Virus record (IMG/VR): IMGVR_UViG_3300020037_007643
Direction: 5' to 3' (one strand)
From: a virus
Length of the DNA stretch: 64,000 nucleotides
The notes beneath the pieces were generated by a model. That model saw nothing but the letters and a program-made list of their open reading frames with translations, did not search any database and was not told where the DNA came from. The translations under genes were made by a program, and so were the position numbers. Shown piece after piece: positions 1 through 64,000 of the stretch; position 1 is the first letter of the stretch; every line of letters begins with the position of its first letter.

Positions 1-1
1 T

Positions 2-409
2 AGAGCTGCCAAATGGGTAGTAACAGGAAATGCTAGTATTGTAGGAACTGGTGAAAATTTTATAACAATACCACTTGTTAAAAACTCACGATACCCTGAC
101 TCTATTAGTGTTTATAATATAACCAACGGTTTAATTGGTAGTTATAATTATCTTTTTGAGTTTCAAGCAAATAATTCAGGTGAACTCAATATTGGATATT
201 CAAACTCTAGTGTTTATTCAAGTGGGGAATTATGGCTATCTGGTGTGTCTGATACAAATAAAGACTTGGCTTTTGTTTTAACTGAAAACTCAGGTAGTGG
301 AACTGTGTCAAGTAGTGGCCTAACAAGAAATTCCATAGGTATAGCAAGGTCATCAACGGAAATGATAGTTGGTTCAGCATTCTCTATCTCAGAAGACCCA
401 AATGAGTAA
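2..409 (+). CDS. Partial CDS: C-terminal end of an upstream Gly/Ser/Asn-rich structural (tail-fiber-like) protein
   Basis: Frame 2 is open from the window edge to TAA at 407-409. The translation ends ...SSTEMIVGSAFSISEDPNE. Confidence 0.4.
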   Translation, partial: RAAKWVVTGNASIVGTGENFITIPLVKNSRYPDSISVYNITNGLIGSYNYLFEFQANNSGELNIGYSNSSVYSSGELWLSGVSDTNKDLAFVLTENSGSGTVSSSGLTRNSIGIARSSTEMIVGSAFSISEDPNE

Positions 410-476
410 TATTTATTGTTATTATAAGATGTACTAATGTTATAATAACAATATTAATACAATTTCTAAAAAATAT

Positions 477-650
477 ATGGAAAATAACAAAATAAGACAA
501 ATTATAATTGAAACAGATGGTGATACTGTTAGGGTTGCAAAAGCTGAGGTAACTGGCTTAATAGAACTAAGTGGGATACTTGATCTTGTTATAAAAAACA
601 TGAAAATGTTAAGCAAAAAAGAAGAAACCGAAGAAGTAAAACAAAACTAA
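477..650 (+). CDS. Small hypothetical protein (57 aa)
   Basis: Runs from ATG to TAA and fills the gap before the 652 ORF. Start and stop are read by hand. Confidence 0.3.
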   Translation: MENNKIRQIIIETDGDTVRVAKAEVTGLIELSGILDLVIKNMKMLSKKEETEEVKQN

Positions 651-651
651 T

Positions 652-1227
652 ATGCCAAACGAACTCCCAAAACAACCATCTAAAGGTACCCCTATATTTA
701 TAGGAAAATCAGCCCTTATTAGACTAGTTAATGAATCAGACCAAGACTCTACGTCTCTTTGGCTTGTAGATTCTACAAATAAAACCCTTAGACCATTTAT
801 GGATGAGTCTCAGTTTGATAATCTTTTTGATAATCCAGCAGAAGCACAAAGGGCCGTTGTGAAATTATCAAGCAATGAACTTGGTGAAGGTGGAATACTA
901 GAAGATTATGAAGTTCTTAATAATGAGTACGGTATTGGTCCAGATGGATCAATGAAGGAAATTGAATTTAGCCCTTACCAGCTAGGTCAAAGATATGGAC
1001 AACCAGTAGATGATGGAGCTGAAAACAAGGCGGTTTCTGCTCTTGATAAATTATTCTCATCTATGGGTGCTCCAATGGACGAAGCACCAGAAACACCAGC
1101 TGAGGTTGGAATGCCAAGTGAACAAACAATGGGACAACCACCTATGCCTCCAGAACAGGCTATGGGTGTCGGAGGGTCTAATCAGTCGGGACCTGAAGAG
1201 GGAATGATTTACTATAACGGAAAATAA
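652..1227 (+). CDS. Hypothetical virion-module protein with a Pro/Met/Gln-rich C-terminus
   Basis: 191-aa ORF packed tightly against the downstream gene; no recognisable motif. Confidence 0.6.
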   Translation: MPNELPKQPSKGTPIFIGKSALIRLVNESDQDSTSLWLVDSTNKTLRPFMDESQFDNLFDNPAEAQRAVVKLSSNELGEGGILEDYEVLNNEYGIGPDGSMKEIEFSPYQLGQRYGQPVDDGAENKAVSALDKLFSSMGAPMDEAPETPAEVGMPSEQTMGQPPMPPEQAMGVGGSNQSGPEEGMIYYNGK

Positions 1228-1230
1228 TAT

Positions 1231-4200
1231 ATGTCAGCTGCATCCCGCGCTTATTACGAAAAATTATACAGTGCACCGTATCATCAATACGGTGATTTTC
1301 AGGTTACAAGAGATTGGAAATGGTCTCCTATTCCAGGTAATCCATACGAGAATATTGTTTATAATCCAAAAGATTTAACACAAAAATTTCTAGCAAGTCC
1401 ATCCTTGACAGGGGGGGAACTTGGTTTATATATAAGTCAAGGTGATGCAAAAAAAGACTTCGGGAGTGATAACGCTATAAAAACAAATTTAATGTCACTC
1501 AATGATCTTGCTGTACAAAAAGCAGCTCAATCTGGTTATAAAGGTGACCTAAATCAGATTAAGGCCGTTATGGCACCTGACATGGGCCCAAATCCTTCAA
1601 CATACGATACAACATCACCAAAGGTTCAAAAGGAACAAAAATATGTTCTTAATGGAAAGATGTACACAACAACAGGATCTATTCCTGTTGGTGGAACTCT
1701 TGTTGATGATAATGGAGACCCACACAGTAAATACAAAACACCCGGTGTTATATATCAAACAAATTACATAGATCCAAATATAAGTGGAAGTAATATTGCT
1801 GTTGAGTATTGGACCTATAACAATAATGGAGAGAAAAAATCAATCACGGGAAGTTTGGGTACTTCAATAAAAGAAATAACAACAGCATTAGGTATTCCAT
1901 GGAATGGATATAACCCAAATTCATCCAAAAACACAATACCGAATCCACTAGAAAATATAACAAGAGTTGATACTAAGGATTTATACGGTGATGCTTATGA
2001 TCCACGAACTGGACAGGTAAATAAAACAATTATAGATATGTCATCTGATGTAAAAGGTGATTATTCTAATGTTGCATCTGAAAAAGCGTTTCAACAAAGC
2101 TCAAATACAAGTAATATTAATAAAAATACAACACCAAGTGCTTTAAATAACAATATTCAACAATTATCTTTCTCGGGGAATCTTAAATTAAATACAGGGT
2201 CAAGTGAGGACATTAAGAAACTTCAGAATTTTTTAAATACTACACAGAATGCTGGATTAACCGCTGATGGTAAATTTGGACCCCTCACAGAAGCAGCTGT
2301 CAAGAAATTCCAAAACTCAAACGGCTTAACACCTGATGGTATTGTTGGTCCAAATACATTAAGTGTTATAAACAAAAAAACAACACAGTCGGTCGTTAAT
2401 CAACAAGCACCACAACAAAATACACCTCAATCATCAAATCAAAGTGTTAACACATCACCAAGTAACATCCAATATACACCAGAAATCCCAACTATTCTAA
2501 AATACACATACCCAGATGCAGTTACTGAATTAGATTATTCAATAAAACATAGGGATGATCTAAAAAACCCAGAAACACTACAAAAATATTCATCACTACT
2601 TGCAACAGTACAGTTGTTTGACGAAGCGGCAAAGCAAGGGTTAAAAGATATGTCTTATGATGATGCTTTAGCTAAGGGGTATGTTCCAGAATTAGGAAAA
2701 AGCAAAAGATCACACTGGCTGGATTATGTAAAAGTGGACGAGGTTGCTAAAAAGTTTCTAACAGAAAAAGGTACTTATAATAATGTTTTAAATAACATTG
2801 GTTTATTAAACACAGCAAAAAAAAGTGGGTATACAGGCAGTGATTTAAAAGGGGCATTAGATCACCAAGTTTTTTTTGATGAAGCAAAAGGTCAAGCAAA
2901 AAATGCAGGTATTGATATATCTAACATTAATACAGTTCAAGAATTAACACAACTTGTACAAAAAAATAATAATTTTAATAACGCAAAAGCAGGGGATGTT
3001 GGTTTTAGTGGAATTAATACTTCTACAAAAGAAAGCAATAATATGGGTGTTGATACAACTGCACAAACAAATAACATGCAACAGTTATCCTTTTCTGGAA
3101 ACTTGAAATTAAATACAGGATCTTCTACTGATATCAAGAAACTTCAAGAGTTTTTAAATACAAAAGGTGCAAATCTTACAGCAGATGGAAAGTTTGGACC
3201 ATTAACTGAAGCCGCTGTTAAAAAATTCCAAAAAGAAAATGGACTTGTTGATGACGGTATTGTAGGACCACGCACTGTAGAAGCAATAAATAACTCAAAA
3301 CCAAAAACAAATACCAATAACACCGGTAGTGGTAATCAACAAACAGAAGTGCAACCTGGGGTTCAACCTGGAGTTGAAAATACCCCACAAACAGGATCAC
3401 AAACAGGATCACAAACAGGATCACAAACAAACTCACAATCGGGTTCAACAACACAAGGATCTAATTCGCTAAATCTATATGGAAACCAGAGAGCAGAATC
3501 AGCAGAAAGGTCTGCTTCTAAGTTTATTAAAGACGAAGCAGATATCGGTAAAGTGTTTGGTGAATTAACACAAGACTTTGTCACTAAAATAAAAAACGAC
3601 CCAAAACAAATGGCGTTCTATATAAGTGCCTTAGCTTATGGTGGATACACAATGGGAGATATTTACGCTGATATGTATTCACAGCAACAAAAGAAACTTG
3701 GGAAAACAGTTCCTGAGGCTAAATTTATAGACCCAACAGCAAAGAAAGCAGATTACGTGTTAACAGATAGTGGAAAAGCAGCTTCTAAGGCAATGGAAAC
3801 ACTATTACCGTCTAATTCAAAGATGAGAACACTTGATCCTAAGATATTAAAGTACGGATTAAGTGACCTACCTGATGACTTCTTTGCTGCATACTCAGAG
3901 AGACTCCCTAAACCTGGTACACCAGAATGGAAAGCCTTAGCATCTGAAATAAAAACTCAATATTATGATGCATTAACAGATGTTGCTTCTGCTGAAACAG
4001 AACAACAAAAAGCTCTTGCTGATGAAAAAATGAGACAGTTCAGGGAAGATGTAGAGAGAGACCTTGGAATAACACTTAGTGATAATTCAAATAATGCATG
4101 GAAGCAGATTCAAAATCTTGAAGAAACATACAACCAAAGAGGTATACAACAAAGTGGACTTAAAAATGAAGCCGTTGATGAAGTTCTGAAATCTGCAAGA

Positions 4201-5019
4201 TTAGCTGACTCAAGAAATAGAAACATAAAACTAACAGAAGAAGAAAGAACCGAGATGAATAACCTTAGAACATATGGAACACCAGCTCAAATAGCTGCTC
4301 TTTCTGCGGAACAAAGACAAAGACTCGGATTAACCCCATCTTCTGATATTCTAGAAAAGTTTAGTCTTGAAAACATAAAGAAAGCTGATCCAACATTAAC
4401 AGATGCAGAAGCACAGGCTTATAGAGATTCTGTTCTTGATGAGAATGGAAACTATAGAAGTAGTCTTTATACTAATTTCTATAAAGATAAACTTACAAAT
4501 TCAGAAAAAGCAAGAGAATTTCAAAACAACAAATTATTAACGACAAATAGCGAGCTTGAGTTAAAACTTGCAAAAGAAAAAGAAATGAGTAATAAGGAAA
4601 ACTTATTTGACTCACCTTCAAATAAGGATACTTTTAGTACAACAGGATCAGAAAATAAACAGTACGATCCATCTACTTATAACGTGCAAAACCAAGGACT
4701 CGAAAATTCAAGTAAAGCAGCTGGTAACATGGGTACAGGTACCACAGATGGCGCTTCAACTGCTGTAACTGGATCAAAATACAATTATGATTCATGGTTA
4801 ACGAATGGTAACTTAAAACAAGGATCTGCAAAAAGTAATTATGTTAGTGAACTACAAAGCTTCTTGAATGAAAACAATTATGGTGCAGGAACAGTAGATG
4901 GAATATTTGGTCAAAAAACAGCAAGTGCACTCCAGGCATATCAAATTAAGGCGGGGGTTACACCTGACGGTATTCTTGGTAAAGACACGCTTGCTGCCAT
5001 AAAAGCAAGTAAAAAATAG
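1231..5019 (+). CDS. Large virion-associated cell-wall-binding protein with three PG_binding_1 repeats
   Basis: LTADGKFGPLTEAAVKKFQ..NGL..DGIVGP motifs occur at about aa 340, 640 and 1225. There are SQTG repeats and a coiled-coil middle. Confidence 0.8.
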   Translation: MSAASRAYYEKLYSAPYHQYGDFQVTRDWKWSPIPGNPYENIVYNPKDLTQKFLASPSLTGGELGLYISQGDAKKDFGSDNAIKTNLMSLNDLAVQKAAQSGYKGDLNQIKAVMAPDMGPNPSTYDTTSPKVQKEQKYVLNGKMYTTTGSIPVGGTLVDDNGDPHSKYKTPGVIYQTNYIDPNISGSNIAVEYWTYNNNGEKKSITGSLGTSIKEITTALGIPWNGYNPNSSKNTIPNPLENITRVDTKDLYGDAYDPRTGQVNKTIIDMSSDVKGDYSNVASEKAFQQSSNTSNINKNTTPSALNNNIQQLSFSGNLKLNTGSSEDIKKLQNFLNTTQNAGLTADGKFGPLTEAAVKKFQNSNGLTPDGIVGPNTLSVINKKTTQSVVNQQAPQQNTPQSSNQSVNTSPSNIQYTPEIPTILKYTYPDAVTELDYSIKHRDDLKNPETLQKYSSLLATVQLFDEAAKQGLKDMSYDDALAKGYVPELGKSKRSHWLDYVKVDEVAKKFLTEKGTYNNVLNNIGLLNTAKKSGYTGSDLKGALDHQVFFDEAKGQAKNAGIDISNINTVQELTQLVQKNNNFNNAKAGDVGFSGINTSTKESNNMGVDTTAQTNNMQQLSFSGNLKLNTGSSTDIKKLQEFLNTKGANLTADGKFGPLTEAAVKKFQKENGLVDDGIVGPRTVEAINNSKPKTNTNNTGSGNQQTEVQPGVQPGVENTPQTGSQTGSQTGSQTNSQSGSTTQGSNSLNLYGNQRAESAERSASKFIKDEADIGKVFGELTQDFVTKIKNDPKQMAFYISALAYGGYTMGDIYADMYSQQQKKLGKTVPEAKFIDPTAKKADYVLTDSGKAASKAMETLLPSNSKMRTLDPKILKYGLSDLPDDFFAAYSERLPKPGTPEWKALASEIKTQYYDALTDVASAETEQQKALADEKMRQFREDVERDLGITLSDNSNNAWKQIQNLEETYNQRGIQQSGLKNEAVDEVLKSARLADSRNRNIKLTEEERTEMNNLRTYGTPAQIAALSAEQRQRLGLTPSSDILEKFSLENIKKADPTLTDAEAQAYRDSVLDENGNYRSSLYTNFYKDKLTNSEKAREFQNNKLLTTNSELELKLAKEKEMSNKENLFDSPSNKDTFSTTGSENKQYDPSTYNVQNQGLENSSKAAGNMGTGTTDGASTAVTGSKYNYDSWLTNGNLKQGSAKSNYVSELQSFLNENNYGAGTVDGIFGQKTASALQAYQIKAGVTPDGILGKDTLAAIKASKK

Positions 5020-5043
5020 AAACTTATGATATAATGGCTTGAT

Positions 5044-5472
5044 ATGGAGAATGTCCCAAAAAAGAAATATCCAAACTTGTCATCGTTAGGGAATATTACC
5101 ACCCAATACGGAGGTAAGACTAAGTACGAAAAGTTTCACCCTGGCGTAGATATCGCTAATAAAAAGGGAACACCTATTCCAAACATGGAGGAAGGTCAGG
5201 TTGTGGGTGTAAAGCCGGGGCAAAAAAACGGAGATCATGGTTTTGGGAATTCTATTTTAGTAAAAGATAAAAAGAATAACGTACATAGATATAGCCACCT
5301 TCGTGATATTATGGTAAAACCAGGGGAAATGGTTCCTAAGAATAAAATCATTGGATCAATGGGTGACAGTGGATCTAGTTATTCAAATTCTGGTGGCCCA
5401 TCTGACCACTTAGATTATAGAATTGTAGATTCTTTCGGCAAATTTAAAAATCCAAAGAAATATCTAAAATAA
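5044..5472 (+). CDS. M23-family metallopeptidase (peptidoglycan endopeptidase)
   Basis: HPGVDIA ... GDHGFGNSILV ... HLDY motifs typical of LytM/M23. Confidence 0.75.
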   Translation: MENVPKKKYPNLSSLGNITTQYGGKTKYEKFHPGVDIANKKGTPIPNMEEGQVVGVKPGQKNGDHGFGNSILVKDKKNNVHRYSHLRDIMVKPGEMVPKNKIIGSMGDSGSSYSNSGGPSDHLDYRIVDSFGKFKNPKKYLK

Positions 5473-5473
5473 T

Positions 5474-7630
5474 ATGAGTAAAGAAAAAGATGCTATTATA
5501 AATTCAATTATGAACCACCCGAAGCTATCTTCGGTTATTTATGATGCAGTTAATGCGCCTATTGGAAGCACAAAACGTGCAAAAGCAAAATCAATACTTT
5601 CTATTGTAAAAAAATCAATGAGTAAGTATGATGGACAAGGTGGACCATTGAATATAGGAGCACAAGGTAACTCACTGAACACATCTTCATCACAAGGTCT
5701 TTCAATACCGTCTAATTTTACACCAATATCAGGTCTCTCACTTGGAGGATCTTCATCTGGCTCAAGTGGCTTAACGACCCCTCCAGTAAGTACAACAAAA
5801 GGGACAAAAGTTGTGGTGTTTCCAAGTGCTCCCACTCTTAAAACAAACACGAATAAATTAGATACAAACATAGACAGCATAATGAAGAGCATGTTTGGTA
5901 ATTCTTATACTCCAAGTACAACAAAAACAACCACACCCACAAAAACAGAACCATTAACTCTTTCCCCTCTTAAAAAAGTAGAAGATACATCGTTTTTAGC
6001 GGGTGGATCAAAAACAAAACTTACAGCTTTTGATGAATTCCAGAAAAGTGTTCAAGATAATATAAAACTTAATCAATTAAAATCAAACAATACACCAGTT
6101 GCTACTACTCAGACAACGGTAAAGAAATCTGACGGAACCGTTTCAACAACAACAAAAACTACACCAACTCAAACTGGATCACAAACAACCCAGAAAGTCG
6201 GAAATGTTACAGTACCTAAAACAACGGGAGGTAGTACAACAACATCTACTGGGACACCAAGTTCTACTACACCAAGATACGCAACATTAGAAGACGCTAT
6301 GGGTGTTGCGCCTTCTTTTATCGGAAAAAATACAGGATCTGAATATTTCGCACAACAAATGCTTGGATTAATGGAAGAAGGTCAAATCGGAAAATTAGGA
6401 GAAGAGCTGGATAAAAAATATGGTGTTACTGAACTTCTTAATAAAGCAAAAGAACTGCAGGATATGTCTCCAAATGCAGTAGATACAAGTATTGACTACG
6501 TTAAAGCAAGAGATCAATATGTTTCTGATATCAATAAAATGATTGATGATGTTAATGAAACTGTTGCAAATACAGACACAAGTAATCCTGTTACTGACGC
6601 TATGTATAAAAATTACAAGAATTATTTGTATACCCTCAAGGGGAGACAAAACCAGAGATATGCAGATTATGTTGATAATAATATAAAAAATTTCCAATCA
6701 GATCTTGATAATGTAAAGACTCAATACACTGAAGCACAAGGATTATACACTAGTGCAATGGATAATATAGAAGATAGATATGATGAAACAAAGAAGGTTC
6801 TTATTGATATGTATAAAACACTAGAGGATGCACCTGGGAAGATGCTCACAAGACTTACACAAGAACAAAATCTTAGTAAGTTACTAAGAGAGAATGCAGA
6901 TATAGCATCAGGAAGAACTGACTTTTATAAAGATTACGGTGTTTTCAAGGATAGTATTCTTGACGAAAATGGTAGAATCAAAAAAACAGCAAACCTCCCT
7001 GGTATAATACAAAACTTCTCTGTTTATGGAGATGCAGACGCTATGGCTGGAATTGATATATGGACAAGAGCTGGGATTGAAGAAGTTTACGATCTAACAC
7101 AATCACCAGATACATCACCTGAAGGATTAAAAAAGGCCCAAGAGTATTCATCTGCAATTGTAGATAGTTTTAACCTTTATGTAAATAGTGGTGTTATTAA
7201 TGAAAATACCGCAAAAAGTCTAGCACCTAGAGTATTGGGTATGGCACAATCACTACTTGGCGGTGCAATCGGAGACATAAAAGATGGACAAGGAACAGGA
7301 ATAACTGGATATATTCTCTCTAATTACAATGATATAAATAAAGCCGTTAAGCAATTAAGTGGTGATAATAATACGTTCTGGGGTACATTTCTAGCGAAGC
7401 CAAAGGCACCGAAAACAGAAGATCAGTTCATTAAAGACAATAAAAACATAGATCCAATGATATTGTCTGCAATTTACAAACAAAACGAAACTGCAAAAAA
7501 GGGAAATCCAGAATTTAACCTAAGAGAATACATAGATCTAATAAGTCAACCAAATCCATCATCAGTGGATTATAGTGGTGTACCTAAAGAACAAGCAACA
7601 GCAAAAGCGTTAATAGATTTCATATATTAA
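5474..7630 (+). CDS. Large Ser/Thr-rich hypothetical protein, probably virion or ejection protein
   Basis: 718-aa ORF between the M23 peptidase and the giant protein. It has a low-complexity T/S-rich N-terminal half. Confidence 0.7.
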   Translation: MSKEKDAIINSIMNHPKLSSVIYDAVNAPIGSTKRAKAKSILSIVKKSMSKYDGQGGPLNIGAQGNSLNTSSSQGLSIPSNFTPISGLSLGGSSSGSSGLTTPPVSTTKGTKVVVFPSAPTLKTNTNKLDTNIDSIMKSMFGNSYTPSTTKTTTPTKTEPLTLSPLKKVEDTSFLAGGSKTKLTAFDEFQKSVQDNIKLNQLKSNNTPVATTQTTVKKSDGTVSTTTKTTPTQTGSQTTQKVGNVTVPKTTGGSTTTSTGTPSSTTPRYATLEDAMGVAPSFIGKNTGSEYFAQQMLGLMEEGQIGKLGEELDKKYGVTELLNKAKELQDMSPNAVDTSIDYVKARDQYVSDINKMIDDVNETVANTDTSNPVTDAMYKNYKNYLYTLKGRQNQRYADYVDNNIKNFQSDLDNVKTQYTEAQGLYTSAMDNIEDRYDETKKVLIDMYKTLEDAPGKMLTRLTQEQNLSKLLRENADIASGRTDFYKDYGVFKDSILDENGRIKKTANLPGIIQNFSVYGDADAMAGIDIWTRAGIEEVYDLTQSPDTSPEGLKKAQEYSSAIVDSFNLYVNSGVINENTAKSLAPRVLGMAQSLLGGAIGDIKDGQGTGITGYILSNYNDINKAVKQLSGDNNTFWGTFLAKPKAPKTEDQFIKDNKNIDPMILSAIYKQNETAKKGNPEFNLREYIDLISQPNPSSVDYSGVPKEQATAKALIDFIY

Positions 7631-7631
7631 T

Positions 7632-10600
7632 ATGGCAAATATAAAAGAAAATTCAGAATATTTAGACAAAATAAGTCCATCTAATTTTAAGAACTTACAA
7701 AAAAGTGTACAGAGTGGTATTTCTAGTTCTTATGTATCACCATATATAAGAACACCTCAAAAAATAGAGACGGGGATAGAAAGTGAATCACTTATGCCAG
7801 AGAAGGTCCAAGTATCACTTCCTTCTTCATCTAAAATGCAAGAACTTCCAGAGAGTTATCTTTCATCAAATTTTTTACCTGGACAAAAAACACCAGAGGG
7901 TGAGGTTATGTGGGGTAATCCATCTGATAAAACAGTAGCAAGAAACATATCAGAAAAAATGGGTGGCGGGCAATATGCACTAGATCCAACCCAACCTGGT
8001 ATAATAATAAAATCGAGTAGAGGATACGAACCAGAAGAGAATAAAATACTAAGAGGTGGAAGATCAAAAATTGAAGTTCAAATAGATCACATCATACCCT
8101 TATGGCTAGGTGGATTAGACACACTCGAAAACAAGCAGGTTTTAAATACAAAGGACCATATTAGAAAAACAAAAGCACAGGCCATTCCTCTTACACTATT
8201 GACTCAAGGTAAAATAACAAGGGATGAAGCATTTACGATGGCACTCAACTGGGAGTCATACAATGTAGATGATCTTCCAATGCCTGATAAATTTGGAATG
8301 ATAACAAATCTTCCAAGAGAAAAAGCTGATGAATTATCAAAGATTGCGTACGGACTAGATAGAGAAGAAAAAAATAAAGCTAAAGAGGAATATTATAAAC
8401 TCCTGGGTCTTGATGATGCAGCAATTAAGGCGAAACAAAAATTTGAATTTGACGTACAGCACCCTAAGGGGACTTTCGGTCATTCTTTTACTGACTCAGT
8501 AAAAGCTGTATGGAAGGAAATCCCTTCAGTATTCGCAAAATTTGGAGAAAATGACAAGGGTGAAAATACAATAGCTGGTGAATTCGGAAAGGGTCTTGTC
8601 ATGGGATCTCCTGCTGGTTTGGCTATTCTTGAAGAACCAGAAGAGCGTACTACTGCAGAAAAAATAGCATACGGTACTGGATATGGTATATCAACAATAG
8701 GAACACTCGGTGGTTTTATCAAAGGATTAACAAAAACAAGAATAGTATTATCAAAAATACCAGGTTTGGGTAAGGTTTTTGCAAAAAGTCCTGTATCAAA
8801 TGTTGTTAAACCATTACCGTGGAATGCCGGGCTTTTTGATATGAATCCAATTAAAACAATAGCACCAGAGTTATCTAGTAAAATTAAAATACCAGGGTTT
8901 GAAAAAGTAAAGAGCGCTCTTTCTAAAATTAATAATTTTGGCAAAGAAACTGGGAAAATATCAAAAACACAAGTTGTGAATGCAACAAAGGCACTTAAGG
9001 ATGCAAATAGGTTAGCAAAAGCAGAAGGTAATCTTGACTTGCAACAAATCCCAATGGAAATAGACAAAAGAGTTGCAGCTCGTATAAAATATAGCCCTAT
9101 ACTTCGAAATGCTTTTAATTTCGGGTCTTTTGGTGTTGCTAAGCAAGCAATACATGATGGATTAGATACACAAAGTGAGTCTGATTTTATGGATTATGCG
9201 GGTACATTTGCAACAGAAGCAATAATGGGTTCACTGTTCACAACAGCAGGGCAAAATCTAAAAGGATATGCAAAAATGGTAGCACCTGCACTTGTTCTAA
9301 GTACAATAAACGGAGAATCACCAGAAGATGCATTTGCCAGCGCGGTTACAATGGTAGGTTTGCACGGCATGGGTAGTAAGATGATGCAAAAATCACCATT
9401 ATCTAGAGATGTAATGAATTGGAAGGGAGATAAACACTCAACAATAGTTAATAAGGGTGAGAAATATGAGGATGTTATTGTTAGAGAAATGAACAAGGTT
9501 GCTGATGAGGCTTCTAATGATGTTCTTAATAAATGGGCACCCGTTAATACAACTAAGAGTGGAAATGGATCAAGAAAATACACACAAAAAGAATTAGAGT
9601 CAATAAAAGAAGAAGCTTTAACAAACATAGAACAAGCTGCTTATGATGAAGGTTGGACACCTCGTGAGTCTGACTCTGAGTTACTGAAAGCCCTTGCTTC
9701 TGTTAGACAATTAGATAAAGGAGGTATGGGTGCTATAATCAGAGATCGTGCAGATATTGCTGATGTAAAATCTATAGCAAAACAATTACAAGAATCAAAA
9801 ACAATTACGGGTGTACTTGGTGATAAAATTCCTAATCATCTTTATGAAACATACGGCAATTCAACACAAAAGGATCTTTCACCTGTTAATTTCACAGAAA
9901 AACCTAGTGGTAAATTCTCAGCTACAGGTATTTATCCATTAACTGGAGGTGGAAGTACTATTAATGAAGGAAAGACTAGATTAAACATAGAAGCATTTGA
10001 CAAAGCAGTAAAATCAGGAGAAGCTCCGTTTGGTGATAATGTATTCTTGATGGATAGAGGTAGTGATTATAAAAACAAAATGGAGTTTTTAAATAAAACA
10101 ACACCTAAAGAAAAAATAGACAAAGGTGAGTTTACTCCATTTAAAAATCCACAAAATACAGTTGAAGCATTTGGTGTTATAAAACATCCAGAAACAGGTG
10201 AAAATACTTTTATTTCACTTGGTTTTGTTGCGAGAGAAAGTAGAATACCAAAAATGAACGAAAAGGTTAACACAGAAGGACCAGATAGCCTTATTGAATA
10301 CAATAAATTTAATAATAAAGATACATTAAGTCAATCACTGAGAGATAATGGAATTAAGGGTGTTTGGGGAAGAATTCTTCCGTTAAAAACAGGATTAATG
10401 ACCACTAAGGGGGGTAAGAGTAGTGGAAAACAAGAATACCACCTAAGAGTACAACTTACAGACGGAAGATTTGAAGATTCAATAAACACAGAAAGATTAG
10501 CAAAAGAATCTAACAATCCAGCAACACCAGTAGTTGAATCAGTAGAACAGGTACCAAATAAAAAACCGGTAGTTGATACGACAATACAAAAACAGAACGA

Positions 10601-13600
10601 TGGTACCAATATAGATACTATCGGAAAAACAGAGATAATCCCTGAACAAAAAACAATAGTTAAAACACCTGAAATACCAACAACACAAGATAGTGGTTAT
10701 GTTACATCAAAAAATATTGAGAATACTATTGTAAATGAATCTGACAGAGCTGATATGACACCCGTTGAAAAAACAGTTAAAAAAGTAAAATCTCCAAATT
10801 TTAGAAACTTTATAATGACAGGAAGAGGAGAGGAAGGTGTTAATGCTGGAGTTGCTTCAATAATATCAGATCCTAAAACAAGGAGAGATTTTACGGAAAA
10901 AAACATAACAAAACTAGCAAAAGAGGTATCTAATAATGGCGAAAATATAAACGAAGGATGGCCTAAGTTTATTGAAATATTTACAAATAAGATTAAAAAA
11001 GCAACAGGAGATGATTCTTTTGAAATTACAAACACAAAAGATTTAAGAGATCTAAGTTGGCTATATAGAAGAAAAGCAAATTCTGGGACAAGAAAGGAGA
11101 TTATTCTTAATAAAGGTGGGTATGGATTGGTATTTAAAGAAGGATCTAAAGAAAACATTGGACAACTAGATAAGGATATAAAAAAATTCAATAAAGAAAA
11201 CGGACTCCCTGAAGACTCAATGGAGATTATTCATGTTGGGAAAAATAATAATTATCGCGATGAAATAAAAAATCCAACTGATAGTAGGAATATACTTTAT
11301 TATTTAACAGACGAAATACAACATCTTGACAAAAAAGGTTATACCCCACTCGGGATTGTTAAAAAAGGATCAGATGGTATAGTATTCATAAAAAAAGAAC
11401 CTAAACTTGTTAAGGATTTTGATACTAATCCTTTAAAATATTTAAATAAGGGTGAAAAAACCTCAGAATTTTCTTCGGATGATAAATTTATAAGAACTTT
11501 CTCTGTTGATGTTTTAGGTTGGCCTAAAGATGCAACAGCTGGTGACTTTGTTAAAAGATCAAACTTGAATACTCATCGCTATGATGTTTCAAAAGAAACA
11601 GGTAAGGTAAAGATGCATATTTTAAAGGCAAAAACAATAGGAGATCGAAAAGAATTAGACATAGATTCATCTAAGTTTGAAGATCCACAAAGTGAAAAAG
11701 CAAGAAAAGCAGTAGAATCATTTAAGAAGGGATCAGAAGTCGATGGTAAGACAATAGCAGGTGAAGATTTTTTTGATAAATCTATAGGGGGAGTTGATTA
11801 TGACCCAACAAAATACACAACAGGTTCAAAACCTCTTATTTCTGGATATGTAGAAAAAGCTGATGGGTCAAAAGTTAAAATAATAATGAAAAGCCACATG
11901 ACAAGAGCTGATGCTGCATATAGAAAAATGCTCAAAGAAGAATATGGTTTAGATCTTGGAAGAAATGAAATAGTAACTTTTGATACAAACATGAAACTTG
12001 GACCAAAGGAGGGATCACTCGATGTAAATATATCTGATATATATTTTAAACCTATTAGCGCAAGTGAGGATGGACGTGTTAAATCATCCCTAGAAAGAAA
12101 ATTCTCAAGTAATGATCCAAAAGTAACAGAAGATATGCTTGCGGAAACAGCCAAAAGAAGAAAAGATTTTGAGGCCTTTAACAAGGAGGCAATGGAAGCA
12201 AATACAAAAGAAAAACTAGAAAAAGTCATAGATAAATACGCAGAAAAATATAACTTAGATAAAGATGAACTATTCTACGGACCAATGGGTGAATCATTTA
12301 AGCTTGGAGCCGCAAGAGTAAACCTTGCCCACAACCTCGAGAAGATATCAAAGAACATGTTTATGGAAACAGTATTGTCTGACAACCTACCTAATAGTGG
12401 TAGATTATTCTACTCACCATCCATTAAATTACCAATAGATGGACCTAATAAACCATGGCGGTATGTTAAAGATGATGAAGTTGTACTAGGTGCTGAATTT
12501 ATGAAGAAGAGGGATATAAAAGAAGGTGATAAGGTTATGATTATGCGCGATCCTTCTTATGATATTAACAACATCACAGTTGCTAAGGCTATTAACGGCA
12601 CAAAATTAGGGCACGAGAGTCTTGGAAGAGAACATGCTGTTGTGAGTCATTTTAACGAGAGAGTTATACACCAAGCTGACCAAGATGGGGACAAGATGCT
12701 TATTATAAAAGTTGGTGAGGGTGGTGTTCCTGAGAGTTATGCTAATGCTGTACTCAAGAGAGGAAATCTGGCGACACCATTCACTGAAGTTAATGTTACA
12801 AAATCTGGATATGTTACATCAAAGAACATAATTAATGTTATCAAAAATCAGCTTGTTGGAGATGATCAGACAAGTCACATATCTGTAGTAAATCGTGTTA
12901 TGGATACAATAATAGAAAATGATTTAAAAATTAAAATTTACAAAGTAAAACCAGGGGAGGGTAGGTCAAAATATGATATTTTTTCAAATGGAAATCTTGT
13001 TGAGTCTGGTTTTACTAATTCAAGTCCAGATGATTTTATCGCAATTCCATCTTGGGGTAAAACAGAAAGACAACTAAGAAGTCAGGCCCTACAGGAAGCC
13101 CTTGACTCCAAAAAATCACTAGATATAGTAAATAGAAGTGAAGACAATAATCCATCTTGGATGATAAAACAAGTTTTTAAAAAACTGAGTGATAAAAACA
13201 TACCTAAAAATATAAAAAAATCAACAAAAGAAAAAGAAACATATAGTGATACAATACTAAACATTCAAAAAAAATTTAATATTAAAAAAACAGAAGAAAA
13301 AATAGGAGATACGATATCAAATAGTGAAGCAAGATCAATTAAAGGTGCAATGTCAAATATCCAAAAAATATTTAATATTGAAAAAATATCAGAAAAAAGT
13401 AAAAATCTTGATGAGGTTTTTACTAGATTAAAACCATCAATTGAATTAATTAAAAATATAAAAGAAAGTGGTGGAAGAATAACTCCATATCAAGAGAAGT
13501 GGTTAAGCCTACCAGAAACAATAACTTTTAGAATACCAGACAAGGTAAGATTAGATGCTGATAAACTTGGTGTTAAAAATGTCAGAGAATCATTGACTGA

Positions 13601-14021
13601 TATACCACTCGAAAATAAATCATTAAATCAGTTTATAAAATTATTTAAAAACATAAAAAAAGAATACAATAAAAAAGGAATATCAAAAGCAAATAAAAAG
13701 GAATTAATAAAAGAAATTGAAGATTTTTTCCTTGATAATGTTGATAATGGAACATATACACAAGAAGACATTGATTCAATCGCTCGATGGGCTGCAGTAA
13801 CAAAAGATGGTAATATTTCATTTGACACAGGTAAGTACGATACCCCCCGGTATGTATATAGACTTAATACTATAATTAATGCATCACCTAAGGTTGCTAA
13901 GGCTTATCTTGAGGCATCTGAAGGTGTTGATTTCTCATTAAACCCTGAGACACCGAACATTGACACACCAACTCAAAAATACTCAAATTTAACTAACACA
14001 ATAAAAAACAACCCTAACTAA
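7632..14021 (+). CDS. Giant 2129-aa protein with an N-terminal His-Me (HNH-like) motif and a beta-prime-like catalytic-loop motif; candidate virion RNA polymerase or ejected protein
   Basis: IDHIIPLWLGGLDTLENKQVLNTKDH lies at about aa 150-190. VIHQADQDGDKMLI lies at about aa 1680 and resembles NADFDGDQM. The reading frame is uninterrupted. Confidence 0.8.
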   Translation: MANIKENSEYLDKISPSNFKNLQKSVQSGISSSYVSPYIRTPQKIETGIESESLMPEKVQVSLPSSSKMQELPESYLSSNFLPGQKTPEGEVMWGNPSDKTVARNISEKMGGGQYALDPTQPGIIIKSSRGYEPEENKILRGGRSKIEVQIDHIIPLWLGGLDTLENKQVLNTKDHIRKTKAQAIPLTLLTQGKITRDEAFTMALNWESYNVDDLPMPDKFGMITNLPREKADELSKIAYGLDREEKNKAKEEYYKLLGLDDAAIKAKQKFEFDVQHPKGTFGHSFTDSVKAVWKEIPSVFAKFGENDKGENTIAGEFGKGLVMGSPAGLAILEEPEERTTAEKIAYGTGYGISTIGTLGGFIKGLTKTRIVLSKIPGLGKVFAKSPVSNVVKPLPWNAGLFDMNPIKTIAPELSSKIKIPGFEKVKSALSKINNFGKETGKISKTQVVNATKALKDANRLAKAEGNLDLQQIPMEIDKRVAARIKYSPILRNAFNFGSFGVAKQAIHDGLDTQSESDFMDYAGTFATEAIMGSLFTTAGQNLKGYAKMVAPALVLSTINGESPEDAFASAVTMVGLHGMGSKMMQKSPLSRDVMNWKGDKHSTIVNKGEKYEDVIVREMNKVADEASNDVLNKWAPVNTTKSGNGSRKYTQKELESIKEEALTNIEQAAYDEGWTPRESDSELLKALASVRQLDKGGMGAIIRDRADIADVKSIAKQLQESKTITGVLGDKIPNHLYETYGNSTQKDLSPVNFTEKPSGKFSATGIYPLTGGGSTINEGKTRLNIEAFDKAVKSGEAPFGDNVFLMDRGSDYKNKMEFLNKTTPKEKIDKGEFTPFKNPQNTVEAFGVIKHPETGENTFISLGFVARESRIPKMNEKVNTEGPDSLIEYNKFNNKDTLSQSLRDNGIKGVWGRILPLKTGLMTTKGGKSSGKQEYHLRVQLTDGRFEDSINTERLAKESNNPATPVVESVEQVPNKKPVVDTTIQKQNDGTNIDTIGKTEIIPEQKTIVKTPEIPTTQDSGYVTSKNIENTIVNESDRADMTPVEKTVKKVKSPNFRNFIMTGRGEEGVNAGVASIISDPKTRRDFTEKNITKLAKEVSNNGENINEGWPKFIEIFTNKIKKATGDDSFEITNTKDLRDLSWLYRRKANSGTRKEIILNKGGYGLVFKEGSKENIGQLDKDIKKFNKENGLPEDSMEIIHVGKNNNYRDEIKNPTDSRNILYYLTDEIQHLDKKGYTPLGIVKKGSDGIVFIKKEPKLVKDFDTNPLKYLNKGEKTSEFSSDDKFIRTFSVDVLGWPKDATAGDFVKRSNLNTHRYDVSKETGKVKMHILKAKTIGDRKELDIDSSKFEDPQSEKARKAVESFKKGSEVDGKTIAGEDFFDKSIGGVDYDPTKYTTGSKPLISGYVEKADGSKVKIIMKSHMTRADAAYRKMLKEEYGLDLGRNEIVTFDTNMKLGPKEGSLDVNISDIYFKPISASEDGRVKSSLERKFSSNDPKVTEDMLAETAKRRKDFEAFNKEAMEANTKEKLEKVIDKYAEKYNLDKDELFYGPMGESFKLGAARVNLAHNLEKISKNMFMETVLSDNLPNSGRLFYSPSIKLPIDGPNKPWRYVKDDEVVLGAEFMKKRDIKEGDKVMIMRDPSYDINNITVAKAINGTKLGHESLGREHAVVSHFNERVIHQADQDGDKMLIIKVGEGGVPESYANAVLKRGNLATPFTEVNVTKSGYVTSKNIINVIKNQLVGDDQTSHISVVNRVMDTIIENDLKIKIYKVKPGEGRSKYDIFSNGNLVESGFTNSSPDDFIAIPSWGKTERQLRSQALQEALDSKKSLDIVNRSEDNNPSWMIKQVFKKLSDKNIPKNIKKSTKEKETYSDTILNIQKKFNIKKTEEKIGDTISNSEARSIKGAMSNIQKIFNIEKISEKSKNLDEVFTRLKPSIELIKNIKESGGRITPYQEKWLSLPETITFRIPDKVRLDADKLGVKNVRESLTDIPLENKSLNQFIKLFKNIKKEYNKKGISKANKKELIKEIEDFFLDNVDNGTYTQEDIDSIARWAAVTKDGNISFDTGKYDTPRYVYRLNTIINASPKVAKAYLEASEGVDFSLNPETPNIDTPTQKYSNLTNTIKNNPN

Positions 14022-14036
14022 TAGGGTTGTTTTTTA
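14010..14036. terminator. Bidirectional rho-independent terminator
   Basis: Hairpin AACCCTA-actaa-TAGGGTT with T-runs on both strands, between convergent genes. Confidence 0.6.
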
Positions 14037-14330
14037 TTAAAATACTATAAATGTTTCTATTGAGAATATTACATATATATTAATGTCTGGATCATTACAG
14101 TGTGGACACTTGAATTCAGCCCACCTAAGAGTATTTTGAACTGGGTCAAAATTAAGATTTGTTGATTTTAAGCACTTAGAACATTTATATGCTGGGAACT
14201 TCCCCTCAAACTCAGCTTTCTTTTTCTTAAAGTAATCTTGTTTAAAACAACGTCTACTACAGAATAATTGCTTATGTTTTTTAGCAAAAAACTTACTCCC
14301 ACAATTTTTACAAGAGCGTTCTATTTGCAT
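14037..14330 (-). CDS. Zinc-ribbon protein
   Basis: CKNCGS..CSRRC..CSKC..CPHC cysteine pairs. Confidence 0.5.
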   Translation of the reverse strand: MQIERSCKNCGSKFFAKKHKQLFCSRRCFKQDYFKKKKAEFEGKFPAYKCSKCLKSTNLNFDPVQNTLRWAEFKCPHCNDPDINIYVIFSIETFIVF

Positions 14331-14333
14331 AAT

Positions 14334-14717
14334 CTAAGAATTACCTAAATGTGAATACTCCTGTAAAACACCTTTCTGTAGACTCTTAAGCGAATTTATC
14401 ATCTGCTCAATATTCTGCAAATGAGCTCTTGATATTCTGAAATCATTAGCTTCATCTGTTGCATCTGTGTATATCTTTGCCTTACTTGATGATATTGGTT
14501 TGCCAGATTCGTCAGCTCTTCCTTCAATATCTCTTGCAACTAAAGAAAGTCTTCTATCATCAGCAACCATACGCATATTAAACATAGCAAAGTAATTTGC
14601 AAGTCGCGCGATAACCTCACCAACCTCCTCACCACTAACTTCACTCCTTTTGTATTCCTCAATGAATTTTTTATATTCAACAAGATATGCCTCTTGATTA
14701 TTTACGGTATTTTCCAT
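14334..14717 (-). CDS. Hypothetical protein
   Basis: 127-aa ORF packed tightly in the operon. Confidence 0.55.
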   Translation of the reverse strand: MENTVNNQEAYLVEYKKFIEEYKRSEVSGEEVGEVIARLANYFAMFNMRMVADDRRLSLVARDIEGRADESGKPISSSKAKIYTDATDEANDFRISRAHLQNIEQMINSLKSLQKGVLQEYSHLGNS

Positions 14718-14721
14718 GATA

Positions 14722-15129
14722 TTATTTCAATATACCATCTATTAATACTAGTTGTTCCTCAGTAAGCTCAGGAAGATCTGTACAAACATAAGTTTCAATA
14801 TCAAATAATTTCTGATCCCATTCTTCCATTATTTTACCTTCTGCTTCAATAACCTTTCTCAATCCGTCTTTTGAATAAGCGAACCCACGGTTTGAGTCCT
14901 TATCAAGGATAATAGCTTTTGTTTTTTCATCAACAAGAGCATGTTCAATATAAATATCTTCAACTGCAGTTCTGTATTTTTTAAGAACGGGGATATAATT
15001 CTTTTCATTAAACCTCTTAACTGAATAGCCGAACTTTGTATTCTTAAGTTCTGGGTTTTCTTCAAATAGTTTTCCAACCATTTGGTCAAAATCCCTAAGT
15101 TGTTTAAATGTTTTTTGTATTGTGCTCAT
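14722..15129 (-). CDS. Hypothetical protein
   Basis: 135-aa ORF. Confidence 0.55.
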   Translation of the reverse strand: MSTIQKTFKQLRDFDQMVGKLFEENPELKNTKFGYSVKRFNEKNYIPVLKKYRTAVEDIYIEHALVDEKTKAIILDKDSNRGFAYSKDGLRKVIEAEGKIMEEWDQKLFDIETYVCTDLPELTEEQLVLIDGILK

Positions 15130-15146
15130 TTTTGTTTTATATATAA

Positions 15147-16778
15147 TTAATAATTATTCTTGTCTTCTTCTTTATCTTTTATTTCATCTGAGACCGATGC
15201 TCCTATTGTGAGTGCAGTTGCCGCTGCTTCTGCTGCATTCTGTAATGCGATTATAATAACCTTAATAGAATCTATTATACCAGCTTCTATCATATCATCA
15301 ACAATCTTACCAGATATTGCATCATAACCAGAATCTTTATGTTCTTTCAGTCTCAAAGAGAGTTCTTTTTCCATTGCTTCAATATCGTTCTCACCAGCAT
15401 TTATCATGATTTTCTTGAGTGGCATCTTAATTGATTCCATGACAATATTGAAACCAATTTTTTCTTCTGCTGTCATTTCCTTACTTTCAAGTGACATACT
15501 GTCTGCAATACTAAACAACTCAGAGCCTCCACCTTTTACGAATCCTTCCTGAAGTGAATTTCTTGCCTCATCAATAGAGTCATCAATCTTCATTTTAAGA
15601 TATTTCATTCCGGCTTCTGTTAATGCTCCTATCTTTATTATACCAGCTCCTCCAGAGAGTTTTCCTATTCTTGACTCCATATTCTTAATATCAATGTTTG
15701 ATTTAAGTTCTGAAAGTTGAGTTTTAAGTTCTTCTATTCTATTATTAACAAGTTCTTTTGTATTTGGATTACCAATGATTACTGTTTCATTTCTAGATAC
15801 AACAATCTTCTTTGCAAAACCAACACTATCAAGTTCCGCTGTCTTCATTGGGTTCCCTGTTTCATCTGAGATTATCTTTGCACCAGTCAATATTTCAATA
15901 TCCTTAAGTATCTCTTTCTTTTCAACACCAAACCCTGGAGATTTAATTGCAACAACACGAAATCCTCCTCTCATATTATTACCCACGAGTGTCTCAAGCG
16001 CCTCACCATCAACATCTTCTGCTATAATAAGAAGTTCTCCAATACCAGATGTTGCCATTTTTTCTTGAATAGGAAGAAAGTCTTTGATTTGGATCATCTT
16101 TTTATCAACAATCATAACTGCAACATTATCGTATTCTGCCTCCATCTTATTTGGATTGTTGACCATCCACGGGTTAATCCAACCTCTCTCTATTTTCATT
16201 CCATCAACAATTTCAAGAGTAATACCACTACTCAAAGTAGACTCCTCTGCTTTGACGATTCCATCTTTACCCACCTTATCAAATGCTTCAGCTACAATAG
16301 CACCACATTCTTCTGATTCAGATGATATAGTAGCAACTGCTTTCAATTGATCATTTGTTTCAATCTTAGTAGCTCTTTTCTTTAGTTCTTCAATTACATA
16401 AGCAGCACCCTTTTCAATACCCTTTTTAATTGCAATAACATTAACACCCTTTTTTATCTGGCTAAAACCTTCATTAAAAATTGATTGTGTTAACACAATA
16501 GAAGCTGTTCTTGCTCCTCTTGCTTTATCGTTAGTTTTAATTGCAACATCTCTAACAATGTCTGCTCCCATATTCTGAAGACGATCCTTTAGTATAACTG
16601 TTCGTATGCCATCAAGGCCATCATTACTGATACTTGGTGGCATAATACCTCTATCAACAATGATATTTCTACCACGAGGGCCGAGTGTTACACCAGCTAG
16701 TTCAGCTACTGTATTTATACCTTTTTGTATTCGAGTTAATGCACCTTCCCCAAATGTAATTTCTTTATTTATAGCCAT
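15147..16778 (-). CDS. groEL: GroEL-like (Cpn60) chaperonin
   Basis: N-terminus ...VTLGPRGRNIIVDRG... aligns to GroEL VTLGPKGRNVVLDKSFG. 543 aa. Confidence 0.85.
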   Translation of the reverse strand: MAINKEITFGEGALTRIQKGINTVAELAGVTLGPRGRNIIVDRGIMPPSISNDGLDGIRTVILKDRLQNMGADIVRDVAIKTNDKARGARTASIVLTQSIFNEGFSQIKKGVNVIAIKKGIEKGAAYVIEELKKRATKIETNDQLKAVATISSESEECGAIVAEAFDKVGKDGIVKAEESTLSSGITLEIVDGMKIERGWINPWMVNNPNKMEAEYDNVAVMIVDKKMIQIKDFLPIQEKMATSGIGELLIIAEDVDGEALETLVGNNMRGGFRVVAIKSPGFGVEKKEILKDIEILTGAKIISDETGNPMKTAELDSVGFAKKIVVSRNETVIIGNPNTKELVNNRIEELKTQLSELKSNIDIKNMESRIGKLSGGAGIIKIGALTEAGMKYLKMKIDDSIDEARNSLQEGFVKGGGSELFSIADSMSLESKEMTAEEKIGFNIVMESIKMPLKKIMINAGENDIEAMEKELSLRLKEHKDSGYDAISGKIVDDMIEAGIIDSIKVIIIALQNAAEAAATALTIGASVSDEIKDKEEDKNNY

Positions 16779-16790
16779 ATTTAATATTTT

Positions 16791-17741
16791 TTAATCTTCT
16801 AATTCTTTTGGACCAAATCCTATATCACCTTTTTTATCTGCAAAATCAGAACTTTTTGGTTTATCACTTTCAATTTCCCTTAAGACTGCAATTGTTTCAT
16901 CAAGGTTATTTCCTAGACAGATGACAGAAATAAGACATTCAGTTAGAGAAGCAAACGATAATCCTTTTGTTTTACTTATCCATTCTTTTACTTTCTGTGA
17001 TTTCGGTAGTTTATTTTTTAAGAACTGAATTCTAACTTCATCAGATGGAGCAACAATTTTGTATATTCTATCAAAACGTCTAGGTCGAGAAACAATTCTA
17101 CGGTCAAGATGTTCTGGGTAATTTGTTGTTGCAATATTAATAACTCTATTTATCTGACTATCACCATCAAGTAATTGAAGTATATCAGACTCTCCGTATC
17201 TTGCTATTATAGCATCAATGTCTTCGAACACGCAAACAATGGGTCTATTGGGTTCAACTTTTCTAAATGTATGTAATCCTTGAACGAAGAATTTTGGGTG
17301 ATCACAAACAAAAACAATTCCACCCCTTTTGATAACATCTTGTGCTATTTGCCATACCATACTACTCTTACCAGACCCTCCGGGGCCATAAAATAAATAC
17401 CCCCTACGATGAAGAAAACCATTATCTTTAAAAATCTTTTCCTTACCCCAGAAGTCATTGACTTCATTCATAACTGAACCAATAATATCACCCTTGAATG
17501 TTTGTATTGAATCAATCTTAATATCTCTTCCCATAAATATTGATTGACCATCTCTATTATCTACAGTTACAGAATAACATCCTGACGGTATTCTTTCGTG
17601 AGTTACACTGAGGGCTTTAAATACCTTAGATCCAACAGATCCCCATTGGTTTGGTTTATTAACCTTCTCCTCTAATTCGCTTATATCCCACACACCCTCA
17701 TCATTAGGGCTAGGTTGTTCGTTTCTCATTTTTATTTCCAC
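16791..17741 (-). CDS. AAA+ ATPase
   Basis: Walker A GYLFYGPGGSGKSSM and Walker B IVCVFEDIDA. Confidence 0.8.
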   Translation of the reverse strand: MEIKMRNEQPSPNDEGVWDISELEEKVNKPNQWGSVGSKVFKALSVTHERIPSGCYSVTVDNRDGQSIFMGRDIKIDSIQTFKGDIIGSVMNEVNDFWGKEKIFKDNGFLHRRGYLFYGPGGSGKSSMVWQIAQDVIKRGGIVFVCDHPKFFVQGLHTFRKVEPNRPIVCVFEDIDAIIARYGESDILQLLDGDSQINRVINIATTNYPEHLDRRIVSRPRRFDRIYKIVAPSDEVRIQFLKNKLPKSQKVKEWISKTKGLSFASLTECLISVICLGNNLDETIAVLREIESDKPKSSDFADKKGDIGFGPKELED

Positions 17742-18324
17742 CTAAATTAATATTGGTAATATACAATCTTCTTCCCACTAATGTCTCCTTTAAATCCTTA
17801 ATTATCTCATCTCTTAGTTTGTCATTTTTCTGTATATAACATATTGTAACATGTGGTTTATATTCTGAATATGTGTCAATGTGTGGGAGTAACTGCATCC
17901 TGTTATGACCCTCAATTATATTATCAGTAAGTTTAAGTTTCGCAACAATACAATAATACTCTTCATCTTCATAAGGGGAATCAAATGAATCAATGTCTTC
18001 TATTTGAACAGATTTACAATTCCAGTCTTTTAGAAGTTCTCTTATTTGATCTTTGTATTCTTCTGCTTCCTTCATTAAACCATAAAGAAGTGTCATGTGG
18101 GGTGTCTCTTCTGCTACCCATCCATTTATCCAAAATTTATCTTTATTTTTTGCGTAATACAAATATTTAGGCTCAACATAATAAAACCTTGAATATTCCT
18201 CATCATCAACATCTGTATTATTATAAATTGGGTCAACGTCAAGCATCACACAACCCAATTTAGACAAATCTATATTAAGGTCTTTGTATACACTTGGAAA
18301 ATCATGTGCTTTAATTTCTTTCAT
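17710..18324 (-). CDS. 2H phosphoesterase (LigT/2'-5' RNA ligase-like cyclic phosphodiesterase)
   Basis: Two H-x-T/S-x motifs, HMTLLYG and HVTICY. Confidence 0.6.
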   Translation of the reverse strand: MKEIKAHDFPSVYKDLNIDLSKLGCVMLDVDPIYNNTDVDDEEYSRFYYVEPKYLYYAKNKDKFWINGWVAEETPHMTLLYGLMKEAEEYKDQIRELLKDWNCKSVQIEDIDSFDSPYEDEEYYCIVAKLKLTDNIIEGHNRMQLLPHIDTYSEYKPHVTICYIQKNDKLRDEIIKDLKETLVGRRLYITNINLGGNKNEKRTT

Positions 18325-18327
18325 ATT

Positions 18328-18870
18328 TTAATCAACTATTTTAATTTCTTCTTTTTCTTGTAATTCTGTTTTATTGAAATCAACAGTAAGAGTTGGGATG
18401 AAAAATAGTTGACCAATTTTATCACCCTCTGCTATCATTTTTGCTTTATCTGAAGAATTAATCAATGTTACATCAATATCACCATTGTGTGTCTCATCCA
18501 GTAAGCCACCTAATACATGGAAACCCTCTTTGAGCATCTCAGGTGTTTCTTTTATAAGACACATAACACCTTCTGGTAATTTTACTGAAATCCACGAGTT
18601 AACATTAAACTTACGTGATGGTTCAACTAGGATTGTTTCATTTGCATATAAAGATAAAAGTGACATACTTCCATTGAAATCATTTATGTCATTATACATA
18701 CTATCCATTCTATTTAATGTAACACTCATATGTATTGGTTTTGTTTCTTTGTTTGTATCGTCCCAAATAGGATCTAATACACTATTATCATCAACAATAT
18801 TACCACTTGCATCCCCTTTGATTACATGATTCTCTACTTTATTACTCATTTTAAATATTCTTCTAAACAT
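18328..18870 (-). CDS. dUTPase/dCTP-deaminase-like beta-barrel protein
   Basis: GGLLDETHNGDIDVTLIN...GDKIGQLFF resembles dUTPase/dCD motifs. Confidence 0.45.
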   Translation of the reverse strand: MFRRIFKMSNKVENHVIKGDASGNIVDDNSVLDPIWDDTNKETKPIHMSVTLNRMDSMYNDINDFNGSMSLLSLYANETILVEPSRKFNVNSWISVKLPEGVMCLIKETPEMLKEGFHVLGGLLDETHNGDIDVTLINSSDKAKMIAEGDKIGQLFFIPTLTVDFNKTELQEKEEIKIVD

Positions 18871-18888
18871 ATTTTTGTATTATTAATA

Positions 18889-19458
18889 TTAATTATTATC
18901 GTATATATAAACTGCATCCAAATGCCCAATTTCGTGTTGCCAAACTTTTGCTTCCTTCCCACTTACCCCCTTGTATGACACCCTTGATAGTTTCCCGTCT
19001 TCTTCTATTGTTTGATATTCAACCTCAATCTTATTTGATCTTTGGACGGTCTTAAGTGGTGGTAAGCTTGGGTATGTATAGCAACCCTCAACTGAATCTA
19101 TTGTAGTTTTTGTTCGTCTCACAATAACTGGATTTATTATTAATTCAGCACTTGCAGTTACAAAAAATCTAAGTGGATCCTTATCGTCTATTTGTGGATG
19201 GGCCATCGCAAGTGCACCATTATACGGACCATTCTGAGAATAACAGATATTAAAAAGTACTTTTGCTTCTTCTATCACTCTTTCAATATCACCCTCTGTA
19301 ACTTCCCTACTCACCTTTCTGTGTTCAGGGACAATTCTAAGAAGAAAATCTATCGGCTCATCCTTCTTATCTTCTGCGTTTTTCTGATCAATAGTATTTT
19401 CTTTTACTTCACTTTCCGGTTCAACACTAACAATTTCTTCTTTTTTTGATTCATCCAT
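18889..19458 (-). CDS. def: Peptide deformylase
   Basis: EGCYTYP (the EGCLS motif) and QHEIGHLDAV (the QHExDHLxG motif). Confidence 0.8.
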   Translation of the reverse strand: MDESKKEEIVSVEPESEVKENTIDQKNAEDKKDEPIDFLLRIVPEHRKVSREVTEGDIERVIEEAKVLFNICYSQNGPYNGALAMAHPQIDDKDPLRFFVTASAELIINPVIVRRTKTTIDSVEGCYTYPSLPPLKTVQRSNKIEVEYQTIEEDGKLSRVSYKGVSGKEAKVWQHEIGHLDAVYIYDNN

Positions 19459-19474
19459 ATTTATAAATTTAATA

Positions 19475-21586
19475 TTATATAATTCTACTTACACCACGGT
19501 TTTTAATAATTTGTATCTTATCCTCAAAAATATCTTTAATCTCAGGTATGTGTGATATTGACACCATCTGAGGGAAATTATCTTGAAGTTTCAACAGAAC
19601 AGTTATAAAATCTTGTGTACTTTCATTATCAAGTGAGTTTATTGCTTCATCTAATAATCTAAATCCTATCTTATTAGAGAGTGAAGCAAGTGCTTCGGAT
19701 ATCGCCATACTTATCTTAATTTTCTCACCCCCACTATATGAAGCGAAATCAAGTTTTTCACCGTTCTCATTGTATATGTTTATAAACAAACCTTCAATAA
19801 TACTTTCACCATCTGAACCTGTTTTTTGTGTATCTAGTGTAATTCTAAAATCAGAGAGAGATGATAGTACTTCATTAATCTTTTCTTCAAGTCTCGGTAT
19901 GAGGTAATCTATAACAACTGTCTTAAGACCCTTTGAGCCGAATGCTTCCTTAATAGAAGAAAGATCATCTATTGTTTTATTTACATTTTCAACATCACTA
20001 ATGATTTTACTGTTTTCTTCTGTTAACTTGTCGATACTTTTACTTGCATCATCAGATACAGACATTTTGTGTTTTAATATACTTGCCTTTACAGATAGAT
20101 CATTAATTCTAGAGCGTATATCTCTTTCTCTTATAGTAAATGCAGTTGTGTCAATACCCCTTTGAGCTTCTTCCTTTTGTAGTAATTCTATTTTTAATAC
20201 ACTAATTTCATCATTTAACTTAAATAACCTTGTTTCGAGTTCAGATAATTCAGATCGTAGAACTGGCAGTGTGTCTATTTGTGCTTGAGCAATAGCCAAT
20301 TTTGATATCGCTTCTTCACATGAAGACACTTGTGTTTTAACTGACTGTAATTCAACTTTATTTTCATCAGAGAAAGCAGACAAACCTATTTCTGATACTC
20401 TTTTTGTATATTCATTTTTTTCTTGATCTAGCTTCCCTTTAAGTTCTGTTTTTTCTTTTATCTGCTCCTCAAGGTAACTAATCTGGCTCTTTATTGGTAG
20501 AACAAATGGACAGTTATCACCCGCCGGGCAACTACCAGTTTCCTTAATGAGTGGTATTAATCTCTGGTTGAGTTGAGATATCTCTGAATCATAATCTCTT
20601 TCTGTCGGTTTATTTGACATAAGAGCAAGAAGTCTATTTGTTCTTTCAACTTCCTGGGAATATGCTAATTCTAATTCGTTCTTTCTATTCTTAAGAATTT
20701 CATAATCCTTTGTCTTTTCTTTTAATGATTCAATATCTATCGCCTCACAGATTTCAATATTTCTTCTCTTTGATTCAATATTTGTTTTTAATAAAGATAC
20801 ATCTTTTTCTTTTTCATGTATATTTATTTTTATACCGTTAATCTGTGGCATAAAATCACCTATTTTTGACTTCTCAGAAATAAGCAACTCCAAGTTTGAA
20901 CCCTCTTTTGTTAGTTCAAAATTAATACTATCCAACTCTGTCTTTAGTTCACTTATATCTACGACCAAGAGTTTTTTTTCATCTATAGATCTTGTATTGA
21001 TTGATAGTAGTGATTCTAATCTTATTTTTTCTTCATTCTTTAACTGTAGTAGATCGCGAGCTCTTGCGTAATATAAATCAAAATCACTAATATTAGCTAT
21101 TTCAAGAAGTAAATCTTTTCTTCGTGGAGCATTCTGATAAACAAAGTTGTCAACGTTATTTTGTGGGTACGCGATAGAGTTAACAAAAAGAGTATAAGAA
21201 CAACGTAGTAATTCTTTTTCAATCCAATCCTGCTTATCTTTTAAACCATTTCTACTTATTGGAACAATGCCGTCATCTGTTGTCTCACTTATTTCAAGTG
21301 TATTCTTGGCCTTATCTGTTGTTGATCTTGTTATTAAATAAGATATATTAAGATTGCTTTCTACCAACTCTAAAGAAACAGTAGTTTTACTTTCTCCGTG
21401 TTTTATAATGCTCTTGTTATCAGTCCTAGAAACGCCATAAAGACACCATATTATGGCATCAATTATAGAGCTCTTCCCAGTACCTGATTTGCCGTCAATA
21501 AGTAGTTTTGTGTTTTTATTAAACACAATATCTGTATCTTCGTGCGAAAGAAAATTATTAAGTTTTAGATTTTTTAGTAATATCAT
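19475..21586 (-). CDS. sbcC: SbcC/Rad50-like SMC ATPase
   Basis: N-terminal Walker A GKSGTGKSSIIDAI, a long coiled coil, and a C-terminal signature/D-loop (LSGGEKIKISMA..LLDE). Confidence 0.8.
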   Translation of the reverse strand: MILLKNLKLNNFLSHEDTDIVFNKNTKLLIDGKSGTGKSSIIDAIIWCLYGVSRTDNKSIIKHGESKTTVSLELVESNLNISYLITRSTTDKAKNTLEISETTDDGIVPISRNGLKDKQDWIEKELLRCSYTLFVNSIAYPQNNVDNFVYQNAPRRKDLLLEIANISDFDLYYARARDLLQLKNEEKIRLESLLSINTRSIDEKKLLVVDISELKTELDSINFELTKEGSNLELLISEKSKIGDFMPQINGIKINIHEKEKDVSLLKTNIESKRRNIEICEAIDIESLKEKTKDYEILKNRKNELELAYSQEVERTNRLLALMSNKPTERDYDSEISQLNQRLIPLIKETGSCPAGDNCPFVLPIKSQISYLEEQIKEKTELKGKLDQEKNEYTKRVSEIGLSAFSDENKVELQSVKTQVSSCEEAISKLAIAQAQIDTLPVLRSELSELETRLFKLNDEISVLKIELLQKEEAQRGIDTTAFTIRERDIRSRINDLSVKASILKHKMSVSDDASKSIDKLTEENSKIISDVENVNKTIDDLSSIKEAFGSKGLKTVVIDYLIPRLEEKINEVLSSLSDFRITLDTQKTGSDGESIIEGLFINIYNENGEKLDFASYSGGEKIKISMAISEALASLSNKIGFRLLDEAINSLDNESTQDFITVLLKLQDNFPQMVSISHIPEIKDIFEDKIQIIKNRGVSRII

Positions 21587-22212
21587 TTATTTCTTTGTAA
21601 TGGGGTAAGTGATCTTTTGACTGACCATCCTTTTCTGACTCTGTTCCTAATCAATTCTGGACTCATTCCTAGTTCTTCTCCCCACTGGGTAGCATTTTGT
21701 GTCTTATTTTTAAAAGTTAAAATTACATTATGATTAGTATTGTTCATTTGTTGTTTCCTAGTCGCCCATCTACAGTTTGATGGCTTGTAATCATCGTCAT
21801 TATTTATTCGGTCAATCTGTGCTCCATGGAACCAGGTTTTACTCATATCTTCTATGAAATTTTCTAATTTATGCCATCTCTTACAAATTTTAATTTTTCC
21901 CTCTAGGTAATGATGATATTTCTTCTGACTTTTTGCTTTTTTTAATCTAGAAAAAATACCCTTCCATGATTGATATATGGGATCTTTATATAGTCCATGT
22001 TTTTTAAAATGTTTTCCACTAACAGTAGCCCATGCTTTTCTGTAACATCCACAGGATTTTGTATGGTTATTCTTTAAATTACTGGGATGGACATATGTTT
22101 CTTTACCGCAATCACACTTACAAAACCACAGGAAGTGACCCTTTTTAATATGGGTCTTACTCAAAACAGTCAGTTTATTAAATCTTTGTCCTACTAAATC
22201 TATATGTCTCAT
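21583..22212 (-). CDS. HNH homing endonuclease
   Basis: Cys/His-rich N-terminus and C-terminal NCRWATRKQQMNNTNHN, as in phage HNH_3 homing endonucleases. Confidence 0.6.
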   Translation of the reverse strand: MRHIDLVGQRFNKLTVLSKTHIKKGHFLWFCKCDCGKETYVHPSNLKNNHTKSCGCYRKAWATVSGKHFKKHGLYKDPIYQSWKGIFSRLKKAKSQKKYHHYLEGKIKICKRWHKLENFIEDMSKTWFHGAQIDRINNDDDYKPSNCRWATRKQQMNNTNHNVILTFKNKTQNATQWGEELGMSPELIRNRVRKGWSVKRSLTPLQRNK

Positions 22213-22217
22213 TTTTA

Positions 22218-22487
22218 TTACTTTAATAAACTATTGATTATTTCTGATACCTCAGATGGACCAAACACTGTATTCTCATCATTTATCCACTTTATAACTT
22301 GATTCTTTTTATCCTCATCAATAGATAAAAATCCAACTCTTGATATTGCATCATCTTTTGCTGTTCTTGCGTCCTCAAGTGTAAAAACAGATGATATCTC
22401 TGGAGAATTATTTGTAAACTCAACCAATATATCCCCTTTACAACATGGACACACAGTAGGCACGATTGTTTTTATTATATTTGTCAT
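22218..22487 (-). CDS. Hypothetical protein
   Basis: 89-aa ORF overlapping its neighbours by a few nt. Confidence 0.5.
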   Translation of the reverse strand: MTNIIKTIVPTVCPCCKGDILVEFTNNSPEISSVFTLEDARTAKDDAISRVGFLSIDEDKKNQVIKWINDENTVFGPSEVSEIINSLLK

Positions 22488-22762
22488 TATTTTGTATTTT
22501 TAGTATCTCTTTTAATCTCTAACCTTATTTGTTCCTTAACTCCTTTCTCTGCGAGAATTCTTTGTGTTTCTCTTATTAATGAATTAAATGTTTTTTCAGA
22601 TGATTCAATATAACTTTCATGTTCCTTATATTCAAACCCTAATTTTATAAGACCTGTTTCTATGATTTTTTTATGAGCTTCACAGAGTGCAACTATTTGT
22701 TCTGGTGTTAAGATATATTTTATCAAGAGATGATCATTATTTTTTACCTTTTCATGACTCAT
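22487..22762 (-). CDS. Hypothetical protein
   Basis: 91-aa ORF. Confidence 0.5.
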   Translation of the reverse strand: MSHEKVKNNDHLLIKYILTPEQIVALCEAHKKIIETGLIKLGFEYKEHESYIESSEKTFNSLIRETQRILAEKGVKEQIRLEIKRDTKNTK

Positions 22763-23295
22763 AATTGTTTTTTAATTAGATTTATAACCTCTTTTTCTGT
22801 GGTATTTAACTTGTGATTAAACAATAAACATTCACCTATTTTTGACAAAGAGAATGCATCAGCTATGTTATCATCTACAAAAGCAACATTGTATTTTTTG
22901 TAAACCTCCATCAACATAACATCCTTCTTTGAAGCACCACTACCAGTAATAAATTTCTTCAAACTAGTTGGTGCAACTAGAACAAAAGGTATTTTTTCTG
23001 CATAAAGCATTGATCGAGTGAAGTAATTTAGACCGGCTAATTGTGTAAGCGATGTAGCATTCCTAACCCCAAAAGCGAGGTTCTCTATCACAGCAATATC
23101 AACAGAGAAACCATTCATACATGTATATATTTCTTTAACAATATTTTCTATCCTTATCAACTCGTCAATGGGCTTATCTCCTGATGGTTTTGACTTAATT
23201 AACTTCTCTAAAATAACCTTACCGTTCTTTAATAAGACAACTCCGGTGCCTGTCAAAGAAAGATCTATCCCCATTGAAACAATTGATTTACTCAT
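22759..23295 (-). CDS. RuvC-like Holliday-junction resolvase
   Basis: N-terminus MGIDLSLTGTGVVLL matches the RuvC/YqgF fold signature. Confidence 0.55.
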   Translation of the reverse strand: MSKSIVSMGIDLSLTGTGVVLLKNGKVILEKLIKSKPSGDKPIDELIRIENIVKEIYTCMNGFSVDIAVIENLAFGVRNATSLTQLAGLNYFTRSMLYAEKIPFVLVAPTSLKKFITGSGASKKDVMLMEVYKKYNVAFVDDNIADAFSLSKIGECLLFNHKLNTTEKEVINLIKKQL

Positions 23296-23665
23296 TATTA
23301 AGTCTTTTTTTATAATTATTATATAGTGTTAAAGCTTCACTTCTGAAATCCTTACCCTTAACTGGTTTATGTATTGATATAAAACCATTCTTCTCTAGAT
23401 TGCTCATTATTGAGTATATCACTCTATGTGCTTTAAATCGTTTATATTCACGAGCTAAATCTTCTTTCTTAAACCGATTAGATAGATTTAATAAGGCTGT
23501 ACCTTCTTCACCATCTGCTTCTTCTGAAAAATAACCACTGTTGATTAAATTATTTAACTTATCTGATTCCATCATAAGATGATCAAAGAATTCAGATTGA
23601 TTATTAGCGATATCCATATATGCAATATCTTCCTCTGTTAATTCTGTGTTCATATTATTTATCAA
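23288..23665 (-). CDS. Hypothetical protein
   Basis: 125-aa ORF. Confidence 0.5.
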   Translation of the reverse strand: MINNMNTELTEEDIAYMDIANNQSEFFDHLMMESDKLNNLINSGYFSEEADGEEGTALLNLSNRFKKEDLAREYKRFKAHRVIYSIMSNLEKNGFISIHKPVKGKDFRSEALTLYNNYKKRLNNE

Positions 23666-24689
23666 GAATTAATTCCATACCTCTTGTTAATTTATCTAGT
23701 GGAATACCCTTTTCAGCACTATACATATTAAGTAGACTGTTGATAGAAAAATCTATTGCACCCTCATCAAAATGTAACTTCTTTCTTTCGTTGGGGTATT
23801 TTTCTAAAAATATAAATGTATCAAATCTTTTAATGTACTCTTTTATTTCTTCTGCTTTTATATCTTTGGATGTGATAATTACCTTAACGATAGAATTTAA
23901 CGGTATTTCACTTAATTTCTCGATTGTAGGATTCTCTAACTTATAGATTCCTCTTCCTGGAAGTTTTATTTTTTCAACAGTATTATTTGACGTGTCTATT
24001 TTCCATATAAACTTCTCTGTTTCACCGGCCTCATTTGTGAAAACACTCCCAGATATAATAGTTTTACCATCTTGCTGTGGTTTGTGTATATGCCCAGCCA
24101 TAACAATATCAAACTTATCTTCGAGCTCTTTCTTTGGAAGGATCACCTCATGGAATGTATTAGTTGACACATTGCCATTTGAGAATGTATCAGATATGGC
24201 GTGGTGTGCAAATAAGTATTTACCACCAATCATTTTATCTAGTATTGCTTTACACCCATCTGTATCATTTAATACTCCTAATTCTGGACGTGACATATAT
24301 GGTAGAAAATATACATCATCTTTACCGATTGTGCCAACTTGGGGTGTTGTTATTATTGTCCAATTAGGTTTATTGATCTCTCTCATGAAATCTATTGCTG
24401 ATTTACCATCTCCTTTTTTTTCATGATTCCCTGCTAGAATATATATATTCTTATCATTAAACCTTTCTACAAATTGCACAAAGTCTTTTATAACTTCTGA
24501 TGAATTATTTTTTCGATCAAAGTTATCACCCATGAAAATCACAGTATCACAGTCATAAAAAGAAGATACGATAAAATCTAGTATTTCTTTTCTCTCTGGA
24601 ATTCTTTGGTCTTTAACATACTCATGATAACTTAGTAAGTCCTTAAAATGCATATCTCCCAAAATTCCAATTTTATTCTTAGTTATCAT
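23655..24689 (-). CDS. sbcD: SbcD/Mre11 nuclease
   Basis: Calcineurin-like motifs GDMHF, GDNFDR, GNHE and GHIH. Confidence 0.85.
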   Translation of the reverse strand: MITKNKIGILGDMHFKDLLSYHEYVKDQRIPERKEILDFIVSSFYDCDTVIFMGDNFDRKNNSSEVIKDFVQFVERFNDKNIYILAGNHEKKGDGKSAIDFMREINKPNWTIITTPQVGTIGKDDVYFLPYMSRPELGVLNDTDGCKAILDKMIGGKYLFAHHAISDTFSNGNVSTNTFHEVILPKKELEDKFDIVMAGHIHKPQQDGKTIISGSVFTNEAGETEKFIWKIDTSNNTVEKIKLPGRGIYKLENPTIEKLSEIPLNSIVKVIITSKDIKAEEIKEYIKRFDTFIFLEKYPNERKKLHFDEGAIDFSINSLLNMYSAEKGIPLDKLTRGMELILDK

Positions 24690-24743
24690 ATTATTTTATT
24701 ACCCTTTTTCCCATAGATTTTATTATGTCTTTTAATTATACTA

Positions 24744-25367
24744 CTAAAATGGATCTTCTAGCAATTCAATTATTCTTGAATAGTTCGCTGGTATAAATGC
24801 AAGTCCTGTTGTTTCCATTACTTTATCCTTAACAACGAGTGGATCAGAAACTCCAAGTTTTGTTTTTGCAAGATCTGCTATTTTCTTAAGTTGAAAATCT
24901 GGTGACGTAATATCAACTCCATTTGAGAGTTCAGCTGCGAAACCATCGAGATCTATCATTTTTTCAGTTTCGATCATACCTACACCACTATCATTTTTAC
25001 TTCCACCTTCATGTGTATTAAGCCAGTCCTGATCAACAATCTTTGGGTCTGCGAAAACCTTAATGTTCTTAAACTCTGTTTCTCTTCCATTCTTCATAAA
25101 CTTGTCTCTACTAAGAAACTTGAATCCAACGATCTGACCGAATCTGACGTAATTCATATCATCGTTTATTTTCTTTGAAACAGTGAATGATACATTTTTG
25201 ATTGTACCAGATTCTGTTTTAAGTTCATATACAATTACTTCATTTCCAAAATTATCCTTCTCTCCTGTTCTCTTACCTACATATGTTCCTTGTATTGAAT
25301 CACCTACTTCTTTAAAATAAAATGGTTCTACAATAACTGCTTTTCCTTGTTCAAATATATTTGTCAT
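24744..25367 (-). CDS. Hypothetical protein
   Basis: 207-aa ORF in the recombination module. Confidence 0.55.
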   Translation of the reverse strand: MTNIFEQGKAVIVEPFYFKEVGDSIQGTYVGKRTGEKDNFGNEVIVYELKTESGTIKNVSFTVSKKINDDMNYVRFGQIVGFKFLSRDKFMKNGRETEFKNIKVFADPKIVDQDWLNTHEGGSKNDSGVGMIETEKMIDLDGFAAELSNGVDITSPDFQLKKIADLAKTKLGVSDPLVVKDKVMETTGLAFIPANYSRIIELLEDPF

Positions 25368-25390
25368 ATTGTTTTTATGTTTTTATGTTA

Positions 25391-25852
25391 TTAATTAAAT
25401 ATTTTTGGGTGTGTCTTTGATAATAATACCCTTACTATTTGTGCTATTGTTTCAGTTAACTCCTCTACTGAATCTCTTATCTCCCTCTTGGTTGAATGCC
25501 TGTTTAGGGCTAACTCACCTAATTTATTTGTTAAAATGTGACTTATTTCATGAACAAATCCATTTAACACTGTTGCAAATTCCCCCCTCTTAAATAATTC
25601 TTGTGCTAATGTATGAATAGTTACTGATGCTGTTTTATATGTATCACTATACACAATTGAAAACATCACAGTATCATCATCGCAATCACTCTTCGTCACC
25701 ATATAAAAACTTATTTTATTGATTCCGTGAGCATCAAGAATTATGGGTAAATTTGACACTAGAAACTTTTCTATATCATTCCTCGGATCGGCATGATATA
25801 CATCTTTCTTCTTATCCTTGTTCTTTATCATATTTACATTATACTCCCCCAT
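25391..25852 (-). CDS. Hypothetical protein with an HExxH-like motif (VHEISH)
   Basis: The true start is probably MIKNKDKK at about 25831, 6 nt after the conserved promoter. The track start at 25852 lies upstream of that promoter. Confidence 0.5.
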   Translation of the reverse strand: MGEYNVNMIKNKDKKKDVYHADPRNDIEKFLVSNLPIILDAHGINKISFYMVTKSDCDDDTVMFSIVYSDTYKTASVTIHTLAQELFKRGEFATVLNGFVHEISHILTNKLGELALNRHSTKREIRDSVEELTETIAQIVRVLLSKTHPKIFN

Positions 25853-25866
25853 ACTAAAGAAGTCAA
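25838..25866 (-). promoter_or_regulatory. Conserved promoter copy (TTGACT-N17-TATAAT), leaderless configuration
   Basis: Reverse complement reads TTGACTtctttagtatgggggagTATAATgtaaatATG. Confidence 0.65.
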
Positions 25867-25869
25867 GTA

Positions 25870-26361
25870 CTACCTAACATTCTTATACTCAAACCATATT
25901 ATGTCAAGGAGGGTATCTTTAAAATCACTCTTCTTTTTCCCATCCTTCCAGTCTTTTGGTGAGTGTGAGATCTTTTTTTTAAAATCTATTTTTTCACCCC
26001 GTAGTATCTCTAGTATTTGAAAGTATTTATTATTATAACAATCTCTTGCTGAAAATATTAAACATTCACTTGATTCTCCTGTTTTATTGTTTGTTACATT
26101 ACCTTGTGTTGTGTACATAAACATCTTAACATTTGCTTTGTTTTGTTTTAATACTTTCCCAGTTTCTTTTAATATTCTATCAACCTCCCCGGCTACATAA
26201 TTGTAAAGCGGTATGTCCATTATTGAAACAGTTTTATTTTTATCTAAGATCACTGCATAACAGATAGGTAATAGTTTGTTTCCATTTTGCACGGATTCTT
26301 TATTTTTACTTGTTATGTAATCGTAGATTTCCTTTACTTTACTTGAGATTCTTTTTGACAT
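25870..26361 (-). CDS. Hypothetical protein
   Basis: 163-aa ORF. Confidence 0.5.
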   Translation of the reverse strand: MSKRISSKVKEIYDYITSKNKESVQNGNKLLPICYAVILDKNKTVSIMDIPLYNYVAGEVDRILKETGKVLKQNKANVKMFMYTTQGNVTNNKTGESSECLIFSARDCYNNKYFQILEILRGEKIDFKKKISHSPKDWKDGKKKSDFKDTLLDIIWFEYKNVR

Positions 26362-27368
26362 TTTATTTCTTCTTTAATTGCGTTAAGTACGGCCTCGTAA
26401 GTATCTCCATTCTTAATAAGGAAGTTTTTTGCATTATTGCGTCCAACTCCAAGTTTCGTATCATTAAATGAATAGGTTGTACCTGTCTTATTAATGACCC
26501 CGATTTTCTCCCCATAATCCAAAGCATCGCCATGTAAATCCAATCCTTTACCATAATATAATTCAACTGATGTTTTCATAAAAGGGAATCCGACTTTATT
26601 TTTTACCCCTGTAATATTCAAGAAATTTCCTATCTGCTTATCGTCTGAATCAACTATTTTTTCACCCTTAGATACCTCAAGTCTTACTGATGCAAAAAAT
26701 TTCAACGCCTTTCCTCCAGGAGTGGTTTCTTTTTTTCCATATATAACACCAATCTTCTCTCTAAGTTGGTTTATGAATATTACAATTGTTTTAGATCGAG
26801 ATATTGAACCAGTTAGTACTCTAAGAGCAGCACCGAGCTTTCTTGCTTGAAGACCCATTGTATCCTTAAGAAAATCTCCTTCAATTTCTGTCATTGGAGC
26901 CATAGCCGCAACACTATCTACAACAATGATATCAAATGCATTTGTATCAACAAGCTCCCTGAGTGTTTCCATTGCAGCTTCTAAGTGTAATGGTTGTGTA
27001 ACAAGTAGTTTTGATGTATCAACACCAATAGAAGATGTGTAGCGTGGATCATAAGAGAATTCAGCATCAATAAGGGCAGCTCTTCCACCTTGTCTTTGAA
27101 CTTCCGCGATTAAATAATGAGACAGTGTTGATTTTCCACTAGACTCCTGACCAAACAATTCTATCATTCTTCCCCGTGGAATACCTCCACAGCCAAAAAC
27201 TGAATCTAGTCCAAAACTCCCAGTTGGTATTGCTTTTACTTCTGAAACATCAAGATCCTCATCGACAATAACCATGTCGTTTCCATATTTTTTTTGCATC
27301 CGAGCCATTACATCTTCAACAAGCTCGTTTGGGTTATTTACATCTTCTAATTCTTTTTTCTTTGCCAT
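26334..27368 (-). CDS. recA: RecA recombinase
   Basis: GLDSVFGCGGIPRGRMIELFGQESSGKSTL ... IVVDSVAAM aligns along its length with bacterial RecA. Confidence 0.9.
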   Translation of the reverse strand: MAKKKELEDVNNPNELVEDVMARMQKKYGNDMVIVDEDLDVSEVKAIPTGSFGLDSVFGCGGIPRGRMIELFGQESSGKSTLSHYLIAEVQRQGGRAALIDAEFSYDPRYTSSIGVDTSKLLVTQPLHLEAAMETLRELVDTNAFDIIVVDSVAAMAPMTEIEGDFLKDTMGLQARKLGAALRVLTGSISRSKTIVIFINQLREKIGVIYGKKETTPGGKALKFFASVRLEVSKGEKIVDSDDKQIGNFLNITGVKNKVGFPFMKTSVELYYGKGLDLHGDALDYGEKIGVINKTGTTYSFNDTKLGVGRNNAKNFLIKNGDTYEAVLNAIKEEIKCQKESQVK

Positions 27369-27374
27369 ATTTTT

Positions 27375-27563
27375 TTATTTTAAACTAATAATATCACTCT
27401 CTGGTACACTAGGGCAATACCATTGTCCAGGTGATTCAATCCTGTAGTGCCATGTTTTGTTATGTTTATACCCACTAATCACCTTAACCATATACATTAA
27501 TCCATCTCTATCTATATTTTCATACAAAACAATATCTCCTATTCTATATTTGGGTTTCTTCAT
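27375..27563 (-). CDS. Small hypothetical protein
   Basis: 62-aa ORF. Confidence 0.4.
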   Translation of the reverse strand: MKKPKYRIGDIVLYENIDRDGLMYMVKVISGYKHNKTWHYRIESPGQWYCPSVPESDIISLK

Positions 27564-27673
27564 ATCTCTCTTGAATTATCATAATAATCATCTTCTTCGT
27601 CATCTTCAATATATTCACCAAAGTCAGCATCAAAACTATCTTCCTCTTCAAAATCTAAATAATCATCATTCAT
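27560..27673 (-). CDS. Small highly acidic protein (about 37 aa)
   Basis: Hand-read ORF MNDDYLDFEEEDSFDADFGEYIEDDEEDDYY...; coordinates approximate. Confidence 0.3.
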   Translation of the reverse strand: MNDDYLDFEEEDSFDADFGEYIEDDEEDDYYDNSREI

Positions 27674-27854
27674 GCTATTTTATACAATTAATTATTAGTA
27701 AATTTTATTTTATCTTTATATCCATACCACAAGAGATGCATGTAACTATTTCTCCCTCTTCAAGATAATAAGACTCATTCTCTGCTTCACATTTTTTGTA
27801 TGGACAATAAAATCTTTCTACTGTCTGTACGTCATTCATTGATATTGTTTTCAT

Positions 27855-28652
27855 TTACTTACCGCCATATATTATCTCATCAATGTATAAAATTTCATCG
27901 TCCCAGGCTCCGAGTATAAACATAAAATTTCCAAGTGGAGAGTTTGCTAACAAGATAGGATCTCTGTCTTTCTTTGTTTGTTCTTTAACTTCTGTGTCTT
28001 TTACAACAAGTGTAAAGATTGGTGTGTCACCAGTTATTGCTTTGTATGCTTTTGTGTAACGATCCATTTCTTGGATACCCTCGTTCGGAACAAGAGTGTA
28101 ATATTGCTTCAAGGGTACAACTTTTAATTTATATCTTTTACATAAATCAACAACTGCCTCATTTGTTGTCATGGCCCAATCTAATGGATTTTTAGTTTTT
28201 GTCTTAAGGTATTTTAATCTATTCTTTAGATAAAAAACAGAACGATGTTCATCTTTCAAATGCTCATCACTAAGGTGGTCTTTAAGTATATTTATTCTTT
28301 CTGTGACAACTTTTATTTTCTCTTCTAAGTTTTCAAAAGATATTTCCGGTGACTCTCTTTTGATTTCCTCAAAAACCGCCTTTGGCTCGACAGCTATTCT
28401 ACTATCCTCTTGCTTTTGCTGACCAGTAAATACAGCAACAGAATTACTACCAGTATTCACACCAACATTTCCAACATCCGAGGAATCAACCATAAAACTA
28501 GAAATAGGTGTCCACCCACCGAACTCTGGCTGGTTTATAAGATCACCATTACCTGTTCTTACTCGTATGTTATTTGTAGTAAAAACAAACCCTTTCTTTT
28601 TATCTCCTAATATTATTTTTTTAAAAAAATTTATCATTTTATATTTTACCAA
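27855..28652 (-). CDS. Hypothetical protein
   Basis: 265-aa ORF. Confidence 0.55.
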   Translation of the reverse strand: MVKYKMINFFKKIILGDKKKGFVFTTNNIRVRTGNGDLINQPEFGGWTPISSFMVDSSDVGNVGVNTGSNSVAVFTGQQKQEDSRIAVEPKAVFEEIKRESPEISFENLEEKIKVVTERINILKDHLSDEHLKDEHRSVFYLKNRLKYLKTKTKNPLDWAMTTNEAVVDLCKRYKLKVVPLKQYYTLVPNEGIQEMDRYTKAYKAITGDTPIFTLVVKDTEVKEQTKKDRDPILLANSPLGNFMFILGAWDDEILYIDEIIYGGK

Positions 28653-29352
28653 CTTCTAGTCGGTCATTCTTAATTATTAAATACTCTTTATACCTTAATG
28701 AATCTACTAATATTATTCCTTCATCAAACTTTGGTGGTTGAAGCCACGTTTCTATACCCCTTGTTCCTGTATGTCCAACTACATGAATAAATCCTGGAAC
28801 TCTCACCTTGTCTAGACTCTTCGGTCTTATCCATATAGGTGACTGTGTTATGTCATCACCTGATGAATCTGATCCATTAAAATTAAAAGATTCAGGTCTA
28901 CTTATAAATAATTTAGTTAACGCAACATCTGGTGTGTATTCTAGATCCAACATACTCTCAACGTGTGACTCAAGCCATTTTTGAGAAACACCAGCATGAG
29001 TGAACAAGAATTTATTATTAAGATACGATATTTGCATCAAGTTGGTATCTATCGCATTTTGTATACTTGTACCGATCTTTAGAGCGTAATTTCTTTGATA
29101 TCCTGAATATTTTTCTGTTTCTGATATGTAATGAAAACAATGGTTCCCGATCAACAACACAACCTTTTCTGGATTTTCTTTTTTGAATTTAATTATCTCT
29201 ATCCAGTTATCAAACTGTTCATAGAATGGTATATCAAAACTATCAAAATAATCTCCCATAAATATTATCTTATCGGCATCTTTCTCTTTCTCTGTAATTT
29301 TTTTCCAGATATCCCTCCCGTGAATATCTCCTATGACTACAACTTTATTCAT
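28639..29352 (-). CDS. Calcineurin-like metallophosphoesterase (Ser/Thr phosphatase or ApaH-like)
   Basis: GDIHGR, GDYFD, GNHC and GHTG motifs. The likely start MNKVVVIGDIHG lies 6 nt after a promoter copy. The track start at 29394 is a non-ATG read-through. Confidence 0.75.
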   Translation of the reverse strand: MNKVVVIGDIHGRDIWKKITEKEKDADKIIFMGDYFDSFDIPFYEQFDNWIEIIKFKKENPEKVVLLIGNHCFHYISETEKYSGYQRNYALKIGTSIQNAIDTNLMQISYLNNKFLFTHAGVSQKWLESHVESMLDLEYTPDVALTKLFISRPESFNFNGSDSSGDDITQSPIWIRPKSLDKVRVPGFIHVVGHTGTRGIETWLQPPKFDEGIILVDSLRYKEYLIIKNDRLEVGKI

Positions 29353-29358
29353 AATTCC

Positions 29359-29387
29359 ATTATACTCCCCTATATTAAAGAAGTCAA
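29359..29387 (-). promoter_or_regulatory. Conserved promoter copy, leaderless configuration
   Basis: Reverse complement reads TTGACTtctttaatataggggagTATAATggaattATG. Confidence 0.7.
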
Positions 29388-29393
29388 GTATCA

Positions 29394-29627
29394 CTAAACT
29401 ATCTTGCCGAAAAAGTAACCGGCTATCAATGCCTTCTTTCTCCAGTCTGGTTCATTATCAATTAAATGTTGCAAATGTGATCTTGTTATAAATTCTTCTT
29501 TCTCTGATATTGTTCTTTGTACTTTACCCTGTTCTGCCTCTTTTAACATAACAAGAACAATCTCATCTATTTTTTCAAGTGGAACATCAAAACTTTCTAG
29601 TATTTGTGTTATTTTCTTTTCATCCAT
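29394..29627 (-). CDS. Hypothetical protein
   Basis: 77-aa ORF. Confidence 0.4.
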   Translation of the reverse strand: MDEKKITQILESFDVPLEKIDEIVLVMLKEAEQGKVQRTISEKEEFITRSHLQHLIDNEPDWRKKALIAGYFFGKIV

Positions 29628-29629
29628 AA

Positions 29630-29818
29630 TTAATATCTTTGACCTTCTAATGATAAGTCACCTGCATCAATAGCCATATCCCTACTTACATACCTAATCT
29701 CTTCTTCATTTTCACATCCACAATGAATCAACTCCGGCATATTTTGTTCTTCTTGTGAAAATAAACTTGGATCTTGTTGCCATTCTCCACACGCTCCACA
29801 TCTCTGTAAATTATTCAT
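29630..29818 (-). CDS. Small Cys-containing hypothetical protein
   Basis: 62-aa ORF. Confidence 0.35.
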   Translation of the reverse strand: MNNLQRCGACGEWQQDPSLFSQEEQNMPELIHCGCENEEEIRYVSRDMAIDAGDLSLEGQRY

Positions 29819-31565
29819 CGTCTATTTCATCCAACATACTTTTTGTAACAACAACCACTTCTTTCTCTTCTTTTTCTTCTGGAACTTGATACGATGATGG
29901 AGTTGTTGTACTTGTCATTTCATTCCATCCTTCGACTGCTTTCTTTTCATCCTCGTTTCGATCTGAGTAAGCGAATCTTTCATTTATCATCGTAAACCAT
30001 GCTGATAGTGTTTGTCCTGTCTTACGATTTTTTGCTAATGTTATTTTTGTATATTCAGTAAAATAACCCTTTGAATCTTTACCTGTATCTCTTTCTCTTT
30101 CTATTAAAAACACAAGGTCACTTTCTTGAGCTACCCCCGCGGTGTCCTTTATACTTTCAATATCCAATGCTCCGTTTGTTTTTCTTACGTGTACAGGTAG
30201 AACAATTATAACTTCTTCACTTAATGCTATTGTTTTTAAGTCTCTCACTATTTGTGTTACAAAAGTAGCATGGTTTTGTGACATATTCTTTCCTAGTATT
30301 CCATTTGTTTTTGGAAGAAGAAATCCGAGGTGGTCTATCACAACAACCTTTATATTAAATTTTTCTTTTGCTTCTTTAACTTTTGCCTCAACCCATGCAA
30401 CATTTCCTGATGTGTGTTTGGCTGGTATAACAGTAATATCATCTTCTGTCATTCCCATTGTTTTAAACTTCTTCCAAAGGTGACTTGGTAAAAGTTCATA
30501 AGAGAACCAAAGTACAGGTGCCTTTTTGGGTCCTCTGATAAAACTAAGTGTCCAATCTTGAGCAATAGACGATTTACCCTCACCTGTTCTTCCCGCAACC
30601 GAAACAAGGTCACCTGGTGAGGCACCGCCCATTATCAAGTCATCGAAACATTTCATTTCGAGTGGGTAAACATCATCTTGGTCAACAACTTGTTCAGAAG
30701 CTACAATTGAGATGTGTTTTACTTCGTCACTACCGTCAGAAAGGTGCTCGAGGAGGGCGTTATTCGGCTCATTTTTGACCGTAGAGGCCGTTAATGGAGT
30801 TTTTCGGGTCTCAATACCTTTTATGCTCCTAAACGATGCGTAGAGCTCTCCTGTGGACAATGGAGGGGTGTTTTTCTGGTTAGCTTTCACGATAATCTCC
30901 CATCCGTATGTCTCCCAGTGTGCAGGGTGTATTCTAGATAGAACCTTTCCAATAAACCTAGTTATTTCTTCATTGCGAACACCCTTGCCGTAACCTGGGT
31001 ATGATTCAAGAAGGAAGAATGCATCTGATTGTATTTCTTCAGAAGCTGGTTCTGATTTTTCTGTTTTAATCTCTACCTCTTTTTTTGTCCCACCCAATAG
31101 AAGAGCCCTAGTTTCTGGTGACATTTTTACAATAGGACAATCATTTAAAATTGAATATTCTCCTTTTGTTGTTTTTGAACCAACCGTTACACAGTACCCA
31201 CCTTCTGAACGTATATCCACTAATGGGAATATTCTAACTGCATTCTTGAATCCTTCTTCGTGCTGAAAATAAGCATGAACTCCACCAGACCCAGTACGGA
31301 CCTTAAATGTTTTATCTTTAATCAAATCAAAATCTGCACCATTCTCGAAATCAACTACAAGTAAATTACTTAACTTGCCAGTAGCTACACCAAGTTGCAT
31401 TGATGGATATATTTCAAGCCATTTTTTTATCTGTTCAAGATCAGCCTTTTCTGTCTGGTATTTCTTCCAAGGAATAAGAGGAACTTTATCTTCCCCTACG
31501 GGGATTAAAGACCACCCGATAGAAATTGCTCTCTCTGCTATTTTTAATAATTTTTCATTTATCAT
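29811..31565 (-). CDS. Primase-polymerase (prim-pol) N-terminal domain fused to a DnaB-like helicase
   Basis: N-terminal bifunctional primase/polymerase-like region. C-terminal Walker A VSVAGRTGEGKSS and Walker B VVVIDHLG. Confidence 0.75.
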   Translation of the reverse strand: MINEKLLKIAERAISIGWSLIPVGEDKVPLIPWKKYQTEKADLEQIKKWLEIYPSMQLGVATGKLSNLLVVDFENGADFDLIKDKTFKVRTGSGGVHAYFQHEEGFKNAVRIFPLVDIRSEGGYCVTVGSKTTKGEYSILNDCPIVKMSPETRALLLGGTKKEVEIKTEKSEPASEEIQSDAFFLLESYPGYGKGVRNEEITRFIGKVLSRIHPAHWETYGWEIIVKANQKNTPPLSTGELYASFRSIKGIETRKTPLTASTVKNEPNNALLEHLSDGSDEVKHISIVASEQVVDQDDVYPLEMKCFDDLIMGGASPGDLVSVAGRTGEGKSSIAQDWTLSFIRGPKKAPVLWFSYELLPSHLWKKFKTMGMTEDDITVIPAKHTSGNVAWVEAKVKEAKEKFNIKVVVIDHLGFLLPKTNGILGKNMSQNHATFVTQIVRDLKTIALSEEVIIVLPVHVRKTNGALDIESIKDTAGVAQESDLVFLIERERDTGKDSKGYFTEYTKITLAKNRKTGQTLSAWFTMINERFAYSDRNEDEKKAVEGWNEMTSTTTPSSYQVPEEKEEKEVVVVTKSMLDEIDDE

Positions 31566-31582
31566 GTATCTCGTTTGTTAAT

Positions 31583-31780
31583 TTATAAACTCGTAGATTT
31601 ACTATCTTTTTTCTCTTTACTTTTTATTTTTCTATCTTGTGATAATCCGTCATTCTTACAATGAATATCACAAAAATCACCAGCTGAAACTTGGTCTCCC
31701 CAAATAACGTTATAACAAAAACGACATCTCTTTACTGAATATGGACCCTTTTTGTCCACCAGAATATAATCACTTATCAT
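31583..31780 (-). CDS. Small zinc-binding protein
   Basis: CRFC...CDIHC. Confidence 0.35.
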   Translation of the reverse strand: MISDYILVDKKGPYSVKRCRFCYNVIWGDQVSAGDFCDIHCKNDGLSQDRKIKSKEKKDSKSTSL

Positions 31781-31956
31781 ATTTCATTTAATTTAATTAT
31801 TAAAAATTCTTATCAAACAAATAATCTTCAATCAACTCACGTCCAACATCATTCCACCATTGGACGTATAACTCAGCATCTGAGTCGTTATTAAAAGACA
31901 TTAAGATTTCATTTTCCTTAACTGTTGTCACTATTTCTTTTTTTAATTCTATTTTA

Positions 31957-32514
31957 TTATTCATTTCTTTTATTATTACCTTCTAATTTTATAATTTCAC
32001 AATCCTCAACAATTCTACCAACTATTCTATCTCCAACTTTTTCTTTTAATTCGTTAAGGTCCAGATTACTCGTATAAGTTGTTGGGTACATCCATTCGTA
32101 CCGGTCATTTATAATCTGAAACATTTTTACAATCACCGCCTCACTTGATTTTTCAACACCAACATCGTCTATAATTAAAAGTCCCTTATACTCACTTAAA
32201 TCTTTTAGAAACTGCATCATTTCAACCGTTGATTCATATTGGGGACTTTCGTAATGGGGGAGACCTGTAAATGTTCCCTTTATTGCTTCAACAATATCTA
32301 GGCCCCTCACTACGACACACGGAAGGCCGTGTTCCGTAACTAGGTTATAAATTGCATATGCAATGTATGTTTTCCCAACTCCTGTGTCACCAAAGATATA
32401 TAAACAAGGTGGTTCTCTTTTTTTTATAGATTCTTCGAGCATTTTATATATACCAGAATTTATATTTTTAACGGAAGAATCTTTGTACCGAGGTTTTATT
32501 TGTGTCTTAAGCAT
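31957..32514 (-). CDS. DnaC/IstB-like helicase-loader ATPase
   Basis: Walker A GDTGVGKTY and Walker B LLIIDDVG. Confidence 0.75.
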   Translation of the reverse strand: MLKTQIKPRYKDSSVKNINSGIYKMLEESIKKREPPCLYIFGDTGVGKTYIAYAIYNLVTEHGLPCVVVRGLDIVEAIKGTFTGLPHYESPQYESTVEMMQFLKDLSEYKGLLIIDDVGVEKSSEAVIVKMFQIINDRYEWMYPTTYTSNLDLNELKEKVGDRIVGRIVEDCEIIKLEGNNKRNE

Positions 32515-32515
32515 A

Positions 32516-33289
32516 TTAGTTTTTTAATTTTATAACATTTTTCATATAATCATTTTCATTGCGGTCTTTATGGACCCCTGCTGGGGATGACGAGCGGTCG
32601 TAATACTCAGTCAGGTCGTCATACCAAGATTGCTTGTTTAAAAAAGTGACTGGGTCTTTTATAAAACCTTTTTTCCAACGATCTGTTTTTTTTGCCTCTT
32701 TTATAAAACCAAGGATTTTATCTATATCTTTTTCAAAACCTTTTTTAAACCATTTTTCTCTTGCTTTTATTTTGTTCTCTTTCTTTGGGTATTCCAACCA
32801 AAATTGGTTAAAAGAATCTTCTTTTTTACCATCATTGCACATATCCTTATCATTAGTATAATGATTAGTATCTAGTATAATGATATGTTCACATTCGTGA
32901 ACGGCTCCCTGTTCGTTTTCGTGAACGGCTCCATTCATTTTTATGAACGGTCCGTTCGTTTCAATGAACAGGCTGTCTATCTTTTCTGTGAGTGAAACGA
33001 ACATCTTTTGGGCACTACCAGTACCAACCATTTTTGTTTTTATGTATCCTTCGTTCTCTATCCTTTTAAACCTTGGTGTTAATGCACTCTTGCTTTTGAT
33101 GCGAAGTAGGGGCATATCAGAAATAATGGTATTGTAATCAATCCATGTCATTCCTTCGATTCTTTTTTCTTCAATTGAGTCGTTTTTTGAAGAGCATATT
33201 GTTATTACCCAGTCCAAAATAGCACAATCTATTAAATTTAGTGTGCTTTTTTCTAAAACTTTTTGATTTATATTTATATTATATTTCAT
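32516..33289 (-). CDS. Hypothetical replication-associated protein (possible DnaD-like initiator partner)
   Basis: Immediately upstream of the DnaC-like gene in the same operon. Function inferred from position only. Confidence 0.45.
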   Translation of the reverse strand: MKYNININQKVLEKSTLNLIDCAILDWVITICSSKNDSIEEKRIEGMTWIDYNTIISDMPLLRIKSKSALTPRFKRIENEGYIKTKMVGTGSAQKMFVSLTEKIDSLFIETNGPFIKMNGAVHENEQGAVHECEHIIILDTNHYTNDKDMCNDGKKEDSFNQFWLEYPKKENKIKAREKWFKKGFEKDIDKILGFIKEAKKTDRWKKGFIKDPVTFLNKQSWYDDLTEYYDRSSSPAGVHKDRNENDYMKNVIKLKN

Positions 33290-33318
33290 AATCTTTTAAG
33301 ATTTAAACTTGTAATTAC

Positions 33319-33347
33319 ATTATACTCCCCTATATTAAAGAAGTCAA
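33319..33347 (-). promoter_or_regulatory. Conserved promoter copy
   Basis: Reverse complement reads TTGACTtctttaatataggggagTATAATgtaattacaag. Confidence 0.7.
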
Positions 33348-33360
33348 CATCATACCCAGG

Positions 33361-33420
33361 CAGCAACAAAAACCCTCAAGAGAGGGATATTGAAATATCG
33401 TTATCTTGAGGGGTTGTTTT
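33361..33420. terminator. Long imperfect hairpin with T-runs on both strands
   Basis: AACCCTCAAG...CTTGAGGGGTT followed by GTTTTGTG on the + strand and TTTTGTTG on the - strand. Confidence 0.45.
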
Positions 33421-33682
33421 GTGCATTCACGATCTCTGCTTTGAGAGAATGCATGTTTGTCACAAATGCTTTCGGTTCAACTTGGAGCATTCCCTGGATA
33501 TACTGTTGCTTTGCATCTTGTATTTCTGGGGTATCTTCAAATTTGAAATAACCGATAGACTGGTTTTTGTTGCCTTCGTACTGAACATCAATACCTGTCA
33601 TGTAAAACTTGAGAGTTACAAGGGTTGTTGCTAGATAAAGGTCTCTTGTTGAAAAAATTCTATTGCTATTTTTATTTTCCAT
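33401..33682 (-). CDS. Hypothetical protein
   Basis: 93-aa ORF. Confidence 0.5.
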   Translation of the reverse strand: MENKNSNRIFSTRDLYLATTLVTLKFYMTGIDVQYEGNKNQSIGYFKFEDTPEIQDAKQQYIQGMLQVEPKAFVTNMHSLKAEIVNAQNNPSR

Positions 33683-33764
33683 TTGATTTATTTTAATTTG
33701 TTAATTTGATAATTATAGCATAAGTAACTAGATATTTATGCTTTTGTTTATTGTTGTTTAATAC

Positions 33765-33793
33765 TTGACTTTTTTAATATAAGAGAGTATACT
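33765..33793 (+). promoter_or_regulatory. Promoter variant (TTGACT-N17-TATACT), near-leaderless
   Basis: TTGACTtttttaatataagagagTATACT with the ATG of the SNF2 gene about 12 nt downstream. Confidence 0.55.
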
Positions 33794-33805
33794 TATTTAT
33801 GTAGT

Positions 33806-35461
33806 ATGTATATAAATTATGAAAAAACAGAATATTATGAGTTTACATTTGAGTTCAGATTTCATGAGGATATTATAGAATACTGTAGATTTATAAGATC
33901 AGCGTATGGTTGGAAAGAGTTTACTTTTAATAATGGTAAATGGAGATTTAATGATTCTGCTATAATGTTTTTGATAAAGAATAAATACCCAGATGTGGTG
34001 ATTAGCCAAGAGGCACTTTCTGCTGTTCAAAAAACTGATGATGAAAAAAGAAGTGAATCAGAGATAGAGGAGAATGCAAAGAGGATAAAAAATTCAATTG
34101 ATTCTGATATTGTTATTGATGGGATTAAGGGGGAATTATATAATTACCAAAAAATTGGTGTTGAGTTTTTTATGAATAATAATGGGAGGGCAATACTGGC
34201 GGATTCCCCAGGGAGTGGAAAAACACTACAGACTCTTGCTTTTATCGTAAAACAGAAATTTAAAAAATCTTTAATTATTTGCCCAGCGTCTGTGAAATTT
34301 TCTTGGCAGTTAGAAGTTGAAAGGTGGACACATTTAAAATCTTTTGTTGTTGATGGAAAAACAAAAACACAAGAAATTCCAAATGATGTTGATGTTATAA
34401 TAATTAATTATGATATTCTTAAGAAATTTTATAAGTGGTTAGTTAATGTTAAATTTGACACAATGGTTTGTGATGAAAGTCATTTAATAAAAACACCAAC
34501 ATCTGTAAGAAGTAAAGTTGTTAAACTTTTATCGAGAGATATACCTTCAATAATAATGCTTAGTGGAACTCCGATCTTGTCAAGGCCTATCGAGATGTAT
34601 AACATGCTTAATATTCTAGATCCGAAAACATGGAATAGTTATTATGGTTTTGCTGAGAAATATTGTGACGGCCAGAAGGGATATTATGGGTATCAAGCAA
34701 AAGGGGCAACAAACCTTGCAGAGCTTAGTGAAAAGATTGGTAAGTATTTTTTAAGAAGAACAAAAGATCAAATATTAAAAGAGTTACCACCAATGATCCA
34801 AATTTTTAGACCGATTGAATTATCTGGAGAATTTAAATCAAATTATAAAAAAATATCTGATGAGTTTGTAAAATACCTTCGTGAAAATAAAGGTAAAAAA
34901 GATAAGCAAATTGAAAAATCTCTTTCTGCTGAAAAGCTTGTGAAAATTAATTACTTAAGAGAGTTAACTTCTCTTGGAAAATTAGATTCAACAAGAGAAC
35001 TTATTGATTCAATGATAGATTCAGGAGAGAAGGTGATTGTGTTCTCTTGTTTCAATGAACCATTAAAAATTCTTCGTGATGAATATCCGGATTCTGTTTT
35101 AATTATTGCTGAAACAAGTGTTAGTGAAAGAGGAGAGTTGGTCAAAAAATTTCAAGAAGACCCAAACTGTAAGGTATTTTTCGGAGGTATTAAATCTGCA
35201 AGTGCTGGTATAACTCTTACCGCTGCAACAAATGTAATTTTTATAGATTACAGCTGGACTCCATCTGATCACGAACAGGGTGCTAATCGTTTACATCGAC
35301 CAGGGCAGAAAGCTGATTCTGTTAATATTTATAGCTTGCACGCCATTAATACAATTGATGATTTTATGGCAAGGTTGCTTAAAAAGAAGTCAAGTATATT
35401 TAATCAAGTTATTGAGACGCAAAAATCAGAATTAGATTATTTAATTGAAGGAACCTCTTGA
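33806..35461 (+). CDS. SNF2-family helicase
   Basis: Walker A ADSPGSGKT, DEAH-box CDESH and a C-terminal helicase domain. Confidence 0.85.
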   Translation: MYINYEKTEYYEFTFEFRFHEDIIEYCRFIRSAYGWKEFTFNNGKWRFNDSAIMFLIKNKYPDVVISQEALSAVQKTDDEKRSESEIEENAKRIKNSIDSDIVIDGIKGELYNYQKIGVEFFMNNNGRAILADSPGSGKTLQTLAFIVKQKFKKSLIICPASVKFSWQLEVERWTHLKSFVVDGKTKTQEIPNDVDVIIINYDILKKFYKWLVNVKFDTMVCDESHLIKTPTSVRSKVVKLLSRDIPSIIMLSGTPILSRPIEMYNMLNILDPKTWNSYYGFAEKYCDGQKGYYGYQAKGATNLAELSEKIGKYFLRRTKDQILKELPPMIQIFRPIELSGEFKSNYKKISDEFVKYLRENKGKKDKQIEKSLSAEKLVKINYLRELTSLGKLDSTRELIDSMIDSGEKVIVFSCFNEPLKILRDEYPDSVLIIAETSVSERGELVKKFQEDPNCKVFFGGIKSASAGITLTAATNVIFIDYSWTPSDHEQGANRLHRPGQKADSVNIYSLHAINTIDDFMARLLKKKSSIFNQVIETQKSELDYLIEGTS

Positions 35462-35486
35462 CTTCTTTAATATAGGGGAGTATAAT
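35458..35486 (+). promoter_or_regulatory. Conserved promoter copy
   Basis: TTGACTtctttaatataggggagTATAATggaattgtaa. Confidence 0.7.
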
Positions 35487-35532
35487 GGAATTGTAATAGT
35501 CGAAGTATTACAATATTAATAATAAAAATTAA

Positions 35533-36387
35533 ATGAAAATGTATACAAAAGAAAATGGTGAGTTGAATGTAGGTAAGGTTATTAAGCATATAGTTATTGG
35601 TTTGGTTCTAACTGTTCTCGTATTTAGCAGTTTCGGGATTATAAAAGCAGGATCTGTTGGAGTTAAAACACGGCTCGGAAAAGTAGTTGGGATAATTAAT
35701 CAAGGACCTTATTTGAAGTTTCCAGTTATTGAAAAAGTCTACAAGATGGATGTTAAGACTAGAACAATAAATTACGATAAGAATGGTAAAGAGGGAGATT
35801 CAAAGGATACATCAGAATTATTTGGTGCATCAAAAGATCTTCAAGATGTAAAGATTGGTGTTGTTGTAACATATCACGTTGACCCAACTAAGGCGATACA
35901 AATATATTCACAGTATAGTTCTGTTGATAATTATGAAGTAAATGTTATTGAACCAATGGTTCGTCAAATTGTTAAGTCAACCTCAGCAGAATTTACAGCA
36001 GAGGAACTTGTTACAAAGAGATCTGAATATAGTGACAAGGTTAACATGATACTTGATACGCAACTCACAGAAAAAAGCTCTATTCTTGAGGATTTCTCAG
36101 TTACCAATTTTGAATTCTCAAAAGCATTTAGTGAGGCTGTGGAATTAAAAGTTACAGCTGAGCAAAGTGCCCTAGGTGCTAAAAATAAACTAGAACAAGC
36201 TAAGTACGAAAAGGAACAGAAGATTGTTCAAGCTCAAGGTGAGGCAGAATCAATTAAAATTCAGTCTCAGGCTATTAACTCACAGGGTGGAGCTGATTAT
36301 GTTCAATTGCAAGCTATTAAACAATGGAAAGGTGATGTACCTCAGTACATGATGGGTAATTCTGTTCCATTTATAAATATTAAATAG
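35533..36387 (+). CDS. SPFH/band-7 (prohibitin or HflK/C-like) membrane protein
   Basis: N-terminal transmembrane segment, a band-7 core and a C-terminal coiled coil AEQSALGAKNKLEQAKYEKEQKIVQAQGEAE. Confidence 0.75.
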   Translation: MKMYTKENGELNVGKVIKHIVIGLVLTVLVFSSFGIIKAGSVGVKTRLGKVVGIINQGPYLKFPVIEKVYKMDVKTRTINYDKNGKEGDSKDTSELFGASKDLQDVKIGVVVTYHVDPTKAIQIYSQYSSVDNYEVNVIEPMVRQIVKSTSAEFTAEELVTKRSEYSDKVNMILDTQLTEKSSILEDFSVTNFEFSKAFSEAVELKVTAEQSALGAKNKLEQAKYEKEQKIVQAQGEAESIKIQSQAINSQGGADYVQLQAIKQWKGDVPQYMMGNSVPFINIK

Positions 36388-36388
36388 T

Positions 36389-36697
36389 ATGAAAAATAAA
36401 GGTTTTACATTAATAGAGGTATTAACAATAATTGCTATCATGGGGATACTTATTTCTGTAATCTTGGCTTCGGTATCTGAAAATAAAGAATCAAAAGATG
36501 TAATTAATAGTACTTATCTTGATGACAGAAATTCAAAGTTTGAAAAATCTGCAATACAAAAAACAACAGAAAGTGTCGATGTGAATACTTCTAATGACCC
36601 ATGTTACGGTATTGATAATAGTGAAATTAGAAGTCAGTGTGTTGAAGAAAATTATAAGTCAAAAAAAATACAAGAGTGCGTTGAGTTGTATTCTTAG
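36389..36697 (+). CDS. Type IV pilin/pseudopilin-like protein
   Basis: Class III signal KGFTLIEVLTIIAIMGILISV (G/FTLIE prepilin cleavage-methylation motif). Confidence 0.6.
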   Translation: MKNKGFTLIEVLTIIAIMGILISVILASVSENKESKDVINSTYLDDRNSKFEKSAIQKTTESVDVNTSNDPCYGIDNSEIRSQCVEENYKSKKIQECVELYS

Positions 36698-36705
36698 GCT
36701 ATTAT

Positions 36706-37296
36706 ATGGAAAATGAATATAACCCAATGATCGGTATGACACTTGATCATATTAATGACGCTGTGAGGAATACTCTTGGTGGGGGGGGTATTACCAGTCA
36801 CCAGATTGGTGAAATACAAGAAATACCATACACAGATCCCGCTATGGTTCAATTTCAAGATTATGAAGAAGCTTTGCGTCCACGTATAAATGACCCCATT
36901 GTGACTGTTGACCCATCTAATAATTATTATTTCACATCTGTCCCTATTCGTTTTTTGGGTCATTCCAATATTGTTATAGGTGATGTGCCTCGTGGTATTA
37001 CATTAGTTGGAAATAATAAATTATTTTATTATGTAGATGGGGTACAATACACACATCAATTATCACTTGCTCAAATTAGTTCACTTCGCCGTATTTTGGA
37101 AAACCCATCTTTGTCACAACCATCATATAGCCCACCTGTGCCTCCTGGTCCAGAGGGTGTACGAACACGAGAAAGATTTATGTATAACGAGGCATTAAAC
37201 TCTTTAGGTATATTACCAGAAAATGAAACAAATAATCAATCAAACAATGAAACAAACGAACAAGAAGAAGATGAAGAAGAAAGTGAATATTTCTAA
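36706..37296 (+). CDS. Hypothetical protein with an acidic C-terminus
   Basis: 196-aa ORF. Confidence 0.5.
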   Translation: MENEYNPMIGMTLDHINDAVRNTLGGGGITSHQIGEIQEIPYTDPAMVQFQDYEEALRPRINDPIVTVDPSNNYYFTSVPIRFLGHSNIVIGDVPRGITLVGNNKLFYYVDGVQYTHQLSLAQISSLRRILENPSLSQPSYSPPVPPGPEGVRTRERFMYNEALNSLGILPENETNNQSNNETNEQEEDEEESEYF

Positions 37297-37666
37297 AAAT
37301 AAAATAAGAGTATTTACTAGTGGTGCTAGTAGGAATTCAGATGCAGGCAAATTTGATTACGAAGGATTTAATAATCCAGTTGTTGATCACTCTTTTGCTA
37401 AATACATGCACGGCCATAGGATGATGGAAGATGGATCATTGAGAGATAGTGATAATTGGCAGAAAGGTATACCTAAAGACGAATTGGCAAAGTCTTTAGT
37501 AAGACACATTAATGATTTTAGATTAATACATCGTGGCTATAAGGTATTAGATGAAAAGGGCGATGAGGTAACTATTGAAGATTGTCTCAATGCTATTAAA
37601 TTTAATTCTAATGGATACTTACTTGATATACTTAAGGGAAGTAAAATAATAAAAAGAGGTGAATAA
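37223..37666 (+). CDS. Hypothetical protein (true start likely the internal ATG near 37271)
   Basis: 147-aa ORF whose 5' end overlaps the previous gene. Confidence 0.45.
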   Translation: MKQIINQTMKQTNKKKMKKKVNISKNKIRVFTSGASRNSDAGKFDYEGFNNPVVDHSFAKYMHGHRMMEDGSLRDSDNWQKGIPKDELAKSLVRHINDFRLIHRGYKVLDEKGDEVTIEDCLNAIKFNSNGYLLDILKGSKIIKRGE

Positions 37667-38132
37667 AATAAATGAAAAAATAAAGGTGTTGTTTCTTGAT
37701 ATGGACGGTGTAGTGAACAGTGAGGCTTGCTACAAACGTGGTTTATTTAAAACAGATTTCCCTGTTGATGCATATATGGCTTTTCTTGTAGGTAAAATAC
37801 AACTAGATACAAATTGCAAAGTTGTTTTATCATCATCGTGGCGACACCACCCTGAAAGTGTTGAGCAAATAAATAAACAACTTGTACCATTGTTGGACAT
37901 AACAGGAAGTGAACCGCTTGACCCAAGCAGACCAAGAGGAATAGAAAACTGTCAACGTGGAAGAGAAATTAAAGCATGGTTGGATAAACATCCAGAGGTT
38001 GAGAAGTATGCGATACTAGATGATGAAAATGATATGCTACCAGAGCAACAAGAAAACTTCTTTCAGACGTCTTGGAAAACTGGAATTACAAAAGAAATAG
38101 CTGATGATGTAATTAAACATCTCAGTGATTAA
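37659..38132 (+). CDS. HAD-superfamily phosphatase (polynucleotide 3'-phosphatase-like)
   Basis: Motif I LFLDMDGVVNS (DxDGV). Confidence 0.55.
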   Translation: MNKINEKIKVLFLDMDGVVNSEACYKRGLFKTDFPVDAYMAFLVGKIQLDTNCKVVLSSSWRHHPESVEQINKQLVPLLDITGSEPLDPSRPRGIENCQRGREIKAWLDKHPEVEKYAILDDENDMLPEQQENFFQTSWKTGITKEIADDVIKHLSD

Positions 38133-38135
38133 AAT

Positions 38136-38384
38136 ATGGTAAATTTAAAGAAAAATACAAAAAATCATTACGCCCCTAAAAGATGGAGTCTTGATAAGGT
38201 GAGTAATAAAATAAAGGGTTTATTAAATAAGATATGGAATTCTGAAAAAGGAAGTAAAGAGTGGTATTTATATCAATTCAAAAGAGAATTAGAACAGATT
38301 AAAAAGCACGTTATTTTCCTTAATCAGATAATAGAGTTTTACGAGAAGTCTGATCAGACAAATAATAAAAGAAAGGGAAAGTAA
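38136..38384 (+). CDS. Hypothetical basic protein
   Basis: 82-aa ORF. Confidence 0.45.
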   Translation: MVNLKKNTKNHYAPKRWSLDKVSNKIKGLLNKIWNSEKGSKEWYLYQFKRELEQIKKHVIFLNQIIEFYEKSDQTNNKRKGK

Positions 38385-38406
38385 AACTTATGGTAGAATA
38401 ATAGTC

Positions 38407-38435
38407 TTGACTTCTTTAGTATAGGGGAGTATAAT
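38407..38435 (+). promoter_or_regulatory. Conserved promoter copy that drives the ORF-free structured region and the tRNA array
   Basis: TTGACTtctttagtataggggagTATAATggatttgtaag. Confidence 0.7.
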
Positions 38436-38441
38436 GGATTT

Positions 38442-39470
38442 GTAAGTGATGAGAATTAGTGGGATTCTGGTGAATGAAATAAACCAGGTTAAATCATATT
38501 ATGATTTATTTTGTTAAAGTCCCATTAGTTATGCGAGATTGGTATATACGGTATTACGTCAGTTTTCCAAACTGAAAAAAAGAGTCCAAGTCTCTTATCT
38601 CGCACATGTGTTACATTACTGTAACACTCTCATTATTGCAGTGGACAGAACAGCTAAGGCTTCTCTTATCCATTGTCGCAATAATGAGGATATGTGGTGT
38701 TGTCGTTATGATTGACTGAAGTTTTGTTTATATAGCACTCAGCAATATATCGTACTCACATATCTTGAGTCGATGATGTAATAGCAGCATTTCGGTCTCC
38801 AAAACCGTTCGTCCTAGTGCAAGTCTAGGTCGGCTCGCAGTTCATTAAAATTAAATGTTTCGCAGGCGGACAAGGCTTCTATAGAGCCCAGATAAAAATG
38901 GGGGCTGTAGTGAGGCACGGTATAGTTGTAACTTTGGAGTGAAACCAAGGGGTATACTTGAAACCGTGATGGGTAGCGCGTGGCCTGCACTTGGGCGTGA
39001 CGAATTTCGATTTAGTTGTTTATTTTAATTTTGCATAGCAGAGTATGATCATATCTCTTAAAAGTGATCTCTTGATAAACTCAAACCAGTCTATCGTTTC
39101 TCCGTTTTTCTCTTTCGCAGACTTCGGTCTCGTAACAGCCTAGCGGTGTGTACTCCACATAACTCTTGCAGTGTGGATGTACGCATAATATTTGCAAGAT
39201 AGCTTTCGGAGTTTTTTTATTATACGGAAGTGATAAAAAAATAAAATATGCTGGTGAACCAAGCGGAAACCGCTGATGTATATTCAGACAGGCAATGTAG
39301 ATTAAGTTAAGATACCGATTAAAGATTAGGGTGTAACTCCCTACACGTCCACCTGAAGGAAGATTGGGGCGCGGGTTGACTGACCCAATAATGTACACAA
39401 AGCTAGTACCAGAGAAAAGATTGCCGGTAGAAATACTTAAAGGCATATACCACAGGCTTAGCAAGCATGG
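38442..39470 (+). ncRNA. Candidate large structured noncoding RNA (about 1 kb, ORF-free, G+C visibly higher than the flanks)
   Basis: Only spurious ORFs, and G+C visibly above the flanks (no composition computed). Several tetraloop hairpins are present (AGAC-TTCG-GTCT, AGCGG-AAA-CCGCT, GTGTA-ACTCCC-TACAC, GGGT-TGACTG-ACCC). It lies directly downstream of a consensus promoter and upstream of tRNA-Pro. Confidence 0.35.
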
Positions 39471-39476
39471 TTCACC

Positions 39477-39550
39477 ACAGAGATTGTTGAAATGGTATCA
39501 TATGCCCCTTGGACGGGTAAGTCGGGAGTTCGATTCTCTCATCTCTGACC
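39477..39550 (+). tRNA. tRNA-Pro (anticodon UGG)
   Basis: Acceptor CAGAGAT/ATCTCTG, anticodon stem TGCCC/GGGTA, loop CTTGGAC, T-arm GGGAG-TTCGATT-CTCTC, encoded CCA. The D-stem is weak. Confidence 0.5.
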
Positions 39551-39575
39551 ATTATTAATTAATTTTTAAAACAAT

Positions 39576-39746
39576 ATGGAAAATAACGAAAATGTTGTAG
39601 TTGAAGAAACTGTAGAAGTTGTAGACGCACAGCCTGCAATGGAAGAAGTTACTGAAACTGTTGATTCTGTTCAAGAAGCTGTAGAGTCTATTGATTCTAT
39701 GCCTGAAGATCCACAGGATGCAGTGAAGTGTGATTCTTGTGAATAG
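39576..39746 (+). CDS. Small acidic peptide (56 aa), questionable
   Basis: Runs ATG to TAG and reads MENNENVVVEETVEVVDAQPAMEEV... It lies between tRNA-Pro and tRNA-Met. Confidence 0.3.
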   Translation: MENNENVVVEETVEVVDAQPAMEEVTETVDSVQEAVESIDSMPEDPQDAVKCDSCE

Positions 39747-39754
39747 TTAGTTTT

Positions 39755-39774
39755 TAGGTAGAGAAATCTACCTA
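39755..39774 (+). other. Perfect 8-bp hairpin with a GAAA tetraloop
   Basis: TAGGTAGA-GAAA-TCTACCTA, immediately 5' of tRNA-Met. Likely an RNA processing or structural element. Confidence 0.45.
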
Positions 39775-39777
39775 AAT

Positions 39778-39849
39778 AGCGGGCGGGGGGTCAGGGATCC
39801 CACAAGGCTCATAACTTTGAAAAATCCAGATCGTTACTGGGGCCCGCTA
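39778..39849 (+). tRNA. tRNA-Met or Ile2 (anticodon CAU)
   Basis: Acceptor AGCGGGC/GCCCGCT, anticodon stem CAAGG/CTTTG, loop CTCATAA, T-arm TCCAG-ATCGTTA-CTGGG. The T-loop is non-canonical (A54), which lowers confidence. Confidence 0.45.
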
Positions 39850-39869
39850 CTAGGTGAGTAATAAAAATT

Positions 39870-40292
39870 ATGAAAAAGAAATGTTATAAATGTAATTTAA
39901 ATTTATCAATTGATAAATTTAGTAAAAATAAATCTAAAAAAGACGGGTTAGGTTCTATGTGTAAAAAATGTTGGAATGATTATTATAAACATATTTACTA
40001 TTTGAACGGTAATGAAAAATCTAGACTTAAAATAAATAATAAAAAACGTTCAGAGTATATTCATAGAATAGTAAAAGAAGCTAAAAATAAACCATGTTTT
40101 GATTGTGGAATTATATATCCTTATTATGTTATGGATTTTGATCATATACGTGATAAAAAATTTCTAGTGTCTAATGCGGTTAATATAAAATGTTCCATAA
40201 AAATTATTTTAGAAGAGATTAAAAAATGTGAAGTTGTTTGTTCTAATTGTCACAGGATAAGAACTTTTAAAAGATCAAAAAATAGTGGGTAG
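39870..40292 (+). CDS. HNH endonuclease
   Basis: Cys-rich N-terminus, DFDHI...N and CSNCHRIR (His-Me finger with CxxC zinc ligands). Confidence 0.65.
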   Translation: MKKKCYKCNLNLSIDKFSKNKSKKDGLGSMCKKCWNDYYKHIYYLNGNEKSRLKINNKKRSEYIHRIVKEAKNKPCFDCGIIYPYYVMDFDHIRDKKFLVSNAVNIKCSIKIILEEIKKCEVVCSNCHRIRTFKRSKNSG

Positions 40293-40354
40293 TGTAATGG
40301 TAACACGATTGTCTTTGAAACAATAGATTCTAGGTCCGACCCCTAGCCCGCTAG
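40283..40354 (+). tRNA. tRNA-Gln (anticodon UUG)
   Basis: Acceptor TAGTGGG/CCCGCTA (one G-U), D-stem GTGT/ACAC with loop AATGGTA, anticodon stem ATTGT/ACAAT, loop CTTTGAA, T-arm CTAGG-TCCGACC-CCTAG, G73 and encoded CCA. The 5' end overlaps the stop codon of the HNH gene. Confidence 0.55.
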
Positions 40355-40358
40355 CCAT

Positions 40359-40437
40359 GCGTATGATGTTCAATGGTTGGACAGTAGACTGTAAATCTAT
40401 GCCTTCGGGAGAGTTTGTTCGATTCAAACCATACGCA
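40359..40437 (+). tRNA. tRNA-Tyr (anticodon GUA), class II (bacterial type)
   Basis: Acceptor GCGTATG/CATACGC, anticodon stem GTAGA/TCTAT, loop CTGTAAA, a 12-nt variable arm GCCTTCGGGAGA, and T-arm GTTTG-TTCGATT-CAAAC. Confidence 0.65.
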
Positions 40438-40464
40438 CTGTTTTATAAATATAATATGTAAAAT

Positions 40465-40752
40465 ATGCCCTGGAAAAATATAGAAACAAAAAGAAAATAT
40501 CAAAGAGAATGGTGTGCAAGAAGACGTTTTGAGTTTTTTAAAGATAAGAAATGTATTAAATGTAATTCTAAAGAAAATCTCGAACTTGATCATGTTGATC
40601 CATCAAAAAAGGTTACACATAGAATTTGGAGTTTTTCGTTAGAAAGAAGAGAATCTGAGGTTTCTAAGTGTCAGATATTATGTGTATTATGTCACAGGGA
40701 AAAATCAAAAATAGATGTTAAGAAAATAAGAGAAAGTAAATTACAAAGTTAA
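40465..40752 (+). CDS. HNH endonuclease
   Basis: CIKCNS...LELDHVDP...CVLCHREKS. Confidence 0.6.
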   Translation: MPWKNIETKRKYQREWCARRRFEFFKDKKCIKCNSKENLELDHVDPSKKVTHRIWSFSLERRESEVSKCQILCVLCHREKSKIDVKKIRESKLQS

Positions 40753-40765
40753 CCAATAAAAAATT

Positions 40766-41002
40766 ATGTCAAAAGTTACAGTATACAGTACACCAACATG
40801 TAAGTATTGTGTTGTTGCAAAAGATTTCTTAAAAGAAAACGGAGTTGAATTTGAGGAAGTTAATGTTTCAGAAGATGCAGATAAGAAAAAAGAAATGATT
40901 GAAAAAAGTGGGCAACTAGGAGTTCCTGTTATCACGATTGACGATAAAGTTATTGTTGGGTTCTCTAAAGATGAATTAACCAAAGCATTAGACTTGAAAT
41001 AG
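40766..41002 (+). CDS. nrdH: Glutaredoxin/NrdH-like redoxin
   Basis: 78 aa with VYSTPTCKYCVVAK (CxxC in a thioredoxin fold) and GVPVITIDDKVIVGF. Confidence 0.8.
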   Translation: MSKVTVYSTPTCKYCVVAKDFLKENGVEFEEVNVSEDADKKKEMIEKSGQLGVPVITIDDKVIVGFSKDELTKALDLK

Positions 41003-41165
41003 TTTTTATATCGTGGAATACTTGGGGTAAGAGGCCGTAAGGTACACACCTGGAGAAATCCGTAAACCTAACACGATACAGTGAGAAAACAAAAACAACA
41101 AAAACTCACTAGAAGTTTATCGAGCCATGAAATAGTCTTCTTTAAAAAATATTGGAATGGCAAAT

Positions 41166-41240
41166 GCCCCTGTAGACCAACTGGAAGGAGTCGCACGTCT
41201 TAGAAACGTGATAGTATGTGTTCGAATCACATCGGGGGTA
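41166..41240 (+). tRNA. tRNA with anticodon UAG (formally Leu, CUA/CUG), class I architecture
   Basis: Acceptor GCCCCTG/CGGGGGT (two G-U pairs), perfect anticodon stem CACGT/ACGTG, loop CTTAGAA, 5-nt variable loop, T-arm ATGTG-TTCGAAT-CACAT, A73. Confidence 0.5.
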
Positions 41241-41261
41241 CTAGTTTTTAAATTTAAATAT

Positions 41262-41335
41262 CCGCCCATATCCCAATCGGCAGAGGAAGTGGACTTAAAC
41301 CCCACACAGTGCTAGTTCGAATCTAGCTGGGCGGA
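41262..41335 (+). tRNA. tRNA with anticodon UAA (formally Leu, UUA/UUG), class I architecture
   Basis: Acceptor CCGCCCA/TGGGCGG, anticodon stem GTGGA/CCCAC (A-C at the loop-closing pair), loop CTTAAAC, 5-nt variable loop, T-arm GCTAG-TTCGAAT-CTAGC, A73. Confidence 0.5.
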
Positions 41336-41336
41336 C

Positions 41337-41410
41337 AATGTAGAGAAACCAAATTTGATACTCATGCGGTCAGAGCTATGAGCTGACAAGAATGGTATTG
41401 CTCTACATTA
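41337..41410 (+). other. Long hairpin with a perfect 9-bp stem between two tRNAs
   Basis: AATGTAGAG, a 55-nt interior, then CTCTACATT. The interior has an AGCT-ATG-AGCT sub-hairpin. No T-loop, so it is not a canonical tRNA. Confidence 0.4.
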
Positions 41411-41411
41411 C

Positions 41412-41486
41412 CGGTCTGTAGTCCAATTTGGTAGAGACACTCCCCTCAAAAGGGATCGAGTACTGGTTCAAATCCAGTCAGACCGA
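41412..41486 (+). tRNA. tRNA with anticodon CAA (formally Leu, UUG), class I architecture
   Basis: Acceptor CGGTCTG/CAGACCG, anticodon stem (C)TCCC/GGGA(T), loop CTCAAAA, 5-nt variable loop, T-arm ACTGG-TTCAAAT-CCAGT, A73. Confidence 0.5.
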
Positions 41487-41488
41487 CT

Positions 41489-41701
41489 ATGTACAAAAGA
41501 TTAAAACCACAAGATTTCTTTTATGTTTTTGGTTTACCAAAACAAAAGATACAAATAGTTAAAAGGAAGAAAGAAGTAAAAGTTTTTGTTGAATTAAAGT
41601 GTGATTTTTGTAAATCAACTTTTAGAGTTTCTGAATATATTGCCAGTATAGGCAGGAAGTTTTGTTCTAAGAAGTGTGCATCCCACAGAACAGAGATTTA
41701 G
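41489..41701 (+). CDS. Small zinc-ribbon protein
   Basis: CDFC...CSKKC. Confidence 0.4.
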   Translation: MYKRLKPQDFFYVFGLPKQKIQIVKRKKEVKVFVELKCDFCKSTFRVSEYIASIGRKFCSKKCASHRTEI

Positions 41702-41724
41702 GGTCTTTATGTTATAATGTTTAA

Positions 41725-42339
41725 ATGCAAATACCATTTAAACAAACCCCTAATTACTCAATAGGGAAAGAAAAAAAGATTGGGTGGGTGATTCACGGTA
41801 CGCTAGGTGCTTATAAGGGTGCTATAGAATGGTTATCTAACGGTAATCGTGAAAATCGTTCGTCAGCTCATTTTGTTATAGGAAGAAATGAAGGTGAAAT
41901 TTTTCAGCTTGTAAAAATACAGGACGTTGCATGGCACGCTGGTAATGTATCAAATCCCAACGAACGCGCTAGAAAGGTTCTACCTAAGAAATTAGATGGA
42001 AACTTTGATAATCCTAACAAATTCTTTGTTGGAGTAGAAATGGCTTGGGGGTATGATGTTAATGGCGATGGGAAAATAACCGCCATAGATAAAACACTCA
42101 CAGAATGGCAATTAAAAGCCCTCTGTGAGCTCCTACAAGCCTCACAGAGCGAAGTTCCATTAAAAGCTGATACAATACTCACTCACACAGATATAGCCTC
42201 TTATAAGGGCGATAATCTATCTGATGTTGTTCAGGATGTTATAAAAAGGATAATTCCACAAGTTAAGGAAGAAATGATCCAAGTTATGGTTCCTAAGTCT
42301 AAATTGGAAAAAGTATTAAAGTACATGAATTCAATATAG
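41725..42339 (+). CDS. N-acetylmuramoyl-L-alanine amidase (Amidase_2/PGRP-type endolysin)
   Basis: AHFVIGR..GEIFQLV...AWHAGN...VGVEM motifs resembling the T7-lysozyme/PGRP fold. Confidence 0.75.
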   Translation: MQIPFKQTPNYSIGKEKKIGWVIHGTLGAYKGAIEWLSNGNRENRSSAHFVIGRNEGEIFQLVKIQDVAWHAGNVSNPNERARKVLPKKLDGNFDNPNKFFVGVEMAWGYDVNGDGKITAIDKTLTEWQLKALCELLQASQSEVPLKADTILTHTDIASYKGDNLSDVVQDVIKRIIPQVKEEMIQVMVPKSKLEKVLKYMNSI

Positions 42340-42344
42340 TCAAG

Positions 42345-42373
42345 TTTACTTTTTCAATATACTAGAGTATAAT
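42345..42373 (+). promoter_or_regulatory. Promoter variant (TTTACT-N17-TATAAT)
   Basis: TTTACTttttcaatatactagagTATAAT. Followed by a 6-bp hairpin GGATAA...TTATCC in the leader. Confidence 0.5.
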
Positions 42374-42433
42374 GTAATCATAGGATAAGAAATTAACGTT
42401 TTATCCTCGTGGGCTAATCCACTTAAAATTGTT

Positions 42434-42619
42434 ATGAAAGACGTAAAACCGTGGTATCAAAGTAGAACTGTAGGGATTGCGATCCTGCAGGGAATTGCTG
42501 GAGTTATGGCTGCTATTTTTGCAGTAGACCCAACTATTCAAACTATCGGATTCATTGCTGTTGGAAAATCTGTTATAGATTTTATGCTAAGAGCAAGTAC
42601 TTCGAAAGAGATCGTATAG
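42434..42619 (+). CDS. Holin-like small membrane protein
   Basis: 61 aa with one or two hydrophobic segments and a charged C-terminus. It sits adjacent to the endolysin. Confidence 0.4.
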   Translation: MKDVKPWYQSRTVGIAILQGIAGVMAAIFAVDPTIQTIGFIAVGKSVIDFMLRASTSKEIV

Positions 42620-42642
42620 CCTGTCGGGGCTTCCCCGATACT

Positions 42643-43170
42643 ATGTTAAGAACATTTATATTATTTGTACTAATATCTGTAATAGGATATGGTGCAATAT
42701 CATACGCACAAACTCTCGATGTCCCCATAAAGGATGAAAACATTAAAGAGTCAATTGTGTTAGAGTTAACACCCGAACAGGTCTTGAAGGAAAAAAGAGA
42801 CAAAATGACCATTCCTCAAATTATTGAAGAAGTGGCTCCAATGTTTAATCAAGACCCTAAACTTATATCAAAAATAGCGTACTGCGAAAGCAAATTTAAA
42901 AACGTTGTTCATGATGGCGGTCATGGTAAGGGTGTAACAGGTATCCATAAAAAGACGTTTGATTTTTGGTTGGTTAAATATAAGAAGGAAAATAATGAAA
43001 GTTTAGATTACAATTCTTCTTATGATCAAATAAAAATGATGTCTTGGGCTTTTTCTAAGGGTAACTCTTATAAAAACCAATGGTCAACATATGTTTCATA
43101 TAAAAATGGTGGAACATATTCTTTCTACTCTAAGCTTCTAAAGAAAAACTTTACAGTTACATGTAAATAG
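42643..43170 (+). CDS. Secreted protein, possibly a transglycosylase-like (Rpf-like CES motif) cell-wall enzyme
   Basis: N-terminal signal peptide, then IAYCESKFKN..DGGHGKGVTGI. Confidence 0.4.
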   Translation: MLRTFILFVLISVIGYGAISYAQTLDVPIKDENIKESIVLELTPEQVLKEKRDKMTIPQIIEEVAPMFNQDPKLISKIAYCESKFKNVVHDGGHGKGVTGIHKKTFDFWLVKYKKENNESLDYNSSYDQIKMMSWAFSKGNSYKNQWSTYVSYKNGGTYSFYSKLLKKNFTVTCK

Positions 43171-43243
43171 TTTTACAAAAAGATCTCGCAACAAATAACA
43201 CATTTTATTTTATAAAGTATTTAGTGGCTACAGATCATTTTTT

Positions 43244-43272
43244 AATAACCCTTTCTTGAGGGTTATTTTTTA
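43244..43272 (+). terminator. Rho-independent terminator
   Basis: AATAACCC-tttcttga-GGGTTATT followed by TTTTTTAT. Confidence 0.6.
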
Positions 43273-43288
43273 TGGTATAATATAATAA

Positions 43289-43525
43289 ATGAAAAAGATT
43301 GTACTTTTAGCCGTAATGCTCTCTGGGAGGGTGTTGGCACAGAATTATCACTGGAGTTTCCGTGGTCACCATTATGTTGACCAACACCTTTATCGCAACT
43401 CATCAAATGTTGCGTTTAAATTTTTATTGAATTGTGAGAATAGGAGGTTTTGTTACAAGGTTGGTTATGTGTATCACCATAGACATCACGGTGAAAAGTT
43501 TGTCTCATTTGTTTATAAGTTTTAA
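43289..43525 (+). CDS. Small secreted His-rich protein
   Basis: Signal peptide MKKIVLLAVMLSGRVLA, then HHRHHGE. Confidence 0.4.
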   Translation: MKKIVLLAVMLSGRVLAQNYHWSFRGHHYVDQHLYRNSSNVAFKFLLNCENRRFCYKVGYVYHHRHHGEKFVSFVYKF

Positions 43526-43529
43526 TATA

Positions 43530-43558
43530 TTTACTTTTTTAATATACCGGAGTATAAT
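43530..43558 (+). promoter_or_regulatory. Promoter variant (TTTACT-N17-TATAAT)
   Basis: TTTACTtttttaatataccggagTATAATgtaatt. Confidence 0.5.
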
Positions 43559-43580
43559 GTAATTAATAAATAAACAGATT

Positions 43581-43814
43581 ATGAGTTTAGAAATTGAAAA
43601 TGATCCAGACAAAGAAATGGATCCAGAAACAACAAGAGTTCCGCCAATCGTGAACTCAATTCGCTCTTTAAATATTTCGTTGAGTATCTTAATTTACGAA
43701 GATCGTTTAACCAAAGAAGACCTTGAATGGTTTTCTAAAGACGAACTGTATGAAATTAAGTGTCACTCTATGAGGCCAGAAATCGCACTAGAAGCAGCCA
43801 AGCTTTGTGCCTAA
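43581..43814 (+). CDS. Hypothetical protein
   Basis: 77-aa ORF. Confidence 0.4.
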   Translation: MSLEIENDPDKEMDPETTRVPPIVNSIRSLNISLSILIYEDRLTKEDLEWFSKDELYEIKCHSMRPEIALEAAKLCA

Positions 43815-43870
43815 AGCAATCCCCTGAAAACTATTTGTTTTTGGGGGATTCACTATTTATGTAAAAGTAC

Positions 43871-43899
43871 TTGACTTTTTTAATATAGGGGAGTATAAT
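43871..43899 (+). promoter_or_regulatory. Conserved promoter copy
   Basis: TTGACTtttttaatataggggagTATAATggaagtataa. Confidence 0.7.
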
Positions 43900-43935
43900 G
43901 GAAGTATAACAATAATATTCTGTTTTCGTATATAT

Positions 43936-45105
43936 ATGAAGAAAAAAATGACATCTGATGAAATTAATAGTTTTATTAAGAAAAATAAAAACATAGGTAT
44001 TACTGCCTTGAGTAAAAAACTAGGCATGACCAGAGACGCTGTTGATCATCGTTTCCGAAGAATGGGTTTAAAAATACCACCGATATATTTAACTATCCCA
44101 ACAAAAGATCAAATAGTTGAGGATAAAAATATAATGAAAGAAAAAGAGGATAAGAAGAATTTTGATAAAAAATATAAAATCCTCTTAGAAGAGAATGAGT
44201 ATATAAAAAAAGAACTTGAGGCTTCTCTTCAATTAAAGAAATCTATTAAACCATATTCAATAAAGCACATTAAAAGCAAGTATGATTCTGAGGCTACTGC
44301 TGTTGTACTTGCATCAGATTGGCACGTTGAAGAAACCGTTGATCCACAAAAGGTTAATTTCAAGAATAAATACAATCTTGATATTGCAAAACAAAGAGCT
44401 GATGAATTTTTTCAATCCACTTTAAAGCTTATATTAAAAGAACAACAGAACGTAAAGATAAATACTCTTGTATTGGCATTGCTCGGTGACTTCATAAGTG
44501 GTAATATACACGATGAACTTCTTGAAAACTGTTCATTGAGACCAATAGATGCTTCTATCTTTGCTGAAAATCTCCTAGTGTCAGGTATTGAATTTTTACT
44601 CCAAAACTCTGATTTGAATATTGTTATCCCATGCCATGTTGGTAACCATGCAAGAATAACTCACAAAATACATTTTTCCACAGAACAAGGAAATAGTCTT
44701 GAAACAATAATTTATTATCATCTCTCTAATTATTTTAAGAACAATAAAAGAGTAACATTTTTAATCTCTGATAGTTACTACCAAATTGTTAATATTTATG
44801 ATTATAAGATACGTTTCCACCATGGACACGCAATAAAATCAGGTGGAGGAATTGGTGGTATTTACCCTCCTACATATAAAGCAATTTCTCAGTGGCAAAA
44901 AATTGAACATGCTGATCTTGATTGTTTTGGGCATCTTCACCAAACAAGAGATGGTGGAAACTTCCTCTGTAATGGTTCAATGATTGGTTGGAATGCTTTC
45001 TCTGTTATGATTAAGGGTGATTTTGAAAGGCCAAAACAAACATTCTTTTTGATTGATAAAAATAGAGGTCGAACAGTTGTTGCTCCTATTGTCTTTAAGT
45101 CTTAA
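43936..45105 (+). CDS. HTH domain plus calcineurin-like metallophosphoesterase
   Basis: N-terminal LSKKLGMTRDAVDHRFRRMGL. C-terminal DWHV, LLGDFISGNIHDE, GNHARI and HHGHA motifs. Confidence 0.55.
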   Translation: MKKKMTSDEINSFIKKNKNIGITALSKKLGMTRDAVDHRFRRMGLKIPPIYLTIPTKDQIVEDKNIMKEKEDKKNFDKKYKILLEENEYIKKELEASLQLKKSIKPYSIKHIKSKYDSEATAVVLASDWHVEETVDPQKVNFKNKYNLDIAKQRADEFFQSTLKLILKEQQNVKINTLVLALLGDFISGNIHDELLENCSLRPIDASIFAENLLVSGIEFLLQNSDLNIVIPCHVGNHARITHKIHFSTEQGNSLETIIYYHLSNYFKNNKRVTFLISDSYYQIVNIYDYKIRFHHGHAIKSGGGIGGIYPPTYKAISQWQKIEHADLDCFGHLHQTRDGGNFLCNGSMIGWNAFSVMIKGDFERPKQTFFLIDKNRGRTVVAPIVFKS

Positions 45106-45118
45106 TTGTTAAATAAAC

Positions 45119-45289
45119 ATGAAACCAAGTGATAAGATATTGAAAATATTAAAAGAAAATCCTTTTAAAGATAACTTTAATGAAACAACTCTAGTTGAAA
45201 CTGTGTATACTTCTAGACAAAATGAGAGATTACTTAATGCCTTGATTCAGTATTTAGATGAGGAGTATGAATCAATTAATACAAAATAG
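45119..45289 (+). CDS. Small hypothetical protein (56 aa)
   Basis: Hand-read ORF MKPSDKILKILKENPF... Confidence 0.3.
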   Translation: MKPSDKILKILKENPFKDNFNETTLVETVYTSRQNERLLNALIQYLDEEYESINTK

Positions 45290-45315
45290 TAAATTTATTA
45301 TTAAATACCAACAAA

Positions 45316-45471
45316 ATGAACAAAGAAAAACTTTTAAAAAGATTAGCTGAACTCCAACTCGTAGATGATACAGAGTATGTGCACATCTCAGCTGATAAAG
45401 CATTACTTGAATTTATAGGTGACAAAGAAATTACTAGTGCGTTTGAAGATCTACCTAAATGGTATGCATAA
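45316..45471 (+). CDS. Small hypothetical protein (51 aa)
   Basis: Hand-read ORF MNKEKLLKRLAELQL... Confidence 0.3.
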   Translation: MNKEKLLKRLAELQLVDDTEYVHISADKALLEFIGDKEITSAFEDLPKWYA

Positions 45472-45474
45472 GAT

Positions 45475-45654
45475 ATGAACACAAAAACTAAGGTAAAAAT
45501 TATTTCTCTTTCGAGAAACAGTTACGGTGTTTCAGTCGGAGATACTGGGTATGTGGATGGATATGTTTCAGGGTATGACGAACGTCCATATGCAGTCGTA
45601 GTTATTGATCGTAGTTTTCACTATATACCAATTGAAAATTTATTAGAACTATAA
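45475..45654 (+). CDS. Small hypothetical protein (59 aa)
   Basis: Hand-read ORF MNTKTKVKIISLSRNS...; abuts the next gene. Confidence 0.3.
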   Translation: MNTKTKVKIISLSRNSYGVSVGDTGYVDGYVSGYDERPYAVVVIDRSFHYIPIENLLEL

Positions 45655-45655
45655 T

Positions 45656-46066
45656 ATGAAGATAATATATAAAACAAAAGATAATAAAGAATTTGATAAT
45701 GAATTGGATGCAACAAGACATGAAAGGTTTTTACGACAAAAAGTAGAAATAAACACAACCCAAATGATTGTTTTTGATTTAATTAAAAGAGCCTCAATGA
45801 ATGGTTTAGATGGAGAACATATAGTTGATTATCTTATAAAAAACAAAGATAAATGGGTGGGTGTTATGCCTATTGTTGAGCATTATGCATTAAGAGATAT
45901 AGATGATGACATATTCCATATAGATGAAATAGAGATTAGGTGTCGTAATGAAGAGTCTGCAAAAAAATTTATACCCCTACTAAAAAGAAATTTACATCCA
46001 GATGAAATATCTATCGAAGATAAATCTAGGGAATTCAATAACACAATAAGACTCTGGTGGGATTAA
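45656..46066 (+). CDS. Hypothetical protein
   Basis: 136-aa ORF. Confidence 0.5.
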   Translation: MKIIYKTKDNKEFDNELDATRHERFLRQKVEINTTQMIVFDLIKRASMNGLDGEHIVDYLIKNKDKWVGVMPIVEHYALRDIDDDIFHIDEIEIRCRNEESAKKFIPLLKRNLHPDEISIEDKSREFNNTIRLWWD

Positions 46067-46085
46067 TGTTTATAGATAAATAATT

Positions 46086-46367
46086 ATGTCAAATGAAACA
46101 AAAAAAGATAAGGTGCGAGTTACAAATGATTACGGTCATTGTAATCTTTGTAATGGGGGTCGCCGTTTCCTGTGGCGATGGCACAGTTGTTGGAAGTGTG
46201 GTGTGAAAAAGTGGTTAGAGTATTCAAGATATGACTATTTTGAAGGTGTATTATGTGATGAGTGTGGTATCCCTATGTCTACTGACTATATTACAGTAAT
46301 AATAGATTTTGTGACGTTTTGGTTAGGTTTGTTCTTAGTGGGTGTTTTTTTATTTAGTAATATGTAA
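46086..46367 (+). CDS. Cys-rich protein with a C-terminal transmembrane segment; tandem paralog
   Basis: N-terminus MSNETKKDK is shared with the next gene. Contains HCNLCNGG...CWKC...CDEC. Confidence 0.45.
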   Translation: MSNETKKDKVRVTNDYGHCNLCNGGRRFLWRWHSCWKCGVKKWLEYSRYDYFEGVLCDECGIPMSTDYITVIIDFVTFWLGLFLVGVFLFSNM

Positions 46368-46372
46368 TTTAT

Positions 46373-46867
46373 ATGTCAAACGAAACAAAAAAAGAAGAAT
46401 GTTATAGTTGTGGAGGTAAAGGTACTTACTCTCAAATACATGGAATAAATGCTAGAGGAGATTTTATCGGCGATAAAGATTATTCAGAAAAACCTTCAAT
46501 ACATAATTATCCTTGCAAAGCTTGTGATGGGACAGGATTAAAGAAAATTCATAACTCTTCCCCCCACATTCCGACAGGAGAAGATTGGGAGAAAGAGTTT
46601 GATAAAAAATGTTGTGAATCTTTTGCAAAAGGCGGATTTTTAACGACTGATTTGGTTGGAGATTGGGCTTTGGATAAACAACCTATCAAACAATTCATAC
46701 AGTCCCTCCTCCTATCCCAAGAAAAACAATGGAAAGATGAAATGGCGGGGAAGATTCCAAAATATAGGTCATTTGAAGAATCTAATAGTGTTGAATATTA
46801 CCACGGGAGAAATGATTTTAGAAACGAAATGCTCTCCCTCTTATCAAATAATCAAGAAGACAAATGA
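46373..46867 (+). CDS. Cys-rich hypothetical protein (tandem paralog N-terminus)
   Basis: N-terminus MSNETKKEECYSCGGKG...CKACDGTG. Confidence 0.5.
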   Translation: MSNETKKEECYSCGGKGTYSQIHGINARGDFIGDKDYSEKPSIHNYPCKACDGTGLKKIHNSSPHIPTGEDWEKEFDKKCCESFAKGGFLTTDLVGDWALDKQPIKQFIQSLLLSQEKQWKDEMAGKIPKYRSFEESNSVEYYHGRNDFRNEMLSLLSNNQEDK

Positions 46868-46971
46868 AACAACAAGAAATCGAGATTTTAATTTACTGGT
46901 CAATTGGTATTTTAACAGGGATTTTAGCTACCCTAATGTATCAAAAGTATTTTTAATAAAACTAACCCCAC

Positions 46972-47253
46972 ATGATAGGTATGAAAATAAAACTTACAAA
47001 AGAACAGAAAAAACACATTGAATCAATCAGATGGTTATATTCAGCTCCTCGCTGTAGTGGAAGAACCACTTTATTAGCTTATGTTTTGATTGAGTGCGTA
47101 ATGGAGACTGGAGAAAAAATGAGAATTATTGATCATTATTCATCAAGACAAGCAGATATGTATCTCGCTTCAATTATTCATAATTTAATACAAGAAAATG
47201 AACTTCCATTAAAAATTGATAATAATGGACTTTATTTATCAATTGTCAACTAA
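46972..47253 (+). CDS. Hypothetical protein
   Basis: 93-aa ORF. The overlapping 46656..47021 ORF is probably spurious. Confidence 0.4.
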   Translation: MIGMKIKLTKEQKKHIESIRWLYSAPRCSGRTTLLAYVLIECVMETGEKMRIIDHYSSRQADMYLASIIHNLIQENELPLKIDNNGLYLSIVN

Positions 47254-47268
47254 CCCCACATACTCATT

Positions 47269-47724
47269 ATGTACTACAGCGAAAAATTCAAACAAAAAAT
47301 AGGCGAACCAGTATCAGGTGGTACAGTACGCCTTGGTACAATCAACAAAATCGGTGAATGGCTCACTGACACACAAATCACACAAAAGTTTAACATCGAA
47401 CCAATGTCAATCCCCGACTTCTGGGCAACGATTGGAGGTGTGGTGGGTGTGTTCGATAAAATAGTATGGGGGTGTGTGTTTTGTGTAAAAGCAGAAGATG
47501 GGTGTGCTCTTACGGTGTTCGCGTACTGGAGCGATAGGCAGTGGTTGTTCTACTGCTTTGAGTTTGACGGGCGTGGCGAGTGGCTTGCGGAGCGATGTGT
47601 CTTCTCTCCTGCAATCGCTTTGGAACCTAGTACTCCTAGTCTCTCTGAACCTTTGCCCCTTACCGAAGAACAAATGATTTCAGCCCTCAAGTCGAAAGGG
47701 TATACGATTAGTAAAACTTTTTAA
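47269..47724 (+). CDS. Hypothetical protein
   Basis: 151-aa ORF, locally richer in G+C. Confidence 0.45.
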   Translation: MYYSEKFKQKIGEPVSGGTVRLGTINKIGEWLTDTQITQKFNIEPMSIPDFWATIGGVVGVFDKIVWGCVFCVKAEDGCALTVFAYWSDRQWLFYCFEFDGRGEWLAERCVFSPAIALEPSTPSLSEPLPLTEEQMISALKSKGYTISKTF

Positions 47725-47727
47725 AAT

Positions 47728-48138
47728 ATGAAACTCGAACAACAAGTATGCTCATTAGAGCTTGCAAAAAAACTGAAAGAATTAGGAGTGATACAGGAGA
47801 GTATCTTCCTGTGGGAAACTGGTGCTATAAAACCTAGAATTAAATTGTCGTTTGAAGATAAAGAAAATTTAGGGTTAATGAATATTACTCGTGTTGATAC
47901 TTCTGATTTTAGGGAGTATTGCTCCGCCTTCACAGTCGCAGAGCTTGGGGAGATGTTGCCGAACACAATCTATCTTAATGATGAAGGATGTGGATTGGAA
48001 ATAACTCACCATCTTGAAGTTGTGTATCGTTCATACTCTCTTGGTAAAAGAAGAATAACAAGAGAAGCAAGTACCGAAGCCGATGCACGAGCAAAAATGC
48101 TCATCTATTTACTAGAAAATAAACTTATAACCCCATGA
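47728..48138 (+). CDS. Hypothetical protein
   Basis: 136-aa ORF. Confidence 0.45.
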   Translation: MKLEQQVCSLELAKKLKELGVIQESIFLWETGAIKPRIKLSFEDKENLGLMNITRVDTSDFREYCSAFTVAELGEMLPNTIYLNDEGCGLEITHHLEVVYRSYSLGKRRITREASTEADARAKMLIYLLENKLITP

Positions 48139-48338
48139 CCACACAAAATTACGAACACCACTCACATACTCACTGTTGGAATAACGAGCAAAGAAATCTC
48201 GGTAATGTACCACCCTGCGGTATAAAAATAGAGAATCACACGCAATGTTGCTTGTGTGATATTACCCCCGAATCCCCCTGTTGCTCCGCAGGTATAGTCG
48301 ATGGGAGATGTGGGGATTGTAAGGAATTAGTAGATTAA
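48135..48338 (+). CDS. Small Cys-rich protein
   Basis: HCWN..CGI..CCLCD..CCSAG..CGDC. Confidence 0.4.
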   Translation: MTTQNYEHHSHTHCWNNEQRNLGNVPPCGIKIENHTQCCLCDITPESPCCSAGIVDGRCGDCKELVD

Positions 48339-48352
48339 GAAGAATAATATAT

Positions 48353-48646
48353 ATGGAAGACAAAATAAAACAAATAAATAGTTTGAATGAGAATATCAAA
48401 GAATTAGAAAGTTTACTGTGGCTTTTAGAAAATTCAGATATTGATTCCACTCACGGAAAGAATAAGCGAAATGAGTTTTCAATGTTTTGTGTAAAATCTT
48501 ACTTATGGACTGGTAGTGATAATCCGAGCTATGAGAAAAAAATAACAGACCGAGAGACAATGAATGAATTATCTAAGGTTATGAAATTAGTCATCGTTTC
48601 ACAGATAAACCAAAAGAAACTAAAATTAGAGAATTTAATAAAATGA
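48353..48646 (+). CDS. Hypothetical protein
   Basis: 97-aa ORF. Confidence 0.45.
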   Translation: MEDKIKQINSLNENIKELESLLWLLENSDIDSTHGKNKRNEFSMFCVKSYLWTGSDNPSYEKKITDRETMNELSKVMKLVIVSQINQKKLKLENLIK

Positions 48647-49098
48647 AAACAAAACACTCACTCATAGAAAACATACGAAAAGAAGTTATCAAGGCGAATC
48701 CGAGTATATTGGATTTGGTATTTGGTTGTAAGGTTTTTGTTCAGAATTATGTAACAAGTGTTACTATCATTGAAGATAAAAGAGGGCATGTTCGTGTAGA
48801 AGAAACGCAGTATGTTCTCGATTTTGTGGGATTTGCAAGTCGTTCTGAAAGTCTTGTTCAGTTTGACGAAAAGCATATCACTAAAATCCTCGGTCGCACG
48901 ATAGGCATTGCTGATGTGCTTTTGGCGATAGGAGATGAGCCAGTGAATTTCTTTTACTATTCCACAGGCGAGGTGCGAATGGATTATTTAGACAAAGACG
49001 ATAAGGAAATATCTATTTACTGGAATCTCAAAAATGACAACCTTGAACTCCAACCAGAAGAAACACTTTTATTTATAAATAACCTTTTAACCCAATGA
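48643..49098 (+). CDS. Hypothetical protein
   Basis: 151-aa ORF. Confidence 0.45.
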   Translation: MKTKHSLIENIRKEVIKANPSILDLVFGCKVFVQNYVTSVTIIEDKRGHVRVEETQYVLDFVGFASRSESLVQFDEKHITKILGRTIGIADVLLAIGDEPVNFFYYSTGEVRMDYLDKDDKEISIYWNLKNDNLELQPEETLLFINNLLTQ

Positions 49099-49523
49099 CT
49101 AAATCACAACTTATAGAAGAAAGTATTAAAAAATGGAACAAATATGCCAATGAACACTGGCAATCATCTGATTTTTCGGGTATTCATTTATTAGTACAAG
49201 AAGATTTTGGCAAAGAATTTCTATCTGACGAACTCTCCCTCATATATGACAAGGCGGTGGAGGAGGGATTAAAAAATTCAGCGGTTCTGTGCGGTAAATT
49301 GATGGAATTGCCTGATAAAACATTTATTGGGGGATGTGGAGAACCTGTAAATATACTAAGTGCTTATGCTTGTGTTGATTGCTCCGCACCTTTTCATAGG
49401 AAATGTTTACTAAAACACATGAAAGAGGATATGCCAGTTCAATCACTATCAAAAATGACCCTTGAAAAAGCATTTCAAAAACTAGATGAATTATCCACCC
49501 TAACCCCCAAGGGAGAGAAATAG
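49095..49523 (+). CDS. Hypothetical Cys-containing protein
   Basis: 142-aa ORF. Confidence 0.45.
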   Translation: MTKSQLIEESIKKWNKYANEHWQSSDFSGIHLLVQEDFGKEFLSDELSLIYDKAVEEGLKNSAVLCGKLMELPDKTFIGGCGEPVNILSAYACVDCSAPFHRKCLLKHMKEDMPVQSLSKMTLEKAFQKLDELSTLTPKGEK

Positions 49524-49526
49524 TAT

Positions 49527-49712
49527 ATGGCATACAAATACAAAACAATTAAAGATTTATTCATTGTAATAGTACAAACAATGTTTTTGTTAACCTGTTT
49601 TATTCTCGTTCTTGTGTTATCATTTTGGGCAATACATTGGGCTAGTCCAAAATATGAAATAATTTGCAGTGGAACATTAGAAGAAAATATTTATCTGTGC
49701 GTAAAACACTAA
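49527..49712 (+). CDS. Small membrane protein
   Basis: 61 aa with a hydrophobic core. Confidence 0.35.
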   Translation: MAYKYKTIKDLFIVIVQTMFLLTCFILVLVLSFWAIHWASPKYEIICSGTLEENIYLCVKH

Positions 49713-49921
49713 TTATGCCAACTAACAATATAAAAAAATACAAGAAAAAACATAAACATTATTGGTCAGTAGAACACCTTGTATATGAAGGTCGTACACC
49801 AAGTGAGATGGCGATACATAGATATTGTCAATGTGGTGTTCATCAAGTTGGCTATGTATCTCGTTTTTATAAACCGTCAAAAAGATGGGATATGAAAATG
49901 CTTAAAGATTGTGCTAAATAA
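49664..49921 (+). CDS. Small basic Cys/His protein (start probably the internal ATG near 49715)
   Basis: 85-aa ORF. Confidence 0.35.
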   Translation: MQWNIRRKYLSVRKTLIMPTNNIKKYKKKHKHYWSVEHLVYEGRTPSEMAIHRYCQCGVHQVGYVSRFYKPSKRWDMKMLKDCAK

Positions 49922-50196
49922 TTTTTAATCTATTATAAATCAATCTTATGAAATATTATTATCAAAAAAGATGGTTTAATAATAAATGGCAACTTTTAAA
50001 ATGTCTTTTTGGTTTTGATCATTTGTATAGATGGGAATGTGGACAAAAAACTTGTTTATTTTGTCGTCATATAACCAATAAGGTATATAAAAAATAACTA
50101 TTTTTTATTAAATATAACACAATAAGTCTGTGGAAAATCAAAAATCACAGCTCCTCCAAGCCTGAACTTTCCCCCTAATTCCCCGTAAATAAAAAA

Positions 50197-50230
50197 GGTA
50201 GTAGAAATTAATCTACTACCTTTTTCTTTT
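50197..50230. terminator. Bidirectional rho-independent terminator between convergent transcription units
   Basis: GGTAGTAGA-aattaa-TCTACTACC flanked by A-run and T-run (TTTTTCTTTT). Confidence 0.65.
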
Positions 50231-50232
50231 AT

Positions 50233-50679
50233 TTAGTTGTTTGTAACTGATTCAACTGCTTTTACTGCTGTTGATTTTGTGATCTCATTAATGAGTTCAT
50301 TTGTTTTCTCATTAAGTTCATCAATTGATACTTTGATTTCACCGTTTTGGATACTTTCAATTTTCTTTACCTTTTCATCCTTAAGTTCATTGAGTTTCTG
50401 AATTTTTTCATTTTCAGATACAATTAACTTTTCAATCATCTCTACTCCTTTCTTTATATATTCTTTCTTTTCTGCAAAATCTGGATCTGCTTCAACGAGT
50501 TGTGTTTCTGCAAAGTTTTCTCGTGCGATGTCTTTCTTGAGATTCATTACGTTTTCTGTGTGTTCGTTTATGTTCTTTTCGATATCAGAAATTTGTGTTT
50601 GAACTCTTGAAACCATGTTCATTCTAAGTCCATCTCTTGCAATAATCTTAAGTTTTTCTACGATTGTGTTGTAATTCAT
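50233..50679 (-). CDS. Coiled-coil hypothetical protein
   Basis: 148-aa ORF rich in E/K heptad-like sequence. Confidence 0.5.
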   Translation of the reverse strand: MNYNTIVEKLKIIARDGLRMNMVSRVQTQISDIEKNINEHTENVMNLKKDIARENFAETQLVEADPDFAEKKEYIKKGVEMIEKLIVSENEKIQKLNELKDEKVKKIESIQNGEIKVSIDELNEKTNELINEITKSTAVKAVESVTNN

Positions 50680-51005
50680 ATATATGTTGTTTTAATTTTT
50701 TTAATTATTTTTGTAATCTTTCTTTTAATGTCTTCTTGTTTTTTACCAAATCCATATCCAGGGTTTTTAATTAATTTATTAATAACCCGTGTGCATTGTA
50801 TTTGTGTTAATCCCCAAACACCTTCTCCTCTTTCGTTTGTGTTTGGATTTAGTAATTGGAATCCATAGTCTTCTTGATTTTCTGGGTTTTTTCTGAATAT
50901 AGCCCATAAATCTTGGTTAAACTGTACTATTATCCCAGTATTCCTTTCTTCTACGTCTAAGCATATTTTTATATTTTCTGGGATTCTAATTTGTTGTGTC
51001 TTCAT
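50676..51005 (-). CDS. Hypothetical protein
   Basis: 109-aa ORF. Confidence 0.45.
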   Translation of the reverse strand: MKTQQIRIPENIKICLDVEERNTGIIVQFNQDLWAIFRKNPENQEDYGFQLLNPNTNERGEGVWGLTQIQCTRVINKLIKNPGYGFGKKQEDIKRKITKIIKKIKTTYI

Positions 51006-51411
51006 GTTTTAATAGATGTCCGTCAAATTTCATTTTTGTGAACATTTTAGGAAATGCTATTTTATACATCCATACTGAGTAACTACATGCTTTTAACTCT
51101 GATTCACCCAATATGTGATGTGCGAATTCATGTAATGCACTAATGATACTTGGTTTACTTTTGCTTATATTTATTGTCCTTGTTTCTTGTAGGTAATAAT
51201 TTCTTTCTTCTTCTGTTGTTATACAGCAAGGATTATCATATAATTTACATAAACTTGTTATTAGTTCATAGAGTGCATTATGTTTGTATTCAGTTGTTTT
51301 TTCTTTCCACTTATTATAATGTTTTTCTTTCCATTCTCCTAAGATTAAAATGTCTTCATTTATCCCTTCTGGAGGATTTTCCAGTATTTCTTCTTTTGTT
51401 GGATATATCAT
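50986..51411 (-). CDS. Putative zinc metallopeptidase (HExxH)
   Basis: ALHEFAHHILGESE. Confidence 0.45.
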   Translation of the reverse strand: MIYPTKEEILENPPEGINEDILILGEWKEKHYNKWKEKTTEYKHNALYELITSLCKLYDNPCCITTEEERNYYLQETRTINISKSKPSIISALHEFAHHILGESELKACSYSVWMYKIAFPKMFTKMKFDGHLLKHEDTTN

Positions 51412-51414
51412 TTT

Positions 51415-52620
51415 TTAGTCTCCTAGTAATAATGTTTTTTGTCTTTCTTCACCTAAATTATTATCATTTTCGACCTCTCTTTCATGGTAATGTTTAGGTG
51501 TATATCCTTCGATATCAGCTATGATACTTTCTGCATTCTCTTCTGTGTTTCTGTAATAGCTGATTGCGTTTCCTTTTGCTTCCTTAAGTATTTGTTTGAA
51601 TTGCATTAAATACTCTTCGATGTTTGCTGTGTATGCAAGTTTTTCTTCTGCAAGTTCCTGTATGAAGTCTTCCATTAATGATTGTACTTCTCCTACTGAA
51701 AAGTCCATTACATTATCCCAATTTTTTTCTGTAATCTGATATGCTGCATTATAATCATCAACTTCTTCTTGATCTTCTTTTGTCCATATTGTTTTCTTGT
51801 TTGTTTGTATTGTTGTATTTTGGGTTTGTTTTTGATTTTGGAATCCAAAAGGACTTGGAATTGGAGTAGGTTCTTTTATCGGGAAATTCAAGTTTTGTTC
51901 TGTTGCTTCTAGTGAGTTTGAAGAAAGATTAATTGTAAAGATTTTATCTTCTTCAATTAACTCACCTGGACCTTCAGATGCAAGTGTTAGTATATTGTCT
52001 TTAATTTCTAGATTTAATGGATTTATATGTCTTCCGTAGATAAATTCTATTGCTTTATTTGTTTTTTTATCTATTTTTATTATTAGAAATGCTGCACTTC
52101 CATCGAAGAATACTTTACTTTGTTTTTTCTCTAAATAAAGAACCATTTCTATTGCTAATGACTCTGAGTCGTTATATTTTGCAGTATGAGATCTTGCCCC
52201 GTTGTATATTACCACACCTTCTTCTTTTGGAATTTCTGTTGTATATATAAATCCCATTTTTTCATGTTCATCTTTTAATTCATCACAATTTCTTATCATC
52301 CCATTATGCATTACATAATAAGTGTAATCTAGTATATTGTTTTCTACTAGTATTGGGTGTGTTTGTGATAATTTGTTTTTTGTAGATGTTGGTGTTCTGT
52401 GGTGAGCAAGTACCATTGCTTCTAAGTTGTTATGTAGATCGTACATAAACTTGGCTGGTTCTGTTGCTCTTTTGATATTTAGTTTTTTGTTTTTGTCTAT
52501 TGTTATTATTCCGAATCCTTCTGTTCCCCGTCTGTATTGTTCTTCATACATGTCAACGATTTTGTCATTAACGGGTGCTTTTTCTTTATTGCTATTTATT
52601 GCTGCTATTAGTCCACACAT
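51415..52620 (-). CDS. Class II (Ntn-type) glutamine amidotransferase domain protein
   Basis: N-terminal MCGLIAAIN, with a Cys2 nucleophile as in PurF, GlmS and AsnB. Confidence 0.6.
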   Translation of the reverse strand: MCGLIAAINSNKEKAPVNDKIVDMYEEQYRRGTEGFGIITIDKNKKLNIKRATEPAKFMYDLHNNLEAMVLAHHRTPTSTKNKLSQTHPILVENNILDYTYYVMHNGMIRNCDELKDEHEKMGFIYTTEIPKEEGVVIYNGARSHTAKYNDSESLAIEMVLYLEKKQSKVFFDGSAAFLIIKIDKKTNKAIEFIYGRHINPLNLEIKDNILTLASEGPGELIEEDKIFTINLSSNSLEATEQNLNFPIKEPTPIPSPFGFQNQKQTQNTTIQTNKKTIWTKEDQEEVDDYNAAYQITEKNWDNVMDFSVGEVQSLMEDFIQELAEEKLAYTANIEEYLMQFKQILKEAKGNAISYYRNTEENAESIIADIEGYTPKHYHEREVENDNNLGEERQKTLLLGD

Positions 52621-52635
52621 TGTGTTTTTATTTTT

Positions 52636-54339
52636 TTAGTTAGGTGAAGTTCGACTTTCTTCCGATGTTTCCTCCCCAGGTAGTATTGTTTCTGCGTTTA
52701 ATACTTGTTCTGTTTCGTTTTCGATGACTTCTTCTTCTCTTGTAATTTGCTCTATTCTATTTTCTGCATCTGATGTGTCAGATGAATCATCTATTACTAT
52801 TGCATCTAGGGCTGTTTCTTCTGTTTCTATTTTGTTTAATTTCTTATAAATATGACCCTTTTCTGTCTCAGGTAATTCGGTGTCGTTTGTAATGTTTTTA
52901 TTATTACGTGTAGGTTTTTTGATTTTACCTTTTTCTATGTCATATATAAGTTCTATTAATTTTGTTGTTTTCATGCTCATTCTGTCCTCGTATGGTATAC
53001 CAATGAGTATGATTTCTTTTTTGATTTCTTCGTTTTTTCCTGTCTTGAAGTTAAGTCTTTTTGTTGTTTCTTCTTCACCCATTATTTCTTTAGCCTTTAC
53101 TCTCATTCTATCAACAAGTTTTTTAATTGCTTGCTCATCGCTTGTTGTTTGAATTTGGTCTGTACCTATTATTTTTTCAGTTTTCTTATTTGCTACAATA
53201 TAACTATTGATTCCCTTTCTTACTCCGTATAAGAAATATTCTTTCTTTAGGTTTAAGTCGAATGCTGCAACAGTTTGTGTTATTCTTTGTGCAAAGATAT
53301 CAACATTTGCATCTTCATTGTATGCAATATTAACTAAACTGCTTATTGTATCTAGGTCTTTTTCTTTTATTCTTTTTTTGAATGCTTTTTCTGAAAGTAT
53401 TGTTTTTTTGAGTGGTTCTTTTTTGTTTTTCAATAGATTCCAACCTTGTCTGATATCGAAATTAGCGTTTTGTTTGTCAGCTATTACCTGTTCAGGTTTA
53501 AGGATGTATTCTATTTCTTCCTTGAATGTATCGTATAACTCAAATGTTTTTATGTATTTTTTGATTTTGTTTAGGAGAGTATGTGTAAGTGTTTTATATT
53601 CTCCTATTACAAGTTCTTGGATTGCATCTCCTTGCTTGTCTGTTCTGATGATTATATCTCTACATGTTTCTTCAAACTTTTTAGGATGCTTCATAATTTC
53701 ATGGTAAACTACTCCAATATATGCAAGTGTTGATTTTGCAATTTTAGGTGTAACTGTCCATTCTGCTGAAGGGCATCGTAATTCATATGTGAATCCGGGT
53801 GTTCCATCTGGTCTTGTGAATTTATTATCTACACGGTATGCACTGTTTGAACAAAGATTTCCATAACCTCCTTTCATTCTGATTGCTATGTTTGTTTTGT
53901 TTTCTCCCATTATTATAGGGAGGTAGAATGATATCATTCTTTTGTGTATACCCTTCATTCTTTCTACCTTAGGTTGACCTCCTGGTAATTCTAGGTGGAT
54001 ATGACCTCCAAGTGTTGATGCTCTACTTAATGTAGATATTTCAAATAATGGTGCTGCCTTATTGAATTCTTTGAATATTTCACCTAGGTTTTCAATGACA
54101 CCTTCTGGTGAATTATTTGCTTCTGGTCGTATTTCTCCTGTTGATGAATGACCGTCCCATCCTAGTGTTCCAGCGTTTTTGTTTTTTAATTTGAATCCGT
54201 CTCTTTCATTACTTTCAAAGTTTTCATTTTTTGAGAGTAATCTTGTTATTGTTTCTTTTGCGTTTAGTCTTTTGTTATAGAGCTCCATGTTGAATTCTGG
54301 GTCTGCTCCGATTTTAAATTTGAATTCTTTTGTTGGCAT
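52636..54339 (-). CDS. Large hypothetical enzyme, possibly a glutamine-synthetase-like amidoligase partner of the GATase
   Basis: 567 aa. Contains IGADPEF and GWDGHSSTGEIRPE (compare the GS FDGSS region). The call rests on gene order. Confidence 0.35.
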   Translation of the reverse strand: MPTKEFKFKIGADPEFNMELYNKRLNAKETITRLLSKNENFESNERDGFKLKNKNAGTLGWDGHSSTGEIRPEANNSPEGVIENLGEIFKEFNKAAPLFEISTLSRASTLGGHIHLELPGGQPKVERMKGIHKRMISFYLPIIMGENKTNIAIRMKGGYGNLCSNSAYRVDNKFTRPDGTPGFTYELRCPSAEWTVTPKIAKSTLAYIGVVYHEIMKHPKKFEETCRDIIIRTDKQGDAIQELVIGEYKTLTHTLLNKIKKYIKTFELYDTFKEEIEYILKPEQVIADKQNANFDIRQGWNLLKNKKEPLKKTILSEKAFKKRIKEKDLDTISSLVNIAYNEDANVDIFAQRITQTVAAFDLNLKKEYFLYGVRKGINSYIVANKKTEKIIGTDQIQTTSDEQAIKKLVDRMRVKAKEIMGEEETTKRLNFKTGKNEEIKKEIILIGIPYEDRMSMKTTKLIELIYDIEKGKIKKPTRNNKNITNDTELPETEKGHIYKKLNKIETEETALDAIVIDDSSDTSDAENRIEQITREEEVIENETEQVLNAETILPGEETSEESRTSPN

Positions 54340-54342
54340 ATT

Positions 54343-54855
54343 TTATATTTTATATTCTAAGTAACAATTGGGGCACGTTTGATTTTTTTGTTCCTCTGTG
54401 TTAAATGGTCTTATGTCTATTTCTTTAAGGAAGATATATTTGCATTTAGGACAGATCCCTGTGGCTTGTGTAATTAAGTCTTCTCTGAATTTATGTGTAA
54501 ACAATGCTTTGTCTTCTGTGCTTTTTGTTTGTGCTCTTGGGTTTTCTTCTCCGTAATCTTCTGTTTTATTTTCTTTTTCTTCTCTATCTGCTAATTCCTC
54601 TGGATCTATTTCTATTAGATCGTTTGGGTTAAGTTCATTTGAACACTCTGGGCATTTGTATTCATATGATCCATCGAGGTTATAACTTGAATCATAGTAC
54701 TCAAAATCTTCTGTTATTATTTGACCTGATTGATCTTTTCTTAGCGAGCATGATCCCCATTTGTTTCCAGATATTGGTATATCATAATCTAAATAATTTA
54801 TTGTTTCATTGCAACCTGGACATTTAAACATATTATGTATAATATTCTGGAACAT
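54343..54855 (-). CDS. Multi-zinc-ribbon protein
   Basis: CPGC, CPEC, CPKC and CPNC pairs. Confidence 0.5.
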   Translation of the reverse strand: MFQNIIHNMFKCPGCNETINYLDYDIPISGNKWGSCSLRKDQSGQIITEDFEYYDSSYNLDGSYEYKCPECSNELNPNDLIEIDPEELADREEKENKTEDYGEENPRAQTKSTEDKALFTHKFREDLITQATGICPKCKYIFLKEIDIRPFNTEEQKNQTCPNCYLEYKI

Positions 54856-55030
54856 ATGATATTTGTGGTTTTTCTATATTGTCAAACCCAAATTCGTGTA
54901 TTGTGTCAGATAAATCCTCGTCTTCTTTATCTATTTTTTCTATGTTCCAGTCTACTTTATTATTTTTATCTTTTCTTTCTTTCCTATTTTCAAATCTATA
55001 AAAATTATTTTCTATTTCTTCATTTTTCAT
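54833..55030 (-). CDS. Small acidic/basic hypothetical protein
   Basis: 65-aa ORF. Confidence 0.3.
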   Translation of the reverse strand: MKNEEIENNFYRFENRKERKDKNNKVDWNIEKIDKEDEDLSDTIHEFGFDNIEKPQISYVPEYYT

Positions 55031-55051
55031 TTTATATTCTTGTTTTTGTTT

Positions 55052-55321
55052 TTATTCGACCTCTTCAAACCATCTGATGTTTTTTAATGCACCAGTTTTT
55101 ATTATTTGAGGGTTTTTTTTGATTGCTTCTTTTATGTATTCTTTGTATGATTTTTTCCCTCTATTTATTTTTTCTCCATGTGCTGTTTGTGGGTCAAATG
55201 GATATTTTTCTTTTTTTTTATGTTCGTATGCTTTTTTAACCTTAGGTCTTTTTTTGCCCGTTTTTGCCTCTTTAATTTTCTGGTTATGTCCCGGTGTTCT
55301 TGGGTATATTCCTGTTGGCAT
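55052..55321 (-). CDS. Small highly basic protein (possible nucleic-acid-binding)
   Basis: 89 aa, Lys-rich. Confidence 0.45.
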   Translation of the reverse strand: MPTGIYPRTPGHNQKIKEAKTGKKRPKVKKAYEHKKKEKYPFDPQTAHGEKINRGKKSYKEYIKEAIKKNPQIIKTGALKNIRWFEEVE

Positions 55322-55505
55322 TTTATTCTTTTTTGGTTTTAATCATTTGAGGTTCTAATGCTGTGAATATTTCTTCTATTCCCATTTTGCTTGTTTTATA
55401 GAGTATATGGGCATGGATATGAACTTGTGACACAAGAACTCCAGTTACTTCGTTTTTTGAATCTCTTATTACTACACAAACTTCTTCATTTTTATTCATA
55501 ATAAT

Positions 55506-55832
55506 TTAAATAATTCTTTTTTCTTGTAATATTTTTCTTAATTTTAAGTTTGCCCAATTTTCTTTTTTGATTACTTTTTTAAGATGTCTTGGGTGATAAC
55601 CCAATTGGAGGATATTTCCAGATGCATCTGTGTGTCTAACAATTACGTACATTCCGTGCATTGTTATTACTTTTGCTTTTTCTTTTCTGTATACTTCTCC
55701 AAGTTCCGCACTTCCGTTTGTGTTTATTAAATTAGTAGGTATTGAGTCGTATTCAAAATATCCTGGTAAATAATTAAGATTTGTTCTTCCATTTTCACCT
55801 AAAAATTCTACTATATCTCCTGGTTTAAACAT
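55506..55832 (-). CDS. Paralog family member 1 (conserved C-terminus NWxN.KLRKILxEKxII)
   Basis: C-terminus shared with the 59524 and 60407 ORFs. Confidence 0.55.
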   Translation of the reverse strand: MFKPGDIVEFLGENGRTNLNYLPGYFEYDSIPTNLINTNGSAELGEVYRKEKAKVITMHGMYVIVRHTDASGNILQLGYHPRHLKKVIKKENWANLKLRKILQEKRII

Positions 55833-56115
55833 TTTGTAAATATTTTAATTAATTAATCTTTTTATAATCTATATAAAGTTAATATATATTCACGTATATA
55901 TCTTTTATATATTGTTACCTTTAATTAAAAATAGTTTTTATTATACTTATTCATGTCGGCTACAAGGTAGCATTGAACTAGTGGTTTTAGTTTCCCTACT
56001 CGCTAGGGTTTTGTATGTAAGTTTTCTTTAATAACTCTTTTTAGTTAAATTTTCTTGAATTAAGGGTATAAAATAGAAAGATTAATTAATTAAAATATTT
56101 ACATTATTTAAATAT

Positions 56116-56352
56116 TTAACCTTCTATTTCATCAAACCCAGCTTCTTTGAATTTTTCTGCTTCTTCTGTTGATAGATACATGAAGATTCCCCCTTCTTGA
56201 TCTTCTTTTCCTTTGTATGACATGTCTATTCTTTGTGTTAAAACATAATCAGAATCATAAAATTCTGTAGTTGTATTAGTTCTTTTTCTTAGCCAATATT
56301 CTTTTGGATTTAATGTTATTGTTATATCTGATGGTTCTTTTTGTATTTTCAT
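56116..56352 (-). CDS. Hypothetical protein
   Basis: 78-aa ORF. Confidence 0.4.
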   Translation of the reverse strand: MKIQKEPSDITITLNPKEYWLRKRTNTTTEFYDSDYVLTQRIDMSYKGKEDQEGGIFMYLSTEEAEKFKEAGFDEIEG

Positions 56353-56538
56353 TTACATTTCATCTATCATTAATAATAATCTTTTGTATTCATTTTCTGT
56401 TATTTTTCCTTCTATGTAAGCCAATCTTGCTATTCTTTTTCCTTTTTCTTTGCCGTGATGATTGGTTATACCTAAAATATCAGTTGGTATTGTAATTATG
56501 TCGTCTACAATTCCTAGTATCCCATTTATTATTCCCAT
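56353..56538 (-). CDS. Small hypothetical protein
   Basis: 61-aa ORF. Confidence 0.35.
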   Translation of the reverse strand: MGIINGILGIVDDIITIPTDILGITNHHGKEKGKRIARLAYIEGKITENEYKRLLLMIDEM

Positions 56539-56623
56539 ATATCTCTACACTCACATTCATATTGTAATTCTTCACATTCTTCACATGTTTCATCTATTGG
56601 GAACTCTTCTTCTGTTGTCATTT

Positions 56624-57058
56624 TTATATTTGTTTATATAAAGTAATAATATTTTGAATTATAGGCATTTTTTCTTTATCTTCTTTATCTTGACAGTCAT
56701 ATAATGCCTCTAATTCATTCATTCTTATTGTTAATTTTTCTCCTTTTGTTTTACTGAATAAAGAATACAAATCCCAGTCTGCTTTTGATCTTTTTTGAAG
56801 TAAGTCTATTTCATTCATTAATTTTTTACTGAGACACTCTGGGCATACAGAGTCATTGTTTGAATTTTTTATGCAGGTGTTACATCTATAATTTTTTGTT
56901 TCAACCGGTTCCCAGAATAATTCTTCACATTCTAAGCATTCCACGTATTCCATATCAGGATTACTCATTATTTTTTTAAGGCAGGCTTTACATGTGTCTT
57001 CTTTGTATAATACCCCTATGAATAATTCTTTGCATTCTACGCATTCTATTTTTTCCAT
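56624..57058 (-). CDS. Multi-zinc-ribbon protein
   Basis: Six CxxC pairs. Confidence 0.5.
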   Translation of the reverse strand: MEKIECVECKELFIGVLYKEDTCKACLKKIMSNPDMEYVECLECEELFWEPVETKNYRCNTCIKNSNNDSVCPECLSKKLMNEIDLLQKRSKADWDLYSLFSKTKGEKLTIRMNELEALYDCQDKEDKEKMPIIQNIITLYKQI

Positions 57059-57061
57059 GGG

Positions 57062-57433
57062 TTATTGATTAAATGATTTTAATTGCTCAATAACTCGTAT
57101 TTCGGGGATGTAGATGTCTTTGACGAGACTCATTGCTGAATCTACAGAAAATCCAATTCCAAATATTGTCATGAAAATACCAAACATAATCAATGGTATT
57201 TCTACCCCTCCATTCCAATTTTTTTTATTACCATATTTAATCCCCTTATAAATGAATATTACCCCAGTAATAGATAATAAAATCATCAATCCAAGAAGAA
57301 TACTATCCGTAATAATCAAATACTTTACATATCTCCCAAATAAATCAAGGAAATAATCTTTTGTAATAACTAATCCCTCTTGGATTTTAGGGAGTAATTT
57401 TGTTGTGAAATCGTTGTATAATGTTTCTATCAT
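57062..57433 (-). CDS. Membrane protein
   Basis: Two or three hydrophobic helices. Confidence 0.45.
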   Translation of the reverse strand: MIETLYNDFTTKLLPKIQEGLVITKDYFLDLFGRYVKYLIITDSILLGLMILLSITGVIFIYKGIKYGNKKNWNGGVEIPLIMFGIFMTIFGIGFSVDSAMSLVKDIYIPEIRVIEQLKSFNQ

Positions 57434-57439
57434 ATATGT

Positions 57440-58180
57440 TTTATTTACTTAATAATGGTTGAAGAACAGGTGGGGAAAAATTCTATCCAGTCCTCCGAGC
57501 CGTGTGCTTTGTATATCGGAGCTATTGGCAATACTGGTCAGGCAAATTGTTTGTTGGGTGCAACCCATTTCAAGAGCAATTGTGGTTTAATCTTTGCGAC
57601 GACCGCCTTGTTTCCCCCCATCTATTCTCCAACTACTTACTGAAATACCTTATTCTGGTGGCAAGGTTAGACTTGCAGAATCCATGGGTTGAATTAGAAA
57701 CGTGGTACGCACCTACATCACCAACTATGTTCTAATGCCTGTAATTCTTTGTAGGTCATACGGCTCACTGTCCGCCACACCAGAGTAAGATATTCCAGTT
57801 TGAGAGTGAGAGAAAGTGTGCGTGGTAAGGTTTGACTTACAAGGTATTCGTGCATTCCCATAGTTTGTCCTACCCACTTAGTAGTTTTCTATGCGGTTCA
57901 CTGCCCGCCACACGCACTTTCTATCACCCTCTATTTGATTTTAATAGATTATTTATTTTGAATTATAAATATTACAACTATTATAAAAGTTATAATACCC
58001 GCTCCAACACAAAATCCTATAAAAAATTTATCCATAGTAATAATTGTTTTAATGTTTTTTTAATCTTCGACTTTTATAATATGCTTATGGGGAAGTAGAA
58101 ATTTTAATACTTGCGTTCGAATACAAGATCTGCACCCCGGCTATTAAAACTTAGGTTCTACACCTATTCCCCCATAAGCA
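57440..58180 (+). ncRNA. ORF-free, G+C visibly higher than the flanks (no composition computed), structured segment: candidate ncRNA or self-folding element
   Basis: Direct repeat CGGCTCACTGTCCGCCACAC / CGGTTCACTGCCCGCCACAC. Inverted match GAAAGTGTGCGTGG / CCACACGCACTTTC. Ends in a 14-bp-stem hairpin ATGCTTATGGGG...CCCCATAAGCAT that encloses TTCGAAT. Strand unknown. The overlapping ORFs are probably spurious. Confidence 0.3.
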
Positions 58181-58182
58181 TA

Positions 58183-58521
58183 TTATAGTTTATATATGCC
58201 TTGATATGGTATGAATACATATTCTTTTCCCTTATTTGATTCTAGAAAGTATTTGTTTGTTTCTTTCTTTGTTATTTTAAGGTTTTTAAGGAATCCTATA
58301 TTCACCGTTTCCCCGATCTCCCAGTTATTATCTAATTGGTTTTTATTTTTTATATAGTTTTTTTTCTCTCTTTCTTCTTTTTCTTTCATTGTTTCTAATT
58401 CCTGTATGTTTTTACCAAGTTTTTCGTAGGCACAATTACTACAAATACAATAACCATTTGACATCATAGGTGATATATTATTGTTTTCTTTTTCACAGTA
58501 ATCACATTTTTGTTTTATCAT
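58183..58521 (-). CDS. Zinc-ribbon protein
   Basis: CDYC..CSNC. Confidence 0.45.
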   Translation of the reverse strand: MIKQKCDYCEKENNNISPMMSNGYCICSNCAYEKLGKNIQELETMKEKEEREKKNYIKNKNQLDNNWEIGETVNIGFLKNLKITKKETNKYFLESNKGKEYVFIPYQGIYKL

Positions 58522-58541
58522 ATTGTATTGTTTTTAAATTA

Positions 58542-58766
58542 TTATCTAGTGTATGGTCTTTTGTATTGTTTTCCATATAATTGGTTGTTTTTATATTCTC
58601 CCTGATCTTCTTTCTTAATGATTCTTTGACATACTTGAATCATGTTAATTAACATTTCTCCTTCTCTTTTCTCTATTTCGATACATTCACCTTTGTACTC
58701 AATCATGTATCCTGTATTCATTTCTCTTACGATTTTGACACTAAATATACTTATTTGAGTTTTCAT
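58542..58766 (-). CDS. Small hypothetical protein
   Basis: 74-aa ORF. Confidence 0.35.
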   Translation of the reverse strand: MKTQISIFSVKIVREMNTGYMIEYKGECIEIEKREGEMLINMIQVCQRIIKKEDQGEYKNNQLYGKQYKRPYTR

Positions 58767-59002
58767 GTTGTTAATTTACTTCTTACTTGTTGCCCTTTTT
58801 CTACATTTTGGTGAACAATATTCTGATAGTTTTGTTTGAGTCGGTGTTTTTCCACACCATGAGCAACAGAGGTATCTAGGTTTTTTTCTCATGTTAATGA
58901 GTTATGATTTGTAATGTTTTTTGAATTGCATCATATTTGTTGGTACTTATCACCAGGATGTTACCATATTTTGCAATCCAGTTGTTATTTGATTTTTTTA
59001 CT

Positions 59003-59320
59003 TCAATGTTTTGCATGTTTTTTGGTTGTATATTTCTGTATTAGGTATTCCATGGGATGGATATAACCCAAATTCATCCAAAAACACAATACCGAATCCA
59101 CTATAGTTTTTTCATATGGGTAATTCTTTTTTGCACATCTATATAATGTAAATAGATATATTCCAAAGATTTTAATAGGTCTTCCACTAATCCAGTTTTT
59201 AGGGCATTTGTATCCTATTTTGTAATACCATGTTTTATTGTATTCTTTTATACATTTAATACATAGATATTTGTATTTCTCTATTTCTGTGAAACATTTT
59301 GCGCAGTTATATTTTTTCAT
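59003..59320 (-). CDS. Zinc-ribbon protein whose C-terminal extension is probably spurious
   Basis: N-terminus CAKC..CIKC. The 3' part is the reverse translation of the 59-bp repeat. Confidence 0.35.
   Translation of the reverse strand: MKKYNCAKCFTEIEKYKYLCIKCIKEYNKTWYYKIGYKCPKNWISGRPIKIFGIYLFTLYRCAKKNYPYEKTIVDSVLCFWMNLGYIHPMEYLIQKYTTKKHAKH
59044..59102. repeat. 59-bp dispersed repeat (58/59 identical to 1891-1949 inside the 1262-aa structural gene)
   Basis: ggtattccatggGatggatataacccaaattcatccaaaaacacaataccgaatccacta versus the same sequence with A at position 13. Confidence 0.8.
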
Positions 59321-59519
59321 GATTTATTCTTTTTATTGTTATTATTTTTAATGAATCTGGTGTTTTTGTTACTTTAATACTAATATTTCTTGCTTTTCCA
59401 CATTTTTCACATAAGCTGAAGTCTATTGCTGTTTTTTGATATATACTTTCCCAGTTTTGTATTCCCTTGAAATCTCTGTAATAATGTTCACAGAATAATT
59501 GTTTAATTAATTGTTTCAT
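59307..59519 (-). CDS. Small Cys-containing protein
   Basis: 70-aa ORF. Confidence 0.35.
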   Translation of the reverse strand: MKQLIKQLFCEHYYRDFKGIQNWESIYQKTAIDFSLCEKCGKARNISIKVTKTPDSLKIITIKRINHEKI

Positions 59520-59523
59520 AGTT

Positions 59524-59895
59524 TTATATTATGTTTTTTTCCATGAGGATTTTCCTTAATTTTGGATTTCCCCAGTTCTTTATTATTTGTGTATTTTTTT
59601 TTGTTATAGTTATATCTATGTAATCTCTATCGCAATTATTGGTAATACACCAAGAGTATTTGTATCCTAAATTTTCTTTTTCACCTCTTTTGTATAAAGT
59701 ATCAATGATAGAAGCTCTATTTAGTAAGTTTTCGTTTGAGCATATCCAAACAATACTTAAGCTTACTGCCCCTTTTGGTATGAAGATTTTTCCTGTTATC
59801 TTTTTATCGTATGCTATTATTTCTATTACATCACCATGTTTAAGATATTTTGCTATTGTTGTAGCATCTGGTGATTCTAAACTAATTGGTCTCAT
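59524..59895 (-). CDS. Paralog family member 2
   Basis: C-terminus IIKNWGNPKLRKILMEKNII. Confidence 0.55.
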   Translation of the reverse strand: MRPISLESPDATTIAKYLKHGDVIEIIAYDKKITGKIFIPKGAVSLSIVWICSNENLLNRASIIDTLYKRGEKENLGYKYSWCITNNCDRDYIDITITKKNTQIIKNWGNPKLRKILMEKNII

Positions 59896-60027
59896 GATGT
59901 TGATTTTAATGATTATTAATGATATATCCCTGGTCTCTTTAACTTATGGGTATATTTCTTATTTAAATGCCTCTATTTACTCTTATACGCCTCACTGTGA
60001 GGTTTAAATGTGTAAGATGGTATCTAG

Positions 60028-60099
60028 TCTCCTTACCATGAATCGAACATGGATTTAATCCTTAGAAGGGATTCGTTCTATCCATTAAACTATAAGGAG
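60028..60099 (-). tRNA. tRNA-Arg (anticodon UCU)
   Basis: Reverse complement has acceptor CTCCTTA/TAAGGAG, D-arm GTTT-AATGGATA-GAAC, anticodon stem AATCC/GGATT, loop CTTCTAA, T-arm CCATG-TTCGATT-CATGG. Confidence 0.7.
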
Positions 60100-60244
60100 A
60101 ACACCACTAAGTTATCATATGATAACTATCATAGTGGTAAAAATTAAAAAGGTCTGAGTATCATTACTAATCCATGCGTGAACATCTAATAGTAAAACTG
60201 GAATGATTTTATGTAACGTTCCACTTTCGTTACCCTTTTCAATG

Positions 60245-60317
60245 TCGGTCATCTTGGATTTGAACCAAGGACTTCCTCGGTATAAGCAAGGCACTCTACC
60301 AACTGAGTTAATGACCG
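60245..60317 (-). tRNA. tRNA-Ile (anticodon UAU)
   Basis: Reverse complement has acceptor CGGTCAT/ATGACCG, D-arm ACTC-AGTTGGTA-GAGT, anticodon stem CCTTG/CGAGG, loop CTTATAC, T-arm CTTGG-TTCAAAT-CCAAG. Confidence 0.65.
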
Positions 60318-60406
60318 ATATCCCTGATGAACCAAGGATATATTGGAACAACGCAGAGTAAGTTGCTACTCCCTGTTTATTCTTGTATTTCACAGTTTCC
60401 AATATG

Positions 60407-60769
60407 CTATATTATGTTTTTCTCCATGAGGATTTTCCTTAATTTACGATTTCCCCAGTTCTTTATTATTTGTGTCTCATCTTTGGTTATTACAAGGTCA
60501 CAATCTGGAATTTCTCTAATACACCAAGAGTACATATACTCAAGATTCTTTCTTTCGTTTCCTCTGTATAAGATTTTAGGTATGGTTGCTCCATCTAAAT
60601 TAGGTTTGTTTGAGCATACCCATACAGTTTCTGATTCTATAGCAAGTGGTATGAAAATTCTCCCTTTTATTTTTTCACTACCTGTTGGTCCTAAAAATAT
60701 TGTTATATTATCCCCATGCTTTAGTTCTCTCCTTATGTCTCTGCAATTTGGATTTACTAAATACTTCAT
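60407..60769 (-). CDS. Paralog family member 3
   Basis: C-terminus IIKNWGNRKLRKILMEKNII. Confidence 0.55.
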   Translation of the reverse strand: MKYLVNPNCRDIRRELKHGDNITIFLGPTGSEKIKGRIFIPLAIESETVWVCSNKPNLDGATIPKILYRGNERKNLEYMYSWCIREIPDCDLVITKDETQIIKNWGNRKLRKILMEKNII

Positions 60770-61696
60770 ATTGCTATATATACTATAATGCTAATAATAA
60801 TGGCTATAGTAAAACCCATATAATAGCCAGTTTTTCTCGCTTGCTTACGCATAACTTCCATATCTTCTTTTGTGTACATGTATTCTTTCATATGTTTTAA
60901 TTTTACTAATAATTATGGTCCCTTCTGGAATTGCACCAGATTCTCTCCCTCCACATGGGATTGTTCTACTGATGAACTAAGGAACCGAAATAAGTATTAA
61001 GGAAGGAGTTTTCGATTGTCTCCTGATTATGGCCGCCTATAATCCCTTTTTCTCAATGGTTAATACTTAAACCCTGTGTTACTCTCAATTTCTCTTAAGT
61101 ACAGGATACAAAAGGTAATATATGATAAAGCCCCTGATGTTTAGGATAAAATCCTTTTAATATATATTACTTTCTATTACTCTATTATTACCTTTTGTAT
61201 TCCACACTCAATAAAAGAAAAATGGAGTAATATGGATAATCAAGTATGTAAGGCGTATGATAGCATATTTATTCTTTGCGTTCATAACTCCTTTTTATTT
61301 CCTTACTTCCTAGGTATATCCCAGCCTGAGCCAGTTTACCCTAAGTTGATTATCCATATTACCCCACTTCTCTTTTAAATTATATATATGATAGAGAGCA
61401 TTAGCCTTAATGCTTTATATATAACCTTCGAATGTTTTTATTTCCTCTCGGACTCTCTGTCATTCTGATTTAAATTACTGGTGTAATCTTTAATTCTTTC
61501 TATTAAATTGTAAAAGTACTAAGCACCCAAAACAATCAATAATCCTCTGTATTGATTATCTTATTGCATAAAGTATATATAGCTAAATATACTTATAGTG
61601 CTCATTATCGGATATAAGCTAGTTGGTTAACCTTTGAGTCCAAGTGTTATTCTATGGACTATATAGTTACTAGTTTGGGTGCTTAATACTCTTACG

Positions 61697-61850
61697 GTAT
61701 ATTCTACTTAGGGGGATGAACTACGAAGTTTTATGTGATTCCGTTCACTAGGTTATAACACCTATTTTCCTATCCAGTATCCGTTTCACAAACGTTAGGA
61801 CTCAGAGTAGTTCTTTGAAAGATACTTCACCCCCATAAGTAGAATATACT
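61697..61850. repeat. Inverted repeat of about 20 bp that flanks roughly 110 bp and shares its core motif with the 58.1-kb hairpin
   Basis: GGTATATTCTACTTAGGGGG ... CCCCCATAAGTAGAATATAC. Core CTTA(T)GGGGG/CCCCCATAAG also occurs at 58094/58170. Confidence 0.5.
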
Positions 61851-62425
61851 TATATTTAATTATTTGAAGAAAATAACTGAAAGAGTCATAAGAATTACAA
61901 TAATACCTAATACTGTATCTATTCTGTCATTCTTAATTACTCCTGTATGATAAAACCCTACGCCTATTATGGCTAATGCTATTGTTTCCATATGATATAT
62001 ATGTTTAAATTACTTAATAATGTTATAAATACTAAAAGCTACCATTAAATCTAATATGAACCATTTATGAAATAACCCCATTATTTACAATATGAGTTGT
62101 TTACATAAAAGCAAGATTCAGTTGATTTATATAAAAATGGTTATAGAGTCTTTACTATCTCTATGTTACAAGATTATTCTTTTTAATGATAGCTTTTAGT
62201 ATTCATAGTTTTGTATTACTAAAACACTTTACTCTGGTGGCAGGGAATCTTTCACTGTTTTTCAAGTTATCCCACCCTGCTGGTTGAACATCCCTTTTAC
62301 GAGGGCGTTGTCGGTCTTTTTTTATGGCGTAAACCACAAGTAGGCACTTTTCTTTAGCTCTACGACCTAGCTTTTCCTTCTTCGGCCACACCAGGATAAA
62401 ATGTTTTAATTTCTTTCTTGTCCTT

Positions 62426-62664
62426 GTTTCTGAGCCCCGTTGTACGTTCCTTCGTAGCGCGGGGGCAGAGAATATAGATAATAGGATATTATAATAGATT
62501 TTACTCGATTTTCAATCGCGATTGGATGATTGTCCGATCCAACACCCATCTCCTATCAAAATAATATTATAATAACACAGCTACTCTATACGGGACCATT
62601 CCTCATAAACAAAAGAAAAAGGGCTATGTTTCCATAACCCTCAATCTTCAGCTTACGCGAGCTC
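62426..62664. repeat. Left arm of a long imperfect inverted repeat (about 240 bp)
   Basis: It is the reverse complement of 63728-63987. The ends are near-perfect. The middle has indels and about 90 percent identity. It contains the palindrome AATCGCGATT. Confidence 0.8.
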
Positions 62665-62874
62665 ACGCACAGTCTCCCCGCCTCAGGAAAAGATTATGAC
62701 CCTACGCCCGCCTTCACCCTAGGGCCCCACTCTTCTTTGGATTATTTATTATTAGCTACTAACTATGTGACCCCATACCTAGTAGTTAATAGCCAGGGCC
62801 CCACTCTTTTTTGGAAGGACAATGCAATACAAATGCAATCCTTATCCAATTATTACTAACATATTACATTCAAT

Positions 62875-63231
62875 ATGGAAAACAAAATCAGTGTGTGGGG
62901 AATTTATGAGAAAGCTGGCAAATACTGCCGAGTTTCAGTAAGCTCCCAATTATTCAAAGAACTCACAAGTCGCACGAATATCTTGCCATTTACCACAAGT
63001 AAAGATGCAAAAGAACGTCCTATCAAAGTGTACAACGTTGATGGTACAAAGATATTTACTCGCGATATTGCACAGTCTAACGATGATGGCACACCTATGA
63101 CTCAGACTGGTACAGATGGTAAAGAATATCCTGTTGTTAAAACTTCTGTCTACATGACAATAAAAGACGCAGAAAAATTCTTGACTAACAAGCCAGACTC
63201 TGTAGAAAAGTACGAGATTAGTATTGATTAG
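62875..63231 (+). CDS. Hypothetical 118-aa protein, the only ORF inside the IR-flanked element
   Basis: ORF MENKISVWGIYEKAGKYCRV...; no transposase-like motifs. Confidence 0.45.
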   Translation: MENKISVWGIYEKAGKYCRVSVSSQLFKELTSRTNILPFTTSKDAKERPIKVYNVDGTKIFTRDIAQSNDDGTPMTQTGTDGKEYPVVKTSVYMTIKDAEKFLTNKPDSVEKYEISID

Positions 63232-63433
63232 TACTAATTAGTGTCTCGGGTCCCTAAAGCCTCGTATAAGCGATTATACGCACGAATAGGGGCCTTGTAA
63301 CGAGCTAGTATGCTTAGTATCTGGTCGAGAACCCCAGAAAAACGCATGTTAGTTCATTACAGGGCTTCTTTAATGTGAGAGTTCCCAGTCTCCCAGACTC
63401 ACGGACTCCCAGATTCAAGTGGTCCCGGTGTTC

Positions 63434-63520
63434 AAACAAATGTTCTCTTTAATAGAGATTAAGCGTTTCGTAGTATCGTATATAAACTACACAATTTCTC
63501 TTTAATAGAGATTAAGCGTT
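63434..63520. repeat. Two direct copies of TTCTCTTTAATAGAGATTAAGCGTT, about 62 bp apart
   Basis: At 63434-63458 and 63496-63520, each followed by similar ...GTATATAA.CTA sequence. Confidence 0.7.
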
Positions 63521-63727
63521 CTATAGAACCGTATATAATCTATAAACAAGGCTAGTTTATACAGCCTCATTATTAGTAACCAACTCAAATATATGTATAT
63601 ACAAGGAGTATTAGGTATCTATGTAGGGCTGTATAAAGCAAACTTCATGAAAGGAATGCCAAAAAACAAATGGTATTTCACGGGTAACTCCATACACGAA
63701 GTAGTGCAAAAAATGACAGCTGTGATA

Positions 63728-63987
63728 GAGCTCGCGTAAGCTGAAGATTGAGGGTTATGGAAACATAGCCCTTTTTCTTTGGTTTATGAGTAGTGGTCCC
63801 GTATAGTTATGTGTTATTAGTTTAGGTCCTGTTATAATATATATTCTATTTTTTATAGGATAGAGGTGTTGGATCGGACAATCACCCAATCGCGATTGAA
63901 AATCGAGTAAAATCTATTATAATATCCTATTATCTATATTCTCTGCCCCCGCGCTACGAAAGAACGTACAACGGGGCTCAGAAACAA
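63728..63987. repeat. Right arm of the long inverted repeat
   Basis: It begins at the shared GAGCTC and extends to within 13 nt of the window end. Confidence 0.8.
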
Positions 63988-64000
63988 TATATTCAAGAAC

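Follow-up and report, generated by a model that had tools for sequence, protein, structure and literature searches.

When a polymerase switches template, the chimera that results has recognizable hallmarks, namely an inverted orientation of the joined segments, a span of less than 10 kb and a complementarity of at least 2 bp; in the set analysed in PMC1855051, 85% of the chimeras showed the inverted orientation and 77% a complementarity of 2 bp or more. At its genome ends, the phage SU10 carries 193-bp terminal repeats, and its gene map (early genes 69-125 and 1-3, late genes 4-24) places these ends between the early and late blocks; a hairpin intermediate is mentioned for the duplication of the T7 repeats (PMC4281155). 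Both cases are relevant to the stretch of viral DNA studied here (64,000 nt, hereafter the window), whose last 1.6 kb contain two long inverted arms around a central segment. As argued below, this apparent 1.5-kb "element" is most likely no unit of the phage genome, and neither a mobile nor an invertible element.

The left arm (armL, 62424-62664, minus strand) and the right arm (armR, 63728-63987, plus strand) are reverse complements of each other around a centre of ~1.06 kb. Global alignment of the reverse complement of armL with armR gave 228 identical, 10 mismatched and 28 gap columns out of 266 (~86%), with near-perfect ends and indels in the middle, and a repeat search of the window detected two inverted pairs, 62424-62571/63840-63987 (148 nt, 93%) and 62586-62672/63720-63806 (87 nt, 93%). 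This similarity is far above chance. A 19-mer of the arm occurs exactly twice in the 64 kb, for an expectation of 0.02, and BLAST searches with both arms against the window recovered these two copies alone. The arms share CAATCGCGATTG (62513-62524 and 63887-63898) and the palindrome GAGCTC at their inner ends (62659-62664 and 63728-63733). A first-pass annotation made from the sequence alone had described the imperfect inverted repeats, the better conservation of their ends, the palindrome, the shared sequence and the 13 nt left between the right arm and the window edge. All these observations hold, and every feature that it named was found, with coordinates off by at most 2 nt (the outermost arm positions are 62424 and 63987).

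We compared the locus with 16 other contigs of the same phage, retrieved from JGI, NCBI and Logan, that cover it wholly or partly. None of the 16 has a second arm; they contain a single arm at most, and this single-arm layout recurs across the three sources and in at least 10 samples. The centre (seg, 62665-63727, plus strand) is conserved in all relatives with 96.5-99.6% identity and an unchanged internal order. To its left lies B', a 246-nt GC-rich spacer, followed by a divergent Cpn10-HU-terminase-portal operon, and the arm is found only to its right, leading either into early block A or, as a variant, into flank C. The common order thus runs from a leftward late/structural operon (portal, intein-containing terminase, a 1004-aa protein, HU and Cpn10) through B', seg and one arm to rightward early genes (A or C). 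ArmR has the position and orientation of the arm in all relatives and reads rightward into flank C, and armL reads leftward into block A. One of the relatives, L002, has a block A that is 99.96% identical to that of the window, yet joined to seg in the common orientation; its sample also holds a 79.9-kb contig (L034) that is 100% identical to window positions 1-11227.

The flanks of the locus vary, with B, D or F on the left and A (with or without the block called A200) or C on the right. B-B'-seg is carried by L001, L003, L004 and L008, D-B'-seg by L002, and B'-seg by L005 and L039-L043; L011 has a different left flank, and L007 shows the end of seg followed by the arm and A. A200, the last 206 nt of block A next to armL (62218-62423, minus strand), is GC-rich and polymorphic for presence: L001, L002 and L007 have it with 100% identity, and it is absent from L008, L011 and L041, where block A aligns just to 62217. 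Flank C, the alternative to block A beyond the arm, is represented in the window by its first 13 nt (63988-64000, plus strand), and the order B'-seg-arm-C is found in L003 and L042 with 239 and 271 nt of C, respectively. A metagenome scan with the flank-C pattern gave no match, and the 30-aa start of the C ORF, padded with X, retrieved no candidate. Two inverted B'-seg-arm copies per genome, a possibility considered to explain the B/D and A/C flanks, were dropped, as no contig has a second copy, and strain-level indels were preferred because the gene order is already complete with the common A-type layout. B' was likewise discarded as a structured RNA, having no special fold (z +0.35 and +1.0).

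This comparison bears directly on the nature of the structure. The first-pass annotation had argued against a simple insertion sequence, with good reason: Pfam and PHROG scans of the ORFs detected no transposase, and there is no target-site duplication, the flanks being TTTCTTGTCC (62414-62423) and TATATTCAAG (63988-63997). As one alternative it had proposed a non-autonomous foldback or MITE-like transposable element, here inserted in the phage genome. Long terminal inverted repeats devoid of a transposase and confined to this contig might suggest such an element, but besides the absence of a target-site duplication, no empty site (A joined directly to C) exists in any contig and the relatives have seg and one arm at the same place. 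Nor are there further copies. BLAST found none in the window beyond these two arms, and the 16 relatives have one at most; the arm 19-mer and a seg 21-mer are absent from IMG/VR, and the seg 21-mer is also absent from the GTDB genomes. The arm 19-mer was detected at 22 metagenomic loci, of which just one, situated on the contig of L008 and belonging to this phage locus, could be aligned with the window or parts of it. The transposable element is consequently close to refuted, and we give it almost no weight.

Each of the two arms has an exact counterpart among the single arms of other strains. ArmL is 100% identical to the sole arm of L007, where it directly follows the end of seg, and armR is 100% identical to the arm of L003, which runs on into flank C just as in the window. 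L001, L002 and L003 each have a single arm of the armR type, with armL-type SNPs in the outer part in L001 and L002, and L008, L011 and L041 have a longer form with ~30 extra nt. ArmL and armR are thus two strain alleles of one putative terminator-promoter cassette, which recombines freely among strains. It is difficult to reconcile this pattern with a real rearranged strain, in which the cassette would have been duplicated in inverted orientation and its divergent copies would flank seg, driving A to the left and C to the right. The 86% identity of the arms would suit old paralogues, but independent divergence of paralogues would not yield arms that are each 100% identical to a sole arm elsewhere. 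Likewise, the locus is a hot spot of rearrangement and flank C is real, being present in L003 and L042, but C is always attached normally to B'-seg-arm and the two-arm layout occurs in no other contig. Moreover, the late operon adjoins B' in the common layout and would have no room in that of the window without further large rearrangements. Even with the predicted terminators and promoters intact in both arms and facing outward into genes, we regard such a strain as unlikely.

The sole difference between the window and the common layout is one new junction, 62664|62665, where the inner end of the arm meets the opposite strand of seg at its far end. It is the only junction that is new with respect to all other assemblies, and it coincides with a 4-nt microhomology, GCTC (62661-62664). 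The window reads ...TTACGCGAGCTC|ACGCACAG at this point (CGCGAGCTC|ACGCACAG from armL to the start of seg), and the other contigs read ...CCTCCCCGCTC|ACGCACAG from B' to seg and ...CTGTGATAGAGCTCGCGTAAGC from the end of seg to the arm, so that only 4 nt are common to both sides. The points joined are 1,067 nt apart, the second being the B'/seg boundary. Past the junction, seg and the cassette are read again, with the other strain's allele, and the sequence stops 13 nt after armR, one base short of a difference between L003 (C) and L042 (T) at the first position past the window end. Position 64000 is probably also the end of the contig; a protein identical to the 118-aa product of seg is listed in a protein cluster table on a 70,605-nt JGI contig. 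The earlier suggestion of a terminal structure of the genome is retained only insofar as the structure sits at this probable contig end. A De Bruijn graph artefact was ruled out because merely 4 nt are shared; the junction did not arise from k-mer overlap, and therefore reads carrying it existed.

The two-arm structure was probably caused by a fold-back chimera together with strain mixing at the contig end. A strand coming from block A would pass through the cassette, stop at its inner end and, via GCTC, resume synthesis at the B'/seg boundary, 1,067 nt away and on the other strand. Such an inverted template switch, or a snap-back at this short microhomology, may have arisen while the DNA was amplified or its ends were repaired in vitro, or may represent a rare aberrant replication product, and the assembler of a mixed-strain sample would then have followed the fold-back molecule to the end of the contig. 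One cassette read once in each direction would thereby take on the appearance of long terminal inverted repeats. The junction has the features reported for template-switch chimeras (PMC1855051), as it is inverted, joins points 1,067 nt apart and has the GCTC overlap. A fold-back of a single molecule predicts, however, that the two sides would have the same arm and both lead into block A, whereas the arms are 86% identical and flank C lies on the right, so that a second assumption is needed: the assembler may have changed strain inside seg, or the event may have been intermolecular. In addition, the reads carrying the junction, possibly numerous, would equally fit a real rearrangement.

One such rearrangement would be a genuine inversion, in which the 1.07-kb seg flips between B' and the arm and the window combines a flipped left junction with an unflipped right one. 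The orientation of seg with respect to block A and the arm is indeed opposite to that in the other contigs, the junction is no k-mer artefact, and the phage encodes RecA and RuvC. However, the reciprocal junction, in which the end of seg would meet the reverse complement of B' (CTGTGATAGAGC|GGGGAGGATAGACGG or CTGTGATAGAGC|GGGGAGGATAG), is present in none of the contigs covering the seg ends, and a serine or tyrosine recombinase was detected by Pfam or PHROGs in none of the 34 ORFs scanned out of the larger set in the window. A short inverted repeat, GCTCACGCACAG ... CTGTGATAGAGC, is present at the seg ends in the strain of the window, where 9 of 12 positions match, but only 6 of 12 match in L040-L043, and a homology of 4-12 nt is too short for RecA action. 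Strain mixing would still be required to account for armR and C on the right. We therefore consider inversion quite unlikely, and the comparison gives no support to the invertible switch put forward in the first-pass annotation, although the window does contain what would be one of the two junctions of a flipped state.

The fold-back may also have had a biological cause, a special case of the same explanation in which either the arm's inner end or the boundary between B' and seg would be a physical DNA end, that is, a terminase cut or terminal-repeat boundary at which snap-back occurs repeatedly. Snap-back from a fixed 3' end would then be comparable to the hairpin intermediate of T7-type repeat duplication. 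This would explain how one chimeric junction collected enough reads for assembly, and the locus is situated where the early and late modules meet, as the SU10 genome ends are, in a phage that shares the Pfam families of the SU10 portal and adaptor. Nevertheless, no contig begins or ends at either boundary, B' has no special fold, and the large terminase has at most 32% identity to the enzyme of any cultured phage. Its hits among named cultured phages come from a Rhizobium phage and from cyanophages with sizes of 171-189 kb, which are T4-type myoviruses with headful packaging, so that fixed ends can only be supposed. A fixed end seems very unlikely. More generally, we see little chance that seg is a flip-flop segment of the early/late border, either inverting or fold-back copied from a fixed end, that operates without a recombinase. 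If it were, the small gene, the structured RNA and the repeat arrays would be re-oriented between two divergent promoters, possibly in connection with terminal-repeat duplication or with the timing of early versus late transcription.

Leaving aside the fold-back, which we continue to prefer as the cause of the two-arm structure, the single-arm locus has the content of a control region. By consensus match, each arm consists of a predicted intrinsic terminator and an outward sigma70-like promoter. In armL these are a terminator-like hairpin at 62642-62619 and the promoter TTGAAA-16-TATAAT at 62515-62488, both on the minus strand, and in armR a hairpin at 63750-63773 and the same promoter at 63896-63923, both on the plus strand; both promoters match the consensus at 11 of 12 positions and point outward, that of armL toward block A and that of armR toward flank C. 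The hairpin, GAGGGTTATGGAAACATAGCCCTT, is followed by TTTCTTT and lies immediately past the stop codon of a 48-aa ORF. The terminator is thus predicted to end seg transcripts, and the near-consensus promoter, which has a leader hairpin, probably fires into the early genes. The regulatory cassette suggested by the first-pass annotation comes close to describing the arms, each with its predicted terminator and strong outward promoter. Look-ups of the 44-aa and 47-aa ORFs of the arms gave no record.

Seg itself carries two copies of AGGGCCCCACTCTTYTTTGGA, 74 nt apart (62721-62815, plus strand), located 5' of the 118-aa ORF. The repeat search defined them as 62721-62741/62795-62815 (21 nt, 95%), and both are kept in the relatives except L011, in which the different left flank takes away the first copy. 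The second pair of direct repeats is a tandem of two 53-nt copies (63436-63488/63489-63541, plus strand, 83%), each with the palindrome TCTCTTTAATAGAGA, found in all relatives that cover the stretch. Both pairs had been reported by the first-pass annotation, as had the 118-aa ORF (62875-63231, plus strand), correctly described as devoid of transposase features. The ORF is a real gene. Its 13 alleles differ at 15 synonymous and 8 non-synonymous sites (dN/dS ~0.14), and a phmmer search with the protein gave 68 hits, among them proteins of 99-119 aa that are 26-46% identical to it, as well as repeat proteins with the Pfam domain SBBP. It is a member of a small-protein family and has an SBBP beta-propeller-blade-like stretch. 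Neither Pfam nor PHROGs matched it directly, or any other ORF of the element, an alignment-based scan of IMG/VR gave no distant relatives, and the AF2 model (pLDDT 43) was too poor for a fold search.

Downstream of this ORF, a candidate structured RNA or 3'UTR (63248-63425, plus strand) has a folding energy of -68.6 kcal/mol (z = -3.9), equalled by none of 200 shuffles. Every substitution in its paired columns preserves the pairing, including one double change from A-U to G-C, although the shuffle control for this conservation is weak (175/500) because of the low diversity. It has no Rfam match; neither has any part of 61000-64000 or the natural locus in L001. The possibly coding 48-aa ORF (63593-63739, plus strand), whose stop codon lies within the arm (GAGCTCGCGTAA), was called by the gene callers on L001-L004 and L007; every difference among the predicted peptides is an amino-acid replacement.

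The locus is of modest interest in itself. In an uncultured phage with a genome of 90 kb or more, it forms a mostly non-coding control region of 1.6 kb between the early and late genes, and it holds a conserved small gene, a candidate structured RNA, repeat arrays and the putative terminator-promoter cassette. It also calls for caution, as long inverted repeats that lie close to where a mixed-strain contig ends can come from a double reading of a single regulatory block, and classing them as a mobile element or a switch requires support from reads. Were reads to show the junction to be frequent and accompanied by its reciprocal, this would be an inversion without a recombinase in a lytic phage and would merit further study. 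A tblastn search with the adaptor for the closest cultured relative gave no match, and neither did DNA similarity searches of GenBank phages, in near and distant modes, with 62200-64000 and 40000-64000.

Compared with known systems, the window resembles MITEs and foldback transposons in its long terminal inverted repeats and lack of a transposase but, unlike them, the locus is single, has neither a target-site duplication nor an empty site, and has one-armed relatives. As in invertible switches (the Hin, Gin and Cin segments, fimS and invertons), there is a segment of ~1 kb with inverted repeats, small genes and outward promoters whose orientation to one flank differs among assemblies. In contrast with these switches, no recombinase gene was found and no reciprocal junction was seen at this locus, the long repeats are confined to one contig, and the short repeats of the seg ends are not conserved. 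With the early region of podophages of the SU10/phiEco32 type (PMC4281155), the locus shares small genes, a terminator and one or more sigma70-type promoters at the early/late border, here as predictions, and the portal and adaptor fall in the Pfam families of SU10. Unlike those phages, this one has a genome of at least 90 kb, is AT-rich, encodes GroEL/GroES, RecA and 11 tRNA genes, and has a terminase only distantly related to known ones. Inverted template-switch chimeras are usually too rare for assembly, whereas the junction of the window was assembled, and its arms are different strain alleles, for which a single-molecule chimera is insufficient alone. It is nonetheless with these chimeras (Lasken & Stockwell 2007, PMC1855051) that the window shares an inverted second segment within 10 kb, a complementarity of 4 nt and a position at the probable end of a contig.

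The inverted repeats that the first-pass annotation had reported near the right edge of the window are real: a repeat search recovered 62424-62571/63840-63987 and 62586-62672/63720-63806, each at 93% identity, and the global alignment of the left arm (62424-62664) with the right arm (63728-63987) spans 266 columns, of which 228 are identical, 10 mismatched and 28 gapped. Both motifs, GAGCTC and AATCGCGATT, the 118-aa ORF (62875-63231, +) and both pairs of direct repeats were likewise found within 2 nt of where they had been placed. An arm 19-mer is present twice in the window, where 0.02 occurrences are expected, and searches with each arm retrieved no further copy in these 64 kb. A MITE or foldback transposon, one of the alternatives initially put forward, is scarcely credible, since there is neither a target-site duplication nor a further copy nor an empty site.

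Exact-protein look-ups with the 118-aa ORF, a 48-aa ORF ending inside the right arm, 43- and 120-aa ORFs, and allelic variants of the 118-aa protein located 16 other contigs of the same uncultured phage that cover the locus wholly or partly, from JGI, NCBI and Logan assemblies of at least 10 samples. Compared by BLAST and multiple alignment, none of the 16 has the two-arm layout. Their common order is a leftward operon B (Cpn10 and HU first, then a 1004-aa protein, an intein-containing terminase and an SU10-type portal), a 246-nt GC-rich spacer B' (9541-9786 in contig L001) that is missing from the window, the segment found between the window arms (62665-63727), a single arm, and the reverse complement of early-gene block A, which forms the left flank in the window. 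Variants include an extra ORF D replacing B beside B' (L002), a different left flank F that joins the segment at about its position 88 (L011), and the right flank of the window, C, in place of A past the arm (L003 and L042). L001, L002 and L007 carry a 17-nt tandem duplication at the outer end of the arm, which the window lacks, as well as A200, the 206-nt end of block A beside the left arm (62218-62423), missing from L008, L011 and L041. This GC-rich stretch between arm and block A, cleanly missing in some strains, may be a small insertion or an early-operon leader RNA. A 79.9-kb JGI contig, L034, is 100% identical to window positions 1-11227; in L002, from the same sample, block A is 99.96% identical to that of the window, yet it is joined to the segment in the common orientation. 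Contig L039 (Logan SRR26425194), comprising part of B', the segment and part of the arm, has at both ends AGCAGTGGTATCAACGCAGAGTAC, the sequence of the SMART/template-switch primer, so that the run would be a cDNA or SMART-amplified library; by these end sequences, amplified libraries of this phage exist.

The sole arms of these contigs differ from one another as the two window arms do. That of L007 is 100% identical to the left arm and is placed after the end of the segment, whereas those of L001-L003 are of the right-arm type, with left-arm-type SNPs in the outer part of the L001 and L002 arms and crossover points that differ between the two. In L008, L011, L041 and L043 the arm is lengthened by one or two additional units of ~35 nt (…TAGGAGATAGGTGTTGGAT); this unit is present in one to three copies per arm, the number differing among strains. 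The difference between the window arms is thus of the kind found between strains at one locus, and on these alignments the arms are alleles of one sequence. SNPs across the segment are also mosaic among contigs, which fits a freely recombining population, and the phage itself encodes RecA and RuvC. If a strain truly carried two divergent cassettes, both arms would be intact and face outward, as seen here, but such a strain is rather unlikely: each arm is 100% identical to the sole-arm allele of another sample, and there would be no room for the late operon, which normally starts beside B'.

Relative to the common layout, the only novel junction in the window is ...TTACGCGAGCTC|ACGCACAGTC..., at 62664|62665. 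To the left lies the inner end of the cassette, coming from A, and to the right the start of the segment, elsewhere preceded by B' (...CCTCCCCGCTC|ACGCACAG); the two sides have only GCTC in common. Because a de Bruijn graph is unable to invent a 4-nt join, the junction must have been present in actual DNA molecules or reads. The strand path runs from A through the cassette, crosses to the opposite strand at a point 1,067 nt ahead, and comes back through the segment and the cassette. A true inversion of the segment, although it would account for a real junction, is unlikely considering that the reciprocal junction is absent from every contig, that no recombinase was detected among the 34 scanned window ORFs, and that the sole inverted repeat at the segment ends matches at 9/12 positions, down to 6/12 in L040-L043. 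We consider it probable that the two-arm structure is instead no genomic feature, and that a mixed-strain contig ends here in a fold-back spanning an ordinary terminator-promoter block. A single cassette would have been read twice, from A inward and then, after the fold-back, from the segment outward, hence the inverted repeat. The main weakness of this fold-back explanation is its need for a second assumption: a fold-back of a single molecule would yield identical arms with block A on both sides, but the second arm is of a different allele and opens into C. The assembler would have switched strain within the shared 1-kb segment, or else the switch would have occurred between molecules of two strains.

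The window ends 13 nt past the right arm, one base before a C (L003) versus T (L042) difference, and all three sequences entering flank C break within 13-271 nt; we infer that window position 64000 is the end of the source contig and marks a strain-level branch. A protein cluster table lists the identical 118-aa protein on a 70,605-nt JGI contig. The inverted join, ~1-kb span and few complementary bases of the junction are typical of polymerase template-switch or snap-back chimeras; among MDA chimeras, 85% are inverted, 77% show complementarity of at least 2 bp, and the span is <10 kb in most (PMC1855051). If one of the two breakpoints were a fixed DNA end, feeding snap-back synthesis, this would explain the abundance of one junction, and the position between early and late modules agrees with the SU10 terminal repeats; the terminase, however, has only distant matches (at most 32% identity), from which the packaging mode is not readable, and we regard such an end as very unlikely. 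A flip or snap-back that proceeds without a recombinase at the border of the early and late modules is also improbable.

Purifying selection acts on the 118-aa ORF (variant sites: 15 synonymous, 8 non-synonymous; dN/dS ~0.14), whose product is a member of a small-protein family (99-119 aa, 26-46% identity) and resembles SBBP beta-propeller blades in its central part; the AF2 model was unusable. No other non-coding stretch of the locus is as conserved (95.5-100% identity) as 63248-63425 (+), downstream of this ORF, which has a folding z of -3.9 against shuffles. Among six nearly identical alleles, every substitution in paired columns is compatible with pairing on the + strand, one of the changes being compensatory, from A-U to G-C, which is suggestive of a candidate structured RNA; it matched no Rfam family. 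No fold signal was found in B'.

The window covers part of an AT-rich phage genome (~33% GC) with 11 tRNA genes, and encodes GroEL, SbcC, a primase-helicase, a helicase, RecA, RuvC, a DnaC-like loader, dUTPase, peptide deformylase and an SPFH protein. The portal and adaptor are of SU10 type, and for such a podophage-like genome it is unusual to combine GroEL and a separate Cpn10, RecA, RuvC, SbcCD, peptide deformylase, a large-terminase intein, a 2H-phosphoesterase/Acb1-like protein and an RNA-repair HAD domain (loci at 15147-16778 (-), 26334-27368 (-), 17710-18324 (-) and 37659-38132 (+) in the window, and 9175-9438 and 1117-3666 in L001). Queries with DNA 40000-64000, DNA 62200-64000 and the adaptor protein found no match among GenBank phages. 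Proteins of 2129 aa (7632-14021, +) and 718 aa (5474-7630, +) have no PHROG match; their genes follow the one for a 1262-aa protein with endolysin-type domains, and by this position they may be virion-internal or ejection proteins from a new lineage. That lysin-domain gene contains one copy of a 64-nt direct repeat (1887-1950 and 59040-59103, 63/64 identical), the other lying in a small-ORF region of early block A; the repeat is kept in L001, L002, L034 and L045. Two paralogous small genes of the early block, 59524-59895 (-) and 60407-60769 (-), encoding 123 and 120 aa with ~72% DNA identity, enclose tRNA-Arg and tRNA-Ile (60027-60317). The ~1.04-kb region 50243-51283 is missing from the otherwise 99.9%-identical L045 (JGI 3300020036), a strain-level indel. 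A promoter-like element of ~34 nt, TTGACTTCTTTAATATAGGGGAGTATAATGGAA (TTGACT-17-TATAAT), exists in four near-identical copies (29353-29388 (-), 33312-33347 (-), 35457-35496 (+) and 43868-43909 (+)), at least three pointing toward the adjacent gene and at least one having a start codon ~7 nt past the -10 hexamer; they are probably one class of phage promoter.

Each arm contains a terminator-like hairpin and T run (63750-63773 (+) and 62642-62619 (-)), directly past the stop of the 48-aa ORF, and, in its outer half, a predicted TTGAAA-16-TATAAT promoter matching the consensus at 11/12 positions (63896-63923 (+) and 62515-62488 (-)), followed by a GC-rich leader hairpin. The palindrome AATCGCGATT is located just upstream of this promoter, sharing one base with the -35 hexamer, and is itself preceded by the GATC-containing motif TGGATCGGAYAAT, present once per arm (62534-62546 and 63866-63878) and as two full and one partial copy in B'; together with the variable ~35-nt units, these copies look like iterons or protein-binding sites. 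The predicted promoters point outward, from the left arm into block A and from the right arm into flank C. Judging from these consensus matches, the arm would be a terminator-plus-early-promoter cassette, a reading also based on its likeness to phage SU10, where a few genes are followed by a terminator and then by the sigma70 promoters of the early operon (PMC4281155), the same layout as in the arm.
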